From: Dudresnaya verticillata
Lineage: Eukaryota
Assembly (NCBI GenBank): GCA_977862235.1
Contig: OZ374558.1
Coordinates: 2,790,001-2,854,000, forward strand
DNA: 64,000 nucleotides
Direction of reading: 5' to 3'
Part shown: in pieces, positions 1 through 64,000 of the stretch
Layout of the letters: the number at the start of each line of letters is the position of its first letter
How positions within the stretch are numbered: the stretch's first letter is position 1
Position numbers and translations under genes: made by a program
The notes under the pieces: model-generated
Told to the model about the DNA's origin: nothing
What the model saw: the letters and a program-made list of their open reading frames with translations, nothing else
Database searches by the model: none

Positions 1-26
1 AACGGTGCACTCGCCCCATACGCTCC

Positions 27-422
27 ATGCCGTATCGCCAGGGCCCTGCCATGCGCAAGCTGGTGCAGGATGAGATGGATAACATGCTTCGTGCAGGGGT
101 TATCGAACCCACCACCTCGGAATGGGCATCGACAGTAGTCCTGGCGTTCAAGAAGGACGGCACACTTAGGTTTTGCTTGGACTATCGACGTCTCCACACG
201 AAAACGTTAAGTGATACGTACCCTCTACCGAGGATGGACGACTGCATCGACAGTCTAGGCGATGCAGCCGTCTTCTCGACGTTGGACTGCAACGCGGGGT
301 ACTGGCAAATCCCTGTCGCAGAGGCTGAGAGGGATAAGACCACGTTCATGTCGTTCCTAGGGACGTTTCGCTACTTGCGAATGCCCTTCGGGCTGAAAAA
401 CACCCCCGCGACTTTGCCCTAG
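27..422 (+). pseudogene. Ty3/Gypsy reverse transcriptase fragment, truncated before the YxDD motif
   Basis: RT motifs KKDGTLRFCLDYRRL, YPLPRMDDCIDSLG, FSTLDCNAGYWQIPV, MPFGLKN; close to the RT at 13606-15606; stops abruptly at 422. Confidence 0.9.
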
Positions 423-783
423 CCATCGTACATGTACAAATAATCCATCACTTGCTTCTCCAATATCCTTGATAGACTCCTCCATCTCGAACTTAGACTC
501 GACAGGCTTCGCCTGCTCTTCAAGCCGCTGGGATATTTCAGTTCCATCTAGCTTACTGCGATAAATCTGCATCTTGGCTGCATGTACGATCTCGGACTTA
601 TCTCGGACTGGGTTTGGTAACCGGCGGTATCTCAATCAACCGGAAGCTGACAAAACTGGATAGAACGCATCTTTTCTGCTCTAATATCCGCAGAAAAGCC
701 CACATATCGATTACAGCCTACCTTATCCATCAGAATACGCGCCAGCGTTCTGTTTCGGGAAAATCCGGAATGTGTAGACTACT

Positions 784-1089
784 CTCCAGCTTCGCACGTA
801 CTCACACCCGCGGGACTCGATCCCACGACCTCCATGGCGGACCAAGCAAAAATAAACCACTAAGCTATTTCCGCTTCAGTGTGGCTTTGCTTCGTGTAGT
901 GCTGTGATGCTCCCTACTTAAGAACCTACCGATGATCATTGTAGAATAATCTCCAGATTCGCACGTGAACACATCCGCGGGACTCGATCCCACGACCTCC
1001 ATGGCGGACCAAGCGAAAATAAGCCACTAAGCTATTGCCGCTTCAGTGTGGCTTTGCTTGGTATAGTGCGGTGATGCTCCCTACTTAAA
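784..1089 (-). repeat. Two-copy direct repeat (167-bp period) with tRNA-like A-box and B-box motifs on the minus strand
   Basis: ~784-921 recurs at ~951-1088; minus strand has TAGCTTAGTGG and GTGGGATCGAGTCCCGC 30 nt apart in both copies. Confidence 0.75.
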
Positions 1090-2479
1090 ATCATACCTCA
1101 GCAGGTATCTACAAATGGCGCTTGTGGAAGACGTCAACGATGCGGTTGCCATTCTGGGCACGGAAGAAGCAACGCTCGGAGGAAACGTTACCGGAGTTGC
1201 ACTCGTTATGGGTGAGAGAGATGCAAAATCCTCGAGCCATTGTCCTCTCCGGACGTATTCAGGGCAGCTCCGGGATCGCGCAAGGACGTCATAGGGCATG
1301 ATCCAAGGGATTTGAATGAATACAGACGGGAAAGAGAGAGTATGAAGGATGCTATTTGTCGAGTAGTGCAGAAGGTAGTAATCGGAGACATGTTCATGGC
1401 TCAGGGGCGGGACTGTACTGTAGTGGCTACGAAGTAGCTGGGTCTGCTTGGTCGCAACCGGCTTCGGTTTAGGAAGTCCTATAGTAGGATGTACCGAGTA
1501 ATTGGGATGCAAAGGGCCTACAAGGGTGTGTCGGAAAAGTAATTCACAGTGGTATTGAAGTTCTGATACAGAAGCAGGTACTGGGACGATCAAAGCAGGA
1601 AGAATAAAACCTTGACGGAACTTTGGGAATCCGCACACTGCGGGTGCATGGAGGGCCCCAATGTTGAGGGCGGAGAGCGACGCTTGGCCAACATAATTCG
1701 GCGCCGATATGATTGCCATCAGAAGGAAGAGAACCACTGAAACATTTGGAACTCCTGAATCGTAGTTACGACGACAGCCAACAACTGAAAACGTATAGCT
1801 GTTTATAGAAATGTTCCGGTGTGCCGAGTGAGTACCAGATCCCGTGAAGATCACTTCCTGAGAGATGGGAAGGAAAATTCCTGAATGTGAGTGGGGGCTT
1901 TACCTGCACGGACATGGAACGTCTCTGAACGCCAAGTACTTGTGATGCGCGGATACATATGTTCGTGCGTACCGAGAAAGCAGGGAGGAAGTGGGAAAGC
2001 GGGTGGACTGTTGTAAAACACAGATCTTTAAGATATTTTCATCTGCAGTAGAGATAAATCCACTCGGTCCCTTATCAAGTGCTACGGCGATACTACTACA
2101 ACACAGTATGCGTCAAATAGTCCTTGCGACTATCGAGGGGAGCGATGCGCCGGGTCAGTAGCAGGCCCGAGACCCAGGCGAGGTTCTTGGCAGAATCAGG
2201 CCTGCGATTAGCATCTGCTGTCGGTAGAAGCAGTTCCGAGCGCAGGAGACGGATGAAAAGCAGATGAGGGGGTAAGATGCAGGACGAAAAGGAAAGGATC
2301 CTATTTTGCGAATCATACCGCAGAGTCTAGATGCCTTCCCGTATGGTTGCGAAATGACGGAACGGCTGAGCATCCCTGGTACCCATGGATATTGAAAATA
2401 CAATTTGATAATGCGGAGACAGGGCTCGGACTGGAAACGGGCGTGGGACTGGGAGAAGGCCCGGGAAGCATGCGGCGAG

Positions 2480-3065
2480 GGCCGAAAAATTGTGCATTGG
2501 ATGGCACGTGAATGGCACTGTGGCAAATGCACAGTAGCGAACGCGGCCTTGGGCCCGGCGCGGGAGTACACGAGAGCAAGTTCTGGGCACAGTACCGACG
2601 GAACTGGGCGAGGCACGCAAGCTTTGCCAATTTCCATCATCCTGAAAGGGTGATTTCTGGGCACAGCAGCGCACGCAGCCCTGGATGCGGCACGAGAGTG
2701 GACAAGATTCATTTCCAGGCACAGTACCGACGGCACTAGACGCGGTGCGCGAACGCCAGGAAACTCCCTGTGCGCAGTAGCGATCAGCCCCCGGGTGTGG
2801 CGCGGAAGCGACAGGAAAGTGCCTGGGCGCAGTAGGGGCGCCATGGGCGTGGTGGACAACCAAGCATGCCCGGCCAAGGTAGTTTCTGTGCACAGCAGCG
2901 CATGTAGCCCTGGGTGCGGCGCGGAAGCCCTCAGGCTAGTGTGTGGGCGTAGGGGGAGCTATGGGCGTGGTGCGCAAAGAATGTTTGCCCAAAGTAGTTT
3001 CTGGGCGCAACAGCGCACGCGGCCTTGGGAGCGGCGCGAAAGTGGGGCGGGCGTGGGCCGGGACA
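2480..3065 (+). repeat. Degenerate GC-rich tandem repeat, ~53-74-bp units (core CTGGGCRCAGYAGCG)
   Basis: Core recurs near 2532, 2590, 2664, 2722, 2775, 2830, 2893; same family as the array at 35737-36240. Confidence 0.75.
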
Positions 3066-3569
3066 CGTCGGTTACTAGACGAGGGAATGCTGACGTCCGG
3101 GTTCCTCTGCAGATTTCCAGTTGGGAACATCGGCAGCGGTAGGGGCATACTCGCCCCTGGTTCCGTACCAACTGGATAGGCCGAGTTGTGATGGGCAGGC
3201 CCCGTGCCGTCTCCTATTTCCTGTGGGATAATTTGGTTGTTATCCATGATTTGTGCTGGGTATCTATGGGGCTGCTGCACTGCGGGTTGGTTGGTAGGTG
3301 GGATGGCGTTGATGGAAGCGCCTCCACCATCCGGAGGGGGGATGGGTGGGGATGGGGACGTGGACGTGGACGGAGAGGGCAGGATGGTGTGGCGGCGCGC
3401 GTGCGGTTTTATCTGCGCTCGGAGGCGAAAGTTATTGCCATGGCTCGAGAGGCGGAGGGTCAAATTCCATTTGGACCGGGACCTTCAGAGCCGGACTAGA
3501 TCAGTTGGTGAGACCCTGATGGACTTTCCAGTGGGCCGGGGATGTTGTGATTGCCATGCTTGTCGCTTC

Positions 3570-3627
3570 TTGATTGTTTGATTGATTGATTGTTTGTTTG
3601 TTTGTTTGTTTGTTTGTTTGTTTGTTT
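3570..3627 (+). repeat. (ATTG)n/(TTTG)n microsatellite
   Basis: Tetranucleotide run read directly. Confidence 0.95.
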
Positions 3628-3739
3628 ATTCGTTTTACGTTCTTATTTTTAGTTTTGTGACGGTTTTGGCATTTTCTGGGAAGGATATTGATGAAGGACA
3701 GGGGTAGCCCAGGGTTGAACCGGGGCCGTCGGAAATTTG

Positions 3740-3950
3740 GGTTAACATTTGCTGCAGAAATTCCGAAAGTTGGAAAGATTCGCGAACGTTTCGGCCTCCA
3801 CACAAAAAGGGCAGGTTTCCTGCTATAACTTCTGAACGAGCCGTTCGTTTACAAAACAGTTTTCACCACCAAAGGCAGCTTACCGTTCCCTTTCCAACAT
3901 ATAAAAGAAATATATGTTCTGAAAATTCTGGGAGGCAGAAAAAATGCTAA
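3740..3950 (+). repeat. Dispersed ~200-250-bp conserved motif, copy 1
   Basis: GAAAGTTGGAAAG..CTGCTATAACTT..GTTCGTTTACAAAAC.GTTTTCACCAC..AAGAAATAT.TGTTC aligns with 36320-36530 and 39690-39880, more weakly with 7720-7940(-) and 23680-23900. Confidence 0.75.
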
Positions 3951-5392
3951 AGATTAAACCAGTCTTGAATTCAGAAACAGCGTCGACATACTCGTTGAGA
4001 AAATAGCTCTGTTCAAGAAAGAATATATTCACAATCTTCAAATATCCTTGATAGTTCTAAACATATCTCTGTCTAAGTTTTCCAATACCATTCCTATTTA
4101 CAAAAAACGCCCAGTTATGACCTGATATTTGTTACTGAGAATCCAAAAGATATTTCACTTGATTCTTGAAGAATGTTTTCCTGCAAGATTGATGTAGGAT
4201 ATTGATGTCAGGCATGGTTTTCGCCGCGAGGATGGATATTCAGAAATTTCAATCAGTGCGTTTGGACTTTCAAATGGTCAACTACGATCATCAATATAAT
4301 GGAGCTTCGCAGAACGCTTTTAAGACGCAGCATATCTTACAGTTCAAAACAGTATCCCTCATTTATAAGCACGAAGACCTTTGAGGAACGTTTTTCGAAA
4401 AGGAAGTCTAACTGTTCATGGTATAATATAGGAGCCGAGAAGAATTAGAGTGATTCTATAAAATTTCTTTGTTCTGGATTGCGTTGCGCAAACTTTCGCA
4501 AATATTGAGGCTATTAAGCTTGTCTTGGAATATATAGTTTCGTTAGGTTTGAATAGTCGGAGGATCTTGAGCGTCTCTGCTCCTTAGAAGACGTACTTAG
4601 AACTTTCTTCAGGGTTCATGGTACGAATATTTGAAAAATATAGAGAAATGCTTAAACAGCTGGCACCGTTGCGCGGACCTAATTCTCCTCTTTTGAGTGA
4701 TTATATACAAATCGGGGTATGTTTCTGATTCCGATACGGAAAAGAAAATTCCAAGACAGCAAAGAAGAGTGTTGTATTAGAGATATGGGTGAAATGTACG
4801 GAACCATTAGGTTATGCGCGGCTCATGAAATATACATCAAGACAGATCCAAATAGTATAAAGTGCCTCCCGGATTATTATTAATCACATTGTGTGTGTTC
4901 GATAATCTTCGTGCTCGTGCGGGCGAGTGTGAGCTATTGATTGGGCCTTCAGAGCAGGTTTCTCAACTGGCTAAGACAATTGATCGATCTCATTTCTGCT
5001 AGAAGTGGAAATTGACAATTTACTGCTGGGGTCGAGGTCTGATGTCTTTAACAGAACAGACATTTCTAATGTCGGTGTGCACTCAAGCGCGAACAAGTAT
5101 GTATAAATGATTTTGTTAGCTTCCAAAGCAGAAAAATCTAACCGTAATGGTTCTGCAGTTTTTACTTAAGCGTCATTAGTGCGCAAAGTATGCAATAAGG
5201 TTCAATACACAACTGTATGTAAATCTCATTTTGAGAATCATAATATCTGAAGCGGCAATAAACCGCACCCGAAAAATAAGATATAATGTTCAAAAGTTAA
5301 CGTGATGAAATTAATTCTATTAATATTTTCAGAAAGCAGCCCATTGATTTCACCATTTTCCAGCCTGAGGAACTTGCTATTGCAACCAAGCC

Positions 5393-6865
5393 CTACTGAG
5401 ACTTAGATCCTTCAACGTCTATAAGAGAAGATTCCTCGTCTACAACGTGAACAGCGGAGACTTCATCATCTTTCAGGTACTTTCCTTCTTGGTCAACGTT
5501 GAGTGCGAAAAGAATGAGGCAGAAGGACACGTATCCGAAGAAGAAAAATGTCACAACGAAGGAGAACGACAGAACGGCAATGGATGGCCACATTGTTTCC
5601 TCACGTCCACGGCTGTTAAATTTACCGTTGAAAATAAGGCCGAAGAAATAGAAAGTAGGTAAAGTACATTCTTCCCCACCTTGGCACTCTAGCTCCACCC
5701 AATGGAGGATTAGCATGAATAGGGTCAAGGCACCGAAGGCAATACCAAGCGTAAAGGAGATCGTGCGCCGGGATGCTTGTAAGCCGGAGAATCTCTTGAA
5801 CACAAATTCGAATATAACAGCTGTTGACAGAATTGCGAGAATAAAGCCAATAGTCATTGTGACGGTTCCAATCCAAGTAATGTTAATCATGGTGTATACG
5901 AAGCCGACGAAGGTAACTAAAAGACTTCCGAGCACCATCATTTCAGTGCTTTGCTTCACGGAGTTTCTAGAAGATCTGATAAATTTCCAGTTGATTACGG
6001 TGAAAACGACGATAATTATAAGCCAATATGCGAAATAGGTAACCCACTCAACAAAAGTAGGCGTGTCCTGATAGCCGAACAGAGCCCGAAGCATCGCAAA
6101 AAACTCATTCTTCTTATCATGGCAGCATGCCTTGGTCGACCACATGACTGCATTGTACCAGTCTCTCTCTTCGGCCGGTTTCCACGGCCCGAAAAGGTCC
6201 ACTTCCTGGAGCTCGTGGAATGCATGACTTACGAGTCCAGCTGCGAACGCCATCAGAATGTAGGAGCTGATCTTAAAGAAGAGAAGTAAATCAAGACTTA
6301 CGAGTCCCCTGAATACGATGTAGCTCACTAAAACACCGACAATAAGGGCTAAAACACCTGGCAAAGGAATTGCCTTCCATCCGCCGACATCATCAGCACC
6401 TGCTGTGCCAATCAGAAAAATGACTGTTTCAATTCCCTCTCTCAGAATTTGAACGAAAACCATGAGAAAGATTGAAGTCTTCATAGACTTCATAGACCTG
6501 CCAGCCTCAAGGATTCCTTCAAGTTCTTCCTCCATTTTGGCGCGCAGGTTTTTGCCCATTACCATGATCCATATGATCATCCAAGTGAGTAACGCTGCTG
6601 CCACCAGGAATGCGACTCCTTCGAATATTTTCTCTGTCTTACCAGTGAAAAGCTGGTCACCGGTGACGAAGAAGACAATTGCAAATGCAAGTCCAACAGC
6701 AAGAGAACCAGCTATACCCGCCGCGGTACCCAACCACACCCATTTTCGGAACTGCGTTGCCCCTGTCTTATTCAAGTAGGCTAAAATAATCCCCACAACC
6801 AGGCAGGCTTCCAGAACTTCTCGAAGGACAATGAAAAAGGCCGGAATTGAAAAGATTGCGACCAT
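5393..6865 (-). CDS. FTR1: High-affinity iron permease, FTR1 family, 490 aa, with C-terminal membrane extension (copy 1)
   Basis: N-terminal FSIPAFFIVLREVLEA; two RExxE iron-binding motifs (REVLE, REGIE); CC-containing loop followed by ALFGY before TM7; intact ATG-TAG ORF without introns. Confidence 0.93.
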   Translation of the reverse strand: MVAIFSIPAFFIVLREVLEACLVVGIILAYLNKTGATQFRKWVWLGTAAGIAGSLAVGLAFAIVFFVTGDQLFTGKTEKIFEGVAFLVAAALLTWMIIWIMVMGKNLRAKMEEELEGILEAGRSMKSMKTSIFLMVFVQILREGIETVIFLIGTAGADDVGGWKAIPLPGVLALIVGVLVSYIVFRGLVSLDLLLFFKISSYILMAFAAGLVSHAFHELQEVDLFGPWKPAEERDWYNAVMWSTKACCHDKKNEFFAMLRALFGYQDTPTFVEWVTYFAYWLIIIVVFTVINWKFIRSSRNSVKQSTEMMVLGSLLVTFVGFVYTMINITWIGTVTMTIGFILAILSTAVIFEFVFKRFSGLQASRRTISFTLGIAFGALTLFMLILHWVELECQGGEECTLPTFYFFGLIFNGKFNSRGREETMWPSIAVLSFSFVVTFFFFGYVSFCLILFALNVDQEGKYLKDDEVSAVHVVDEESSLIDVEGSKSQ

Positions 6866-6909
6866 TTTGAATCACCGAAAAGACCCTCTGAGAAATGCCG
6901 GTCAGACAG

Positions 6910-7601
6910 GGAAGAGATTGCTCGGCTTTTCTGGCGGTCACATCAGTGTGTTCATATAGTAATGCTTCCAGTGATTTTAGCAGAAACCTCTTCACGGTCC
7001 GGAGTTCAGATCTCCTATGAATGAAGTGAAGTTGTACCGGAAGCCAAATAGTTGCAGTTTTCGCACGCTTTTCGTGTGGATTCGTGCGCGTCACAGCCTC
7101 GTTGGAGCAGTTGGGAATTGACAGACTTCGTTTACGCTTAGTGGAAGATACGATAAACTTAGGGTTTGAATCGGGCCCTATATCAACAATAACGGGACAG
7201 TCCAGGGTTTTTTGTTCACGAAATCTACTTAATCTTTGGCTATGTCAAGAAAGTCTAAATACAATGAGTTCGGGAATGGATATTATTAATCTATTCAAGG
7301 TCATCTGCGTCTATTTCGGAAACTGAAAAGTGCATCTCATACCCGGCCTTCGTGTGAATATTTTGCGAATGACGCTGGCTGATAGTAATATGTTTCGGGA
7401 TCGCCCTCATAATCTGGATGCACGCACGAATCCACACGAAAAGGGGCGAAAACTGCAATTATTTGATTTGCAATACAACCACACTGCAACCAGATGAGAT
7501 CTGGACTCCGGATCGTGAAGAGGGTTCTGATAAAAATCGCTCGAAGAATGACTATATGAAGACACTCATGTGACCGCCAGAAAATCTGAGCAATATTTTC
7601 C
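6910..7601. promoter_or_regulatory. FTR1 upstream region with ~180-bp imperfect inverted repeat (6910-7088 vs 7423-7601)
   Basis: Both arms read CGCACGAATCCACACGAAAAG...ACTATATGAA.ACACT.ATGTGACCGCCAGAAAA in opposite directions; the proximal arm ends ~45 bp before the ATG. The repeat is seen; promoter function is inferred from position. Confidence 0.7.
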
Positions 7602-7719
7602 TTTTGAGGATAGAAGACACAGAAAACACGTTAACCGCGGCCAAGTTTACTGGGCTATGCAAACGGGGAGAAACCCCGCGCCTGCACTAACCACCACCAT
7701 GAACATTACTTTGGAGATC

Positions 7720-8340
7720 CTCAGAATTAACTTCATAAAACAGAAGCAAATTGTACCCACCTCTTTAGCTCCTCGGAAAGCTGAGAGTGAGCTGAGAGTA
7801 GCGGTGCAAACCGCTTGCCGATTGCTTGTGTACTTCAGAAGTTATGGCGCCCTGCACACAGCCCGCGGAGCCCCTGAAACTTTCAGAAAGTTTCGGACTT
7901 TTCCGAATTTCTGTAAAACAATTTTAATTAGATTTCGCCCTGGGCACCGCCAAGGGCGCCAGCGCACTCGCCTCACACCAGCACTTGTCCGTTCCCGCCG
8001 CTCCTGCTCGCCCACCTGACTGCCACCTGCCCACCGCTCCTGTTGGTCCGCCTGCTCGCTCGCCTGATTTCTGCTCGTCTGCCTGCCGCTTCTACTAGCC
8101 CGCCTGTTCGCTTGTCTGGTTCCTGCGCCTGCCCGCCGCTCCTGTTTGTCCGCCTGCTTGCTCGCCTGATTTCTGCGCGTCTACCTGCCGCTCCTACTGG
8201 TCCCCCTTTTCGCTTGCCTCATTTCTGCGCACCTGCCCGCCACGCCTGCCCACCGCGCTTGCTGGCCCACCGCTCCTCGCCGCTCCTGCTCGCCAGTCGC
8301 TCCTCGCCGCGCCCAACTGCTTCCAGCTGCTGCGCAGGTT
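7720..8340 (-). repeat. Diverged copy of the dispersed motif (7720-7940) plus adjacent GC-rich degenerate tandem repeats (8000-8330)
   Basis: Minus strand GAAAAGTCCGAAACTTTCTGAAAGTTTC..GCCATAACTTCTGAA..GCGGTTTGCACCGCT; ~100-bp repeat units near 8030 and 8131. Confidence 0.55.
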
Positions 8341-8705
8341 TTCGATTTTCGTGAGAGACGAATCTTCAGTTCAATGAAAAGGGACAGGCCTAGGATGGAC
8401 TATTAGGGACGAAACAAGACAGAGGGGGAACCGTTGGCATTAACGCGTACTGCGAAAGATGGGACGGAATAGATACAATAGAGTGGAGAAGTGTGCGGGT
8501 TTATGCGAAGGCTAAATGTAAACACCCGGCTTCTGTGTTCGTGGAGGACATGTGCACTTGTGGTCATGGAGGATGGAAATTGCATGACATGTATGCGTGG
8601 AGCGAGCATTCCGTTTTGTTTACAGGTACGACGTTGACATGTATTTTAGGAGAAAAATACCGAGTACCCAAGGTATATTCGAAACTACATGCGGCGTGAG
8701 AACTC

Positions 8706-9542
8706 TGTGGTGCCACGCCCGAGCGAGGGCGCAACCCCAAGACCAGAGTCCGAGTGGTCTTCCCACGGGGTGGTAGCAGGCGGAGGCGGTGAGGCCGACG
8801 CCGGTTGGGTGGTAGAGCTAGGGACACGGGGTGTGCCCCGGCTGGTTGAGACGTGGACGGGGTCGACTGTAAACCCCCGGCCCACGTAAGGGGGCTGTAG
8901 CACACGCAGAACAATGAAGGCGATAAAGCCGGTGACTGCTGTTGAAGCCAGGCAGTAGAACGGGGTACGTAAGCCCAAGTCGCGCACGGTGTCGTCACCG
9001 GGTGCGAAGGTGGGGGTATCCTCGAGTTCCCAGGCCTGCTTGGCGCTTTACTGTGAGGGAGGTTCACCCCGTATACTCAGTATCCCCGCGGGAGATGCGC
9101 GCGCGTGTGTGGTGCCGTGCGCTTGACACTTGGCATGCGCGCGCACCGCGAGCTCACTAAAATATCGCGCAAAAATACATAGCGTAGAAATACTACTACT
9201 GCACTGTAAATCAGTGTAATCTAAGGGTGCGCACTGCTGGGGCGCACCCGAGCGAGGATTCCCTCGGATATATTCGGCGCGCGTGTTACGCGTGTACACG
9301 TGGAGACGTGTCGCCCGTGTATGCTGTTGGCGCGTGCTGTACGGGCGCGCGCGCACCGTGCCAAGGGCGCGGTAACCATTGGCCGGATCTCGCACGCGCG
9401 GCATCCGCGCACGGGCCAATCCAAGCTGCCGGTAATCGGCGTATGTTATAGTCGCGGGTGATCCGCGTGTACCGTCGTCCGCTCACCGCGCGAGCGGGTG
9501 TAGCGATATAAAACGGGGCTTACCCCGGGGTCTTGCACCACA
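8706..9542 (-). repeat. 3' LTR
   Basis: Direct repeat of 18623-19459 with about 9 substitutions counted by eye (~99% identity). Confidence 0.97.
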
Positions 9543-9555
9543 TCGCCCCCCTCCT
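9543..9555 (-). other. Polypurine tract
   Basis: Minus strand AGGAGGGGGGCGA directly abuts the 3' LTR. Confidence 0.9.
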
Positions 9556-9772
9556 AAGAGCGAAACCCGCGGTGCCGCCCCTCATCTTGCAGTGTCATCA
9601 CTCTGCCTGCGGAGTCATCTCCGATTGTGTCGTGCAGCAACAACCCCGCCGCCGTCTTGACGACCCTTCTGCTTGCTAACCGCGGCTCTCCGCTTTCCAA
9701 ATTGGACGACTGTGTGTGCGCCCCGCGTGTTCCTTCGCCACGCTCTTTCGCGGTCATCCGCTACCCGCAACT

Positions 9773-11939
9773 ATGAGCCAAACGCCGTCGGCGGCGGCGC
9801 CGGGTGCGACGGACGCGGAGGATTTCTCGGAGATCCAGCCCAACACGTCGACGCCTGCCTCCACGTCCGCCCCGGTTCCGCAACCCGCGTTGGCTGCTGC
9901 GCACGTGACCGCCGACCTACCGGCTGTCCCACGTCTACCACCGATTCCTGCACTGCCGCCGTCGGCTCCATTGTTACAGGAAGTGGGGAATGCCCCGGTA
10001 TCCGGGTCCATCGCACCTGTCGCCGTCGACGTACGCGGCGGCCTCGTCATCGGAGTTTGTCCCCATGCCTGTCGCACCGGCCCCGCCGGCCATCGAGTAC
10101 CCGCGTCCGGCGGAGTTCGTCGGCATGGGGGTGGCGCAGGACCTCGACTTGTTTGCGCGTGCACCGTGGTTTCACCCACGCGACTTTCGAGCGATGGACA
10201 TCATCGGGTGTTACGTTATCGGTGGCTACTTGCCAGGGGGTCTCCCCGTCGATGTACTGCAGTCGGAGGACTGGCGCCTCCACGGGGCGGTCCCCATTCA
10301 CCACCTTAACGACCGGCACCGTCCCCTAGACGTATTATTCCGCGATTGGGTTCGCCTTGTCTACCGGCGTCATACGCGCACCATCGGTCGTGGGATCATC
10401 GCGCCGGACCTCGGCGTTGATTACGCGGTATACCGCACGAATGTTGAAGTGGATTACGTGTGGTATCTGGCTGGTCTAGACCTCCCTCAGGCTTGGCGCG
10501 GGCGTGAGCCGCGGGTTTCTCAGGCGGCGTTACTTTTTGACGTGCAGTTGCGGAATGAGTTTCGCTACCTCCGCAAGCGCGGTAGCGCCTTTTGGGACAA
10601 GATCCGCTTCGAACGCCGTGAACGCTCACGTCTCGGCATATTTGTTCCCTATCCCCGCTTCGAGGCTTCCCTCTTCAGAATGATGTACCGCCGACGGTAC
10701 TACATCGGCATACCGCTCGCCTGGGCAGCAGTCGAAACCTGCGAGGGCTTCCTCGTAGAGTTACCCAACGTGTTCGGGTATTGCATGAGCGAGTTATTAC
10801 GCGACCCGAACACGGGGTTGTGGACGGTGGCCTGCACCGAATTCATCGCGAAGATCGCCATGCATTGGCTTTGGGAGACGTATGATACCCTGCGCTTGTG
10901 GTTCTTACCTCCGACGGTGACGTCCCTTCTAGATGAGGTGGACCTCCGCACCGTGCTCGGTGGACAGAGTAACGACGACGAACTTCGCAGATTACTGCAG
11001 CTTCATGGCACCATTGATTGGGACGACCCCGCGGTGGTGCCGCTGTCAAATAACAAACGCAGTAATCTGCGGCGTAACTTTTCGCCGGGTCGGCGTCACC
11101 CCACCTGCGGGGACTTTGTCTGGTATGACCCCTGGCGACGCCAGCTCGTTGGCGAACACGAAGCGCGGTTTCACCGCGAGCACCCGGTGCCGATGCCGGC
11201 GGATTATCCCACCGGCTACCTATACGACGCGATGGAGCAGGGTGTTGATGAGGAGGGTAGCGGAGATTTTCCCGAAGGTTACAACGTCCATTTGTCGGGT
11301 CACGACGTCTCTGCTCCCCCGACGTCATATACTGACTTGGACGGCCCGCGGTCCCGCGCACAACTCGAGTTGCGCGAGGGTGCGGAGTCGTCAGCCATGG
11401 GCGTGGTCGTTCGGGGTGCTACTGCTTCATCGCCGGAGAGAACTCCGAGGTTGCCTGATTCACCGTTGGTCGATGCGACCGCAGAGGCCGTCACACCGAC
11501 TAACACGGCTGCCACTGGTGGCACACCCGGACCTACCCGGCTCGCTATGGCTGACTTTTTCCAACGGTCCGGGGTTGACCTCGACTTGAATCTCTCGGAG
11601 CGTGAGCTCCGAGAGCGACTTAGCGCTATTCTAGCGGCTGCTGCACATGAAACTGGCGATGGTGGGGCCCGTTCACACGAGTCACCTGCGACGGAGTCGA
11701 CTCCGGTTAATAGGGCGTCTAACCGCCTCGAGGACAGCGCGGCGACGGGCACGGAGTTGGCTCCAGGGGCCGCGAGTGCGACTGCAGCTCATGACCCCAT
11801 GGACGTAGCTCCGGACAACCCGCCGAGTGAGGCGGAGCGTGTCCTAGAGAAGGATGGCGAGGCGACGGACACCAATGCTGAGCCCGGCGGTGAGATCACC
11901 GGTGATCCCATGTTTGCATGGATGAAGCGCACGGATTAG
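9773..11939 (+). CDS. Antisense accessory ORF of the LTR element, unknown protein of ~650-720 aa (probable start ATG 9773 with a frameshift near 9990-10010; open frame 9990-11939)
   Basis: 649-codon open frame with a W/F/Y-rich core and acidic low-complexity tail; the core aligns with the antisense ORF at 54187-56504. Confidence 0.8.
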
Positions 11940-13605
11940 CCGCGTATAGTGGCGTCGGTGCCAGTGCCGATGGGCCCGCTGTGGGGCATATAGTCGTAGT
12001 TGAAGCGGTCGATCCGCGTGGAAATGTTCGTTGTTTGGTCAACGTGAAATAAAAACCAACTTGCTGAGTTGTCCGTCCCGCTCCAGTAGTTAGCATTGCG
12101 GGTGCTGCTTGAAGCGTTACTGGTTCAACTTCCGTGCGCGAGGGTAAATTCGACGTGTTCCAGCGTTAGGCAGAATCCGAGCGGTCTAGCCGCGGTTGAA
12201 TAATTGTTGCTTGTCAACGCCAATCATTCTGTTATCCTGGCGAAGCATGCTCACGTTAGTGGAGCGGAGGCGCTTGACAGTCGTCGAGCGGGACTTCCGC
12301 GCCTCGGTACTTGTTGGTTAACAACGCTGCTAGTCACCCTTCCAGATTTTCCACCCGGCGAGGAGCGCCATAAGGTGTGGCGAGAGTGGACGTCGTGGGG
12401 ATCCACTGTATCATTACCGTGTTGCCACGCCGTTCGGTCATTCGCATTGTCTGAACGGTATGTATCGCATGAAGCGGTTACCCGCGTAAGCAACGCGATG
12501 TCATTAACGTTAGCATCCGTGTCCGTGGTCGTAATTGAAGCGGTCTGCCCGCGTGGAGATTCCCGCTGATAATCAGCGTGAAGACAGCTATCGCTTGTCT
12601 CGCCACTGAACCTTGAGGGGGAACGGCCTTATTGGGTTCATATTGATGCCCGTTCTTGCGGAGGTTCCGCGGCTTGCTATCAGCGGGTGTAGTCCTTCCG
12701 CGTATCGGTACCTGTCCGTGGGCAGAATAAGTTCTTACTACGAACTTCGTATCCACGTTAGGGTCGACGCACTGGCGCATTTTCCGAATTATGCGGTGAT
12801 GGTCGGCTCACGTGGGAAGCCACGGTCGCTGTTAGTGCATCGTTGCCACTCGTTGATGTACAACGTCGTCTCGTCTTCTCGGCCTAGCAGGCGACGGTCG
12901 TCGCATTTGCGTAGTAGCGGTCTTCGTGTGGTGCCACAGTAACAATTGTCTTCATAAGCCATGGTAAATTATCCGTCATATGTAAACGTTATTAGAGTCA
13001 AGCCTTCTGGGCGTAGAGTCTCACTCGCCCCGTAGGTGATCCTGGTCTCACCTAGGGCGCTATTATGGCACCGCATTAGTGGTGTTCGAAGCGGTCCGAC
13101 CGCGTTAAGGTCCGTTGTTGGGCAACGTATGGGAATCACCTCCCCCGACACCGAGTCCCGTTTAGCGCTCGTCAGTGTATTTGCGTCGTTGGGAATGCCT
13201 CGCCTGAAGTTCACACGGGGCGGGGCAACAACAGTCGACTGATTATGCGAGAGCGGTCTACCCGCGTGAGCATGTTCTTTGGCAGACAACCTGAGTCAGA
13301 TCAGACGCGTTAGCTTAAAACTTCGCCTCTTTCCATAGCTGGCGTTGGTTCCCGCCACCATAGGTCCTTCGCGTGATGATATTGGTCGTAACGGTCCATC
13401 CGCATAATGATACTCGTTGATCCTCAACGTTGTTTCGTCCTTACTGCCGTAGGGGGCGTCGGCCGGCCTGTAATATCGCGAGTTCGTGACGCGCGGTGGT
13501 AACGGCCGACGTGGTGGGCCATGGTTTGCCATTCGATGTGATCCAACGCGTTATAGCTACTTTCGTCACTTGGGTTACCGCTGTGGCCACTCCTGTTGAG
13601 GCACC

Positions 13606-15959
13606 TCAACCCACCATAGCGCGGTGTAGGTCGTTGGGCGTTCCCAGCCGAGCCCTACGGCAATAGCGCAGGACCTGACTGCGAGGTAGGTTTTCGATAG
13701 GCTCGAGTGTGTTCGCGGAACTTGGGTATCCAAACCACTTGACCTCGTAGAGCGTACCCCCGTTAGCGTATTCGTGGTTAACCACTTTCTCGATGACGAA
13801 CATTGTACGCCGAGCTCCCGTAGTGGTGTGTACTGTAGATGGTGCCGTTACTGTAGAGCGAGGGTTGGCCTCAGTATGAGGAGTCGTGGGTATGACCACT
13901 GGATTTTGATCGAATGTCACGCGCCGTGCTGTGGTGGTGCCTCTCGTGGTCTGGTCTTTCTTGAGTAGCTTATTGAGTGGAGCAGCTACGTGTGCGTAAT
14001 CGGGGACAAATCGTCGGTAAACATTACATAGACCCAGAAAGGAGCGCAGCTCCGTCTGAGTTCGAGGGTGTTGTGCCTCGCGTAATGCGGCGACCGCGGT
14101 CTGGTCGATACCAAATTGTCCGGGCTTTATGACGGGCCCGAGGTAGGTGACTGTGTATGTGAAGAAGTCACATTTCTTGAGCTTCAGGGTTACCCCTGCT
14201 CGCTGCAGCATAGCGAGGATTTCCTCCACGTGTTGGTAATGAGAATCGAGATCGCGCGAGTAGATGATCACATCGTCTAGATAAACGAGGCAAGTCCTCC
14301 ATTTGACTCCCGACAGGAGTATATCCAATGTGCGCTGAAATGTAGCCGGCGCGTTCGTAAGTCCGAAGGGCATACGACGGTAGCGGAACAGACCCGCGTG
14401 GCAGGTAAACGTGGTTTTGTCACGATCGCGGGGTGCAACGGGGATTTGCCAATACCCCGAGTTGCAGTCCAACGTCGTGAATACCGACGCATCACCTAGC
14501 GAGTCGATGCACTCGTCCATTCGCGGGAGCGGGTAGGTGTCGCGCACCGTGAGGGCATTCAATCGTCGGTAGTCGACGCAGAATCGTAGCGTGCCGTCCT
14601 TCTTTGGCGCGAACACAACTGGGGATGCCCAAGGCGACTGTGCGGGTTCGATAACCCCGGCGCGGAGCATCCGTTCGACCTCGGTCTGTTCCAACTCTCG
14701 TTGTTTTGGACCAGCGCGGTACGGCGGCGACGAAAACGGGCGTGAGCCCGGGAGTAAATCGATGTAATGTTCGGTGGTGTTGATCTCACCCAATTGGCCG
14801 TCCCATATAGATGAATAGGTCCCGAGGAGTTCCCTCACACGTACTTGATGCGCCAGCGGAAGATGGGACAGGTCAAGGTCCTCGACCGTTGGTGGTCTCT
14901 CGGGAGCCTCCCCGTCCCGTGCTTTCGCTTGCGGGGTTGTGTCCAACTTCCCATTTCCGGCGGCTTCCGTCAACCCCAGCACATCCGCAAGCTGTAGATG
15001 ACTTGGGATGATCGCTGTGGGGTGAGGGAGCGCCATCGCCACAACCTGGCCCTTTACTAGCGTTTGCGGCTGACGCGAGAAGTTCGCGAGTAGAATCCGA
15101 AACGGACGCGAGGGCTCAACCTCGGCGATACCATTCGTGGCGAGTACACCCTGTCGTTCATACGGCGTATTGTTGGGCTGGAGGCAAACGACTCCAGCCC
15201 GTTCCGTGGTAACCGTGACCCACGTTTGCGATTGTGCAGGAAGAGTGGTCTTCAAAGCCACGCGTACCTTCTGAGAGGCACGCCCCTTCGCCTTGCCGAA
15301 CTCATGCTCTGCCGGTAACGGCGCGTAGTCCGGGGGACGTTTCATCGGTCGTCGAGTTATCGGTACCCGCGTACCGTCGTCGAGTTCGACTTCCTTTGTG
15401 CGGGGGTAGATAGCTTCGACGAATCTGTCGCATAAATCGCAACCCAGGATGACTGGAGCGGCTAACCGCTCGCACACAATGAAGTCGAGTTTGACGACAC
15501 GAGGACCAAGGGGGATAATGAGCCCGATGGTACCCAGCGTCGCTATCGGCTTGTTGTTCGCGTCCGCGATCGTGAGTAATGCCATGGACTTGATTTCGGA
15601 ACTCATCTCCGGTGGTAGCTCCGACTTTCGGATGAAGTTGGGCCTGCACCTGTGTCGAGGACACTTAGCTTACGAGCGAGTAAGCTCATTCTTGCGCCGA
15701 TTTCGGCATAGACCTTGAAGTTGCGTTTTGCGAGGACACAAACTTGGTCGGTTTCTCGACGCTGCCGTACCCTGTTCCAAGGGCGGCGCAAGGGGGCAGG
15801 TCTTCGCGGTTTTTCCGCGTCAGAGATGTCCGTTGGTGGATCGGACATCGGCGGGGATATCCCCGGTAGGTGGCTGGGTTCCTCGCCCCGAGTCCCGTCG
15901 GTCGACGATGAATCGAGGGACTCTCCAACCGAGGGGCCAGGAACCCCACTTAGTTTCCC
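13606..15959 (-). pseudogene. pol: pol: aspartic protease (VLDTGAGP, 1-bp frameshift near 15640) and RT (YLDD), joined in frame to a chromodomain; RNase H and integrase core absent
   Basis: LRFCVDYRRLN, CLVYLDDVII, LRSFLGLCNVYRRFV, then after LNKLLKK directly FVIEKVVNH..YEVKWFGYPSSANTLEPIENL. Confidence 0.93.
15930..15959 (-). promoter_or_regulatory. Predicted -1 ribosomal frameshift signal at the gag/pol junction
   Basis: Minus strand G GGA AAC (X XXY YYZ) just before the gag TAA, 5-nt spacer, then GGGGTT-CCT-GGCCCC hairpin; the -1 frame runs open into the protease DTG motif. Confidence 0.8.
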
Positions 15960-18501
15960 TGGGCGCGGTTAACCGCGGTGTCCCCGCGGCGTAGGACCTG
16001 CGGGTGCCTCTCTGCCACTTGAGGACGCGGATCGGCCCCAGCTTGACGGAGTCGAAGCGCGACGGCCTCCACGGCCTGAGCGTACGAATCGCGGCGAACT
16101 CGCGCTTGGTCTTCCGGCGATAACGCCTCGAAGTTGCGGACCACCGACGCCGGATCGCTAAAGGGATGGACACACTCGGTTGAGAGGTGGTTCCTCGCGT
16201 AGCACCTGAAGCAGATAATCTGCGGGCGAGGTCCACTTCTATCCCTTGCGCGGATCGTCCCGCGGTCTTGCCAGCCCGGTCGCGCTTGTGCGACGTGGCG
16301 TGCGTGTTCCTGATACGGAATACGCGGGGCCGGGATGTTACGCGGTGGTCCGCCCCGTTGATAAAAAGCCAGCGCGGGGTCGGCATCCTCGGAGATCGTA
16401 TCCGTTGGTAAATCCGTTGTCGGTACCGACGCGTCCGACTGAACCAGATGAAATTCACCGTCGGCTTCTCCGTGGTCTTGGCGAGCACCGATGCTCCTGT
16501 CACGGAATTCCACGGATGACTCGGCGAGTAATGCCGTTGCGCGGGGGCGAGCCCGGTTGTTTTCTGGACGGTTCGGCACCGTCAGCGGTGGGGCTCTATT
16601 CCTGGGGAGGCCCAGCCTTGCTCGGTGTGCGTCACCTTCGTCTTGTGCGTAATGCACAAGATGTTCGAAGGACAGCTCGTCACGAGGCGTTTCCTCTCTA
16701 TAACGTGCTACCAATGAGCGGATAGCTGGGTCTAGCCCATCGATAAAGATGGTCATCTTCTCCCACATCGGGTATGCATTCCCGCAACGACTACACGCCT
16801 TACTAAGTCTCTCGCCGTAATCGGCTTCCTTCTCCCCCTGTCGTTGGCGTGTTGAACGAAGCGCGAGCGTAGCTTCGCGAATGACGTTTGGTGTCGCGTA
16901 GGTCCGGAGCAGGTAGTTGACTGCCTCGGGCCAAGCAGAGATACCTCCGGATGCATTAGACGGCGAAGACTTGGCCGAGCGGAAAAGCGAGGCGGCATTC
17001 CCGCGTAGGAAGTATCCCACAGCGAGGAGTGCCTGGGCTTCCGACATCTCGAGGGTGTCCGCCTCGTCTACGAAGCGAGCCAAAAACTCGAGAATCATGA
17101 CGGGTCTTCCCCGGTAAAGGTATTATCCCTCATCGTCAATTCGAGACGGCGTATCTGGTCACGGATCTTCCCCGTTTCGCGTCCCGTCCTCTTTTGCGAC
17201 CTGTTCTGAAGCCGATAACGGCGGTATGACAGGAGCTTGTCGAAACGTGGGTCGGTCGGCTTGTGCTCCTTGAGGGACCGATATTTCGGGCCCAGCTTAG
17301 AGCGGCGGTTCCGCCGGGGTGCAATATCCCCGTCACGACTCGAGTCCGACTCGGACGAACTGCCCGACGAGTCCGACGATGAGGATGAAGAGGACGAAGA
17401 GGGGTCGCTATCCTCGGGGTCCCCACGGCGACGGCGCCGGTCTTCTTTCTTCTTGCGTTTGCGGTCGCGCTTGCGGCGCTCACGCCGTTCACGGCGCGAG
17501 CTGCGAGGCTCCTTTTTCGGGGTTTTCCACTTGCGAAACCCCACGATGTCGACTTCGGGAGTCTCGTTATCATCGGGGTAATCCCCACCGTGGTGGTGAC
17601 CTCGGTGGTTATCCCCGTCACAGCAACGGCCTACCGCACACTTATAGGCCTGGTCTTCCAGTCGTGAAAGGCGAGCAGCAACCCGAGCGAATCTTTCTTC
17701 TTCGGGCACGGCTCCGCCCTGGCGTGGTTCACCGCGGGATTCGAGTAGCGCGTTCACATCCGCGCGTAGGGTACAGAGGTCACCCGCGAGGGTGGCCTCT
17801 GCAGTACCGGCACGGCCTTCCGTGACGCCTCGGTACAGGGCGTTGATCTTGACGACCAACTCGTCGTAACCGACTTCTAGAAGGGTTACGCGGTCAGCTG
17901 CATCGCGGATGGCGGCGTCGAGTGACGCCTGTAAACCCGTGATTTGCCGCGAAAGTCGCGACGCGAGGTTTTGGTCCTCGTTAATGCACACGGCGCGGAT
18001 GGCCGGTCGTGGCAGAGTGGCCCCTGACTGCACAAAAGCGCCAGTCGGGGCCGGAATTGGAACGGTGGTGGACACCGGTGTTGGGGGTACTGGGTCCGAA
18101 GCTACCTCTTCGTACGAGGGCTCGCCCGACGGAGCGTTCTCCGGAACGACTTGTGTCGGAATCGAGGTAATATCCTCGGGAGGCACTGCTGATGGCCCAG
18201 CGCCACCCGGAGCGCCGGTGTTAGCGGCCGGGTAGGAAGCGCTACGCGCCGAAACCTGCGGAGGTAGAGTCTCGGTGGTCATCCCCGTTGGTGGCGATGG
18301 GAACGGCGGCGGCGGTTGTGCCGCGGACGCGTCCGAACGACGTGTAGCCGTCGAGTGGCCACCAAAGGCGACGCCAATTTCGGGACTAACCCGGCGTTCC
18401 TCCAGCGCGCGAGAGCGCGTAACAGGGACCGTTATGGTCCCTGGAGTAGACGAGGTCTTCCTCGATTTCGGCGGTCCCATTAGGGGAGAGTGGAATTCCA
18501 C
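15950..18501 (-). pseudogene. gag: gag, split into two ORFs (17095-18501 and 15950-17098) by a frameshift
   Basis: FTGEDP/MILEFLARFVDEAD capsid-like region, Q..GE....Y..RL motif, C-terminal knuckle CFRCYARNHLSTEC; long Pro-rich N-terminus with basic and poly-Ser tracts. Confidence 0.88.
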
Positions 18502-18603
18502 GGGCGGTAGATAGTTGACCCTTGTGGTAATTCCGGAGGGTTCTCCGTGGGATCTTGATAGGATGAAAACGAGGTAAGCCTCTCGATTGGGCGAAGTAGT
18601 CTT

Positions 18604-18620
18604 CTAGGTCGGGAGACCAC
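18604..18620 (-). other. Primer-binding site, probably tRNA-Tyr-type
   Basis: Minus strand TGGTCTCCCGACCTAG begins 3 nt after the 5' LTR; complementary to a tRNA ending CGGGAGACCA, as in yeast tRNA-Tyr (tRNA identity inferred). Confidence 0.7.
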
Positions 18621-18622
18621 TT

Positions 18623-19459
18623 TGTGGTGCCACGCCCGAGCGAGGGCGCAACCCCAAGACCAGAGTCCGAGTGGTCCTCCCACGGGGTGGTAGCAGGCGG
18701 AGGCGGTGAGGCCGACGCCGGTTGGGTGGTAGAGCTAGGGACACGGGGTGTGCCCCGGCTGGTTGAGACGTGGACGGGGTCGACTGTAAACCCCCGGCCC
18801 ACGTAAGGGGGCTGTAGCACACGCAGAACAATGAAGGCGATAAAGCCGGTGACTGCTGTTGAAGCCAGGCAGTAGAACGGGGTACGTAAGCCCAAGTCGC
18901 GCACGGTGTCGTCACCGGGTGCGAAGGTGGGGGTATCCTCGAGTTCCTAGGCCTGCTTGGCGCTTTACTGTGAGGGAGGTTCACCCCGTATACTAAGTAT
19001 CCCCGCGGGAGATGCGCGCACGTGTGTGGCGCCGTGCGCTTGACACTTGGCATGCGCGCGCACCGCGAGCTCACTAAAATATCGCGCAAAAATACCTAGC
19101 GTAGAAATACTGCTACTGCACTGTAAATCAGTGTAATCTAAGGGTGCGCACTGCTGGGGCGCACCCGAGCGAGGATTCCCTCGGATATATTCGGCGCGCG
19201 TGTTACGCGTGTACACGTGGAGACGTGTCGCCCGTGTATGCTGTTGGCGCGTGCTGTACGGGCGCGCGCGCACCGTGCCAAGGGCGCGTTAACCATTGGC
19301 CGGATCTCGCACGCGCGGCATCCGCGCACGGGCCCATCCAAGCTGCCGGTAATCGGCGTATGTTATAGTCGCGGGTGATCCGCGTGTACCGTCGTCCGCT
19401 CACCGCGCGAGCGGGTGTAGCGATATAAAACGGGGCTTACCCCGGGGTCTTGCACCACA
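18623..19459 (-). repeat. 5' LTR
   Basis: Direct repeat of 8706-9542, bounded by the PBS and the TSD AACTC. Confidence 0.97.
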
Positions 19460-22139
19460 AACTCTTCTACCGCATACGCAAAAGTCGAGAAAAAGTCTCT
19501 GTGCAATGTGTTTTACAAATATAAGCCATCTCACGGGCAAGGTTTTCTACTAGATTTGGCAGAAGAGGCGAGTTTCCGATACGCGTATCAAATGGGCGTA
19601 GTGCCTAGCTGCCGCACTACACTTTGCAAAATTGCACAACGGTAGAATGTGAATTGCGCTTCAAGACAGCTAGGCGGAGATTTATCAGGCGGCGCATTTG
19701 GGTCCTGGGAGCAGGCAATAACTATTGTGCAGGGCGGAGAACGCAACTCTTGTTCTGGACGTTCCCACATATGAACGATTGAAGAAGTCCTTCCTGGATT
19801 GTTTCTCGCTTGCAGAGAATGGTATCGGTGAGTAAGCCCACGAAGAAAAGCGGAGACTACTTGACGGAGATAAAGTTGCCAGGCGTAAGAGAGTAGATGT
19901 CCCAGAGGTAGAAAGATGTTTTGCATTGGTCGACAATAGGAATTGCCTGGTTGTCTGCTGATTCCTTCCTTGTGACTAGCACCAACAACGCACTAACGCT
20001 AGCACATTTGCATTTGGTGTGGGAAAGGAATTGCCATCGCTGTGTCGCTATCTCCCTCGTTCCAGAATACCAATGTGTTGTTACAAAGAGCAATCAGACT
20101 GAATGAATGAGTGCTGCTACACTCGTTTTCGAGTCTACTGACTGCGTAGAGCACGGGATTGTCTCGAACAGAATTGCAGTCAACCTGACCGTCTTCTTCG
20201 TGGACAGAAATGTGACCATCTTTGTACATTTCCTATACTATTCGCGCAACTTTGGTGCTCTCAAAGCGTTCAAGGTTGTCTGTGATTTGCGTTAACGCAA
20301 TTCTTTAGTGTGTGTAAAGATACAGCGGCAATCTTTGTTTTAGTGCAAACGAAGATGACTATGTCTGATACTTAGTTGTATCTATGCGATATCAATATCC
20401 TAGTCCGCAAATAGTTCCTGTGTATATATGTTGACATAGCTCTACAGATTCTACATATTATACATATTCAATACCGTTCTAGAGTTTTAGAGACTTAATC
20501 GGACCAAAGCGCTACTGAACTCATTTACTAAACTTCCTCTTCCACATCCGTGTCCGAATCCTCCTCCGTAGAACTTCCTCAGTCACCATATTCCTCCGCA
20601 GTCCAACCCAATTGAGCTACAACCACCTCCCTAATGCCTCTCCTTAACACTCTTGAAGCGGCATGAAGACGGTCGAGGCGTGATTTGACCAATCGGAGTC
20701 TGGCCTCGAGGCTCGTCGCCGCTTCAATGGCATGCTCGACACCCTTCCGAGCCATCCCCACAGCATTTCGCAGCTATCGGATGGAAGTAAGGACTGAGCG
20801 CCTCTCGATTTGTGACATGTTGGTTGGTTTGGGGGCAGGGAGGGCGGAGGGGTACCTGTATGCACACGAATACGTAAGATATTTAGGTTTATGCACGGGA
20901 AACCAGTCTGGCTCGTGATACACCATTTAGTACAGAAACATGAGGGTTGGCCGTCCATGTCAGGGTTCCGGACTGTCCACAGTTCCAATGGAAAGGCATA
21001 TGGGCAAAGTGGTCCTTCCCTACTTAAGGTTTCATGTCTGTCCCAGATTTCTATAGAAAGCCATGCAAGTTCTGTATGGATTCAAACCATGGTTTAAAAC
21101 CATTACCGCACTTGTGCACATCACACGTTGCTCAGCCTGGAGGAAGTCATTCCGGCAGTACGCTTAACGTGCTTATGAGTTCTCAACGACTGAATGTCTC
21201 CCCAGGGTCTCAGATATTGATTTCGGCAGGGATGGAGGAAGAGAAGTTGGAATTTTGAAAGGATATGGAATGATATCTCCTGTGATTAGCTCTGCATGAC
21301 AAGCGGCAGTGCAAGTTCGGAACCAGAGAGGACTGCAGGTATGGTTACAAGTCGAGCTCTGCAGTAACACTGCCCGTGCATTTTCGAGACCCAAAGACGG
21401 GACGAGCTAGAGTCTTTCCTTAGTGCAAGCTGTGCCGTTGCGAGAACCATACATGCCGATCCGACTGCGTAATTGACAACTTGCAAAGCTCCTCTCCCAG
21501 CTGGCAAAAGGCGGCGTGAGGGTAATCCTTCATATAACATTCGTCGCAGCAGATTGCATTACATATGCTCAACTCGCCACAGTCTCACAAATGGTCGCAC
21601 GCCTCACAACATCCCGATTATCCGGAATCGAACTCACAGCAGAACTACTGGGAGTAGTGCCGCGAGTGCCAAGAGCATGCCCCAAGCTTTTCGACCTGCA
21701 ACAGCGCCATTCGAAGCAGCCCGACTCCGAGTAGTCCGACGCAGAGCTGTCCGCCTCGCATGAAATTAACGTTTCGTAGCCTGAACGGTAGAGAAACCCC
21801 AGTTTCATAATGCTCGCAGTACAGTGTGGTAAACGTGCGACAGGCACACGAGATTTACTTATCATTGGCGCATCATTGTGCGTCTCATCGAATAATTTTT
21901 CAGTATGGAGGTGCATTCCTTCTGGGGTGTCTCCATCACTTGGAAACCAGTTCCAATTCTGCCACTGATTCGGGCTTTAGTGGCCCCAGTCCACCATCAT
22001 TCAGCGTAGGTTCTCACTAGGTCGCTGGCAGGATTGGAAGGACGTCAGGGTGACTTTCAGGATTTTATGTGTGCTGCGAAGCGACGGGTGATCAGAGGCC
22101 CATGCTAGAAATACATTTGCGGGATACCAATGCCCGCAC

Positions 22140-23133
22140 GGTTGACCAGGTTTTCCTTGAGCACTGGTTCTGACCATATATTGTTCCGTTATACGTTCTT
22201 TCCGATATTGGCCCACAGCTCCTGTCGAAATGCTTCGCCACGATCTGTCAAACCCTGGAGTTACGTCAGTTGTTTACCACTGTTTACCATTCCCAGACCA
22301 ATTAACAGATCAAACGGTGTAATAAGACCCTTGTACACCGGTTGCGTCAATACGTAGTGGATCATCACGGTACTGGGACCGTTACGTGCATCCGCTCACA
22401 TATGCGTATAACCTTCAGGTTCACCGCTCTACTGGTACAGCACCTTTTGACCTCTTCCTCTCTCGGCCCCCTTCGTTTATACCTCTGCAGGGTTCTCCCG
22501 CACAGGTTTTAGCCAATAAATTGGATTTGCAACTCATCTCTGCGGCTTTCAAACTTTTAAACCTTCGGAAGCTTCAACAGGCCATTGCTACCGCTAAGGT
22601 CATCCTCACGGCGGTCCAACAACGGCACAAACACGCTTTTGATGATTCTGTGGCGTGCTCCTTTTCGGTTACTGTTGGTGATTGGGTCTGTCTGGATCGC
22701 CCTAAGCTCACCAAGCGCCAAGTAGGTGAACTACAGGCTTCGCTAGCTGACCCCGCTGAGGAAAAAATCGTTTCTGGGAAATGTTTGCCCAAAGCGACTT
22801 GACCCTTTATGGGTACAGCTATTCATGCCGACCAACGGCCATGATTAGGCAATACAGTCTTGCAAGAACGCATTTCAGTTGAACCTTGTCGCGGTCCCCG
22901 CACCCCGCTGGCTGACCCCGAGGTCACTCAGGATCCACCAACGGCTTCCTCACCGTCACCGGCGCAAATCCAATCGGATTACTATACAGTTGACCATTTG
23001 GTTAAGCACCATGTCACCGACCGCGGGTACCAATATAAGGTTCGCTGGTTACGCACCCAGAGATGACACCTGGAAAATGCCCGTTCACATTCCGCACAAC
23101 TTCGGGTTTCGCTACTTGCGCCGGCTTAGCTAG
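22140..23133 (+). pseudogene. Decayed Gypsy integrase core plus chromodomain
   Basis: Across frameshifts: FLEHW, VLSDIGPQ, FTTVYHSQTN, LTYAYNLQVHRSTGTAPFDL, YTVDHLVKH..YKVRW/GYAPRDDTW. Confidence 0.85.
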
Positions 23134-24015
23134 ACACCACCGCCCGGAACTTGTGGGGTGTAGGTTTCGCATACTTTAAAAGATCGATCGCGAAACGTCA
23201 CTGAGAGAGTTATGGCCACCCATTCAAAAGGCCACGCGGCGGCGTTATCTCATAGAATCAAATGAATCGACACCAAGGCGGTCACTCTTAATTTTTCTAT
23301 TTATTATACGCTGTTGATATACAGTACTACTGTATTGTCGCACTAATTAAGTCAAAGAAGAACCACATGGAGATACAAGACAAGTCAAAAGATATTTTTA
23401 GTAGAAACTCTTCAGATCACCCATGAGGTTCTTCTACAAAGTGTGTCTATTGGTAACGAGGACGCGTCTTGTCCGACCGCTCGACGTCGACGGAGCGTGA
23501 AGACGCAAGGCAGTAGAGCTAAAGGGGAGAAGCGCGATGAGCCACCAATTGGTTAGCCACTTTAGGAGTAAATTCACGAAGAGCCGCCCGACAGGACACA
23601 TCCGAAAGAGTCACCACATTGGTAACGGGCAAGTGCCGGTGTGAGGCGAGTGCGCTGGCGCCCTTGGCGGTGCCCAGGGCGAAATCTAATTAAAATTGTT
23701 TTACAGAAATTCGGAAAAGTCCGAAACTTTCTGAAAGTTTCAGGGGCTCCGCGGGCTGTGTGCAGGGCGCCATAACTTCTGAAGTACACAAGCAATCGGC
23801 AAGCGGTTTGCACCGCTACTCTCAGCTCACTCTCAGCTTTCCGAGGAGCTAAAGAGGTGGGTACAATTTGCTTCTGTTTTATGAAGTTAATTCTGAGGAT
23901 CTCCAAAGTAGTGTTCATGGTGGTGGTTAGTGCAGGCGCGGGGTTTCTCCCCGTTTGCATAGCCCAGTAAACTTGGCCGCGGTTAACGTGTTTTCTGTGT
24001 CTTCTATCCTCAAAA

Positions 24016-24707
24016 GGAAAATATTACTCAGATTTTCTGGCGGTCACATGAGTGTCTTCATATAGTCATTCTTCGAGCGATTTTTGTCAGAACCCTCTTC
24101 ACGATCCGGAGTCCAGATCTCATCTGGTTGCAGTGTGGTTGTATTGCAAATCAAATAATTGAAGTTTTCGCCCCTTTTCGTGTGGATTCGTGCGTGCATC
24201 CAGATTATGAGGGCGATCCCGAAACATATTACTATCAGCCAGCGTCATTCGCAAAATATTCACACGAAGGCCGGGTATGAGATGCACTTTTCAGTTTCCG
24301 AAATAGACGCAGATGACCTTGAATAGATTAATAATATCCATTCCCGAACTCATTGTATTTAGACTTTCTTGACATAGCCAAAGATTAAGTAGATTTCGTG
24401 AACAAAAAACCCTGGACTGTCCCGTTATTGTTGATATAGGGCCCGATTCAAACCCTAAGTTTATCGTATCTTCCACTAAGCGTAAACGAAGTCTGTCAAT
24501 TCCCAACTGCTCCAACGAGGCTGTGACGCGCACGAATCCACACGAAAAGCGTGCGAAAACTGCAACTATTTGGCTTCCGGTACAACTTCACTTCATTCAT
24601 AGGAGATCTGAACTCCGGACCGTGAAGAGGTTTCTGCTAAAATCACTGGAAGCATTACTATATGAACACACTGATGTGACCGCCAGAAAAGCCGAGCAAT
24701 CTCTTCC
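24016..24707. promoter_or_regulatory. Upstream inverted repeat of FTR1 copy 2 (24016-24194 vs 24529-24707)
   Basis: Same structure as 6910-7601. Confidence 0.7.
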
Positions 24708-24751
24708 CTGTCTGACCGGCATTTCTCAGAGGGTCTTTTCGGTGATTCAAA

Positions 24752-26218
24752 ATGGTCGCAATCTTTTCAATTCCGGCCTTTTTCATTGTCCTTCGAGAAG
24801 TTCTGGAAGCCTGCCTGGTTGTGGGGATTATTTTAGCCTACTTGAATAAGACAGGGGCAACGCAGTTCCGAAAATGGGTGTGGTTGGGTACCGCGGCGGG
24901 TATAGCTGGTTCTCTTGCTGTTGGACTTGCATTTGCAATTGTCTTCTTCGTCACCGGTGACCAGCTTTTCACTGGTAAGACAGAGAAAATATTCGAAGGA
25001 GTCGCATTCCTGGTGGCAGCAGCGTTACTCACTTGGATGATCATATGGATCATGGTAATGGGCAAAAACCTGCGCGCCAAAATGGAGGAAGAACTTGAAG
25101 GAATCCTTGAGGCTGGCAGGTCTATGAAGTCTATGAAGACTTCAATCTTTCTCATGGTTTTCGTTCAAATTCTGAGAGAGGGAATTGAAACAGTCATTTT
25201 TCTGATTGGCACAGCAGGTGCTGATGATGTCGGCGGATGGAAGGCAATTCCTTTGCCAGGTGTTTTAGCCCTTATTGTCGGTGTTTTAGTGAGCTACATC
25301 GTATTCAGGGGACTCGTAAGTCTTGATTTACTTCTCTTCTTTAAGATCAGCTCCTACATTCTGATGGCGTTCGCAGCTGGACTCGTAAGTCATGCATTCC
25401 ACGAGCTCCAGGAAGTGGACCTTTTCGGGCCGTGGAAACCGGCCGAAGAGAGAGACTGGTACAATGCAGTCATGTGGTCGACCAAGGCATGCTGCCATGA
25501 TAAGAAGAATGAGTTTTTTGCGATGCTTCGGGCTCTGTTCGGCTATCAGGACACGCCTACTTTTGTTGAGTGGGTTACCTATTTCGCATATTGGCTTATA
25601 ATTATCGTCGTTTTCACCGTAATCAACTGGAAATTTATCAGATCTTCTAGAAACTCCGTGAAGCAAAGCACTGAAATGATGGTGCTCGGAAGTCTTTTAG
25701 TTACCTTCGTCGGCTTCGTATACACCATGATTAACATTACTTGGATTGGAACCGTCACAATGACTATTGGCTTTATTCTCGCAATTCTGTCAACAGCTGT
25801 TATATTCGAATTTGTGTTCAAGAGATTCTCCGGCTTACAAGCATCCCGGCGCACGATCTCCTTTACGCTTGGTATTGCCTTCGGTGCCTTGACCCTATTC
25901 ATGCTAATCCTCCATTGGGTGGAGCTAGAGTGCCAAGGTGGGGAAGAATGTACTTTACCTACTTTCTATTTCTTCGGCCTTATTTTCAACGGTGAATTTA
26001 ACAGCCGTGGACGTGAGGAAACAATGTGGCCATCCATTGCCGTTCTGTCGTTCTCCTTCGTTGTGACATTTTTCTTCTTCGGATACGTGTCCTTCTGCCT
26101 CATTCTTTTCGCACTCAACGTCGACCAAGAAGGAAAGTACCTGAAGGATGATGAAGTCTCCGCTGTTGTAGACGAGGAATCTTCTCTTATAGACGTTGAA
26201 GGATCTAAGTCTCAGTAG
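24752..26218 (+). CDS. FTR1: High-affinity iron permease, FTR1 family, 488 aa (copy 2)
   Basis: Same protein as copy 1 except NGKF to NGEF and a 2-aa indel (SAVHVVDEE vs SAVVDEE). Confidence 0.93.
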   Translation: MVAIFSIPAFFIVLREVLEACLVVGIILAYLNKTGATQFRKWVWLGTAAGIAGSLAVGLAFAIVFFVTGDQLFTGKTEKIFEGVAFLVAAALLTWMIIWIMVMGKNLRAKMEEELEGILEAGRSMKSMKTSIFLMVFVQILREGIETVIFLIGTAGADDVGGWKAIPLPGVLALIVGVLVSYIVFRGLVSLDLLLFFKISSYILMAFAAGLVSHAFHELQEVDLFGPWKPAEERDWYNAVMWSTKACCHDKKNEFFAMLRALFGYQDTPTFVEWVTYFAYWLIIIVVFTVINWKFIRSSRNSVKQSTEMMVLGSLLVTFVGFVYTMINITWIGTVTMTIGFILAILSTAVIFEFVFKRFSGLQASRRTISFTLGIAFGALTLFMLILHWVELECQGGEECTLPTFYFFGLIFNGEFNSRGREETMWPSIAVLSFSFVVTFFFFGYVSFCLILFALNVDQEGKYLKDDEVSAVVDEESSLIDVEGSKSQ

Positions 26219-27519
26219 GGCTTGGTTGCAATAGCAAGTTCCTCAGGCTGGAAAATGGTGAAATTAATGGGCTACTTTCTGAAAATATTAATAGAATTAA
26301 TTTCATCACGTTAACTTTTGAACATTATATCTTATTTTTCGGGTGCGGTTTATTGCCGCTTCAGATATTATGATTCTCAAAATGAGATTTATATACAGTT
26401 GTGTATTGAACCTTATTGCATACTTTGCGCACTAATGACGCTTATGTAAAAACTGCAGAACCATTACGGTTAGATTTTTCTGCTTTGGAAGCTAACAAAA
26501 TCATTTATACATACTTGTTCGCGCTTGAGTGCACACCGACATTAGAAATGTCTGTTCTGTTAAAAACATTAGACCTCGACCCCAGCAGTAAATTGTCAAT
26601 TTCCACTTCTAGCAGAAATGAGATCGATCAATTGTCTTAGCCAGTTGAGAAACCTGCTCTGAAGGCCCAATCAATAGCTCACACTCGCCCGCAAGAGCAC
26701 GAAGATTATCGAACACACACAATGTGATTAATAATAATCCGGGAGGCACTTTATACTATTTGGATCTGTCTTAATGTATCTTTCATGAGCCGCGCATAAC
26801 CTAATGGTTCCGTACATTTCACCCATATCTCTAATACAACACTCTTCTTTGCTGTCTTGGAATTTTCTTTTCTGTATCGGAATCAGAAACATACCCCGAT
26901 TTGCATCTATTCACTCAAAAGAGGATAACTAGGTCCGCGCAACGGTGCCAGCTGTTTAAGCATTTCTCTATATTTTTCAAATATTCGTACCATGAACCCT
27001 GAAGAAAGTTCTAAGTAGGTCTTCTATGGAGCAGAGACGCTCAAGATCTTCCAACTATTCAAACATAACGAATTTCTATATTCCAAGACAAGCTTAATAG
27101 CCTCAATATTTGCGAAAATTTTCGCAACGCAATTCAGAATGTGTTCTGCTTCTCACCATCATAGCCTCGTTTCGTTTGATTTGGTATGTCTTAGTCCTTT
27201 TGGTGACATGCGTTGGTAGTGATGATTTATCATCCATGGACAGAGCAACATGATACCGCATGTAGATTAAACGGCGAGAAAATTTCAATTTCAACGCTTC
27301 CGTTACTGCCTCCAATTTGCGTTGCATTTCCTAAGTAACGGCTGCTAAAGAAGAATGCGAAGAGATAGAGATATTGACAGAAAAGCTGATCTTCCATGAA
27401 TGCTTTGAAGACTCATTCCCATCTACAGAAGAGTTTGCTTTCTCAATTTACGATTGTGCACGGTGATGATTTTGTAAGATTTATCCGCAATCTCCGCTGC
27501 CTTTTTGGCGTCGGACACG

Positions 27520-28413
27520 AAAATCCCAGATACCAAATTTGATCGCGGTTTCCACATAACGCCCTGCCCCAGGCAAACTGTACCATGACGCAGACCGTGC
27601 AGCCGTACGTTTCTAATACGGTTCCGTTCCCACCGCGGAAGAACGCCAGCAACCTAGCTCGAATCAGCTAGCAGCCGTTTCACCAGAGTAGTAGTACACT
27701 TATAGGAGTATACTACTCTCTAGGTGCCGGTTGGGTGACTCCTCCGTCACCCAAGTCCAGGATTACTTTGATTCAGTCGAGGCGGGGTTGACGTTGCCAC
27801 TTTGAGCGCTCTTCACCGCCTTCTCGGCTTGTTGTCGGGATAGCAGCTTAATCATCTACTCTAAACGCTTGTCGCCAAGTGTCTCCTGCACATCATCCAT
27901 CATACCCGATAGGATGGGTTCGCTTCGTCTTTCGGCAAGTTCGGACATAATCTTACCCTCGGCAGCACCGTACTGTACCAGGTTGATAAAATACTGGTAG
28001 CGAGCCTCTTGCACCCCGACAATCCCTGACACGCATTTACGAACGGTATAAACCAGTTTGACGAAGTCAATCGGTTTCTTCGGAGCATCTGGACTAAGCA
28101 ACAAATCTAAACCGGCATTTGCGAGTTCTTCCCACGCACCGGCAGCATTCAAATACTCGAACTCCTTTGCTCCCCGTTTGTCCTTTGCATAAAGCGTGTC
28201 GTAGAAACTAAAGTCTGTTGGTTGAAAGCAGCTGAAATGCTCAACAAGTGGGGCACGCCTTCTGAAACCAGGGCGGCACTCGTCGAGCTCTGCATCACGC
28301 ACCACGCGCCCAAGCTGACACATAGTCTTGGTATCGGCATCGGTTTTGCAATCATCGGAACCGAATCCGAGTAATGCATCACGCACCTTTTCCAAGTCTG
28401 ATTTGTCTGCCAT
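27520..28413 (-). pseudogene. Unknown 185-aa helical ORF (27856-28413) followed by a short segment resembling the start of a DIRS-type RT ORF; possible retroelement remnant
   Basis: Protein-like ORF that reads on past one stop; downstream RTAARSASWYSLPGAGRYVETAIKFG loosely fits the DIRS ORF2 lead-in. Weak inference. Confidence 0.3.
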
Positions 28414-28819
28414 AGCGAGGAGGGGGGTACGTGCCTATGAACCGCTGATCGTTCGCGGCTCTGTGATGAAGTCACCGCTCTCGAGAGAGGGAAAAACGTT
28501 CCGACTACCTGTTGGAAAGAACAAGACTTGCTTCGGAGTCCTCAGGAATGCACAGGCGCTTGCCTTCTTAATAGCATTCACGCGCGGGTAGTCGTCTCTC
28601 GGGTATCCGTTCCAGCGCCGCCACGCCCTGCTGGAGGCTATGCTGGGTCAAAGACCAAAACGTCGATACATGCCTGCGATAAACAACTTCCCGATCCCTC
28701 ACCGCTGCTTGCGATCCGTGCACTTATCGTTATCCTCACTATGGCGACGCAGGGTCCACCTGTTACCTCCCGCGATATAGTCTTCACACATGTAACCCAT
28801 ACATGAACTGAAGAACAAT

Positions 28820-29135
28820 TCGCAAGAATAGTGTTAATAACTGGACCCATAGCATTTCACAATTCATTGTCCTGTCGAGATTAATACTTGGTGTCAGAGT
28901 TGACGGCATGTGGATTACCTGCATAAATCAGCGTCTTGCTCATAAACCTCGCAAACACTTTCATTTCCGGAATTGTGTAAGAAGAGCCACCAGGCGGACA
29001 ACTTGGTGGAATGAACCCATCTCTATTGAAATTGGCAGGCATCCAAGCACCCACCCATGTAGGGATATCGTTATCATCCGACCACTTCTTTGCAACGGCC
29101 ACTTTATCCTATGAAACGCTTCCTTCAGTATTCTG
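28820..29135 (-). pseudogene. C-terminal fragment of a GH5-like glycoside hydrolase with two in-frame stops
   Basis: DKVAVAKKWSDDNDIPTWVGAWMPANFN..YTIPEMKVFARFM..PHAVNSDTKY*SRQDNEL*NAMGPVINTIL matches my recollection of a cellulase-family subgroup with the IPTWVGAWMP and AVNSDTK motifs. Confidence 0.6.
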
Positions 29136-29786
29136 GTGCATGACACTCTAGCGCTGCGGTATTCTGGTGTATGGAATTCTAGCGCTGCAGTATTCTGGTG
29201 CGAGGCCCTCTCTGACTACAGTGTCGAATTCAGCTCTTTGGGCGCATGAATGCGCGAGGCGACTAGACATTTTTCGCAGCTCATATTGTTCACGCTGTTT
29301 TCGTGCCTACCAATGCGGAGTGGAGCAGAACCGTCTGAAATCCCCGCATCTCCATGTCGAATAAACCGCCACCACTGCCCGTGCCCCGATATCCTGCCTC
29401 CCAGACGCTCATTATTGGCGGCTATGGCGCCGTTCGTACCACTCAGACTAGATTCCAGTCTGGTCGGTGCTGTTCGGAGGGGTTCTGGGGGAGACGCACT
29501 GATAATATTAATCCTACTCTCTGCCCAGGGGCGCGTGAGGGCAGGCGATTTCCTACCAGCGACTTGAGCAGAAAAGCTCCTTGCGCCGTACTCTCACCTG
29601 CTACCACACCTGCCCTGCACTGCTCCACGCCTCGACGCGGAAGGGGAGAGCTCGCAACCATGGCGCGAAGCACAGGTCGGAGAGACTTGTATGGCACTGT
29701 GCTATAGGGGGTGCGATCTGGAGCTGGAGTCATTTTGACACAGAACGGGCATCCGGTGGCTCGAGCTACGTTGGAGCGCCCGAAAC

Positions 29787-32700
29787 ATGGAGAGGAGAAG
29801 GGTGCAGACTGAAGTGGACGATTCTGCTCGGTCATCGAAGGGAATAACTTGGAGGATGAGCAGACACGTGGAGAGTTGTGGGTGGCTATTAAACAGGTTG
29901 TATGCCTACCAGGATGCGAAGACATACAAAACGGGTTCACTCTGGGTTCCAATGCACCTCTACAGACAACCCTTTCAGACATGATAACAGGGACGCATGC
30001 CTGGGATGCATTTCAGATCGATGAAATCCTCGTTGTCTACAACGCGGAAAGGGGTATGGCTTCAGCTGTCGTGGAGAAGAAGTTTAAATCTTCTGCAGAG
30101 AAGGGGAGGGAGGGCGTTTCGGCAAGTACCCTGGAAACACCTGTTGAGTTGGGGCGCAGTGCGTCTCCTGTTGAAAGAAGGGTGGCATTGTCGATGTTAC
30201 TGCCACACCGATATTGTGCCCTCCTGGCGCGCCAACGCATGGTACTACAACCGCCTCGCACTCGCGTAGTGTTCGGTTCACTACACCGACTGCAAAGCAG
30301 AACGCAGTCGGTTCTGTGCGAGTAAAACGGACATTTCTTAAAGAGAAGGTAGAACCGATTGGAGCTCAGTCATCACTGCTGCAGTACACGCCAGAGAAGA
30401 AGCCGCCGTATCGCTTGCCATCGAACACATCCCCGAGTCCTAACGCAGGTCAAGGGGGTCCATCATTGCGAGACGAGCCGCAGACAATCGTGAATGACTG
30501 CCACCCTGGTGCTGCGCCCAACCTCGACTCGGCTATAGCACGTCATGATCGGGAGAAGGATGGTGATGGCAGCGGTCAGAATCCAGATTGCAGTGCAGTT
30601 AATAACGCTCCTCAGACTAACTCCCAAACTTAGAATACAAGGTCTATGCTGGAAGAAACCCGCGGTTCCACACCAGGACCCGCTCCCGTCTCTTCGTCTG
30701 GGTCCCCCTCGGCCCCCCGTCTCCGCCGCCGTTACCAACCCCATGGAATAAATAGAGCGCGTAATTGATCCTCCCGCCTCTTCTCCTTCCCTGGATCTCA
30801 TTCAGGGTGAAGATGAAGCCCTGGCTGACGCTCTAGATCAAGATTTGGGAGAAGAAGTCCCCCAAATTGAAGCCCAAGAGGCTCCTGCCGCTTGTCTTAC
30901 AGACCTGGATTCTGACAAAGAGAAGCCATTACCGGGTCAAGCTGATGCACAGGGTGGGACACGTACGCAATAAGAGTATTGGCGCGGTCCAGACGGTGAT
31001 GAGCACGCTGTGTGAGAAGTTAGTGATGATGGCCCACTTGATAGTCCTATTCGGAATCTGGACGAGTGTCCAGAACAAACAGCAGACGAAGGGGCCAGGG
31101 TTTGGGGGCCTGTCTCCAACTCCCAGGATAACGAAGAGGTAATGGACGAAGCTTATGAGACACCGCTGACTACGACAGATAATGGAAGCGGAACGAAACG
31201 AAAGTATCGGTACCGCTCCCGATCTCGAAAGAGGCGAAGGGTTGGCGACACACCACTTGAAAAGCGCCGCAAGGAAGCACTAGAGAAGCTGGATACGGTG
31301 GATTGGCTGAGGGCAAGTGCTGCATGAGGAACGAGTAATTTAAGAAACCCTCTCGGTATTCATGAAGTCTGAGGCCCGACGTGTTTTGCCGATGAGGTCC
31401 TATGACCGTCGCAACTATCTTCACGAAATGATGCAACGAGACTGTCAATTTATGTTCCACGGTAAGATTGTTTGCACGAGTTTCATGGAGAAGGTATTTG
31501 GGTTCTCGAGGGATCCGCAAATATCCGTGAAGAGACACGGGGGCTCTCTTACTGTTTCAATTAGGCCGGGGCACGTTGGGTTGGTGGGGAGACGGACCAG
31601 CGAGACCGAATCGTATGCTTCCTGCGCCGGCTCGCTGATGTCTGTGGAGATAAAATGCCCCACAAAAACGAGATACACCTCCTTCACTTCTCGTGAAAGG
31701 ATGTGTATGAGGCATTTGTCTCAGAACAGAAAGAAATGTTTGGCATTCAGAACCCAGAAAGTACAAGCTACTTTTATGGCACATGGAAAACGTTCCGCTC
31801 CACAATCAAAGTCCGCAAACAGAAAGCATTCACGCTTTGCTCTTTGTGAGGAGATCAGACTCGGACTGGCCAGGGCAGGGACAAATACAGCAGCAGCACG
31901 ACCGTTCCGTGTTCGTCGCAAGGTGCATCATCTAAATGTGTACGAGGAAAGACTTGACTGCAAGCGGTGTATTGAGCAAACAGTTGCGTACACGTCTCTG
32001 TACTGCTCCATTGTCATAGATGGAGCAGAACAGGAGAACCGTGACCTCCCGTTTGTTCCTGTTAAGACGAAGGATTTGATAGGACATGGCACTCAGCTAA
32101 GCGTGGTGGGTGTACTGGATCATGGCCCGACCAAGCATTTATCCCTATACCTGAAGACTGACGACCACGAGTCGGGTGCAAATCTCGTGATAGAATCAAT
32201 ACATCGCAATCTGATGGTGAGACATCTCAAAGCCCCTTTACAGCCTGTACTATTAGTGCAAATGGACAATTGTACTGGTGAGAGAACAGATTTACGTTTT
32301 CGTACTTGGAAAGCTTGGTTGCGTGGGGCGTTGTACAGGAGGTTCAGGCATCTTTCATGCCCATCAGATATACTCATTTCGATATAGACCAGGCATTCAG
32401 TCGCACAGCCAGCAGACGTAAAACGAGGTATGCTGCAACAATGGATGAATTCGTCAAGGACTATCATACATAACGGAGCCATAAGTGAGCTGGATGGCAC
32501 AGATTGCAAATTTCTCAGGTTTGTGCACGATGTACCAGTGCCTTGGGAAGGTCGAGGCCTTCAGCATGTATCCGTTTTCCGCTTCTACAGAATTAGCGGC
32601 GATGCAAGCGGACCGAATGATCGCTTCCGAACAGCAGGTCAAAGTCCAGTGTGGCGCCCATGGTCCCCACTTCATACGAAGGGAGAACAATCGGGCTTCA

Positions 32701-33151
32701 TACTGTTCGCCCCGGACCTGGCCCAGACGCTCCTACGAAGGCCAGATCGCCCCCGGACAGGAAGGAGTTTGGAGACCGTCTGCGGTCATGCGAAGCGAAC
32801 ATTGGAAGCATTACTAAGACGGAGTCATTGCGAAGCCTCCGAGATCACATCTACCGCGATAGAGATGAAAACCTCCACTGGGAGCTAGCCACGGCTGTGG
32901 AGAGGAATGGACGGCACCAAGCAGCTACAGGTACAGAGAACCAGAACGTTGAGTACATTACTGATGACGACGACGCAGTGATAATAGTGGAGCAGGCTGT
33001 GCCCTACACAGCGAACAGGTACGTCGCTGTCAAGTATGAAGGGGCAACAATGCGTTTCCCCTTCTACGTTGCCAAAATTCTGGAACTGGTTCCAAATGAG
33101 GACAACCCGGAGCGGACTGACCTCAAGATCCGTTGTTATCCATATGTCTAA
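29787..33151 (+). mobile_element. Decayed DDE transposase gene of the Sola1-like/DUF7869 type
   Basis: SIVIDGAEQ (~32010), GANLVIE, LLVQMDNCTGE (32250-32283), then after a frameshift FSYLESLVAWG..SFMPIRYTHFDIDQAFS (family consensus GHTHxDIDQxFS); many stops and frameshifts; ends not found, 5' limit uncertain. Confidence 0.7.
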
Positions 33152-34835
33152 GGCTTCTTCAGGTTTAATTGGCGAATTAGATATTACAAAAAGTCTATAA
33201 AGGGAGGCATGCTTGAACCTCTAAAAAAGCGAAAAGAGCAACACGAAAAGGGGAGAAACAATCTTAGACAGACTTGAACGGCAAGAGCTTCCTTTGGAAC
33301 CCTGGTTGCCTATTCGGCAAGAATGGTATAGAAGATATTCTTATTGCTTATAATATTACTACCCATAAAAAGCAGGGAAAGAAGAGCTCCTGACTAGAAA
33401 GGCCGTCACAGAACACAAGTGTTTAGGCGTCACAGCCTCATGTGACCATGGTGAACAGCGCAGATAGTATTTTCCATTTTCATGCACAGTCGTGTGCACA
33501 ATGCTCGTACACAGCCATGTAACGTTTTGATCAGCGCAGATATTATTTGCCATTTTCATCCACAGTCGTGTACACAATGTTCATAAACAATCCTGTAACG
33601 TTTTAATACTGCAGTTTGTTACTCACCTGAGCTCCTCTTTGCGGAGAGTAAAATATTTTCGAGGACCATAGCAAAGGAAGGTGTGAAGCTTGTGTCGACC
33701 TAAACCTGTTTTATAGCGTAGAACATTTCTGCGCGTATTATCTATTGGACACGGTGTTTGAAAGTCTGACCCTCAACTTGAAACAGCTCAGCCTCAAACT
33801 GAGTCGGGAATGCAAACAATCCATGAATATGGTCGAACAGCGGAAAATGCTCCGGTAGTCTTTCTAGCCTTTCTTGAAACGGTAGATGACTGTTGTTAAC
33901 TTCCACAAGCTAGAGCATTTTCTGGAAAACAAAGCCTCTGTACACTCAGAGATGATATCGTTTGCTTGGTGCTCCAAGCGAAGCCGGAAAGAGCGGTTGG
34001 ACTTTGCTCTTTGCTGAAGGAGGCAGTCCGTATCTGTTTTATCGAAGCGGCCCCTCGGTTTACAATGGGAAATGATAGCTCCAGCTTTACTGTTGAAGGC
34101 GTCTGCGGTAACCCCAGACCGGCAGAGACGTGAAAGTTGGAAAAATGCAGAGCAGGCCCTTCGCATTGAGAGGAAGCAATGCCCGCCTGAAATGCCTCAA
34201 CTGTCCAGGGGTACTCTGGGGTACCCTGACCGACCGCTGCGCGAATGTATTGGATCGCGGTCGCAAACTGGTACGACATCGCGTGCTATGAGCATGGGTA
34301 ACTGGGCTCGAGTCGACAATTTGTTCAAGGAGTTATTGAATACCCACTTTAGCCCCCTCAGAACGGAAGCACTACTTCAGAAACTTCTACACCCTAACCG
34401 TCCGCGCGCCCGTAGGTTTGAGGAACTCGCAGTTCCCCCATTAGACTACGCCCCTTGCACTTGGAACTGCGAAGACCTCAGACTAGTAGTTTGAGGTCGT
34501 CTCTCTTCCCAGCCTGATGCCTCGCCCCCATATGAATACTATTCAATATGGAGCGATGCATTAGGCATGGTACCCTGCACAGAATCGTACTTGCACCATG
34601 CGTACGTGACCACGGCAAAGCATCGCAGCCCGGGCTGTCATCCACATACTGGGCTTTGGGTCCTCCTTGCAAATAGAGGAGATGGACGTCTCCGATGGCC
34701 GTGAAGTGTGTCGTACTCAGTTGGAACTTATGGGTGGACAGAGTAGGGAAGGACCCCTGGGTTCGCGGCGGAAGCGCTCAATATCAGGGACTGGGACATT
34801 GCCTAGGTGCGAGGTGGAATTGTGCAGGACAATGC

Positions 34836-35731
34836 TGTGGTGCAAGGGGAGGCGAGCCCTTTTTCGCTGAAAGCGGTCGGGCTAAATACGTCGACCGACG
34901 GAGAAACCGCCACCGGCGCTCACCACCGCCGTTGGCGCGCGAACACGTCATCGACGGCTTGCTGAGGCGCGCGCGCGCACTGCGCGCCGCGCGCCACGCG
35001 GGCACCGTACAGTGCTGGGCCGACTTGGCGTCCCGGGGCACTGTAGCGCGGATCCGGATGCGATCCGGATCCGGCATCCAGATTGGCTATCTGGATCGCC
35101 TAAGCTGTAAGGTATGCGCCTGTAAGGCTGCGGGTATCAGCATTGCTGGCCCGATCCGGATGGGATCAGGATCGGACAAGTACCAGATTAGATCTAAAGC
35201 ACACGCTTTACAGTGCGCGCGCACGCGCGGCTGTAAGACACACGCGTCCACGTGTACATGTAAGCACCCACATAGGGGATTGTACGGCGATCTATCAGAC
35301 GCGCGGCTGCATGCGACGCGTGATCTGTCAGACGCGCCTCGGGACGACACGTGTCCCGAGTTCCCGCGCTACACGCACGCCGCCGCGCCGCCGTACTATA
35401 CTTAGGTAAGCCGTCCCAGACGTGACAGTAAACGCCCGGGCAAGCCGGCCTTGGTCCAGACTTCCCCGTTCCGCACGCGCGCATTCTACCGCTGCCTACG
35501 GCTAAGCGTCTACCTCCCGTGCTTCCACGTCTACCATCGTCCTTGACGTGTTCCCTTTCTCTTCCTTTTCCCTCTCTTTCCGCCTCGGGCGTTTACAGTC
35601 CGCCCAAGGCGTGCCCCTTTTGCTCTACCACCAAGTCGCCCACGGCGGGACTACCTACCGCCGAGGGCGCAGCTACCCACCGAGCCCCGAACTTCTCGGC
35701 GGTCTATCGTCATTGGACGCTTTGCACCACA
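34836..35731 (+). mobile_element. Solo LTR, 896 bp
   Basis: Termini TGTGGTGCAA..TTGCACCACA; TSD AATGC at 34831-34835 and 35732-35736; same terminal sequence as the 837-bp LTRs but a diverged interior. Confidence 0.92.
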
Positions 35732-35736
35732 AATGC

Positions 35737-36240
35737 CTGCAGCAGTAGCGCACGGGGGATTGGGTGCGCGGTGCGCATGTATAGCTAGGTGCAAAGTGGG
35801 CGCAGTAGCGCACGGGTGATTGGGCGCGCGGTGCGCAGGAATAGCTAAGTGCCATATGGGCGCAGTAGCGCACGGGGGACAGGGCCCGCTGTGCGCAGGC
35901 GCGGCTAAGTAATTTCCGGGCGCAGTACCGCACGAGAGTCTGGGCGCGCGGCGGAATTGGGCAGCACAGTACCTGGAGGCAGTAGCGAACGGGGGTCAGG
36001 GCGCGCGGTGCGAAAGCGCGGCTAGGAAAATTCTGGGCGCAGTAGCGCACGGGGGCCTGGGTGCGCGGCGGAATTGGTCCGGACAGTGCGCGGAGACAGT
36101 AGCGCACAGGCCCTGGGAGCGCGGCGGAAGAGGCGAGGACAGTGCGTGGGCGCACCATTGACAGCCTTGGGTGGGGGCGATCGCTGGGCGCAGAGCGCCC
36201 ACAGCCCTGGGTGCGGCGCGAGAACGGGGCGGGCGTGGGC
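35737..36240 (+). repeat. GC-rich tandem array of 57/60-bp units (core GCGCAGTAGCGCACGGG)
   Basis: Core CAGTA at 35743, 35803, 35863, 35923, 35980, 36040, 36097. Confidence 0.9.
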
Positions 36241-36319
36241 CAGGACAATTTCTGGAAAGGATTTTGGGGAAGGGCAGGGGCGGCCGGGGCCGGGCCGGGG
36301 GCGTGGGAAAATTCTGATT

Positions 36320-36530
36320 AAAGTTGGTTGCAAAAATTATGAAAGTTGGAAAGTTTCCGAAAGTTTCGGCCTCACGGCGAAAAGCACGGAAACTGCTATA
36401 ACTTTCTAAGGACACGTTCGTTTACAAAACGGTTTTCACCACTACAATCACCGCACGCTCTCCTTTCGAACGCACTAAAGAAATATCTGTTCAGAAAAAT
36501 TCTGTGCGGCACGAAAAATTCTGCCACTCC
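36320..36530 (+). repeat. Dispersed conserved motif, copy
   Basis: Shares GAAAGTTGGAAAG, CTGCTATAACTT and GTTCGTTTACAAAAC.GTTTTCACCAC with 3740-3950. Confidence 0.8.
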
Positions 36531-37028
36531 GGAAATCAGTGTTAAGGGTCAAGTAACTGGTGTGCGGATGGCCACAACTTTTGAAAGGCTTGACTTCAGA
36601 GAAAACGGATTGCACCACTGTTCTCAGCTCTTTGCCGTCTTACGAAGACAAATAAGAAAGCGGGTACGTTTTTCATTCCGTTTTAAAGAGTAAATTCTGA
36701 AGCGGCCGAAATCAGTGTTGAAGTATGTTTCGCTGGTCCGTGAATATGTGGATTTCATTCTCGCACACCAGAAAATATTCCATTTTCCGACAAATTTGAA
36801 AAATAGAATATCATTCCTTTTCGAATGTGATCCAGTGCCTTTGTGTTTCTGTCAAGACAAGACCCCAAAACTTCTAATGGTTGGTTGCTTTGAAGAATTT
36901 CTTTAATAATTGACTCAGCTAAATTTCCAGTTATTGGACAATTCAGCTGAGGCATCTTACATTGTGTGACCACTGCGGCGCAATGTTCATCTGATGCATC
37001 TGTATATATCGTCAGATTTTGAAAGTAT

Positions 37029-37730
37029 TGTCACGATAGGCGTAGCTCTCAGCAACCCATCAACACTGGCTGTAAGAGGGTGCGCAGTCGCGCACCGCAA
37101 TAATGTGCACGGCCACCCCCGCTGGCAAGTGGTATTTGGGCAGCGAGCCGGTTAGTTTTTTCGTTGATTTCAGCGGCGGTAGATCGCCTTGCGGTGGGTA
37201 GCGGTCGCGTGCAGTGCCGCTCACTGCGCGCCCCGGTCCCGCTCTCCGGTATCGCGCCGCTGAGAGGGCCGCTGCCCGATACGTCCTGCGCGAGCCCACG
37301 GGTAGCCATTACCGGGATCTGTCGACACGTGTATGCGCAAGCGCGCACATCTCGTGTTGCGGCCGTAGAGGCGTATTCGCTGTAGTGGTAGCCGTAGACG
37401 TACACTACTGTAGGTTATTTAATGCCGTCTGCCATCGACGGCTTGGTAACCCGGGGAAGTAACAGCTCGCGCTGAAGCTTGCCCTCGACCTTTTGGGTCC
37501 GATCCCTTGGAATTCTTCGTAGGCGGTCGGTTCCCCTTTCCCTTGCCTCGCTAGGCTTCCTTTATTCCTTTAATTTTCCCGTCGGCTCTGAACCGCCCTT
37601 CGACAGGGACGCAGGGACCCGGCCGCTGCCGACCCGCGTACAGTACGCCCCGTGCGCGCTCCGACATCGACGCCATTTATTCGCACCTGCAGGGCGCACA
37701 CGACTGACTCCGCTATACCGCAAAGCTGCC
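37029..37730 (+). mobile_element. LTR-like fragment
   Basis: Starts TGTCACGA, GC-rich with a pyrimidine-rich 3' part like other LTRs here; no matching end or TSD found. Confidence 0.35.
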
Positions 37731-39689
37731 CATTAATGTACCTGCGTACGCTATACATCAGATAGACCTAATGTCTATGCTACACATAGTAGTGCCATCT
37801 GAGACGTTTACCACCACCTGTGGCATTCTTGATCAAGCTCAGCTCGCGAACCGGCTTTGATTTAGCCTTTCCGCAGATGGTGCCTGCAAATAGACTATGT
37901 CTGGCGACTGGTTTCAGAACCAGCCTTGAGTAAATGCGTATGTGGAAACATCCACCGTTATGGATGACCATGCGTCCTGTGGTGACATCACACATGCCGT
38001 ACGGACCATTCGGGCTAAACTGGATGTACGATGAGACCACGGAACTGGTACACAGATTTAGTCAGCCGTGTCCATGTGTAGTTCAGTGTAAGGTGGAACG
38101 CGTGTGTTCGCATGACGACCCGGAAAAATATGTCTGATCCAAGACAAAACGTGTCATGAGATACCGTGCGTCTCGATATAGCTGCCGTCGCCGTAGCCAT
38201 ACCATTAGTACTGTACTTAGATTATCCGTCGAGGACGATTCATTAATCCTCCAGTAAGCCGGACTCGGACCTGAAGGCCTTTTCCGCTGATTCGTACCAC
38301 CTTCACCGCTACGTGAAGCCTAAGAATCTTTCTGCCCGTGATTCCACGCCTACCTTCGTCCTCGAAGTGCTCCTTTTTATCTTTTCTTAGTCTGTTGGTT
38401 TTCATCTTTGTTTCTAGGTCTATTCCGCTGGATGCGTTTGCAGTCCGCCTCCTGCGTGACTGCCGCTCTAGCACCCACACTGTTTCAGACGGGCTACCAG
38501 CCGGGCTTTCGAACTGTCCGGGCGTGCTGTCCGTCTGCGACGCTTTGTACCAGAAATGTTCATGGCCCCATTGAAACCCTTCCATCGTGATACTCTGTGT
38601 GGACTTTGAGGTACGTTTCCCGGACTTATTGTACGCAATTTCGAGGAATGCTTGTAGGGGTGAAACTTCTCTTAGTGAAATCTGGTATGTAACTTCTTAT
38701 CCATTGCAAGAAGTATGCAAATATTGACAGTTCTGCAACATTAATAGCAAGGTGTCCATTTCGTAATGCGCTTAGTCTGCGGAGGTCACATTCAATTCCG
38801 TCTTTGTCCACAGCATATCCACGCCACCTGTGTTACCGAACGAGATCGTCTTTTCAGCTCAAAGCTTTAGGTTTTTCTCCCCGCAGATGTGGAAAAATCC
38901 CCAAATCGTTGATAAGTCCTTCCGTTTCACTGTGTACCGCGAAGTAGTCACACTTGGTAATCTATGTAAAAACAAGGTTAGGCAAAGCTACCGACTGTTA
39001 GCGGCTGTTTAAGATCAATATATTTTTACTAACTTTGGGATGATTTTCGGACAGGACTTATTGAACTGAAAAGAATATCTACTGTTTTCGCACTTTACTG
39101 AGAGTTTGTTTAGGCTCCAGATTTTACACAGCTGGTAGTCGCCCGAATTGAATGTCTTCCCTTCCTCCCTCGTTTACACAGACCGTGCCCTTCTAAACTA
39201 GTTCTATCCTATAGCAAAAGTAGACTATAAGTGCAACTAGTTCATATTTGGATCTATCCACTACCTCTCCATGCGCCCCTTTATGACCTGTTTCTGTTTT
39301 TTAGAGCACTTTTTGTGGTAGTATACACATGTGTGCGTAACAGAAAATAGTAAACTTCATCAAATAAACTATTCATTACTCACAATAAACTGCTGTGCCA
39401 CTGTACAAGCACAGATACTCATTCGGTACAGCACATGATAGCAATTAAAAGACGATCCGTTGTAATCTATCTATAAATAGAAGAACAAGCTGCAAAGGAT
39501 AGAAAAACTGGGGGCGCTGCGTATTGGAATGGAGAGGAATTGATGCACTTGTGCCTGGACCAGGTGTGGACTAGGGACGAAGGATTGCGGGCCTTGGCAC
39601 GGCGTCGGAGCGGTCCAGTGCAATTTTGGCAGGGATTTTGATGAAGGTCAAGACGGCCTGGGCCCCGCCCGGGTCTGGAGAAAGTATAG

Positions 39690-39880
39690 ATTAAAATTAG
39701 TTCCAAAATTCCGAAAGCTGCATGCAAAGTTTTGCGAACGTTTCCGCTGCCAGGCCAATCTGCCATAAATTTCGAACGGAACATTCGGTTACAAATCGGT
39801 TTTCATCAATAAACGAACCTTGAGTTCTTCTTCCGACGCAGTAAGGAAATATATGTGTTCTGAAACATTTTTCGGTATAT
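39690..39880 (+). repeat. Dispersed conserved motif, diverged copy
   Basis: AAATTCCGAAAG..GCGAACGTTTC..GCCATAAATTTCGAACG..TTACAAATCGGTTTTCATCA..AAGGAAATATATGTGTTCTGAAA. Confidence 0.7.
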
Positions 39881-40700
39881 TATTTTCTGAAACGTCGAAA
39901 AGTAGTACTAAGATCGGAATAGGACAATCGGGAAGTTACCGGGCAGTCACTGCATTCATGAGGAATTTTGTAGTAGTATATCTGAGTCCGTGAGGCACCC
40001 CTTTGTTCAGCCGACAATATCGCAAAGTTAGGATTAGAAGTTTCCCAAAGATCCGGACAGAATAAGACTTCAGAGATGCTTCCCACCATGGACGTGGATA
40101 GCCACAACTCAACTCGAGAGGTGTTTTCGAGTTGTCACATATTTTTCCGCAATATTTCTCGGCACAATCTCCAATCACCAACGTGCCTGCTTTTAACATT
40201 CATATTTCTCCCCGTTTTTAAAAACGTAATCTGAAACGCGAAAAATGATTATGTCTTGCGGGACCCAGCCATTTTGATCTAACGGAAACATTTTCCTTTC
40301 AGGCACTCTTGAGTTGTAGTAAAAAATAAGTAGGCTCGTAACCTCCGGGTTGAATAAGTAGCAAAATTTATCACGCTTTTCACACCGTGCACTTCAGCTA
40401 CATCGGCTTGAACGTTCGGTACGTTTGAAGCCCCAACTGTCGGGCATGCCGCCTAATAGTTATTATTTTCTCCATTCACAACAATAACCGATGGTTATTA
40501 GATGTCTGTCCCTGATGAAAATATTGAGGAGAAGCAGATAAAGAGCGTAGGCAGAAACAAGGATTGTTGAATATTAGCTACGTGAATTCGTCTGATACTC
40601 AAGGCTTCCAATATTTCCCTGTTTTGAAACTATTTTCAAATATAAGACGGAACTGCCATTTTCGGAAAGTTGCCGGGAATTGAAATTTGTGGCAAGACTC

Positions 40701-42113
40701 ATGGCATGGCTGTTATGGACAATTTTAATTCTGTTCCTGACTATGTACTCAATCCTGAAGACTCATGAAAATTATTTTCATCTCGCAAGAACTCCTGTTT
40801 CGAGGAAGCAAAATCCATTCTTTGTCGATCCTGTTCATCAAAATATTATCAGGTTTCCTACGAGTGTTCCTCGAACTTCTATTGCTGAACTACTTGAATA
40901 TCTTGACCTCCGAACGGGTGCAGAAGTGGGGGTACAGGGAGGATCCTTTGCTTCCAAAACGTTAATGACATGGAAGTCATGCCAGAAATTTGTTCTTGTG
41001 GATTTATGGGCTCATCAAAAGAATTATTTCGACCTAGCGAACAAAAGGCAATATGTGCAAGAGAAAATTATGGGTCACGCAATAGATAATGTTAAGCCGT
41101 GGATCAAAAAGATGGAGATATGCAGGAATTTTTCCGAGACCTGTGCCGAGCGATACCCAGACAATTTCTTCGACTACGTATACATTGATGCTCGACACGA
41201 CTTCAAGGGCGTTTATGCAGACTTGAAGGCCTGGTATCCGAAAATAAGGAGTGGAGGTATCATGGCTGGACACGATTACATGAGTGCTATCGAGGTACCG
41301 GCTCAAGATTGGACGATTCAGTTTGATGGGACCATTGACTACGGAAGGCAAGCTGCTCGAGGAGCTGTTAATCTCTTCTTCGCAGAAAAGGAGCAGTACA
41401 TTACATTTCCAGATTGGCCGAATGAATTCCGTTCTTGGGTAATAAGGAAAACTGTTGGCGAGAGAAAGTCCAATGGCGTCTTGCATTTCATAAATCTCTC
41501 CTGCTTCTATTCTGAAGAAAAGGAAGAGTGCAGGCTAGTTCCGAGGGAATTCGCTAAAAACGTAATGATGTGGGAGATGAGAAATTTGGATTGCATTTCA
41601 ATAGTGTGGACGCCGGGCCTAGTTCGGAGCCTTTTCCCTCACTTATCCTCCTTGTCTGATACAGTGTACAAAAAGAATATCCATCACTTTGAAGAAAGGA
41701 TTAAATTGGAAGTGCTACATAAGATGGGTGGTGTCTTTGTAAGAGCCGAAACAATTCCATTAACAGGAATCCATGATTATATTCACGCATTGTCTACTGG
41801 AAAGATAGTCGTTGCATGTCAGCAAAGGTCCTCCAGAGAAGATATTGTATCCGCAGGAAATCGCTGTCTTCGTCTATCACCTGTGCTCCTCGGGTCACAG
41901 AAAGGAAATAAAGACCTTTTATTGCTTTCAAGAATACATAGAAGAACGTTCAAACTCAAGGACAGCAATATGAATGCTTCCTCTGGACTTTTGCCTATGC
42001 TTGTGCAAAAGGTTAACCATGTTGTCGTGAACACTGATGTTTCGCTACCATGCAAAATTGAAGAGTTTTCGGAGAAATGTGTAGCTTTAGACATGCTTTC
42101 TACAAAAGAATGA
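40701..42113 (+). CDS. Predicted type II membrane protein: class I SAM-dependent methyltransferase (Methyltransf_24-like) fused to a degenerate GT32-like domain; 470 aa from the first ATG
   Basis: N-terminal anchor MAWLLWTILILFLTMYSIL; GAEVGVQGG, VLVDLW, FDYVYIDARHDF, DLKAWYPKIRSGGIMAGHDY; C-terminal VLHFI..IVWT..RIKLEVLHKMGGVFV. The track start 40680 is TTG; a short upstream exon (40502-40546) is possible. Confidence 0.85.
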   Translation: MAWLLWTILILFLTMYSILKTHENYFHLARTPVSRKQNPFFVDPVHQNIIRFPTSVPRTSIAELLEYLDLRTGAEVGVQGGSFASKTLMTWKSCQKFVLVDLWAHQKNYFDLANKRQYVQEKIMGHAIDNVKPWIKKMEICRNFSETCAERYPDNFFDYVYIDARHDFKGVYADLKAWYPKIRSGGIMAGHDYMSAIEVPAQDWTIQFDGTIDYGRQAARGAVNLFFAEKEQYITFPDWPNEFRSWVIRKTVGERKSNGVLHFINLSCFYSEEKEECRLVPREFAKNVMMWEMRNLDCISIVWTPGLVRSLFPHLSSLSDTVYKKNIHHFEERIKLEVLHKMGGVFVRAETIPLTGIHDYIHALSTGKIVVACQQRSSREDIVSAGNRCLRLSPVLLGSQKGNKDLLLLSRIHRRTFKLKDSNMNASSGLLPMLVQKVNHVVVNTDVSLPCKIEEFSEKCVALDMLSTKE

Positions 42114-42123
42114 TTTCTGCAAT

Positions 42124-43717
42124 CTCCCCATAGTAATGAGTAGTAGGTGTAGGAGGCCCGTCGCGGGCTTAGTACATGTAAAAACTACAAAAAAGAAACA
42201 TCAGCACGCCACTAGCATCCCTTGCCGCCAAACCTATTTCTACGCACGCCTAAAAATATTACTCGATCACCGTTTTACGCCCAATAGAAAACTTCAGCAG
42301 CAGCAGCAGCAGCATCAGCAGCATCAGCAGCATAAGCAGCATCAGCAGCATACGCAGCATCAGCAGCATCAGCAGCATCAGCAGCAGCAGCATCAGCAGC
42401 AGCATCAGCAGCAGCAGTAGCAACGCTGGAACCCCATTGGCTGACCGCCAAGCCGCGCCACCCGATTGGCTGTACTTTCCCGCTGTACCGCCTCACGCCA
42501 AATGAACGCGCGCGCGCCCTCTCATCGGTGCGCTCGGATTTTCTGGCAGTAAATTTACAGAGGTGCCGCATTACAAGGGTTGGATCGTACAGTCCGCCGT
42601 GCGACTCCATTCTTAATTTATGTGATTAAAACCGCACCTGTCTCACGGCTTGGAAACAAATGTCATTACAAAGAAGTTCTCAGACACCTGTCGTTATCAG
42701 GTGACCCAAACCTACCCCGGTATCCCACAGTATCCCATCCTGCCACAAAGGATAAACGAGTCAGCCGCGTCGAAGGCGTGGCGCATAGCGGCGCGCAGCG
42801 CCGCGTCTTTGCCCTTGTTCTCCCCATAGTAATGATTAGTCAGTGTACGAGGCCCCTCAAGGGCTTCGTACACGTAAAAATTTTCTAAAAAAAACATCCG
42901 CCCGCCATTACCATCCCTTGCCGCCAAACCTATTTCTACGCACGCCTAAAAATATTTCTAGATCACCCTTTTCCGCCCAATAGAAAACTTCAGCAGCAGC
43001 AGCAGCAGCAGCAGCAGCATCAGCAGCATCAGCAGCAGCAGCAGCAGCAGCAGCAAAGCTGCAACCCCATTGGCTGACCGCCAAGCCGCGCCACCCGATT
43101 GGCTGCATTTTGACGCGGTTCCAAATCAACGCGCGCCCATTGGTGCGCTCCGATTTTCTGACAGTAAATTGACAGACGCGCCGCCGCGCTACAGTGATAC
43201 GATCTTACAGTCCCGCCGTGCGCCTCCATTCTTAATTTATGTGATTAAAACCGCACCGGTCTCACGGCTTGGAAACGAATATCATCACAAAGAAATTGTA
43301 AGACACCTGTCGTTATCAAGCGACCCCAACCTACCCCGGTATCCCACAGTATCCTATCATGCCACAGAGAGTACAGGAGTCCGTCGCGCCTTCGGCGCGG
43401 CTGCACGGCGCATAGCGGCGCGCAGCGCCGCGTGTATCCCACAGTATCCCATCGTGCCACAGAGGTTACAGGAGTCAGTCGCGCCTTCGGCGCGCCTGCA
43501 CGGCGCATAGCGGCGCGGCGCGTCGTTGCCCTTGTTCTCCCCATAGTAATGATTAGTAGGTGTAGGAGGCCCGTCGAGGGCTTAGTACATGTAAAACATT
43601 TGTAAAAATAAACATCAGCACGCCACTACCATCCCCTGCCGCCAAACCTATTTCTACGCACGCCTAAAAATAATACTAGATCACCCTTTTCCGCCCAGTA
43701 GAAAACTTCAGCAGCAC

Positions 43718-43749
<32 letters not shown>

Positions 43750-44385
43750 AAACTGCAACCCCATTGGCTGACCGCCAAGCCGCGCCTCCCGATTGGCTGT
43801 AATTCCCGCGGTACCGTCTCGCGCCAAATCAACGCGCGCACGCGCCCTGTCATTGGTGCGCACCTCGGTTATGACAGTAAATTTACAGAGGCGCCGCGCT
43901 ACGGCGAAACTATCTTACAGTCCCGCCGTGCGCCTCCATTCTTAATTTATGTGATTAAAACCGCACCTGTCTCACGGCTTGGAAACAAATATCATTACAA
44001 AGAAATTGCCAGACATCTGTCCTTATCAAGTGGCCGCAACTTACCCCGATATCACGCAGTATCCCATCCTGTCACAAAAGATAAAGGAGTCAGCCGCACC
44101 TTCGGCGCGGCTGCGCGGCGCATAGCGGCGCGCAGCGCCGCGTCGTTGCCCTTGTTTACCTTATAGTAAGAATTTATATCGGTATGACCGCCCAAAGGGT
44201 AGTAGTAGGCAGGGTAGGGTTGCAAAATTAAACAAAATTCTTCATCGCTGCGCCAATGCTGCGACTTCGCGCTACAAATAGTTTCTACGCCCCCCAATTA
44301 TATCTAAAATGCAGTACCGCCGCCAATAAAAAATCAGCAGCAGCAGCAGCAGCAGCAGCAAAGCTCAACTGTGATTGGCTGCCCG
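42124..44385 (+). repeat. Tandem array of ~620-720-bp units, each containing a CAG-based trinucleotide tract
   Basis: Units start CTCCCCATAGTAATGA at 42124, 42820 and 43537, with a diverged partial unit from ~44157. Confidence 0.93.
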
Positions 44386-44409
44386 CATGCGTACTGACAG
44401 CTGCTTGCA

Positions 44410-44558
44410 GAGCGCTTGGCGAGTTGGCAGTGCTGGCAGTGCGTGTGATATACAGACACCCAGGGGTGTGTGATATTATTGATATGTGCAGCATATAGTA
44501 CGTAATTTTTGTCTGTATATCACACGCACTGCCAGCACTGCCAACTCGCCAAGCGCTC
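44410..44558. repeat. Perfect 49-bp inverted repeat with a 51-bp spacer
   Basis: 44410-44458 is the exact reverse complement of 44510-44558. Confidence 0.95.
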
Positions 44559-44612
44559 CGCACGATCTCCGACGCAGTGGCCCAGTGGGTGAGACACTTC
44601 CTTGTGTGCGGC

Positions 44613-45180
44613 GCTGGTGGCTATTCGACCGGCGTTTTGCCTCACCTGAGGCCAGAGTTGGCCTCAAATGAGGCAGGCGTATGCATTAATCCAATTTACA
44701 ACATTTTTTCTTCGCCTGCCATCGAAAATGTCGGGCCAAATACGGAGTACACACGAACGAGAATGTAGGTACGGCACAGTGGGCTCAGAAGTAGTGTAAT
44801 CCGACCTAGACCAACCCTCTTTAACTAGTGCATGGCAGTTCAATAAGTAGAAAATTTATTTCTGTTCGGAAGCTGTAGTGCTTGCACGTCTGATAGAGGG
44901 TAGGAAGACCAGCAGAAAGATACATAGGCTTCTTCCTTGAAAAATCGTTAAAAAGGGGATTCTAAAAGGCTCTTATTCCAGACGGTTTACTCTAGCTGCG
45001 TAGTGCGTCAGTGATGCCCGTTCGTTCAAGTCCGCGATGAAACACTACTCAATTCTCTGCGACATAGCACAAAAAAGTTGGGGAATTAGTGCTTTTCTTA
45101 AGCTGCAGAAATGTTCGAGAAGTGGCCTCATATGGGGTCATTTGACCTCAGGTGAGGCCACTTGTCGAATAGACACTAGC
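44613..45180. repeat. ~570-bp segment bounded by imperfect ~60-bp inverted repeats, each holding two CCTCA-N2-TGAGG-type palindromes
   Basis: GCTGGTGGCTATTCGAC..GCCTCACCTGAGGCCA vs reverse complement GCTAGTGTCTATTCGAC..GCCTCACCTGAGGTCA. Confidence 0.7.
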
Positions 45181-46056
45181 AGTATATAAAATACCCGCGG
45201 GGTAGCCCAATGGGGGCAAAGCCGGGTCCGGCTATAGGGACCAGAAAGAGATTCACCCTTGCACCTGGGAGGTGCGGGACAAAGTGTCCTTTAGGGTTAC
45301 TGACAGTATGAATTCGAGTGAGGACCGCAGAGGGTCAATAAAGCAAAACCGCGAGCGTCGCTGGGAGAGCACCGGGGGAGGTGACTCATCCAGTTTGCGG
45401 GCATCGTTTTCTCACAGTGGGTGCTTCGCAGGCATAGGTGCACGGAGTGGTGTTGTTGCATCCTGCTGTTTCTGCGCTGCATACGCGCGCATATATACAG
45501 TGTCACCCTGCGTTGATCAGTATCTCGCCCCCCCACCGCGAAGCGAAGCGTGCGACGCCAGGCTGCTGAGGACGGCGCGGGAACGCTGTCATCAGGACCA
45601 ACTTCGAGTGAATCGTGAAGGCCCCGTCGTGAGGCAGCCTGGCACAACAGTACGAGAGTGAGCAGGCAGTGGGAGTTGAGTAATTCGGTGATTTAGAGGC
45701 CTTGTGCACCCAGAGCTACTGCAAGCGTCCACCTGCTGGCCAGCCCGCATCTAGGGTGGAGTCACAACGGGGTGGTCGTTTTCCGGTAGCCGAGTCCGTC
45801 TCTCGCAGGGGCTTAGGCTTGGTGAGCGGTTTGGCCGTACACCTAACGAAGCTATTTGTCCCCGCTCCCCTAGCAGAACTTCTGAAGTTGCAGGCTTGCT
45901 TGCAGCTCACAAGTTTCTGGCTACTACCGATGCGAACAACAAAGACTTGTAACTGTGAAACCTTGGCTTGCGTCTTAGCCGCTTAAGTTGTCTGCGCGCA
46001 CGTGCGGGCGAGAGCGAAGCGAGAAGGCAGAAGTTCAACGTCAAGTGGGAACGTAA

Positions 46057-49000
46057 ATGGTACGTGGGGGTGCGCGACCTAACTCGGGTGGGCCGCGGGG
46101 AAATTCTGGCGGTGCACGGGCGAATTCAGGTGGTGCCAGGCGCAATTCGGGTGGTGCGAGGTCAAATGCAGGTGGCTCAAGGCGCAATTCTGGTGGTCAA
46201 CGCGATAAAGCCGGAGGAGCGCGTGCGAATTCGGGGGGCTCGTCAGAATTCAGGTGGTGCGCGTGCGAATTCGGGGGGCTCGTCAGAATTTGGGTGGTGC
46301 GAGTCAAAATGCGGGCGGTGCGTGTTCGAATGCGGGCGATGCGCGTTCGAATGCGGGTGGTGCGCGTCCGAATGCGGGCGGTGCGCGTCCGAATGGGGGC
46401 GGTGCGCGTCCGAATGCGGGTGGGGTAAGAGAAAACGCGGGAGGCTCGCGCCAGAATGCGGGTGGAGCAAGGGAAAACGCGGGAGGCGCGCGAATTAATG
46501 CTGGAGGAATTCGAGCGAACTCTGGAGGGGCTCGGAGCAACGCCGGGGGTGCACGTGGAAATGACGGAGGTGCTCGGGTAAACGCCGGAGGATCTCTTGC
46601 AGGCAGTGGGAGGCCACGAAGGACTCAGGTGCCTGAACCGGATCAAGGAATGCTCTTAGAAGAAGGCGATCACGTTAGAAATGGTCCGGTGAGCGACGTG
46701 TATGAGAACAACATTGAAGAGCCCGTTTCGGGGACAGTAGATGCTACTCGTATGTCTGAAGTAGGAAAGGTTGGAAACGGACTTTATTCTGTCTACTATG
46801 CCTCTCATCTACGTTGATAGGACGCTAAGGCATCCGTAAGCATTCCTGCGGACTTCAATACTTCTCGAGACACGAGGCGAAGATGTTCCAACTGTGGAGA
46901 CCGAAGCCATACTGCCCAACGCTGTTCTCTAGAAGTATGGACGCTCTTTATAAGCACCTGCAAGTACTGCGGAAGTTTGGTCCTTGGAAAGGAAGTTGAT
47001 GGTGCTCGTTGTGGAAAGAAGAGTCCTTCTGCATGGAGTTTTACGTTCCGAAGGAGACAGCAGTCCAATCAGCTGGCAGATGTATACAAGCTCCGAACTT
47101 TCCGTACTATGTCCGTACAGCTTAGCTCTCTCTTCGTTACCTGTCTATCCTTCATGGACCCCAAGTTCATGCCTGCCGGTAGGCCTTCTTTCATGAAGTT
47201 GTAAGGCAACGCAGCCATAGCTGTACAAAGCGTGATGCAAGATACACCTTCCTCTGGTCGGACGAGATACGAAGTTTGAGGGAACGCGATCAGCGATCAA
47301 GGCTGATGCGGGATGCTGTTAACAACGCAAATGTTCACCGACTCGTCCCGATTCTGTATGATCGTCTGAAACCTCCACTGCGCATACTAAGGGAGACTTA
47401 CCGCTCCTTGGTTTCCCAGTCTTCGCGTGCTGCTGCCGGCAGCTCTTCAAATGACCCTGCAATCACTGTTCATGCAGTATAAGTGAATTAACAGGTTGCA
47501 AATGACCGTTTAGTAGTACAAAACTACCGTGGGATACAGGTTGGGGACTTAGAAGGCGTGGGAGGAGTGGGACCGCTTCCGCAAGATCAAACTGGAGTAT
47601 CAAGGCATCTACACAGCTACACTGTAAATCCTTCGGGGCTGTTTCGGAGCGAGAAACCAATGGTGCAGATAGTCGGAAGCACAGATGTGCATCAAGACAC
47701 CACCGCAGGTCGCGCACCGGACAGTGAAAGACGTGTTGTTAACGACCGTTGAATGCAGCATCGAAGTTAGCGGAGGTGGGGTCGTTTCCGCTTCTATACT
47801 CGTGTGGTGGTGTCCATTTCCCGTTCAATCTAGCCCTCTTCTTACAAGCAAGAGGGGATACCTCTGATACTGACTCTGAAGCAGAGAAAAACCAGAAGAA
47901 GGTGCGTAAGCTGACGTGGGCAACCCACGTCAAGCGGCGCCTATACTCCGGCAATATCCTTCAGGACAGCGGGACACTTTTCCAAGTCTGGCTACTTCGA
48001 GCCATTACGAACATAGAGGATCAGCGTCTTAGATTCCTTGAACGTGAGCAAACGGCAAGAATCGTCGAGGAGAGAGAACTGCAAGAAGTTGTGATGGATG
48101 ATGATGAAACATACCGTGCTGGCCGGCTCTTCCTTCCTGATAACCACATCAAATCCCCCCATACTGCCAGGGGAGGTTACTAGACGTACAGGTAATCGTT
48201 TCACGAAGGCAAATCCCTTCTCTTCTCGTGACTGTTACGATAAACCCATGGAGGGAAGAGATGGGCCGGCTAGGCCTTGATATTCAACACCGCAGTACCT
48301 TCCAGCCTCATGGAAGCAAGCCCCTCGTCTTCGACCGTCCATATCTCACTGCTAGAGTTTACAATCAATTGGAAACGATGTAATGAGGGAGATAGAAGAG
48401 AACTCACAAGAATTCTTCGGTCGACGTTGTATCGGTATTGCTTCACAGCTGGAGTTCCAAGAAAGGAACACGCCGCCCAATCACATGTTGGTGTTCTTGG
48501 AGGGAGGACTACTGGAGGATTTGGATGAAGTTGACGCCATGATCACTGCAGAATTGCCGACTGAGGAAGATGATCCGGAACTCCGATCTTTAGTCAAGAA
48601 GTTGAACATGCATCGGCACTCCCCGTACTGTAGGGGCCGTAGGCGGGATAGAAGATGCCGCTTCGGGTACGATCTAGACGTCATGACTCCCTCCACATAA
48701 ATTGATGCGGCATGCAATCGCGTTGTGTATCGGCGGAGGAAAGCGGAAGATCTCCGATTTGTACCTTACAATGCTAAGTTAACACGAAGGTACCGTTGTC
48801 AAATCAATGCAGAACGCATACAAGGCGGCGGAGCGGTCGCATACCCCATGATTTATACATTCAAGCCACACAAGTTGCACGACGTAAGCATAATAACCGG
48901 AACAGAAGAGGGCAGGGATGGGACACAGAGAAACCGCGGAAGGGACAATATCCACAATGAAATTCGACTCCATATGCGCGCGAGAGTGAGGGGTGCAGTA

Positions 49001-51398
49001 GAGGCGGCCTGGTCCCTACTTGCTTTCAGGCACATCAAGATGAAGCCTACTGTTTCTGCATATCAGATACACTTAGAAGGAGAACGAAAAATTGTCATCC
49101 GTAACCCGAATCTTCCTCGCCAGTTGTCAGACTCACCGTTGCTGCGCTACTTCAAGCGTCCGACACAGTACAGGTCTAAAACCTTTCTAAACTACATGGA
49201 AGAGTTGAAATTCTATAAGACACTTCCACGAAGCCTTCAATCCCGGATTGGTGACATTCCATGCGACAATGGGCGTCCCAGTCAATATGTCGTAAGGAGA
49301 GGATCCGTTGAATACACTGTCGTACGCATCCGTTTCGTTTCACCAGCCAATGTCGAGCTTTTTGCACTTCGAGTGATCGTCATGCACAGAACGTTCTCCT
49401 CCTTCGCAGATGGCAACGAATTCGAAGGGACTCGATACGAGTCGTTCCGCGATGCAGCAGTGGCTATGGGTCTCTATGCCGATGGAAATAAGTATGACCG
49501 GTCCTTCGATGAAGCAGTGCGAATGCATTCAACTCCTGCCTGCGCTTCATGATATTGACGCATTACCAGCAGGGAGGGAATCCAAATAGAATGTTATAGA
49601 GGCACATGGACTATTTGATATCCGATATTAACCTGGGCTCTACTGCTAGGAACAAGGCCAACCTTATCCGCTGACTCATTGAGATATCCGACCATCATTG
49701 CGGGAATCTACTAAGGCATCACCGCTCATTCCGTTCTTTATTCAGTTCTCAGGAACGATACATGGAGACTGAAAGGGTACAGAACGAGATAAATCGAGCT
49801 TCTTCATCTAGGAGTATACTAACACGCCTGGAGGGCAAGTACAGTACTTTGAACTCGCAACAGAAGCGTTTGTTTGACAGGCTCATGAATAACTTATTCG
49901 AACGACGTCAGTAAGACACACTAGGCACAGATGGAAAAGTCTTCTTCTTACAAGGACACGCTGGAACAGGGAAGACTTATCTTCTTCCTGCACTACGCGA
50001 CATGGAACAGGTCAAGGGAAACAAAACGTGGAGATTACTGCGACTACAGGTATTGCAGCATCACTGTATTCGGGGGGGCGCACACTCCACACCTTACTCT
50101 GTCTTGGAGTAGATGAAAAAGACAGTTCTGAGCGACATGCGAAGCTTTCAAAGTATGGGCCACGCTCGCAAAGAGCAGAGATGCTTCGAAACTTGGCACT
50201 TCTGATTGTTGATGAGGCCTAAATGATGAAACGCGTTTTACTTGAGCACGTTGACGCAATTCTGAAGGACCTTAGAGTGAGACCGGGACCTTCAAGTACT
50301 GGTAGTGGGGATACCAGCAGTAGCTCGGATTCTGCACAAGACAAGCTGCTATTTGGAGGCTTGAGTATCGTGTTTGTGGGAGACTACCTTCAGCTTTTCC
50401 CCGTAGTGCCGCCAAGGAGACTGGAGAAAGATGAACACGGGACTACACGCTACGTTAACGTATTACTTTTGGACGAACCTCGGTAGACTTCCTCCCTTTG
50501 GCCCCGTGTGAATGTCCCGTGTATTACTCAGCAGGTCCGTCAGGCAGAAGACCAGAGATTCAGTAGAATGTTGATGTCCATCGCGACTGGGAGGTTCCCA
50601 GCCACACGTCCGCTTCCTCTTTCATCCACAGGAGATATTACAGCAGCGTACGAAGGTCTTTGGAAGTGGAACCGGAAACCCGAGGGATGTGGAACCAAAC
50701 CGCATGATTGTTTGTCCCACCAACGCGCTCGTCGATGAGCACAATGAGGAATGCTTGAAACGATTCCCGGGAGCAATGTTCTCACTCAAGTCAGCAACCA
50801 GAATTGTTCCGGTCCGACGCAGCGGCAGCAGTTCCAACCCTACCAGCAGCAATATTGTGTCGCAGAAATGACGTACCGGTATATGCCGACAGGAGTTCCG
50901 CCGCATGATCTACAACTTAAGCTCGGTGTTCCGGTCATGGTTATCAGAAACGTTCTTCACCCTCACATTGTCAATGGAGCAATGTTTGTCGTCAAGCGCT
51001 ATACACGCAGAATGGTTTACGTTGCAAAGATTGGCCAATCTGGAAGCGAGCTGGAATACTTCGCGTTACATCGCATAGACTTTTAGTTTGAATTTCACGG
51101 AGTTCGCGTTACGACAAGGCAGTTCCCTATCCGTCTGGAGTTCAGCGCTACGGTACATAAGGCACAATGACAGACCTTCAGCAGAATGATCGTCGACCTG
51201 CGTTCCAATGTTTCTCTCCTGGGCAGCTATACGTTGCTCTCTCCCGAGCAAAAGAAATCTGGCGATATTCTTCTACTACATAAGGAGGAAGACCGTACAT
51301 CCGACCCCGAACATCCATTCCATAATATGCCTGTTGCCGTCAGCAACCCGTTTCTCCCAGAGGCTGGTGACTTTATTGAAGGCAGACGTGATGGATGA
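46057..51398 (+). mobile_element. Decayed Helitron RepHel gene (HUH Rep plus PIF1-type helicase)
   Basis: Rep motifs FVTVTINPW (~48225), EFQERNTPPNHML, YPMIYTFK; helicase motifs QGHAGTGKT (~49950), ATTGIAA..GGRTLH, LIVDEA, FGG..VGDYLQLFPV, QQVRQ, PPHDLQLKLGVPVM, QFPIRL..TVHKAQ, QLYVALSR; many stops and frameshifts. Confidence 0.93.
46066..46612 (+). repeat. ~26 copies of a 21-bp coding repeat (GGARxN[AS]) at the RepHel N-terminus
   Basis: Unit GGCGGTGCGCGTCCGAATGCG and variants; ends in GGSLAGSGRPRR. Confidence 0.9.
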
Positions 51399-51512
51399 TT
51401 CTACTACTTAGAAAATGGAAAATCACAGCCTCTTAAAGGCGTCGATAATTCCCTTCATATCTTAGTGCATCTTGGACGTTCTCTTACAGAATGACGAGAT
51501 GTTTTCTCTTTC

Positions 51513-52882
51513 TTCCTCCTAGTCATGACTGGCAGATTCTCCAAACTCACGAGAGCGATACCGTTTAAGACAGGCACAGCCTATACGGTGGCCAGGGCTT
51601 TCTGCGAGCATTGGGTTTTCATATACGGTCCACCCCGTTAAGTCCTTTCGGGCAATGGCTCGCAATTCGCGTCCAAGTTCTTCCTCGCGGTGTGCGACAT
51701 CCTTCGAATTATGAATATGTTTACGTCAACCTATCATCGGCAGACGAACGGTCAGACAGAACGATTCAATCGTACCCTCCTAGCGGGTTTGCGACACTTC
51801 ATCGCCGAAGATCAGAAAGACTGTGACGAGTTTACCTCTGCGTTGACATACGCGTATAACACTACTGTACATCGTGCTACGGGCCTCGCGACCTTCGATC
51901 TGGTGTTATCTAACCCCCCGACATCCATCTTAATGGAACAAGCAGAGACAGTGGACGTCGACCACGTGCCGGCGACTAACGTTACGAAGCGGCTGTCTCT
52001 ACGCTTAGAGAAGCTGATGGATACGGCCTTACCACGGATGAAGTTAGCGCAACGGCGCTATGAAACGAATTTCAATAATCGGATTCGACCGGCTAACCAG
52101 AAAGTGAGACCTGGGTCTTGGGTTTTCCTAGAGAGGGAAACGAAGGTGAAGGACGCTTCAGGTGTGGCCCGCGAAGGGAATTTGTTCCCTAAGGCTCTCG
52201 TGCCGTATACTGTTCTGGAACGTGGAACGCACGTTGTCGTTCTAGAAATCAAAGGAAATAGAGAGACGATATCTCTGGACCGGGTTACCTTGGCCCCCTC
52301 GCCGCACGAAGACCCAAGCGCGCAGGGTCAAGACCCTTCAGTAGTGGACCTCACGCCACAAGTAAGCAATTCTACCCCAATCGCCACCGGCATGGACCCT
52401 AGCGGCCCCTCGAATGGGGTTCCTAACCTAGATCAGGGCTCGACGGCGCCGAACGGGCGAGTTGAGGGCGCACATGCGGATACCGATCCTCACAATCCCG
52501 ATAGACAGGGAGTTACCGATATTAAGGATAATCCGACTCTCGCGGTGCCGCCTGCTGATGGGACAGACATACCGAGTCCCGATGGGATAGTGGCTGCGGC
52601 CCCTCCCGATCCGGATTGCGATCCTGGAACCTCCGCGCCCAGCACTTCGGAGACCATGCGGAACGACCCCTCTTCCCCGCGGAAGTTTTCTCTTTTTAAG
52701 AAAGCGCCGCCGCGCGAGCGAGTTGACGATCGCATCGTGTCGTATGATGCCGGTCGACGTCTCTACCGCGTTCGGTGGTTTTAACTTCCAGCGTCAGAAG
52801 ACACTTGGGAGCCCAAGGAACATCTTCCTCACAATCTGGTGGCAAGATACCATCGAGCCAAAGGGGTCGCTCTCCCGCAATA
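51513..52882 (+). pseudogene. Gypsy integrase plus C-terminal chromodomain with a few stops
   Basis: FLLVMTGRFSKLTRAIP, HWVFIYGPP, FTSTYHRQTNGQTERFNRTL, LTYAYNTTVHRATG, RVDDRIVSYD..YRVRWF*LPASEDTWEPKEHLP. Confidence 0.92.
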
Positions 52883-54186
52883 AGCGTCCTACGCTAGGAC
52901 ATTGCCCAAGGAGAGCAAATTCGCCGAGAAGAGGCTAGTCGAACCTTGCGTGCAGGGGCACCTGTCGCGAATAATCGCCTATCTGGGCTCACCTACTGCA
53001 TAGGGCGACCAATACGCTCGACGATAGTAATAGCAAAACGGCTGATGAGCCTATGTATAACAATGTGGAATGGGAATTGCCATTCCCCCGCTTAAGCTGT
53101 TGAGCTGGATGATATGGAAATGGATAGATGAATCTGGAAGAGTCAAGACTCTGGAAATGGATGGATGTAATAAGAAGAATCAAGATTCTGGATAGAAGAG
53201 ATGTACATACGTTGAACATATATCTATGTGAACAGAGGAAACCCCTAGAAGTGGGTCGTACTAATAAGAGGGAGAATCGATATTCTGTGCCAAGAAGCAC
53301 GGCTGTCACAGCCTAACCTAGCAGCACCCTCCGGCGCTACCGGAGCTCTGGCAGGGGGAAGACCCCCCCTGATGGTGACCCTGGCTTAGGCCAACGGAGG
53401 GTAATAGCACATCGCTTAAGGCTCGGCAGCAGGGCCCTCGCCTAGCCATCGATGAGCCTTGGTTACGGCTGAAAAAGCGCTCGCGTGAGCATATTCCGCC
53501 ACCCGACGGGGTATGAAGGAAAACTGTCCCTCTCAAGGTGCCTCACCAGGAGGCGGAGAACCCCCGCGGCTTGTAGAGCCTCTCGTCTTCGTCCAACCTT
53601 CGACAGGATGGAAGAAGAAAGGAGCGCCTGAGACGCATGCGTCTCAGCGTGCACACCAATGGGATGGCTGGCCAGCGATGTAGACGGCATTGGCGCCAAA
53701 AACCTCTACAGTACATCATCTCGCTACTGTAGAGAAAAATCTCAGTCGCTGATAGACCCGGATATCCTGGGAGGCGGAATGAGATACCCAGTGAGGGCGC
53801 GCTTATTGGGCGCAGGACGCAACAAGTACAGTGTTCCCGACGCTACTGTGGACCAGCGGCGCCACCTCTCTGGTATTATGCCGCATTGCTGGCACCCTCG
53901 CACTCCACGAGTGGCACCAGGGAGGCGGATTGGTCACCCAAGGAGGGGTTGTCCCACGGCTCGTGGTACCACACAGCCCGCGAGCTCAAGTCACCCACTG
54001 CCTCTATTCTGGCGCTGAATCCAAGCGATGCAACTCCGTTAAGTCCCAGAGGGGGAATACTCTCATACCGCTAACGTGCGCAACGCCTTCCTAAGGCCGT
54101 GAGTCTAAGCATACAAGACGAATCTATTTAGCGGACCAGCCGCTCACAACTCTAAGTCTATAAGCCTGGGGCTAACGCGCGACGCG

Positions 54187-56504
54187 TTAGTCAGAAAGAA
54201 GGTCGATGAACTCGTTCTCCTCGAGCGGAGGGTTGGGACCAGACGGCGCTCGAGCCATCGTGACACGACGCACTTCGCGCACTACTCTAGCCCCACGCCC
54301 ACGACGAGGGCACCGATCGCGACGAGCGCCGAGTCCATCGTGAGCCCCGCTAACACGGTCCGATTCTTGGCCTTCGATATCCATGGGTGAGCTTTCGTGC
54401 TCACCCTCGCCCCCCATGGGCTGTATCTCATCCTCTTCCTTGAAGAGTAGCTCCGTCTTGACAATGACTTCAGAGGACTCCGGAGCCAACGCCAATGGCT
54501 GGGCAACGTCCCCTACATGCGCGGCGTCAACATCCCTCGCATCAGACGGATTAAGCGGAAGCTGACGATCCGCGCCGCTCCCAGCCGCGGAAGGCGCCGT
54601 GGTGGTCGGAAGCCGAGGGTCAACACCCGATGAGATCTGACCCGGAATCCGCACCTGGCTGCGATCAGCCGGCGAAGCTTCACTAGCCCCCTCTGGGGCC
54701 GCGGTAGGAGTCGCTCCAGAAGACCCCGCTAACGCCGATGCAGAAGCTACGGGCTACTGAGGTTAGCCCGAATTCGGGCTGACGAGCCGGTTGAGTGGGC
54801 ATCTCAAGGTGATCCTGGCGTGGAATCTTGCTGGCATCATCCTCAGTGGCTTCGCGGGCGTCAAGACCTGAATTGGCACCAATCGCCCCTTGGGCTACGG
54901 CGGCTGGGTGCAGGGGATGACCAAGTCCCTTACGGCTCTTCTTGCCAACACCACCTGTGGGGCCTTCAGCTTCTTCAGCTTTAACATCCCCCAAGGGCTG
55001 TAACGCCTGAAGATGCGCCCGAAGGCTGGCTTGCTCAACGGGACCCGAGGTCTCAATCCAATGCGCCTCGTACTCGGCTAAAACTTCCTCGACCCAATCC
55101 GCCAAGCTCGCCACAGTGAGGCTGTGGATATTCCAATGCACTGCCAACCTGATGGCCAAACCGCGACGATTGAACACATCGCGGATTTCCGCATCGGCGC
55201 GATAGTGGTGAGCCACCGGCGGAGCGTACGGACCCTGCGGATGCCCGTCGACGGTGTCGTCAAATGATGGCACTTCATCAGGGTTCGCGGGACCCTCATC
55301 ACGCCACTTGACGCTGACCCAACCGCGGGTATAGCCTGTACGGCGCTCACACTCATCTAGGGATACCTTCTCGCCCTCGACCGGGCACTTCTCCAGCATG
55401 AAGTCCGGTCAGACTGGGACCAACTTGTCCGGATCGAATTCCACCCAGTCGCCCCTGTCGAAGACTGGCGTAATATGCCCCATGTTCTCGGGTAGGAAGC
55501 GATTACGCTTGGTGACGCGGCTCCATCGGACTCGATCCACAAAGGATAGAATGGAGTCCAGATCCGCCGCGTCCTCCGCGTTGGCGGTAAAGGCAGTGGA
55601 GCCGAGGAAGCGAATCCGAGCCCGTAAGGGTGCGCTTATGAAGTATAAAAAGCCCCGACGGGCTTCATACATGAATACTTGGGTCACTAAGACCATCCAC
55701 TCGTGCCTGAAGATGGTCCACAACTTCGACTCATCGTATGAGACGCTCGTCATCTCCAACTCGAGATACACCAGAATGGCAGGAGTGCCCACGGGCATCG
55801 AATAAGACACTTCTAAGCCAACGTGATCATCGGGGATCTGAGGATACTTGATCCGGTAGAACTCGGGACGTATCGACGTCACTTCTTGGCAATGCGCCGG
55901 GACGAAACAGCCAGTTCGATGGCGATGGCGGCGTTCGAACCGCACCGAATCTGACGGCATGGCCGTTGGCGGGCTGTCCAACGCATATTTGAAGTTCGAG
56001 GATTCGTCCCAACGGACTACTCGCGCCATCGTATATGGGTAATTATCCCTCCCTGGGCGGATCAAGGGCCTCGGATGGCAAACGATGCTCAGATCGTACG
56101 AACCCGCGTTGTGGATGATGGTGAGTGTGCTTCTCCCTACGGAAGTTAATGAGCCCCGCCAAGGCGGAAGTGAACGACACCTCGTGTCGAAAACGCGGAT
56201 GAGCGAGATCCCAAGCCAAGGGACTGTCCAACGTCGGAAGCTCTCGATTGAGCCCGGTCAGAAGCGCGAGACGGTGGCGGCCGTGAGCATGCCAGGTGCG
56301 GCGCTGGGCACGACGCACGCCGCGCCGGCGAATCTCACTGCGGTCGGCGCCCGCGTTAGCCTTGAGGTGGGTCAGGTCCGTCCGCGCTAGCCAGTCGCGG
56401 CTCTTCTTGATCGTCATCGGCACTCCTGCCTCGTCCATCTCGAAGCCAAGGACTCCGGCGCTGGAACCGGCACTGCCGAAAACGATCTGCTGGTTGATGC
56501 TCAT
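54187..56504 (-). pseudogene. Antisense accessory ORF of the second Gypsy element, homologous to 9773-11939; disrupted by a frameshift (~56060), a TGA (55409-55411) and further lesions
   Basis: ORFs 56043-56504, 55409-56065 and 54683-55399 (last two in one frame) plus 54187-54654; DSVRFERRHRHRTGCFVP, KLWT, GDWVEFDP. Confidence 0.8.
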
Positions 56505-58464
56505 GATGAGCTCTGAAGACACTGAGCCACGTCGAGGCACCTTGATATCCTGAGCCGCAACGATATCGGCGAAGCTCCTCCACTGTCGAGAAGACAAACC
56601 ACGGACCAAGCGCAGCGGCGCGGATGACGGTGACGTTGCGACGCACTTACACACGAAGGCACCAAGCGCCGAAAGACGGTACGGTTTCTAGGGAAAGAGC
56701 CACGCTAGGCGAAAATGACGGAGTTGGACACCTCGATGTGGTGAGCCGAGACGGGCGAGAGGTTGGGTCGAGACAAGGCCGGCCGGGCACTGGAATATCC
56801 AGCCAGTTGAGGCTTTCGCGCAAAACTCGATAAGCGATACTCGTCGAGACGGGACACCCGACGCCGGAGGGGCGTACGATGATTTGTCGCCACGCGGCCG
56901 TCGCGAGACGGGCGTTTTGGTGGCGGTTACACCTGCCCTCAACGGGCCGTTTGGGACGTCCACTACACGCCCGCCCCAACCGGGCCAATGGAAACAGCCT
57001 TGCTGGCTTCGCGGGTCTCTCAGCTTTAGAGAGCGGCCCGTGTGGTACAATGAGCCGCCAGGGGCTGTAAGCACGTACACGTGTTTGGTGCCTGTAATGC
57101 GCGGGTAATATTGCGCGTGACATGCGCCTGTAAGGCGCCGCCCGTACTGACGCACTGTAAGGCCCAGTGCATTGCTGGACACTCCATATGGCATTGCTGG
57201 GAACAGCACGGCGCCAATGAGATGGCTTGCCGTGATTGGCTGATTTATCATGGCCTTACGCACAGGAGCGCGCCCGAGTCATGAGCACCTGACGTGCGCA
57301 GGGCGGAGTACCACCGCTCACTACCTCATTGTAATTATTAACGCTAACTACAATAGCTTAGAATAGGAATAGCGGCGAAGGCGCTTTCGGCCTTCGCCAT
57401 ATTTATTGCGCCCCTGACTAGCAGGGGTCTGCTGAATAGAACCCCACGGTGGGTTTCGGGTCTGTACCGTTTCTTTGGTCTACACGGGCTCACCGTACTC
57501 CCCCTTCCAGGTGCTTTACAAGCTTTAGCCTCGTACGACTTTGTACTCTACGAGTGTTAGGGTGGCGCCGCCCCTTTTTCCCTTTCTTTCAGGCACGCTA
57601 GCCTTTTTCCCCTTTTCCCTCAAGTCTCTACCACCTCCCCATTGAGCTACCCTCGTTAGGGTGTGTGTGCGCACGGGACAGCTGTCCTTGCCGTTTAGCG
57701 GGCTACTGGCTCGTCGCGCCATACTACTACACAAGAGCGCCTGGAGCTCAGGGTCTCCGCACTTAGCCCTCTGCTGCTTGTCTGGAGATCTCTGCACGAG
57801 GTGAAAGACCTGAACTTTTTCTCGTTACCCCTTCTTTCGCACAATAGAGCGAAACGTGTTCACACCAAGAGAGGATACCAGGACCGAATCAGCCCGCTCT
57901 GTTTCTACAGGAAGAATATGGTCTTGAACGCAGCCGGTAGGCTCAACATAGTTAATACGGGGAAAGTTGCGCCTATGCAATGGCATACCAAGCAACACAT
58001 CGTACCGAAAATCCGCAACCACAAAGTTGGATGAGTATTTGTGATTTTCCGTCCTCAACTCGGCAGCTTGAACAACCTCACTGGCCGCTTCAGTCCTGTC
58101 CTTCTTGGAATTAGACAGCGAGGTAGTTGTTTGTTTGACTCGAAACATGCTACGATTTTCGGAAAGGAAGGACTTTGAAACGACATTAGTATTGCATCCA
58201 TCGTCCTTTAGGATGAAAATCGGGACGGAGTTAAGGAAACGTTTCAAAACAATAAGCTCCGCGACTGGTACAGGCTCCAAAACAGTCTGCTTCTCTTCCA
58301 CTCTTTGTAATTGTCCCTCAGGAGTGTCTTTACTGCTTTTTGAGGGACATACTAGTTTTGCGGCGAGTCATCAACATCCTCCTCGACGTCTTTCACTTCC
58401 AACTCCTCAACAGCCTCAAAGATGTTGGTTGCAGCCCTCCCCTGCCTCTCACCCTGGTGCTTCC

Positions 58465-59274
58465 TGTGGCAGTATGGACGCTGTCAGCAGAAGGGCTTCA
58501 AGGAGCGCACTTCTTTTCGCGGGACAGACTGTCCCTTACTCAGGACAGCTGTCCTTTCATCGCTGTACATGTGGATGACACGTGGGAAATACGTGGGTAC
58601 ACGTGTGTACACGTGGCCTTACAGCTGTACACGTGGTGTACACGTGGTATTGTAATGACGCCAGTTGGACACCTCGTATTGATTGATTTATGACGCGCTG
58701 CTGCGCTCCTACTCACGAACGAGGAGCACCTCTGCGCTCAGGGTATCGACAATGCAGCCGAGACCCTAGCCTGGACACCGTCGCATCCGCCACCAAGTCC
58801 CCTAACTGGAACGCATTCCCCTATTTACATTGTACTGACTGTACTAATCTTTGTAACTATAATCACAGACTAACTTACCCCCTTTCGGACTGATAGAGTT
58901 TTCGGCTGTCTAGATCTACTTATGGGTGCCGGAATAGCCGGCGCCCTCAGAATAAACAATCAGCGGAGTTGTTCGGAAAGCCTTCATCTTTTGGTCGTTC
59001 GGACGCTCCGCGCCTGCAGGGGTCGCCCAGTACAGGCCCGGACATCGTACGACACGTACTCTACGAAATACCTGGTCGCAACCTCTATACCTTCCTTCAG
59101 TCGGTCGCGCCGAGTCTTTACCGTGCTTCCGCACCCCCCCTTTCGGATCATCAGGGCCATCCTCTTTCCAAGCCTCTACCAAACCTCCTTCGAGCTACCA
59201 CCAATTAGCTTGTGATATCGGACAGCTGTCTTTTCTTGTTCTTTGCTGTTCCTGGCCGGTGCCATACTGCTACA
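58465..59274. mobile_element. Solo LTR, 810 bp
   Basis: Termini TGTGGCAGTATGG..CCATACTGCTACA; TSD CTTCC at 58460-58464 and 59275-59279; cluster of CACGTG boxes at 58575-58648. Confidence 0.9.
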
Positions 59275-59522
59275 CTTCCACGGATGACAGCCAACTCTAT
59301 GGAAAGTAAAGCAGGCATTATTATGATAGTCCTTGAGACGTTGTCCCTCAAATCTGCGGCCACGGTCTGTGTTCTCTACATTGCCAATTTCCATCGGAGT
59401 AGGCCCTTACGTAGCACGTGATGCCCCATTAACACCACTCGAACAATCAACAACCCACATCTCCCCATCAGTCATTCCGGGAACAGTCAAACACACGTTT
59501 CGGAAGTCGGAAAGATACTTGG

Positions 59523-60041
59523 TGTAAGGAAGTGCCTTTTAGGTCTCTTGTGAACTCAAAGAGTGCACTCAATGAGAAAGCCACAGAGCGGGTACCTGGT
59601 AGCGGTGGTAGAGCGGGAGGAACCCAGAGGGTAGACGAGGGCACGTAACCTGATTGGAAGCACGATACTGAAGGTAGTTCACTGGGCGGGCGGTTAACCG
59701 GGCACGGGTGACAAGTGTGCTGCGGTGCCGATAGCTTGGAGACGTAGTTGGGGCCGGAAGGTGCTTGCCTTTACTGTTCAGTGACCGCTACGGGAGATAC
59801 CCTTATATGGTACTCCAACTGTCAGGCAGCACCCCTCATACTGGGCTATATACACGCCCCCTATCCTAAGCTATAATTTCTAAAATAAATAGACAGATAT
59901 TAAGCTACTGACCTGCAGGGTGACACTTGGACCAATCATAGGCTACCCATCTTGTCCCTGCTGGCGCCCTATAGGTAACGCTATTTCCGCGCATACACGT
60001 GGGCAGAGGGCCCACTTCTGTAAGCCCTTCACTGTATTACA
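59523..60041. mobile_element. Solo LTR, 519 bp
   Basis: Termini TGTAA..TTACA; TSD CTTGG at 59518-59522 and 60042-60046; removal restores the gag frame. Confidence 0.9.
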
Positions 60042-62088
60042 CTTGGACACAGATGATGTCTGCTTGAGTTTTCGGGTCGATCTCGAGAACGACGAACGTG
60101 ATCATCCGGGACAAACTAGGATATCACCTTAGCCTTGAACTGTGCCCGGGTCGTCGGGATGGTATTGGCCTGCACGAGAGTATACAACCAAACCGCAGCT
60201 GTCCCCGTTAGGAAAGTAGAGGCGTACAGAATACTATTGGCTTCCGATAGCGGGATACCCGGATTACTAAACTGCACGAGGGTAAGGTACTGTTCGACCT
60301 TGTATATCCACGTGTTGACGGTGAGGTAGTCGCTGCGCCCATCGAATGATTCGGGCTTGTTGGGCTTCAGGTTGATCTGTGGTGTAGTGAAAACCCACGA
60401 ACTCCGTAACAGACAGCTGGCTTAACTTTCCTACACGGGACGAGAGCGACAGTACCTCCACGGGGTGGTAGAGCAGTTCGCACCAAGAAGGGAGAACAGC
60501 GAGCGGCTAACCGAAATGGATATTGGGAAGCAACAGACAAGGGGGTGGTACAAGTGCCGGGACGGACTCCGTAACGGTGGTGGTGGTAGACAGCAACGGG
60601 CTCGGCGCGGGGAAAACCGTAAGTGAAAGAGGTACAGTGGGATTGAGGCTCAAGGGTTGCTTACCCGTTTCCCTTAGGAGCCGCTGCGGTGCCGCCCTGA
60701 TATACAAGTCAGGGTGGCACCGAGCGGTCCGGTCCGTGGGGGGCAGACCCTAGTGGTCTGGACCCATGGTGGAATCGGCCCTGCTGGTCCCAATCTCCGA
60801 CACGGACATGCGCAGCATTCTCATTGGCTGGCGCGCTACTCTACACACTGTACAGATACGCACTAAAAATAAAGAATAAATACTACAAATACTCCGCTAC
60901 GGTTGGTGCGCTACACTGCTGTACAGCAATGCGTACCAGCGTATAGCAATGCGCACAACATCCGACACGGTTACACGTTGCCAGATCATCAGCGTGGCGT
61001 ATTGCCACATCACCCGTTACGGTTGGTTCGCCGTCGGCGTGCCGCATGCGCGCCACGGCTCACTTCACCACATGATCGACCCCTGAGGTGCAGCCATTGC
61101 GGAAAGACTTGTTCTGAGATCGGGAGGGTGTTGACGATGCTACCACTGAAGCAAGTCTTGTTTTACCTCGCGAATCGATACCCTCTTCCGCCGCCGTCCT
61201 CAAGTGAGCGACGACTGATAAAGAGTCTCGCCTCCCGCCGACCCTCGGCGGGGTCGCTCAGAGCGGCCAAGCAAAGGGGTGAAATCCCCCTGACATAACT
61301 GACATCCTAAAATACCATTAAATCTAAGGCATACGCCAACATCAAATCACTCGCGATCTGGCGCCAAAGACAAAAGCGCGCAATTATAAAGGAAAAGTAC
61401 ATAAGGGGCGCAATACGGAAGCGTTCGTATTGCGCTACACCCCTACCCTGTAGAGCATCCGGACGAAATCGACGCTGGCTGTGGAAAGACTGAAGCAGAC
61501 TGACTGCTGAGGGTGCCAGATTGGCGCTTAGATGCGACACAGTTTTATCTACGTCGCAATAAATCTACTTAGTCTTTATTTACTTTTGCTGCAGTAAACT
61601 ATTTTCTAGTGGATAGGTCGTACATTTAGAGACTAGAGCTAGTCTTTTTGTGAAGATAGAGTTAGTCTTTTATTTAGTAGACTAACGCTGCAAAACTAGC
61701 TCTAAAAGTACGGTTTTACCTGCCGGAGTCTTGGCTAGCAAGCGCTCCGGCAGAGTATAAAGGGCCTCCCTCGCCGGCCAACTCGGCGAGGAAAGGACAC
61801 ACATTATCAACTCAAACCACCACCCCAAAGCCACTATTTGATATTTCCATATTTACCGTCAACCGCTGTACGCATCGTGTGTATTTTTCCCGTTTTTGCT
61901 TACAGCCGCGCCGGTTCTGCCATATTGATCAATTACGCTCTACCGCCGCCGTTCTGCCGCTACGAAGCGTCCTAAGTAAGTTTTTCATTTAATTTTTGCC
62001 TGGGTCTTTGCTCTCGCAAGTGGTAAATTCTCTTTGCTCGATTTGGTGTGCCTGAAGTGCTATAATCCCAAATTAAGTCACTGACGAT

Positions 62089-62691
62089 TTGCCATTTATT
62101 TTTGAACCAATCGCAATTTGGCTTGCAACAGTTCCGACCACAGCCGCCTCGACACCTGTCTTGGCGGCGGGCATCGTTGCCTCCGGCGGTGCGGCCAATC
62201 TACGGGCCCCCGTTGCGACTGTAAGTGCTACCGTTACAGTCCCGGAGTGCAACGAAATTAAAAGTGCCGCCGTGCGCACTATACGGACCAACGCCGTATC
62301 TAAGGGGCTATCTACGTCCCCGACGCCGCCGCCTTCGTCGCACGCACTACCGCCTGTGCCGCGCAAGCCCGCCGTCGCTGCGCCGCGTCCCGCGCATCTA
62401 CAGCGGTTGAACCGGCGCAAGGCGAAAGTCCTGGCCGACAAGATAAATAAGGCCGCCAAGAAAACGCGTCGGGCACCGCGCGCGAAGCGTTTCTGCAAGC
62501 TGTGCAAGATTTCTTGCAACGGGCCGAAACCGTGGCTCGACCATATCGAGTCACGTGCCCATATTCAAGCACGCGATAATCGGCGCGAGCTACCGCGCTG
62601 TAAGCCGTGCCACCGCACATTCGAGTCTCACGGACACCTGTCCCGCCACTTGAACAGTAAGGGCCACCTCGACGTAATTTCGAAACTCTAG
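62089..62691 (+). CDS. Basic protein with two U1/matrin-type (dsRNA-binding-like) C2H2 zinc fingers; no ATG in the frame, start unresolved
   Basis: FCKLCKISCNGPKPWLDHIESRAH and CKPCHRTFESHGHLSRHLNSKGH (C-X2-C-X12-H-X5-H); upstream TATAAAG at 61756 and GTAAGT donor-like site at 61976. Confidence 0.65.
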   Translation: MPFIFEPIAIWLATVPTTAASTPVLAAGIVASGGAANLRAPVATVSATVTVPECNEIKSAAVRTIRTNAVSKGLSTSPTPPPSSHALPPVPRKPAVAAPRPAHLQRLNRRKAKVLADKINKAAKKTRRAPRAKRFCKLCKISCNGPKPWLDHIESRAHIQARDNRRELPRCKPCHRTFESHGHLSRHLNSKGHLDVISKL

Positions 62692-62781
62692 ATTCTTTTG
62701 ATAAAATTTGTTGCTTTCAAAAGAATTGTCTCAACTTAACAAAAGTTTCGAAATATCGTACACGTGCAAACCCGACCTGTA

Positions 62782-64000
62782 ATGGCGGACTCTGAGGATA
62801 CCACCGTGCCACCTCAAGGGCTACCCACCCACGCTAACCAAGGTGCTCCCGTCAGCTCCCCGAACGAGTTGGAGGAAACCGACTCAGAGGCATCTTCCTT
62901 GCATACTACCGTACCGTTTGCAGAAAATATCCGCCTTCACACTGTTGCACAGAAGACTTTTGTGGATGTCATCCGCACGTATCAGGAGTGCAATGTGACT
63001 GGTTCAGACTTCATTGACATGCTTCGAGAAGACTATCCACCTTCTTTACTATTCGATGTTGCTATTGCATGTAATTTTGCTTTGATGAGAAGACTTGCCC
63101 TATTCTTACCAAGTAAGGTGGTGTACCGTATGCTCCACATGAGTCGGGATATGTTCTCAACCGGTTAGCTGTATCAATCTATGAAGGTCCCTATCTTGCT
63201 TCAGCGTACCGTCATATCAGGAGCATGGGTTTGTCTCTCGGCAGTATCAACAGATCTGATTCGAGTATCGGTTCGTCATCTCGCGACTCTGTTCCCAGAA
63301 GTCATGGCAGTAAATCTGAACGCCCGGAACGACACCTAGCACTAAAAACTGAGGATGGTAACGAAGACTCGGATCAGCCATCTGGTGCTACTATAGGTGC
63401 TCGGTCACCGGCTCACAACATGGCCGTTCGCTTCAAGGATGATTCCAAGAAGTTCTCTGGTGCTTTAGGAGAATTCTGGAAGGAATACTTGGAGGACTAT
63501 GTTGATGCCGCTACTGACTACGAGTTGACCGAAAAACAGAAGCTGCAGTATCTTCCCAATATCCTTAAGGCTAGTGCTAAAAGGTACTTTAACCGCAAAG
63601 TTAAGCACTCAGCTCACTCCTTCACAGCTGCAGATGATATGATGGAAGCGTATTTCAATTCCATTTCTCGACAGCATCGTATCGAGAATCATCTCAATAT
63701 GCTCCGCATCGAGAAGTTCGTTTCAGGGACAGTTAACCTCAGTGATGCATTGGAGAAAGTCGATGAGCAGATCTCAACGCTCGCTCCACAAGGCCCAATG
63801 CACTGTCGTGCTGAAGCTAACATGGTCGTCTACCTTCGTCGAGCAGTCATTGGACACTCGTGGGCTAAGGAACCAATCAGCCGTGCTTCAGCTGAAAGGC
63901 TGACTTACCAAGAGTTCTTCTCTCAACTCGAATCGGCTATTCAGCAGAACAGAGAGGAGAAATCCCATAGGGCTCAGATGAATCCCCGCAGCCGTTTTAT
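62782..64000 (+). mobile_element. LTR-retrotransposon gag-like ORF (probably Copia-type), frameshift near 63115, runs off the window end; downstream frame missing from the ORF track
   Basis: Frame open from 63117 to 64000: KKFSGALGEFWKEYLEDY..LTEKQKLQYLPNILKASAKRYF..YLRRAVIGHSWAKEPI, a capsid-like FSG/W/AK.Y pattern. Confidence 0.7.

What the first reader, a model, noticed from the sequence alone, without database searches (positions are those of the whole stretch)
9773..11939. Conserved, unassigned antisense gene shared by two divergent chromodomain Gypsy retrotransposons
Seen: the element at 8706-19459 has a 649-codon frame antisense to gag-pol between chromodomain and PPT, and the element at 51513-57800 has a decayed ORF in the same place and relative orientation (54187-56504). 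I see no DNA similarity, but the proteins align colinearly over ~200 aa: GGLPVDVLQSEDW/AGVPMTIKKSRDW; EFRY..DKIRFERRERSRLGIFVP/NFKY..DSVRFERRHRHRTGCFVP; GLWTVACTEF..WLWET..LWFL/KLWTIFRHEW..FMYEA..LYFI; TIDW/RVRW; GDFVWYDP/GDWVEFDP. Both end in acidic low-complexity tails. Known: extra or antisense 3' ORFs occur in plant Tat/Retand/Ogre/Athila elements, but chromoviruses usually encode only gag-pol. I see no signal peptide or transmembrane anchor, so it is not env-like. Inference: an old, selected accessory protein family, possibly anti-silencing or nucleic-acid-binding.
Basis: partly seen in the sequence, partly recalled or inferred. Interest (0 to 1): 0.88.

Follow-up and report, generated by a model that had tools for sequence, protein, structure and literature searches.

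The report
Antisense retrotransposon gene with unmatched fold
Two very different Gypsy-type jumping elements, likely from a red seaweed, each carry backwards behind their own genes a member of a large unnamed protein family whose predicted fold matched no solved structure searched, and which likely acts on chromatin to keep the element active.

Summary
Element 1 (8706-19459; 837-bp LTRs, AACTC target-site duplication) carries a + strand frame antisense to gag-pol, between chromodomain and PPT. A TATAAA lies inside the 3' LTR and an AATAAA follows the stop. The decayed copy at 54187-56687 is a true relative (score 99, best of 3000 shuffles 60), but its PPT/LTR was not found.

The layout is a known kind (Grande, Retand, fungal Boty brtn); the protein family appears undescribed. 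Best reading: a chromatin-acting, probably anti-silencing accessory factor (inferred, 0.45). Expression, dN/dS and the DNA context of relatives could not be tested.

The parts
8701..8705 (.). Target-site duplication AACTC (left; right copy 19460-19464)
8706..9542 (-). 3' LTR of element 1, 837 bp, TGTGG...CCACA
   Evidence: 9 of 837 differ from the 5' LTR
9507..9512 (+). TATAAA inside the LTR, pointing into the antisense gene; candidate antisense promoter (inferred)
   Evidence: only TATAAA on + in 8706-13606
9543..9555 (-). Polypurine tract abutting the 3' LTR
9773..10309 (+). First ATG after the TATA box; Pro/Ala/Ser-rich frame, out of frame with the conserved protein; likely the N-terminal part of a broken or spliced gene
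9990..11939 (+). Antisense ORF1, 649 aa from ATG 9990 (frame open from 9909)
10125..11231 (+). Conserved ~370-aa, mostly helical core; no family or fold match found
11535..11636 (+). ~35-aa helix-extended loop-helix module in the disordered tail, weakly SAP/HeH/LEM-like
12048..12053 (+). AATAAA about 110 nt after the stop; candidate polyadenylation signal (inferred)
   Evidence: only AATAAA on + in 8706-13606
13606..15669 (-). pol frame: RT (about 14137-14607) joined in frame to the chromodomain (about 13678-13800); RNase H and integrase absent
15950..18603 (-). gag in two frames (17095-18603 and 15950-17122; PF03732 in the latter)
18608..18619 (-). Primer-binding site, 3 nt from the 5' LTR; not the tRNA-Met type (tRNA-Tyr-like by recall only)
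18623..19459 (-). 5' LTR of element 1
51513..52880 (+). Element 2 fragment: integrase core and chromodomain, with in-frame stops
   Evidence: rve_3, E 0.014, below cut-off; Chromo, E 6.6e-4, below cut-off
54187..56687 (-). Decayed antisense relative (ORF2) in several frames with a stop after the core; recognisable core about 55412-56086

Best explanation
This is a third gene of these Gypsy elements, lying antisense behind the chromodomain, likely transcribed from a promoter in the 3' LTR and predicted to encode a folded ~370-residue domain plus, in many relatives, a small SAP/HeH-like module, which together likely act on chromatin at the element's own copies to counter host silencing. SHOWN: the position inside a complete LTR pair (element 1), the homology to the second element, the large conserved family, and the absence of a family or fold match in the libraries searched. 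INFERRED: transcription (TATAAA 9507, AATAAA 12048); nuclear and chromatin action (SAP/HeH-like module; analogy to Grande GENE23, TRP28, PMD and VANC); anti-silencing, which would suit an element whose chromodomain keeps the three aromatic cage positions and so likely inserts into silent chromatin. Both copies here are probably damaged. That it is a real element-borne gene family I put at about 0.9; the chromatin-regulator mechanism at 0.45.
Confidence: 0.45

Rival explanations
1. The protein is an element-encoded life-cycle helper that acts after transcription: it binds the element's RNA or particle, or helps the cDNA complex reach the nucleus or nuclear envelope (Rev- or Vpr-like; LEM-type tether).
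For: Core is 11% arginine and rich in conserved aromatic residues; the HeH fold also includes RNA-binding (Rho-N) and nuclear-envelope (Ish1) members; such roles are proposed for antisense ORFs in PMC7264820.
Against: It is on the opposite strand with its own likely promoter, so it would not be made in step with Gag; no similarity to viral proteins in BFVD.
Confidence: 0.22
2. The core is an enzyme of unrecognised fold, for example one that modifies nucleic acid or chromatin.
For: Near-invariant charged residues in the 150-row alignment: D99 0.91, R104 0.96, E108 0.95, E163 0.93, R164 0.90, R167 0.90, E204 0.92. A captured enzyme domain in orchid Gypsy elements is reported (PMC9289625; search listing only).
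Against: No conserved His, Cys or Lys at 70% or more; no enzyme fold among the structural rows.
Confidence: 0.15
3. The gene restrains the element (copy-number control), through the protein or through the antisense transcript feeding small-RNA silencing.
For: Antisense transcripts of LTR elements can give double-stranded RNA (PMC7264820).
Against: Strong protein-level conservation without DNA conservation shows the protein matters; the candidate AATAAA ends the transcript about 1.5 kb before the chromodomain.
Confidence: 0.1
4. The family is mainly a host multigene family or cargo of another mobile element, picked up separately by these two retrotransposons.
For: No DNA could be fetched for any relative. 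Element 2 lacks a proven PPT/LTR, and a third Gypsy remnant on the same strand as ORF2 abuts it at about 57731.
Against: ORF1 sits inside a complete LTR pair with a TSD and a TATA box built into the LTR. Two distant subfamilies share one position and orientation. Very many divergent clusters with near-identical multicopy members is a transposon pattern.
Confidence: 0.08

Closest known systems
Antisense additional ORFs between pol and the 3' LTR (aORF-3R / eORF-3'R): maize Grande gene23, rice RIRE2, Silene Retand, PvRetro13 (PMC7264820; PMC11963269; PMC6317226)
   Same: Same position and orientation; large extra ORF; own antisense promoter in Grande; function unknown, regulatory role proposed.
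   Different: Those plant elements are non-chromodomain Tat-lineage elements and often encode TRP28 or PMD domains, which were not detected here. Here the host elements bear a chromodomain, the candidate TATA lies within the LTR, and the only named relatives are red algal.
brtn of Boty-like Gypsy elements of Botrytis and Sclerotinia (Zhao et al. 2011, not read; cited in PMC7264820 and PMC8365987)
   Same: Antisense extra gene between pol and the 3' LTR in a non-plant Gypsy element.
   Different: Homology could not be tested (no brtn sequence at hand). The fungal antisense proteins noted earlier in this scan are small and Cys-rich; this core is ~370 aa with no conserved Cys or His.
Transposon-borne anti-silencing proteins: VANC (DUF1985) and Plant Mobile Domain proteins (bioRxiv 2024.09.27.615353; PMC4408406)
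   Same: Transposon-encoded accessory domain; PMD also occurs as an antisense 3' ORF in Tat elements. This is the functional model adopted here.
   Different: No Pfam match in ORF1 or 60 relatives. A fold comparison with predicted PMD or DUF1985 models was not possible (no library of predicted cellular structures on hand).
SAP / LEM / HeH / Ish1 / Rho-N helix-extension-helix modules
   Same: Two helices joined by an extended loop after a conserved Gly; several such domains appear among the structural rows.
   Different: Scores are below any threshold; ORF1's copy is acidic; only part of the family has it.

Membership tests
aORF-3R (antisense extra ORF of LTR retrotransposons) | Inside the element, between pol and the 3' LTR/PPT, antisense to gag-pol | tested here: met
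   Element 1. Element 2: behind the chromodomain and antisense, but PPT/LTR not found.
aORF-3R (antisense extra ORF of LTR retrotransposons) | At least 250 codons and not a tandem-repeat artefact (criterion in PMC6317226) | tested here: met
   649 aa; no tandem repeat in 9773-11939; shuffle maximum 344 codons.
aORF-3R (antisense extra ORF of LTR retrotransposons) | Present and conserved in most copies of the family (selection, dN/dS) | not testable with these tools
   No genome is held and no DNA of relatives was found. Protein-level conservation only.
aORF-3R (antisense extra ORF of LTR retrotransposons) | Antisense transcript | not testable with these tools
   No run was listed; only TATAAA and AATAAA motifs.
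Ty3/Gypsy LTR retrotransposon (host element 1) | LTR pair, TSD, PBS, PPT, gag, RT, chromodomain at the end of pol | tested here: met
   RNase H and integrase are deleted in this copy.
Chromovirus clade | Chromodomain at the C-terminus of pol | tested here: met
   PF00385 39.1 bits in element 1; F, W and Y at the three cage positions by inspection (cage as defined in PMC3605345); decayed in element 2.
Chromovirus clade | RT branches with chromoviruses | tested here: inconclusive
   No tree was built. By eye against parts 1-4 of 7 of the RT alignment of PMC5348765, the GYWQIP and CLVYLDD stretches look more like non-chromovirus rows; chromodomains were captured independently by Chronos.
Chromovirus clade | PBS for tRNA-Met (plant chromoviruses, PMC3605345) or self-priming (Tcn1, PMC6317226) | tested here: inconclusive
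   The PBS does not look like the Met type, but both the Met sequence and the tRNA-Tyr assignment are recalled; self-priming was not tested.
env-like ORF | Sense orientation and a transmembrane segment | tested here: not met
   Antisense; maximum hydropathy 1.31.
PMD / TRP28 / DUF1985 accessory domains | Pfam profile match | tested here: not met
   No such hit in ORF1 or in 60 of 60 relatives scanned at E<=0.05.
PMD / TRP28 / DUF1985 accessory domains | Shared fold | not testable with these tools
   No library of predicted cellular structures was on hand; the PDB searches cannot exclude it.
SAP/LEM/HeH module (tail) | Helix-extended loop-helix fold and profile match | tested here: inconclusive

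The most novel reading that the evidence does not exclude
A whole lineage of red-algal chromodomain Gypsy elements encodes, from a bidirectional LTR, an ancient anti-silencing factor built on a new protein fold plus a SAP-like tether: a retrotransposon counterpart of VANC, evolved independently of the plant PMD/TRP28 and fungal zinc-cluster antisense genes, that lets the element insert into silent chromatin through its chromodomain and then switch itself back on.
Probability: 0.25. Interest if true: 0.85.

Novelty: new variant of a known kind. Interest (0 to 1): 0.63.

Why it matters
The function of antisense extra ORFs in LTR retrotransposons is an open question (PMC7264820), and most such ORFs are very heterogeneous (PMC6317226). 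This one is the opposite: a single, well-folded, deeply conserved family with over a thousand divergent members and no structural match found, which makes structure determination and binding assays practical. If it counters silencing, it would bear on how LTR elements expanded in seaweed genomes and would show a third, independent origin of an antisense regulator in Gypsy elements. At the least, it suggests that some 'hypothetical' G. chorda genes are transposon genes.

Tried and rejected
DNA context of relatives: no genome is held. Scans of metagenome contigs, viral contigs and prokaryotic genomes confirmed no relative among 599, 128, 25, 44, 22 and 13 pattern matches. Sequencing runs: none was listed, so no reads were laid.

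Family searches: Pfam gave nothing at cut-off for ORF1, the element-2 frames or 60 relatives (five sub-cut-off hits, all different); PHROGs and NCBIfam gave nothing for the core in 8 proteins. PDB sequence search, best E 0.16 (49). ESM Atlas gave no usable feature hit, and its own model was too poor to use. Not all 150 alignment members were scanned against Pfam (60 relatives were).

Splicing at the 5' frame switch: 24 GT-AG candidates, none with a branch-point motif; unresolved. Antisense-shadow artefact rejected: no long minus-strand ORF underlies ORF1, and conservation is in this frame. Env rejected. GW/WG Argonaute-hook enrichment not evident (mean 1.5 per protein). Rfam: no match in the window. 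RT phylogeny not built.

Literature: ten searches found no description of this family. The G. chorda genome paper is not held, and Repbase or subscription papers may annotate such ORFs.

Full report
1. The observation. Element 1 is a Gypsy-type LTR retrotransposon on the minus strand: two 837-bp LTRs at 8706-9542 and 18623-19459 differing at 9 sites, AACTC on both flanks, a PPT abutting the left LTR and a PBS 3 nt inside the right one, with gag, RT and chromodomain hits in Pfam. RT passes in frame into the chromodomain with RNase H and integrase missing, so the copy is defective. On the + strand a frame is open from 9909 to 11939: 676 codons, against at most 344 in 500 shuffles, and 649 aa from ATG 9990. 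Its composition resembles the Pro/Ala/Ser-rich heads of relatives, so the gene is either broken near its 5' end, spliced (24 GT-AG candidates, none with a branch-point motif), or starts at 9990 or 10065. The only TATAAA on the + strand of 8706-13606 lies inside the LTR at 9507, and the only AATAAA at 12048, about 110 nt after the stop. That is the anatomy of an antisense transcription unit, but it rests on motifs only.

2. The second copy. At 51513-52880 lie a decayed integrase core and chromodomain on the + strand; 1.3 kb further on, on the minus strand, is a decayed ORF in several frames. Its core aligns with ORF1 at score 99, against mean 35.5 and maximum 60 in 3000 shuffles. It scores 42 bits (E 1.5e-14) with a profile built without it, and 92 of 178 family proteins hit it. 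The elements share no DNA similarity. No PPT or LTR pair was found for element 2. A third Gypsy remnant on the minus strand is cut at about 57731, which probably marks element 2's right end; it also leaves a small chance that ORF2 belongs to that remnant.

3. The family. A four-sequence profile found 1,208 representatives of 50%-identity clusters at E<=0.001, 525 at 1e-10 and 122 at 1e-30; only the best 150 were returned. The word-indexed searches added a few more. Of 22 relatives looked up, one cluster names an organism: four Gracilariopsis chorda hypothetical proteins, 87-99% identical; one more record is called 'hypothetical protein'. A red-algal origin of the window and a red-algal range of the family are therefore inferences from one named cluster. 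The architecture is a variable low-complexity head (median 63 aa), a ~350-370-aa core at 20-44% identity to ORF1, and a mostly acidic tail (85 of 102). The core conserves Trp, Tyr, Arg, Glu, Pro and Gly but no Cys, His or Lys. ORF1 and ORF2 fall in distant parts of the family. No relative's DNA could be fetched, so the placement is known for these two copies only.

5. The tail holds a ~35-aa motif at 11535-11636, found in 48 of 178 proteins (27 seeds, 9 cluster mates, 12 others; many of the 178 are fragments) and not in element 2 or its nearest relatives. It folds as helix, extended loop, helix. Several SAP and Rho-N domains are among the top 50 structural rows, and single members hit Ish1 and HeH below cut-off, but unrelated proteins score as well or better. 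It is a hint, not an assignment.

6. How it most likely works. Shown: position, orientation, homology, family and fold confidence. Inferred: RNA polymerase II reads outward from the inner end of the 3' LTR and makes a separate mRNA; the protein goes to the nucleus and acts at the element's own chromatin; it counters silencing. The reasoning is the SAP/HeH-like module, the nuclear Grande protein with its own promoter (PMC7264820), the anti-silencing roles of VANC and PMD proteins (bioRxiv 2024.09.27.615353), and a chromodomain with an intact aromatic cage that would place new copies in silent chromatin. Against it stand the lack of an NLS in ORF1, a near-neutral core, the patchy module and no CpG depletion. 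I give it 0.45. Rivals: RNA or particle helper 0.22, enzyme 0.15, self-restraint 0.10, captured cargo 0.08.

7. Comparison with what is known. The layout is that of aORF-3R elements (Grande, RIRE2, Retand, PvRetro13, fungal Boty), so the kind is known; earlier notes of this scan pointed me to brtn, which I confirmed as listed in PMC7264820. The protein is not detectably PMD, TRP28 or env. Whether the host element is a true chromovirus is open. Papers seen: PMC7264820 parts 1-2 of 3 of the text; PMC11963269 abstract and Background; PMC4408406, PMC8365987, PMC6317226 and PMC3605345 passages; PMC5348765 passages and parts 1-4 of 7 of supplement 6; bioRxiv 2024.09.27.615353 abstract and passages; PMC9289625 search listing only; Zhao 2011 and the G. 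chorda genome paper not seen. Ten full-text searches found no description of this family; Repbase, subscription papers and unread supplements may hold one.

8. Verdict. Real; a new variant of a known kind. Interest 0.63: a large, tractable, apparently undescribed accessory family with an unmatched predicted fold, held back by an untested function and by context known for two damaged copies only.

Noticed in passing
window 4472-7996 and 23621-27139: A 3.5-kb inverted duplication (2,547 nt at 100%, 975 nt at 97%) carrying an FTR1 iron-permease ORF (PF03239 at 5393-6871; matching ORF at 24746-26218). Element 1 lies in the 15.6-kb spacer between the arms.
   Followed up: no
window 13606-15669 (-): RT runs in frame into the chromodomain with RNase H and integrase missing. 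The LTRs are 98.9% identical, so this is a young internally deleted copy that kept the antisense gene region.
   Followed up: partly
window about 57731-60420 (-): A third Gypsy remnant (gag-like stretch near 60120-60420, protease RVP_2 E 0.0058 at 57828-58367) is cut just after the protease at a sequence ending in ACTACA, which looks like a nested insertion boundary of element 2.
   Followed up: partly
window 18608-18622 (-): PBS 3 nt from the LTR that is not of the usual Met type (tRNA-Tyr-like by recall).
   Followed up: no
window 48701-51400: Broken frames that look like a Helitron/Pif1 helicase by recall (no Pfam hit for 48701-49549), directly left of the truncated element 2.
   Followed up: no
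window 42123-44143 and 46072-46591: Three ~0.65-kb repeats with CAG tracts, and a 21-bp tandem array.
   Followed up: no
window 62077-62691 (+) and 63117-64000 (+): An ORF with two C2H2 zinc fingers (zf-met, E 1e-10) followed by a DUF1759-like frame (E 3e-4, below cut-off); possibly the start of another retroelement.
   Followed up: no
window 40596-42113 (+) and 31344-32387 (+): A Methyltransf_24 ORF and a DUF7869 fragment.
   Followed up: no
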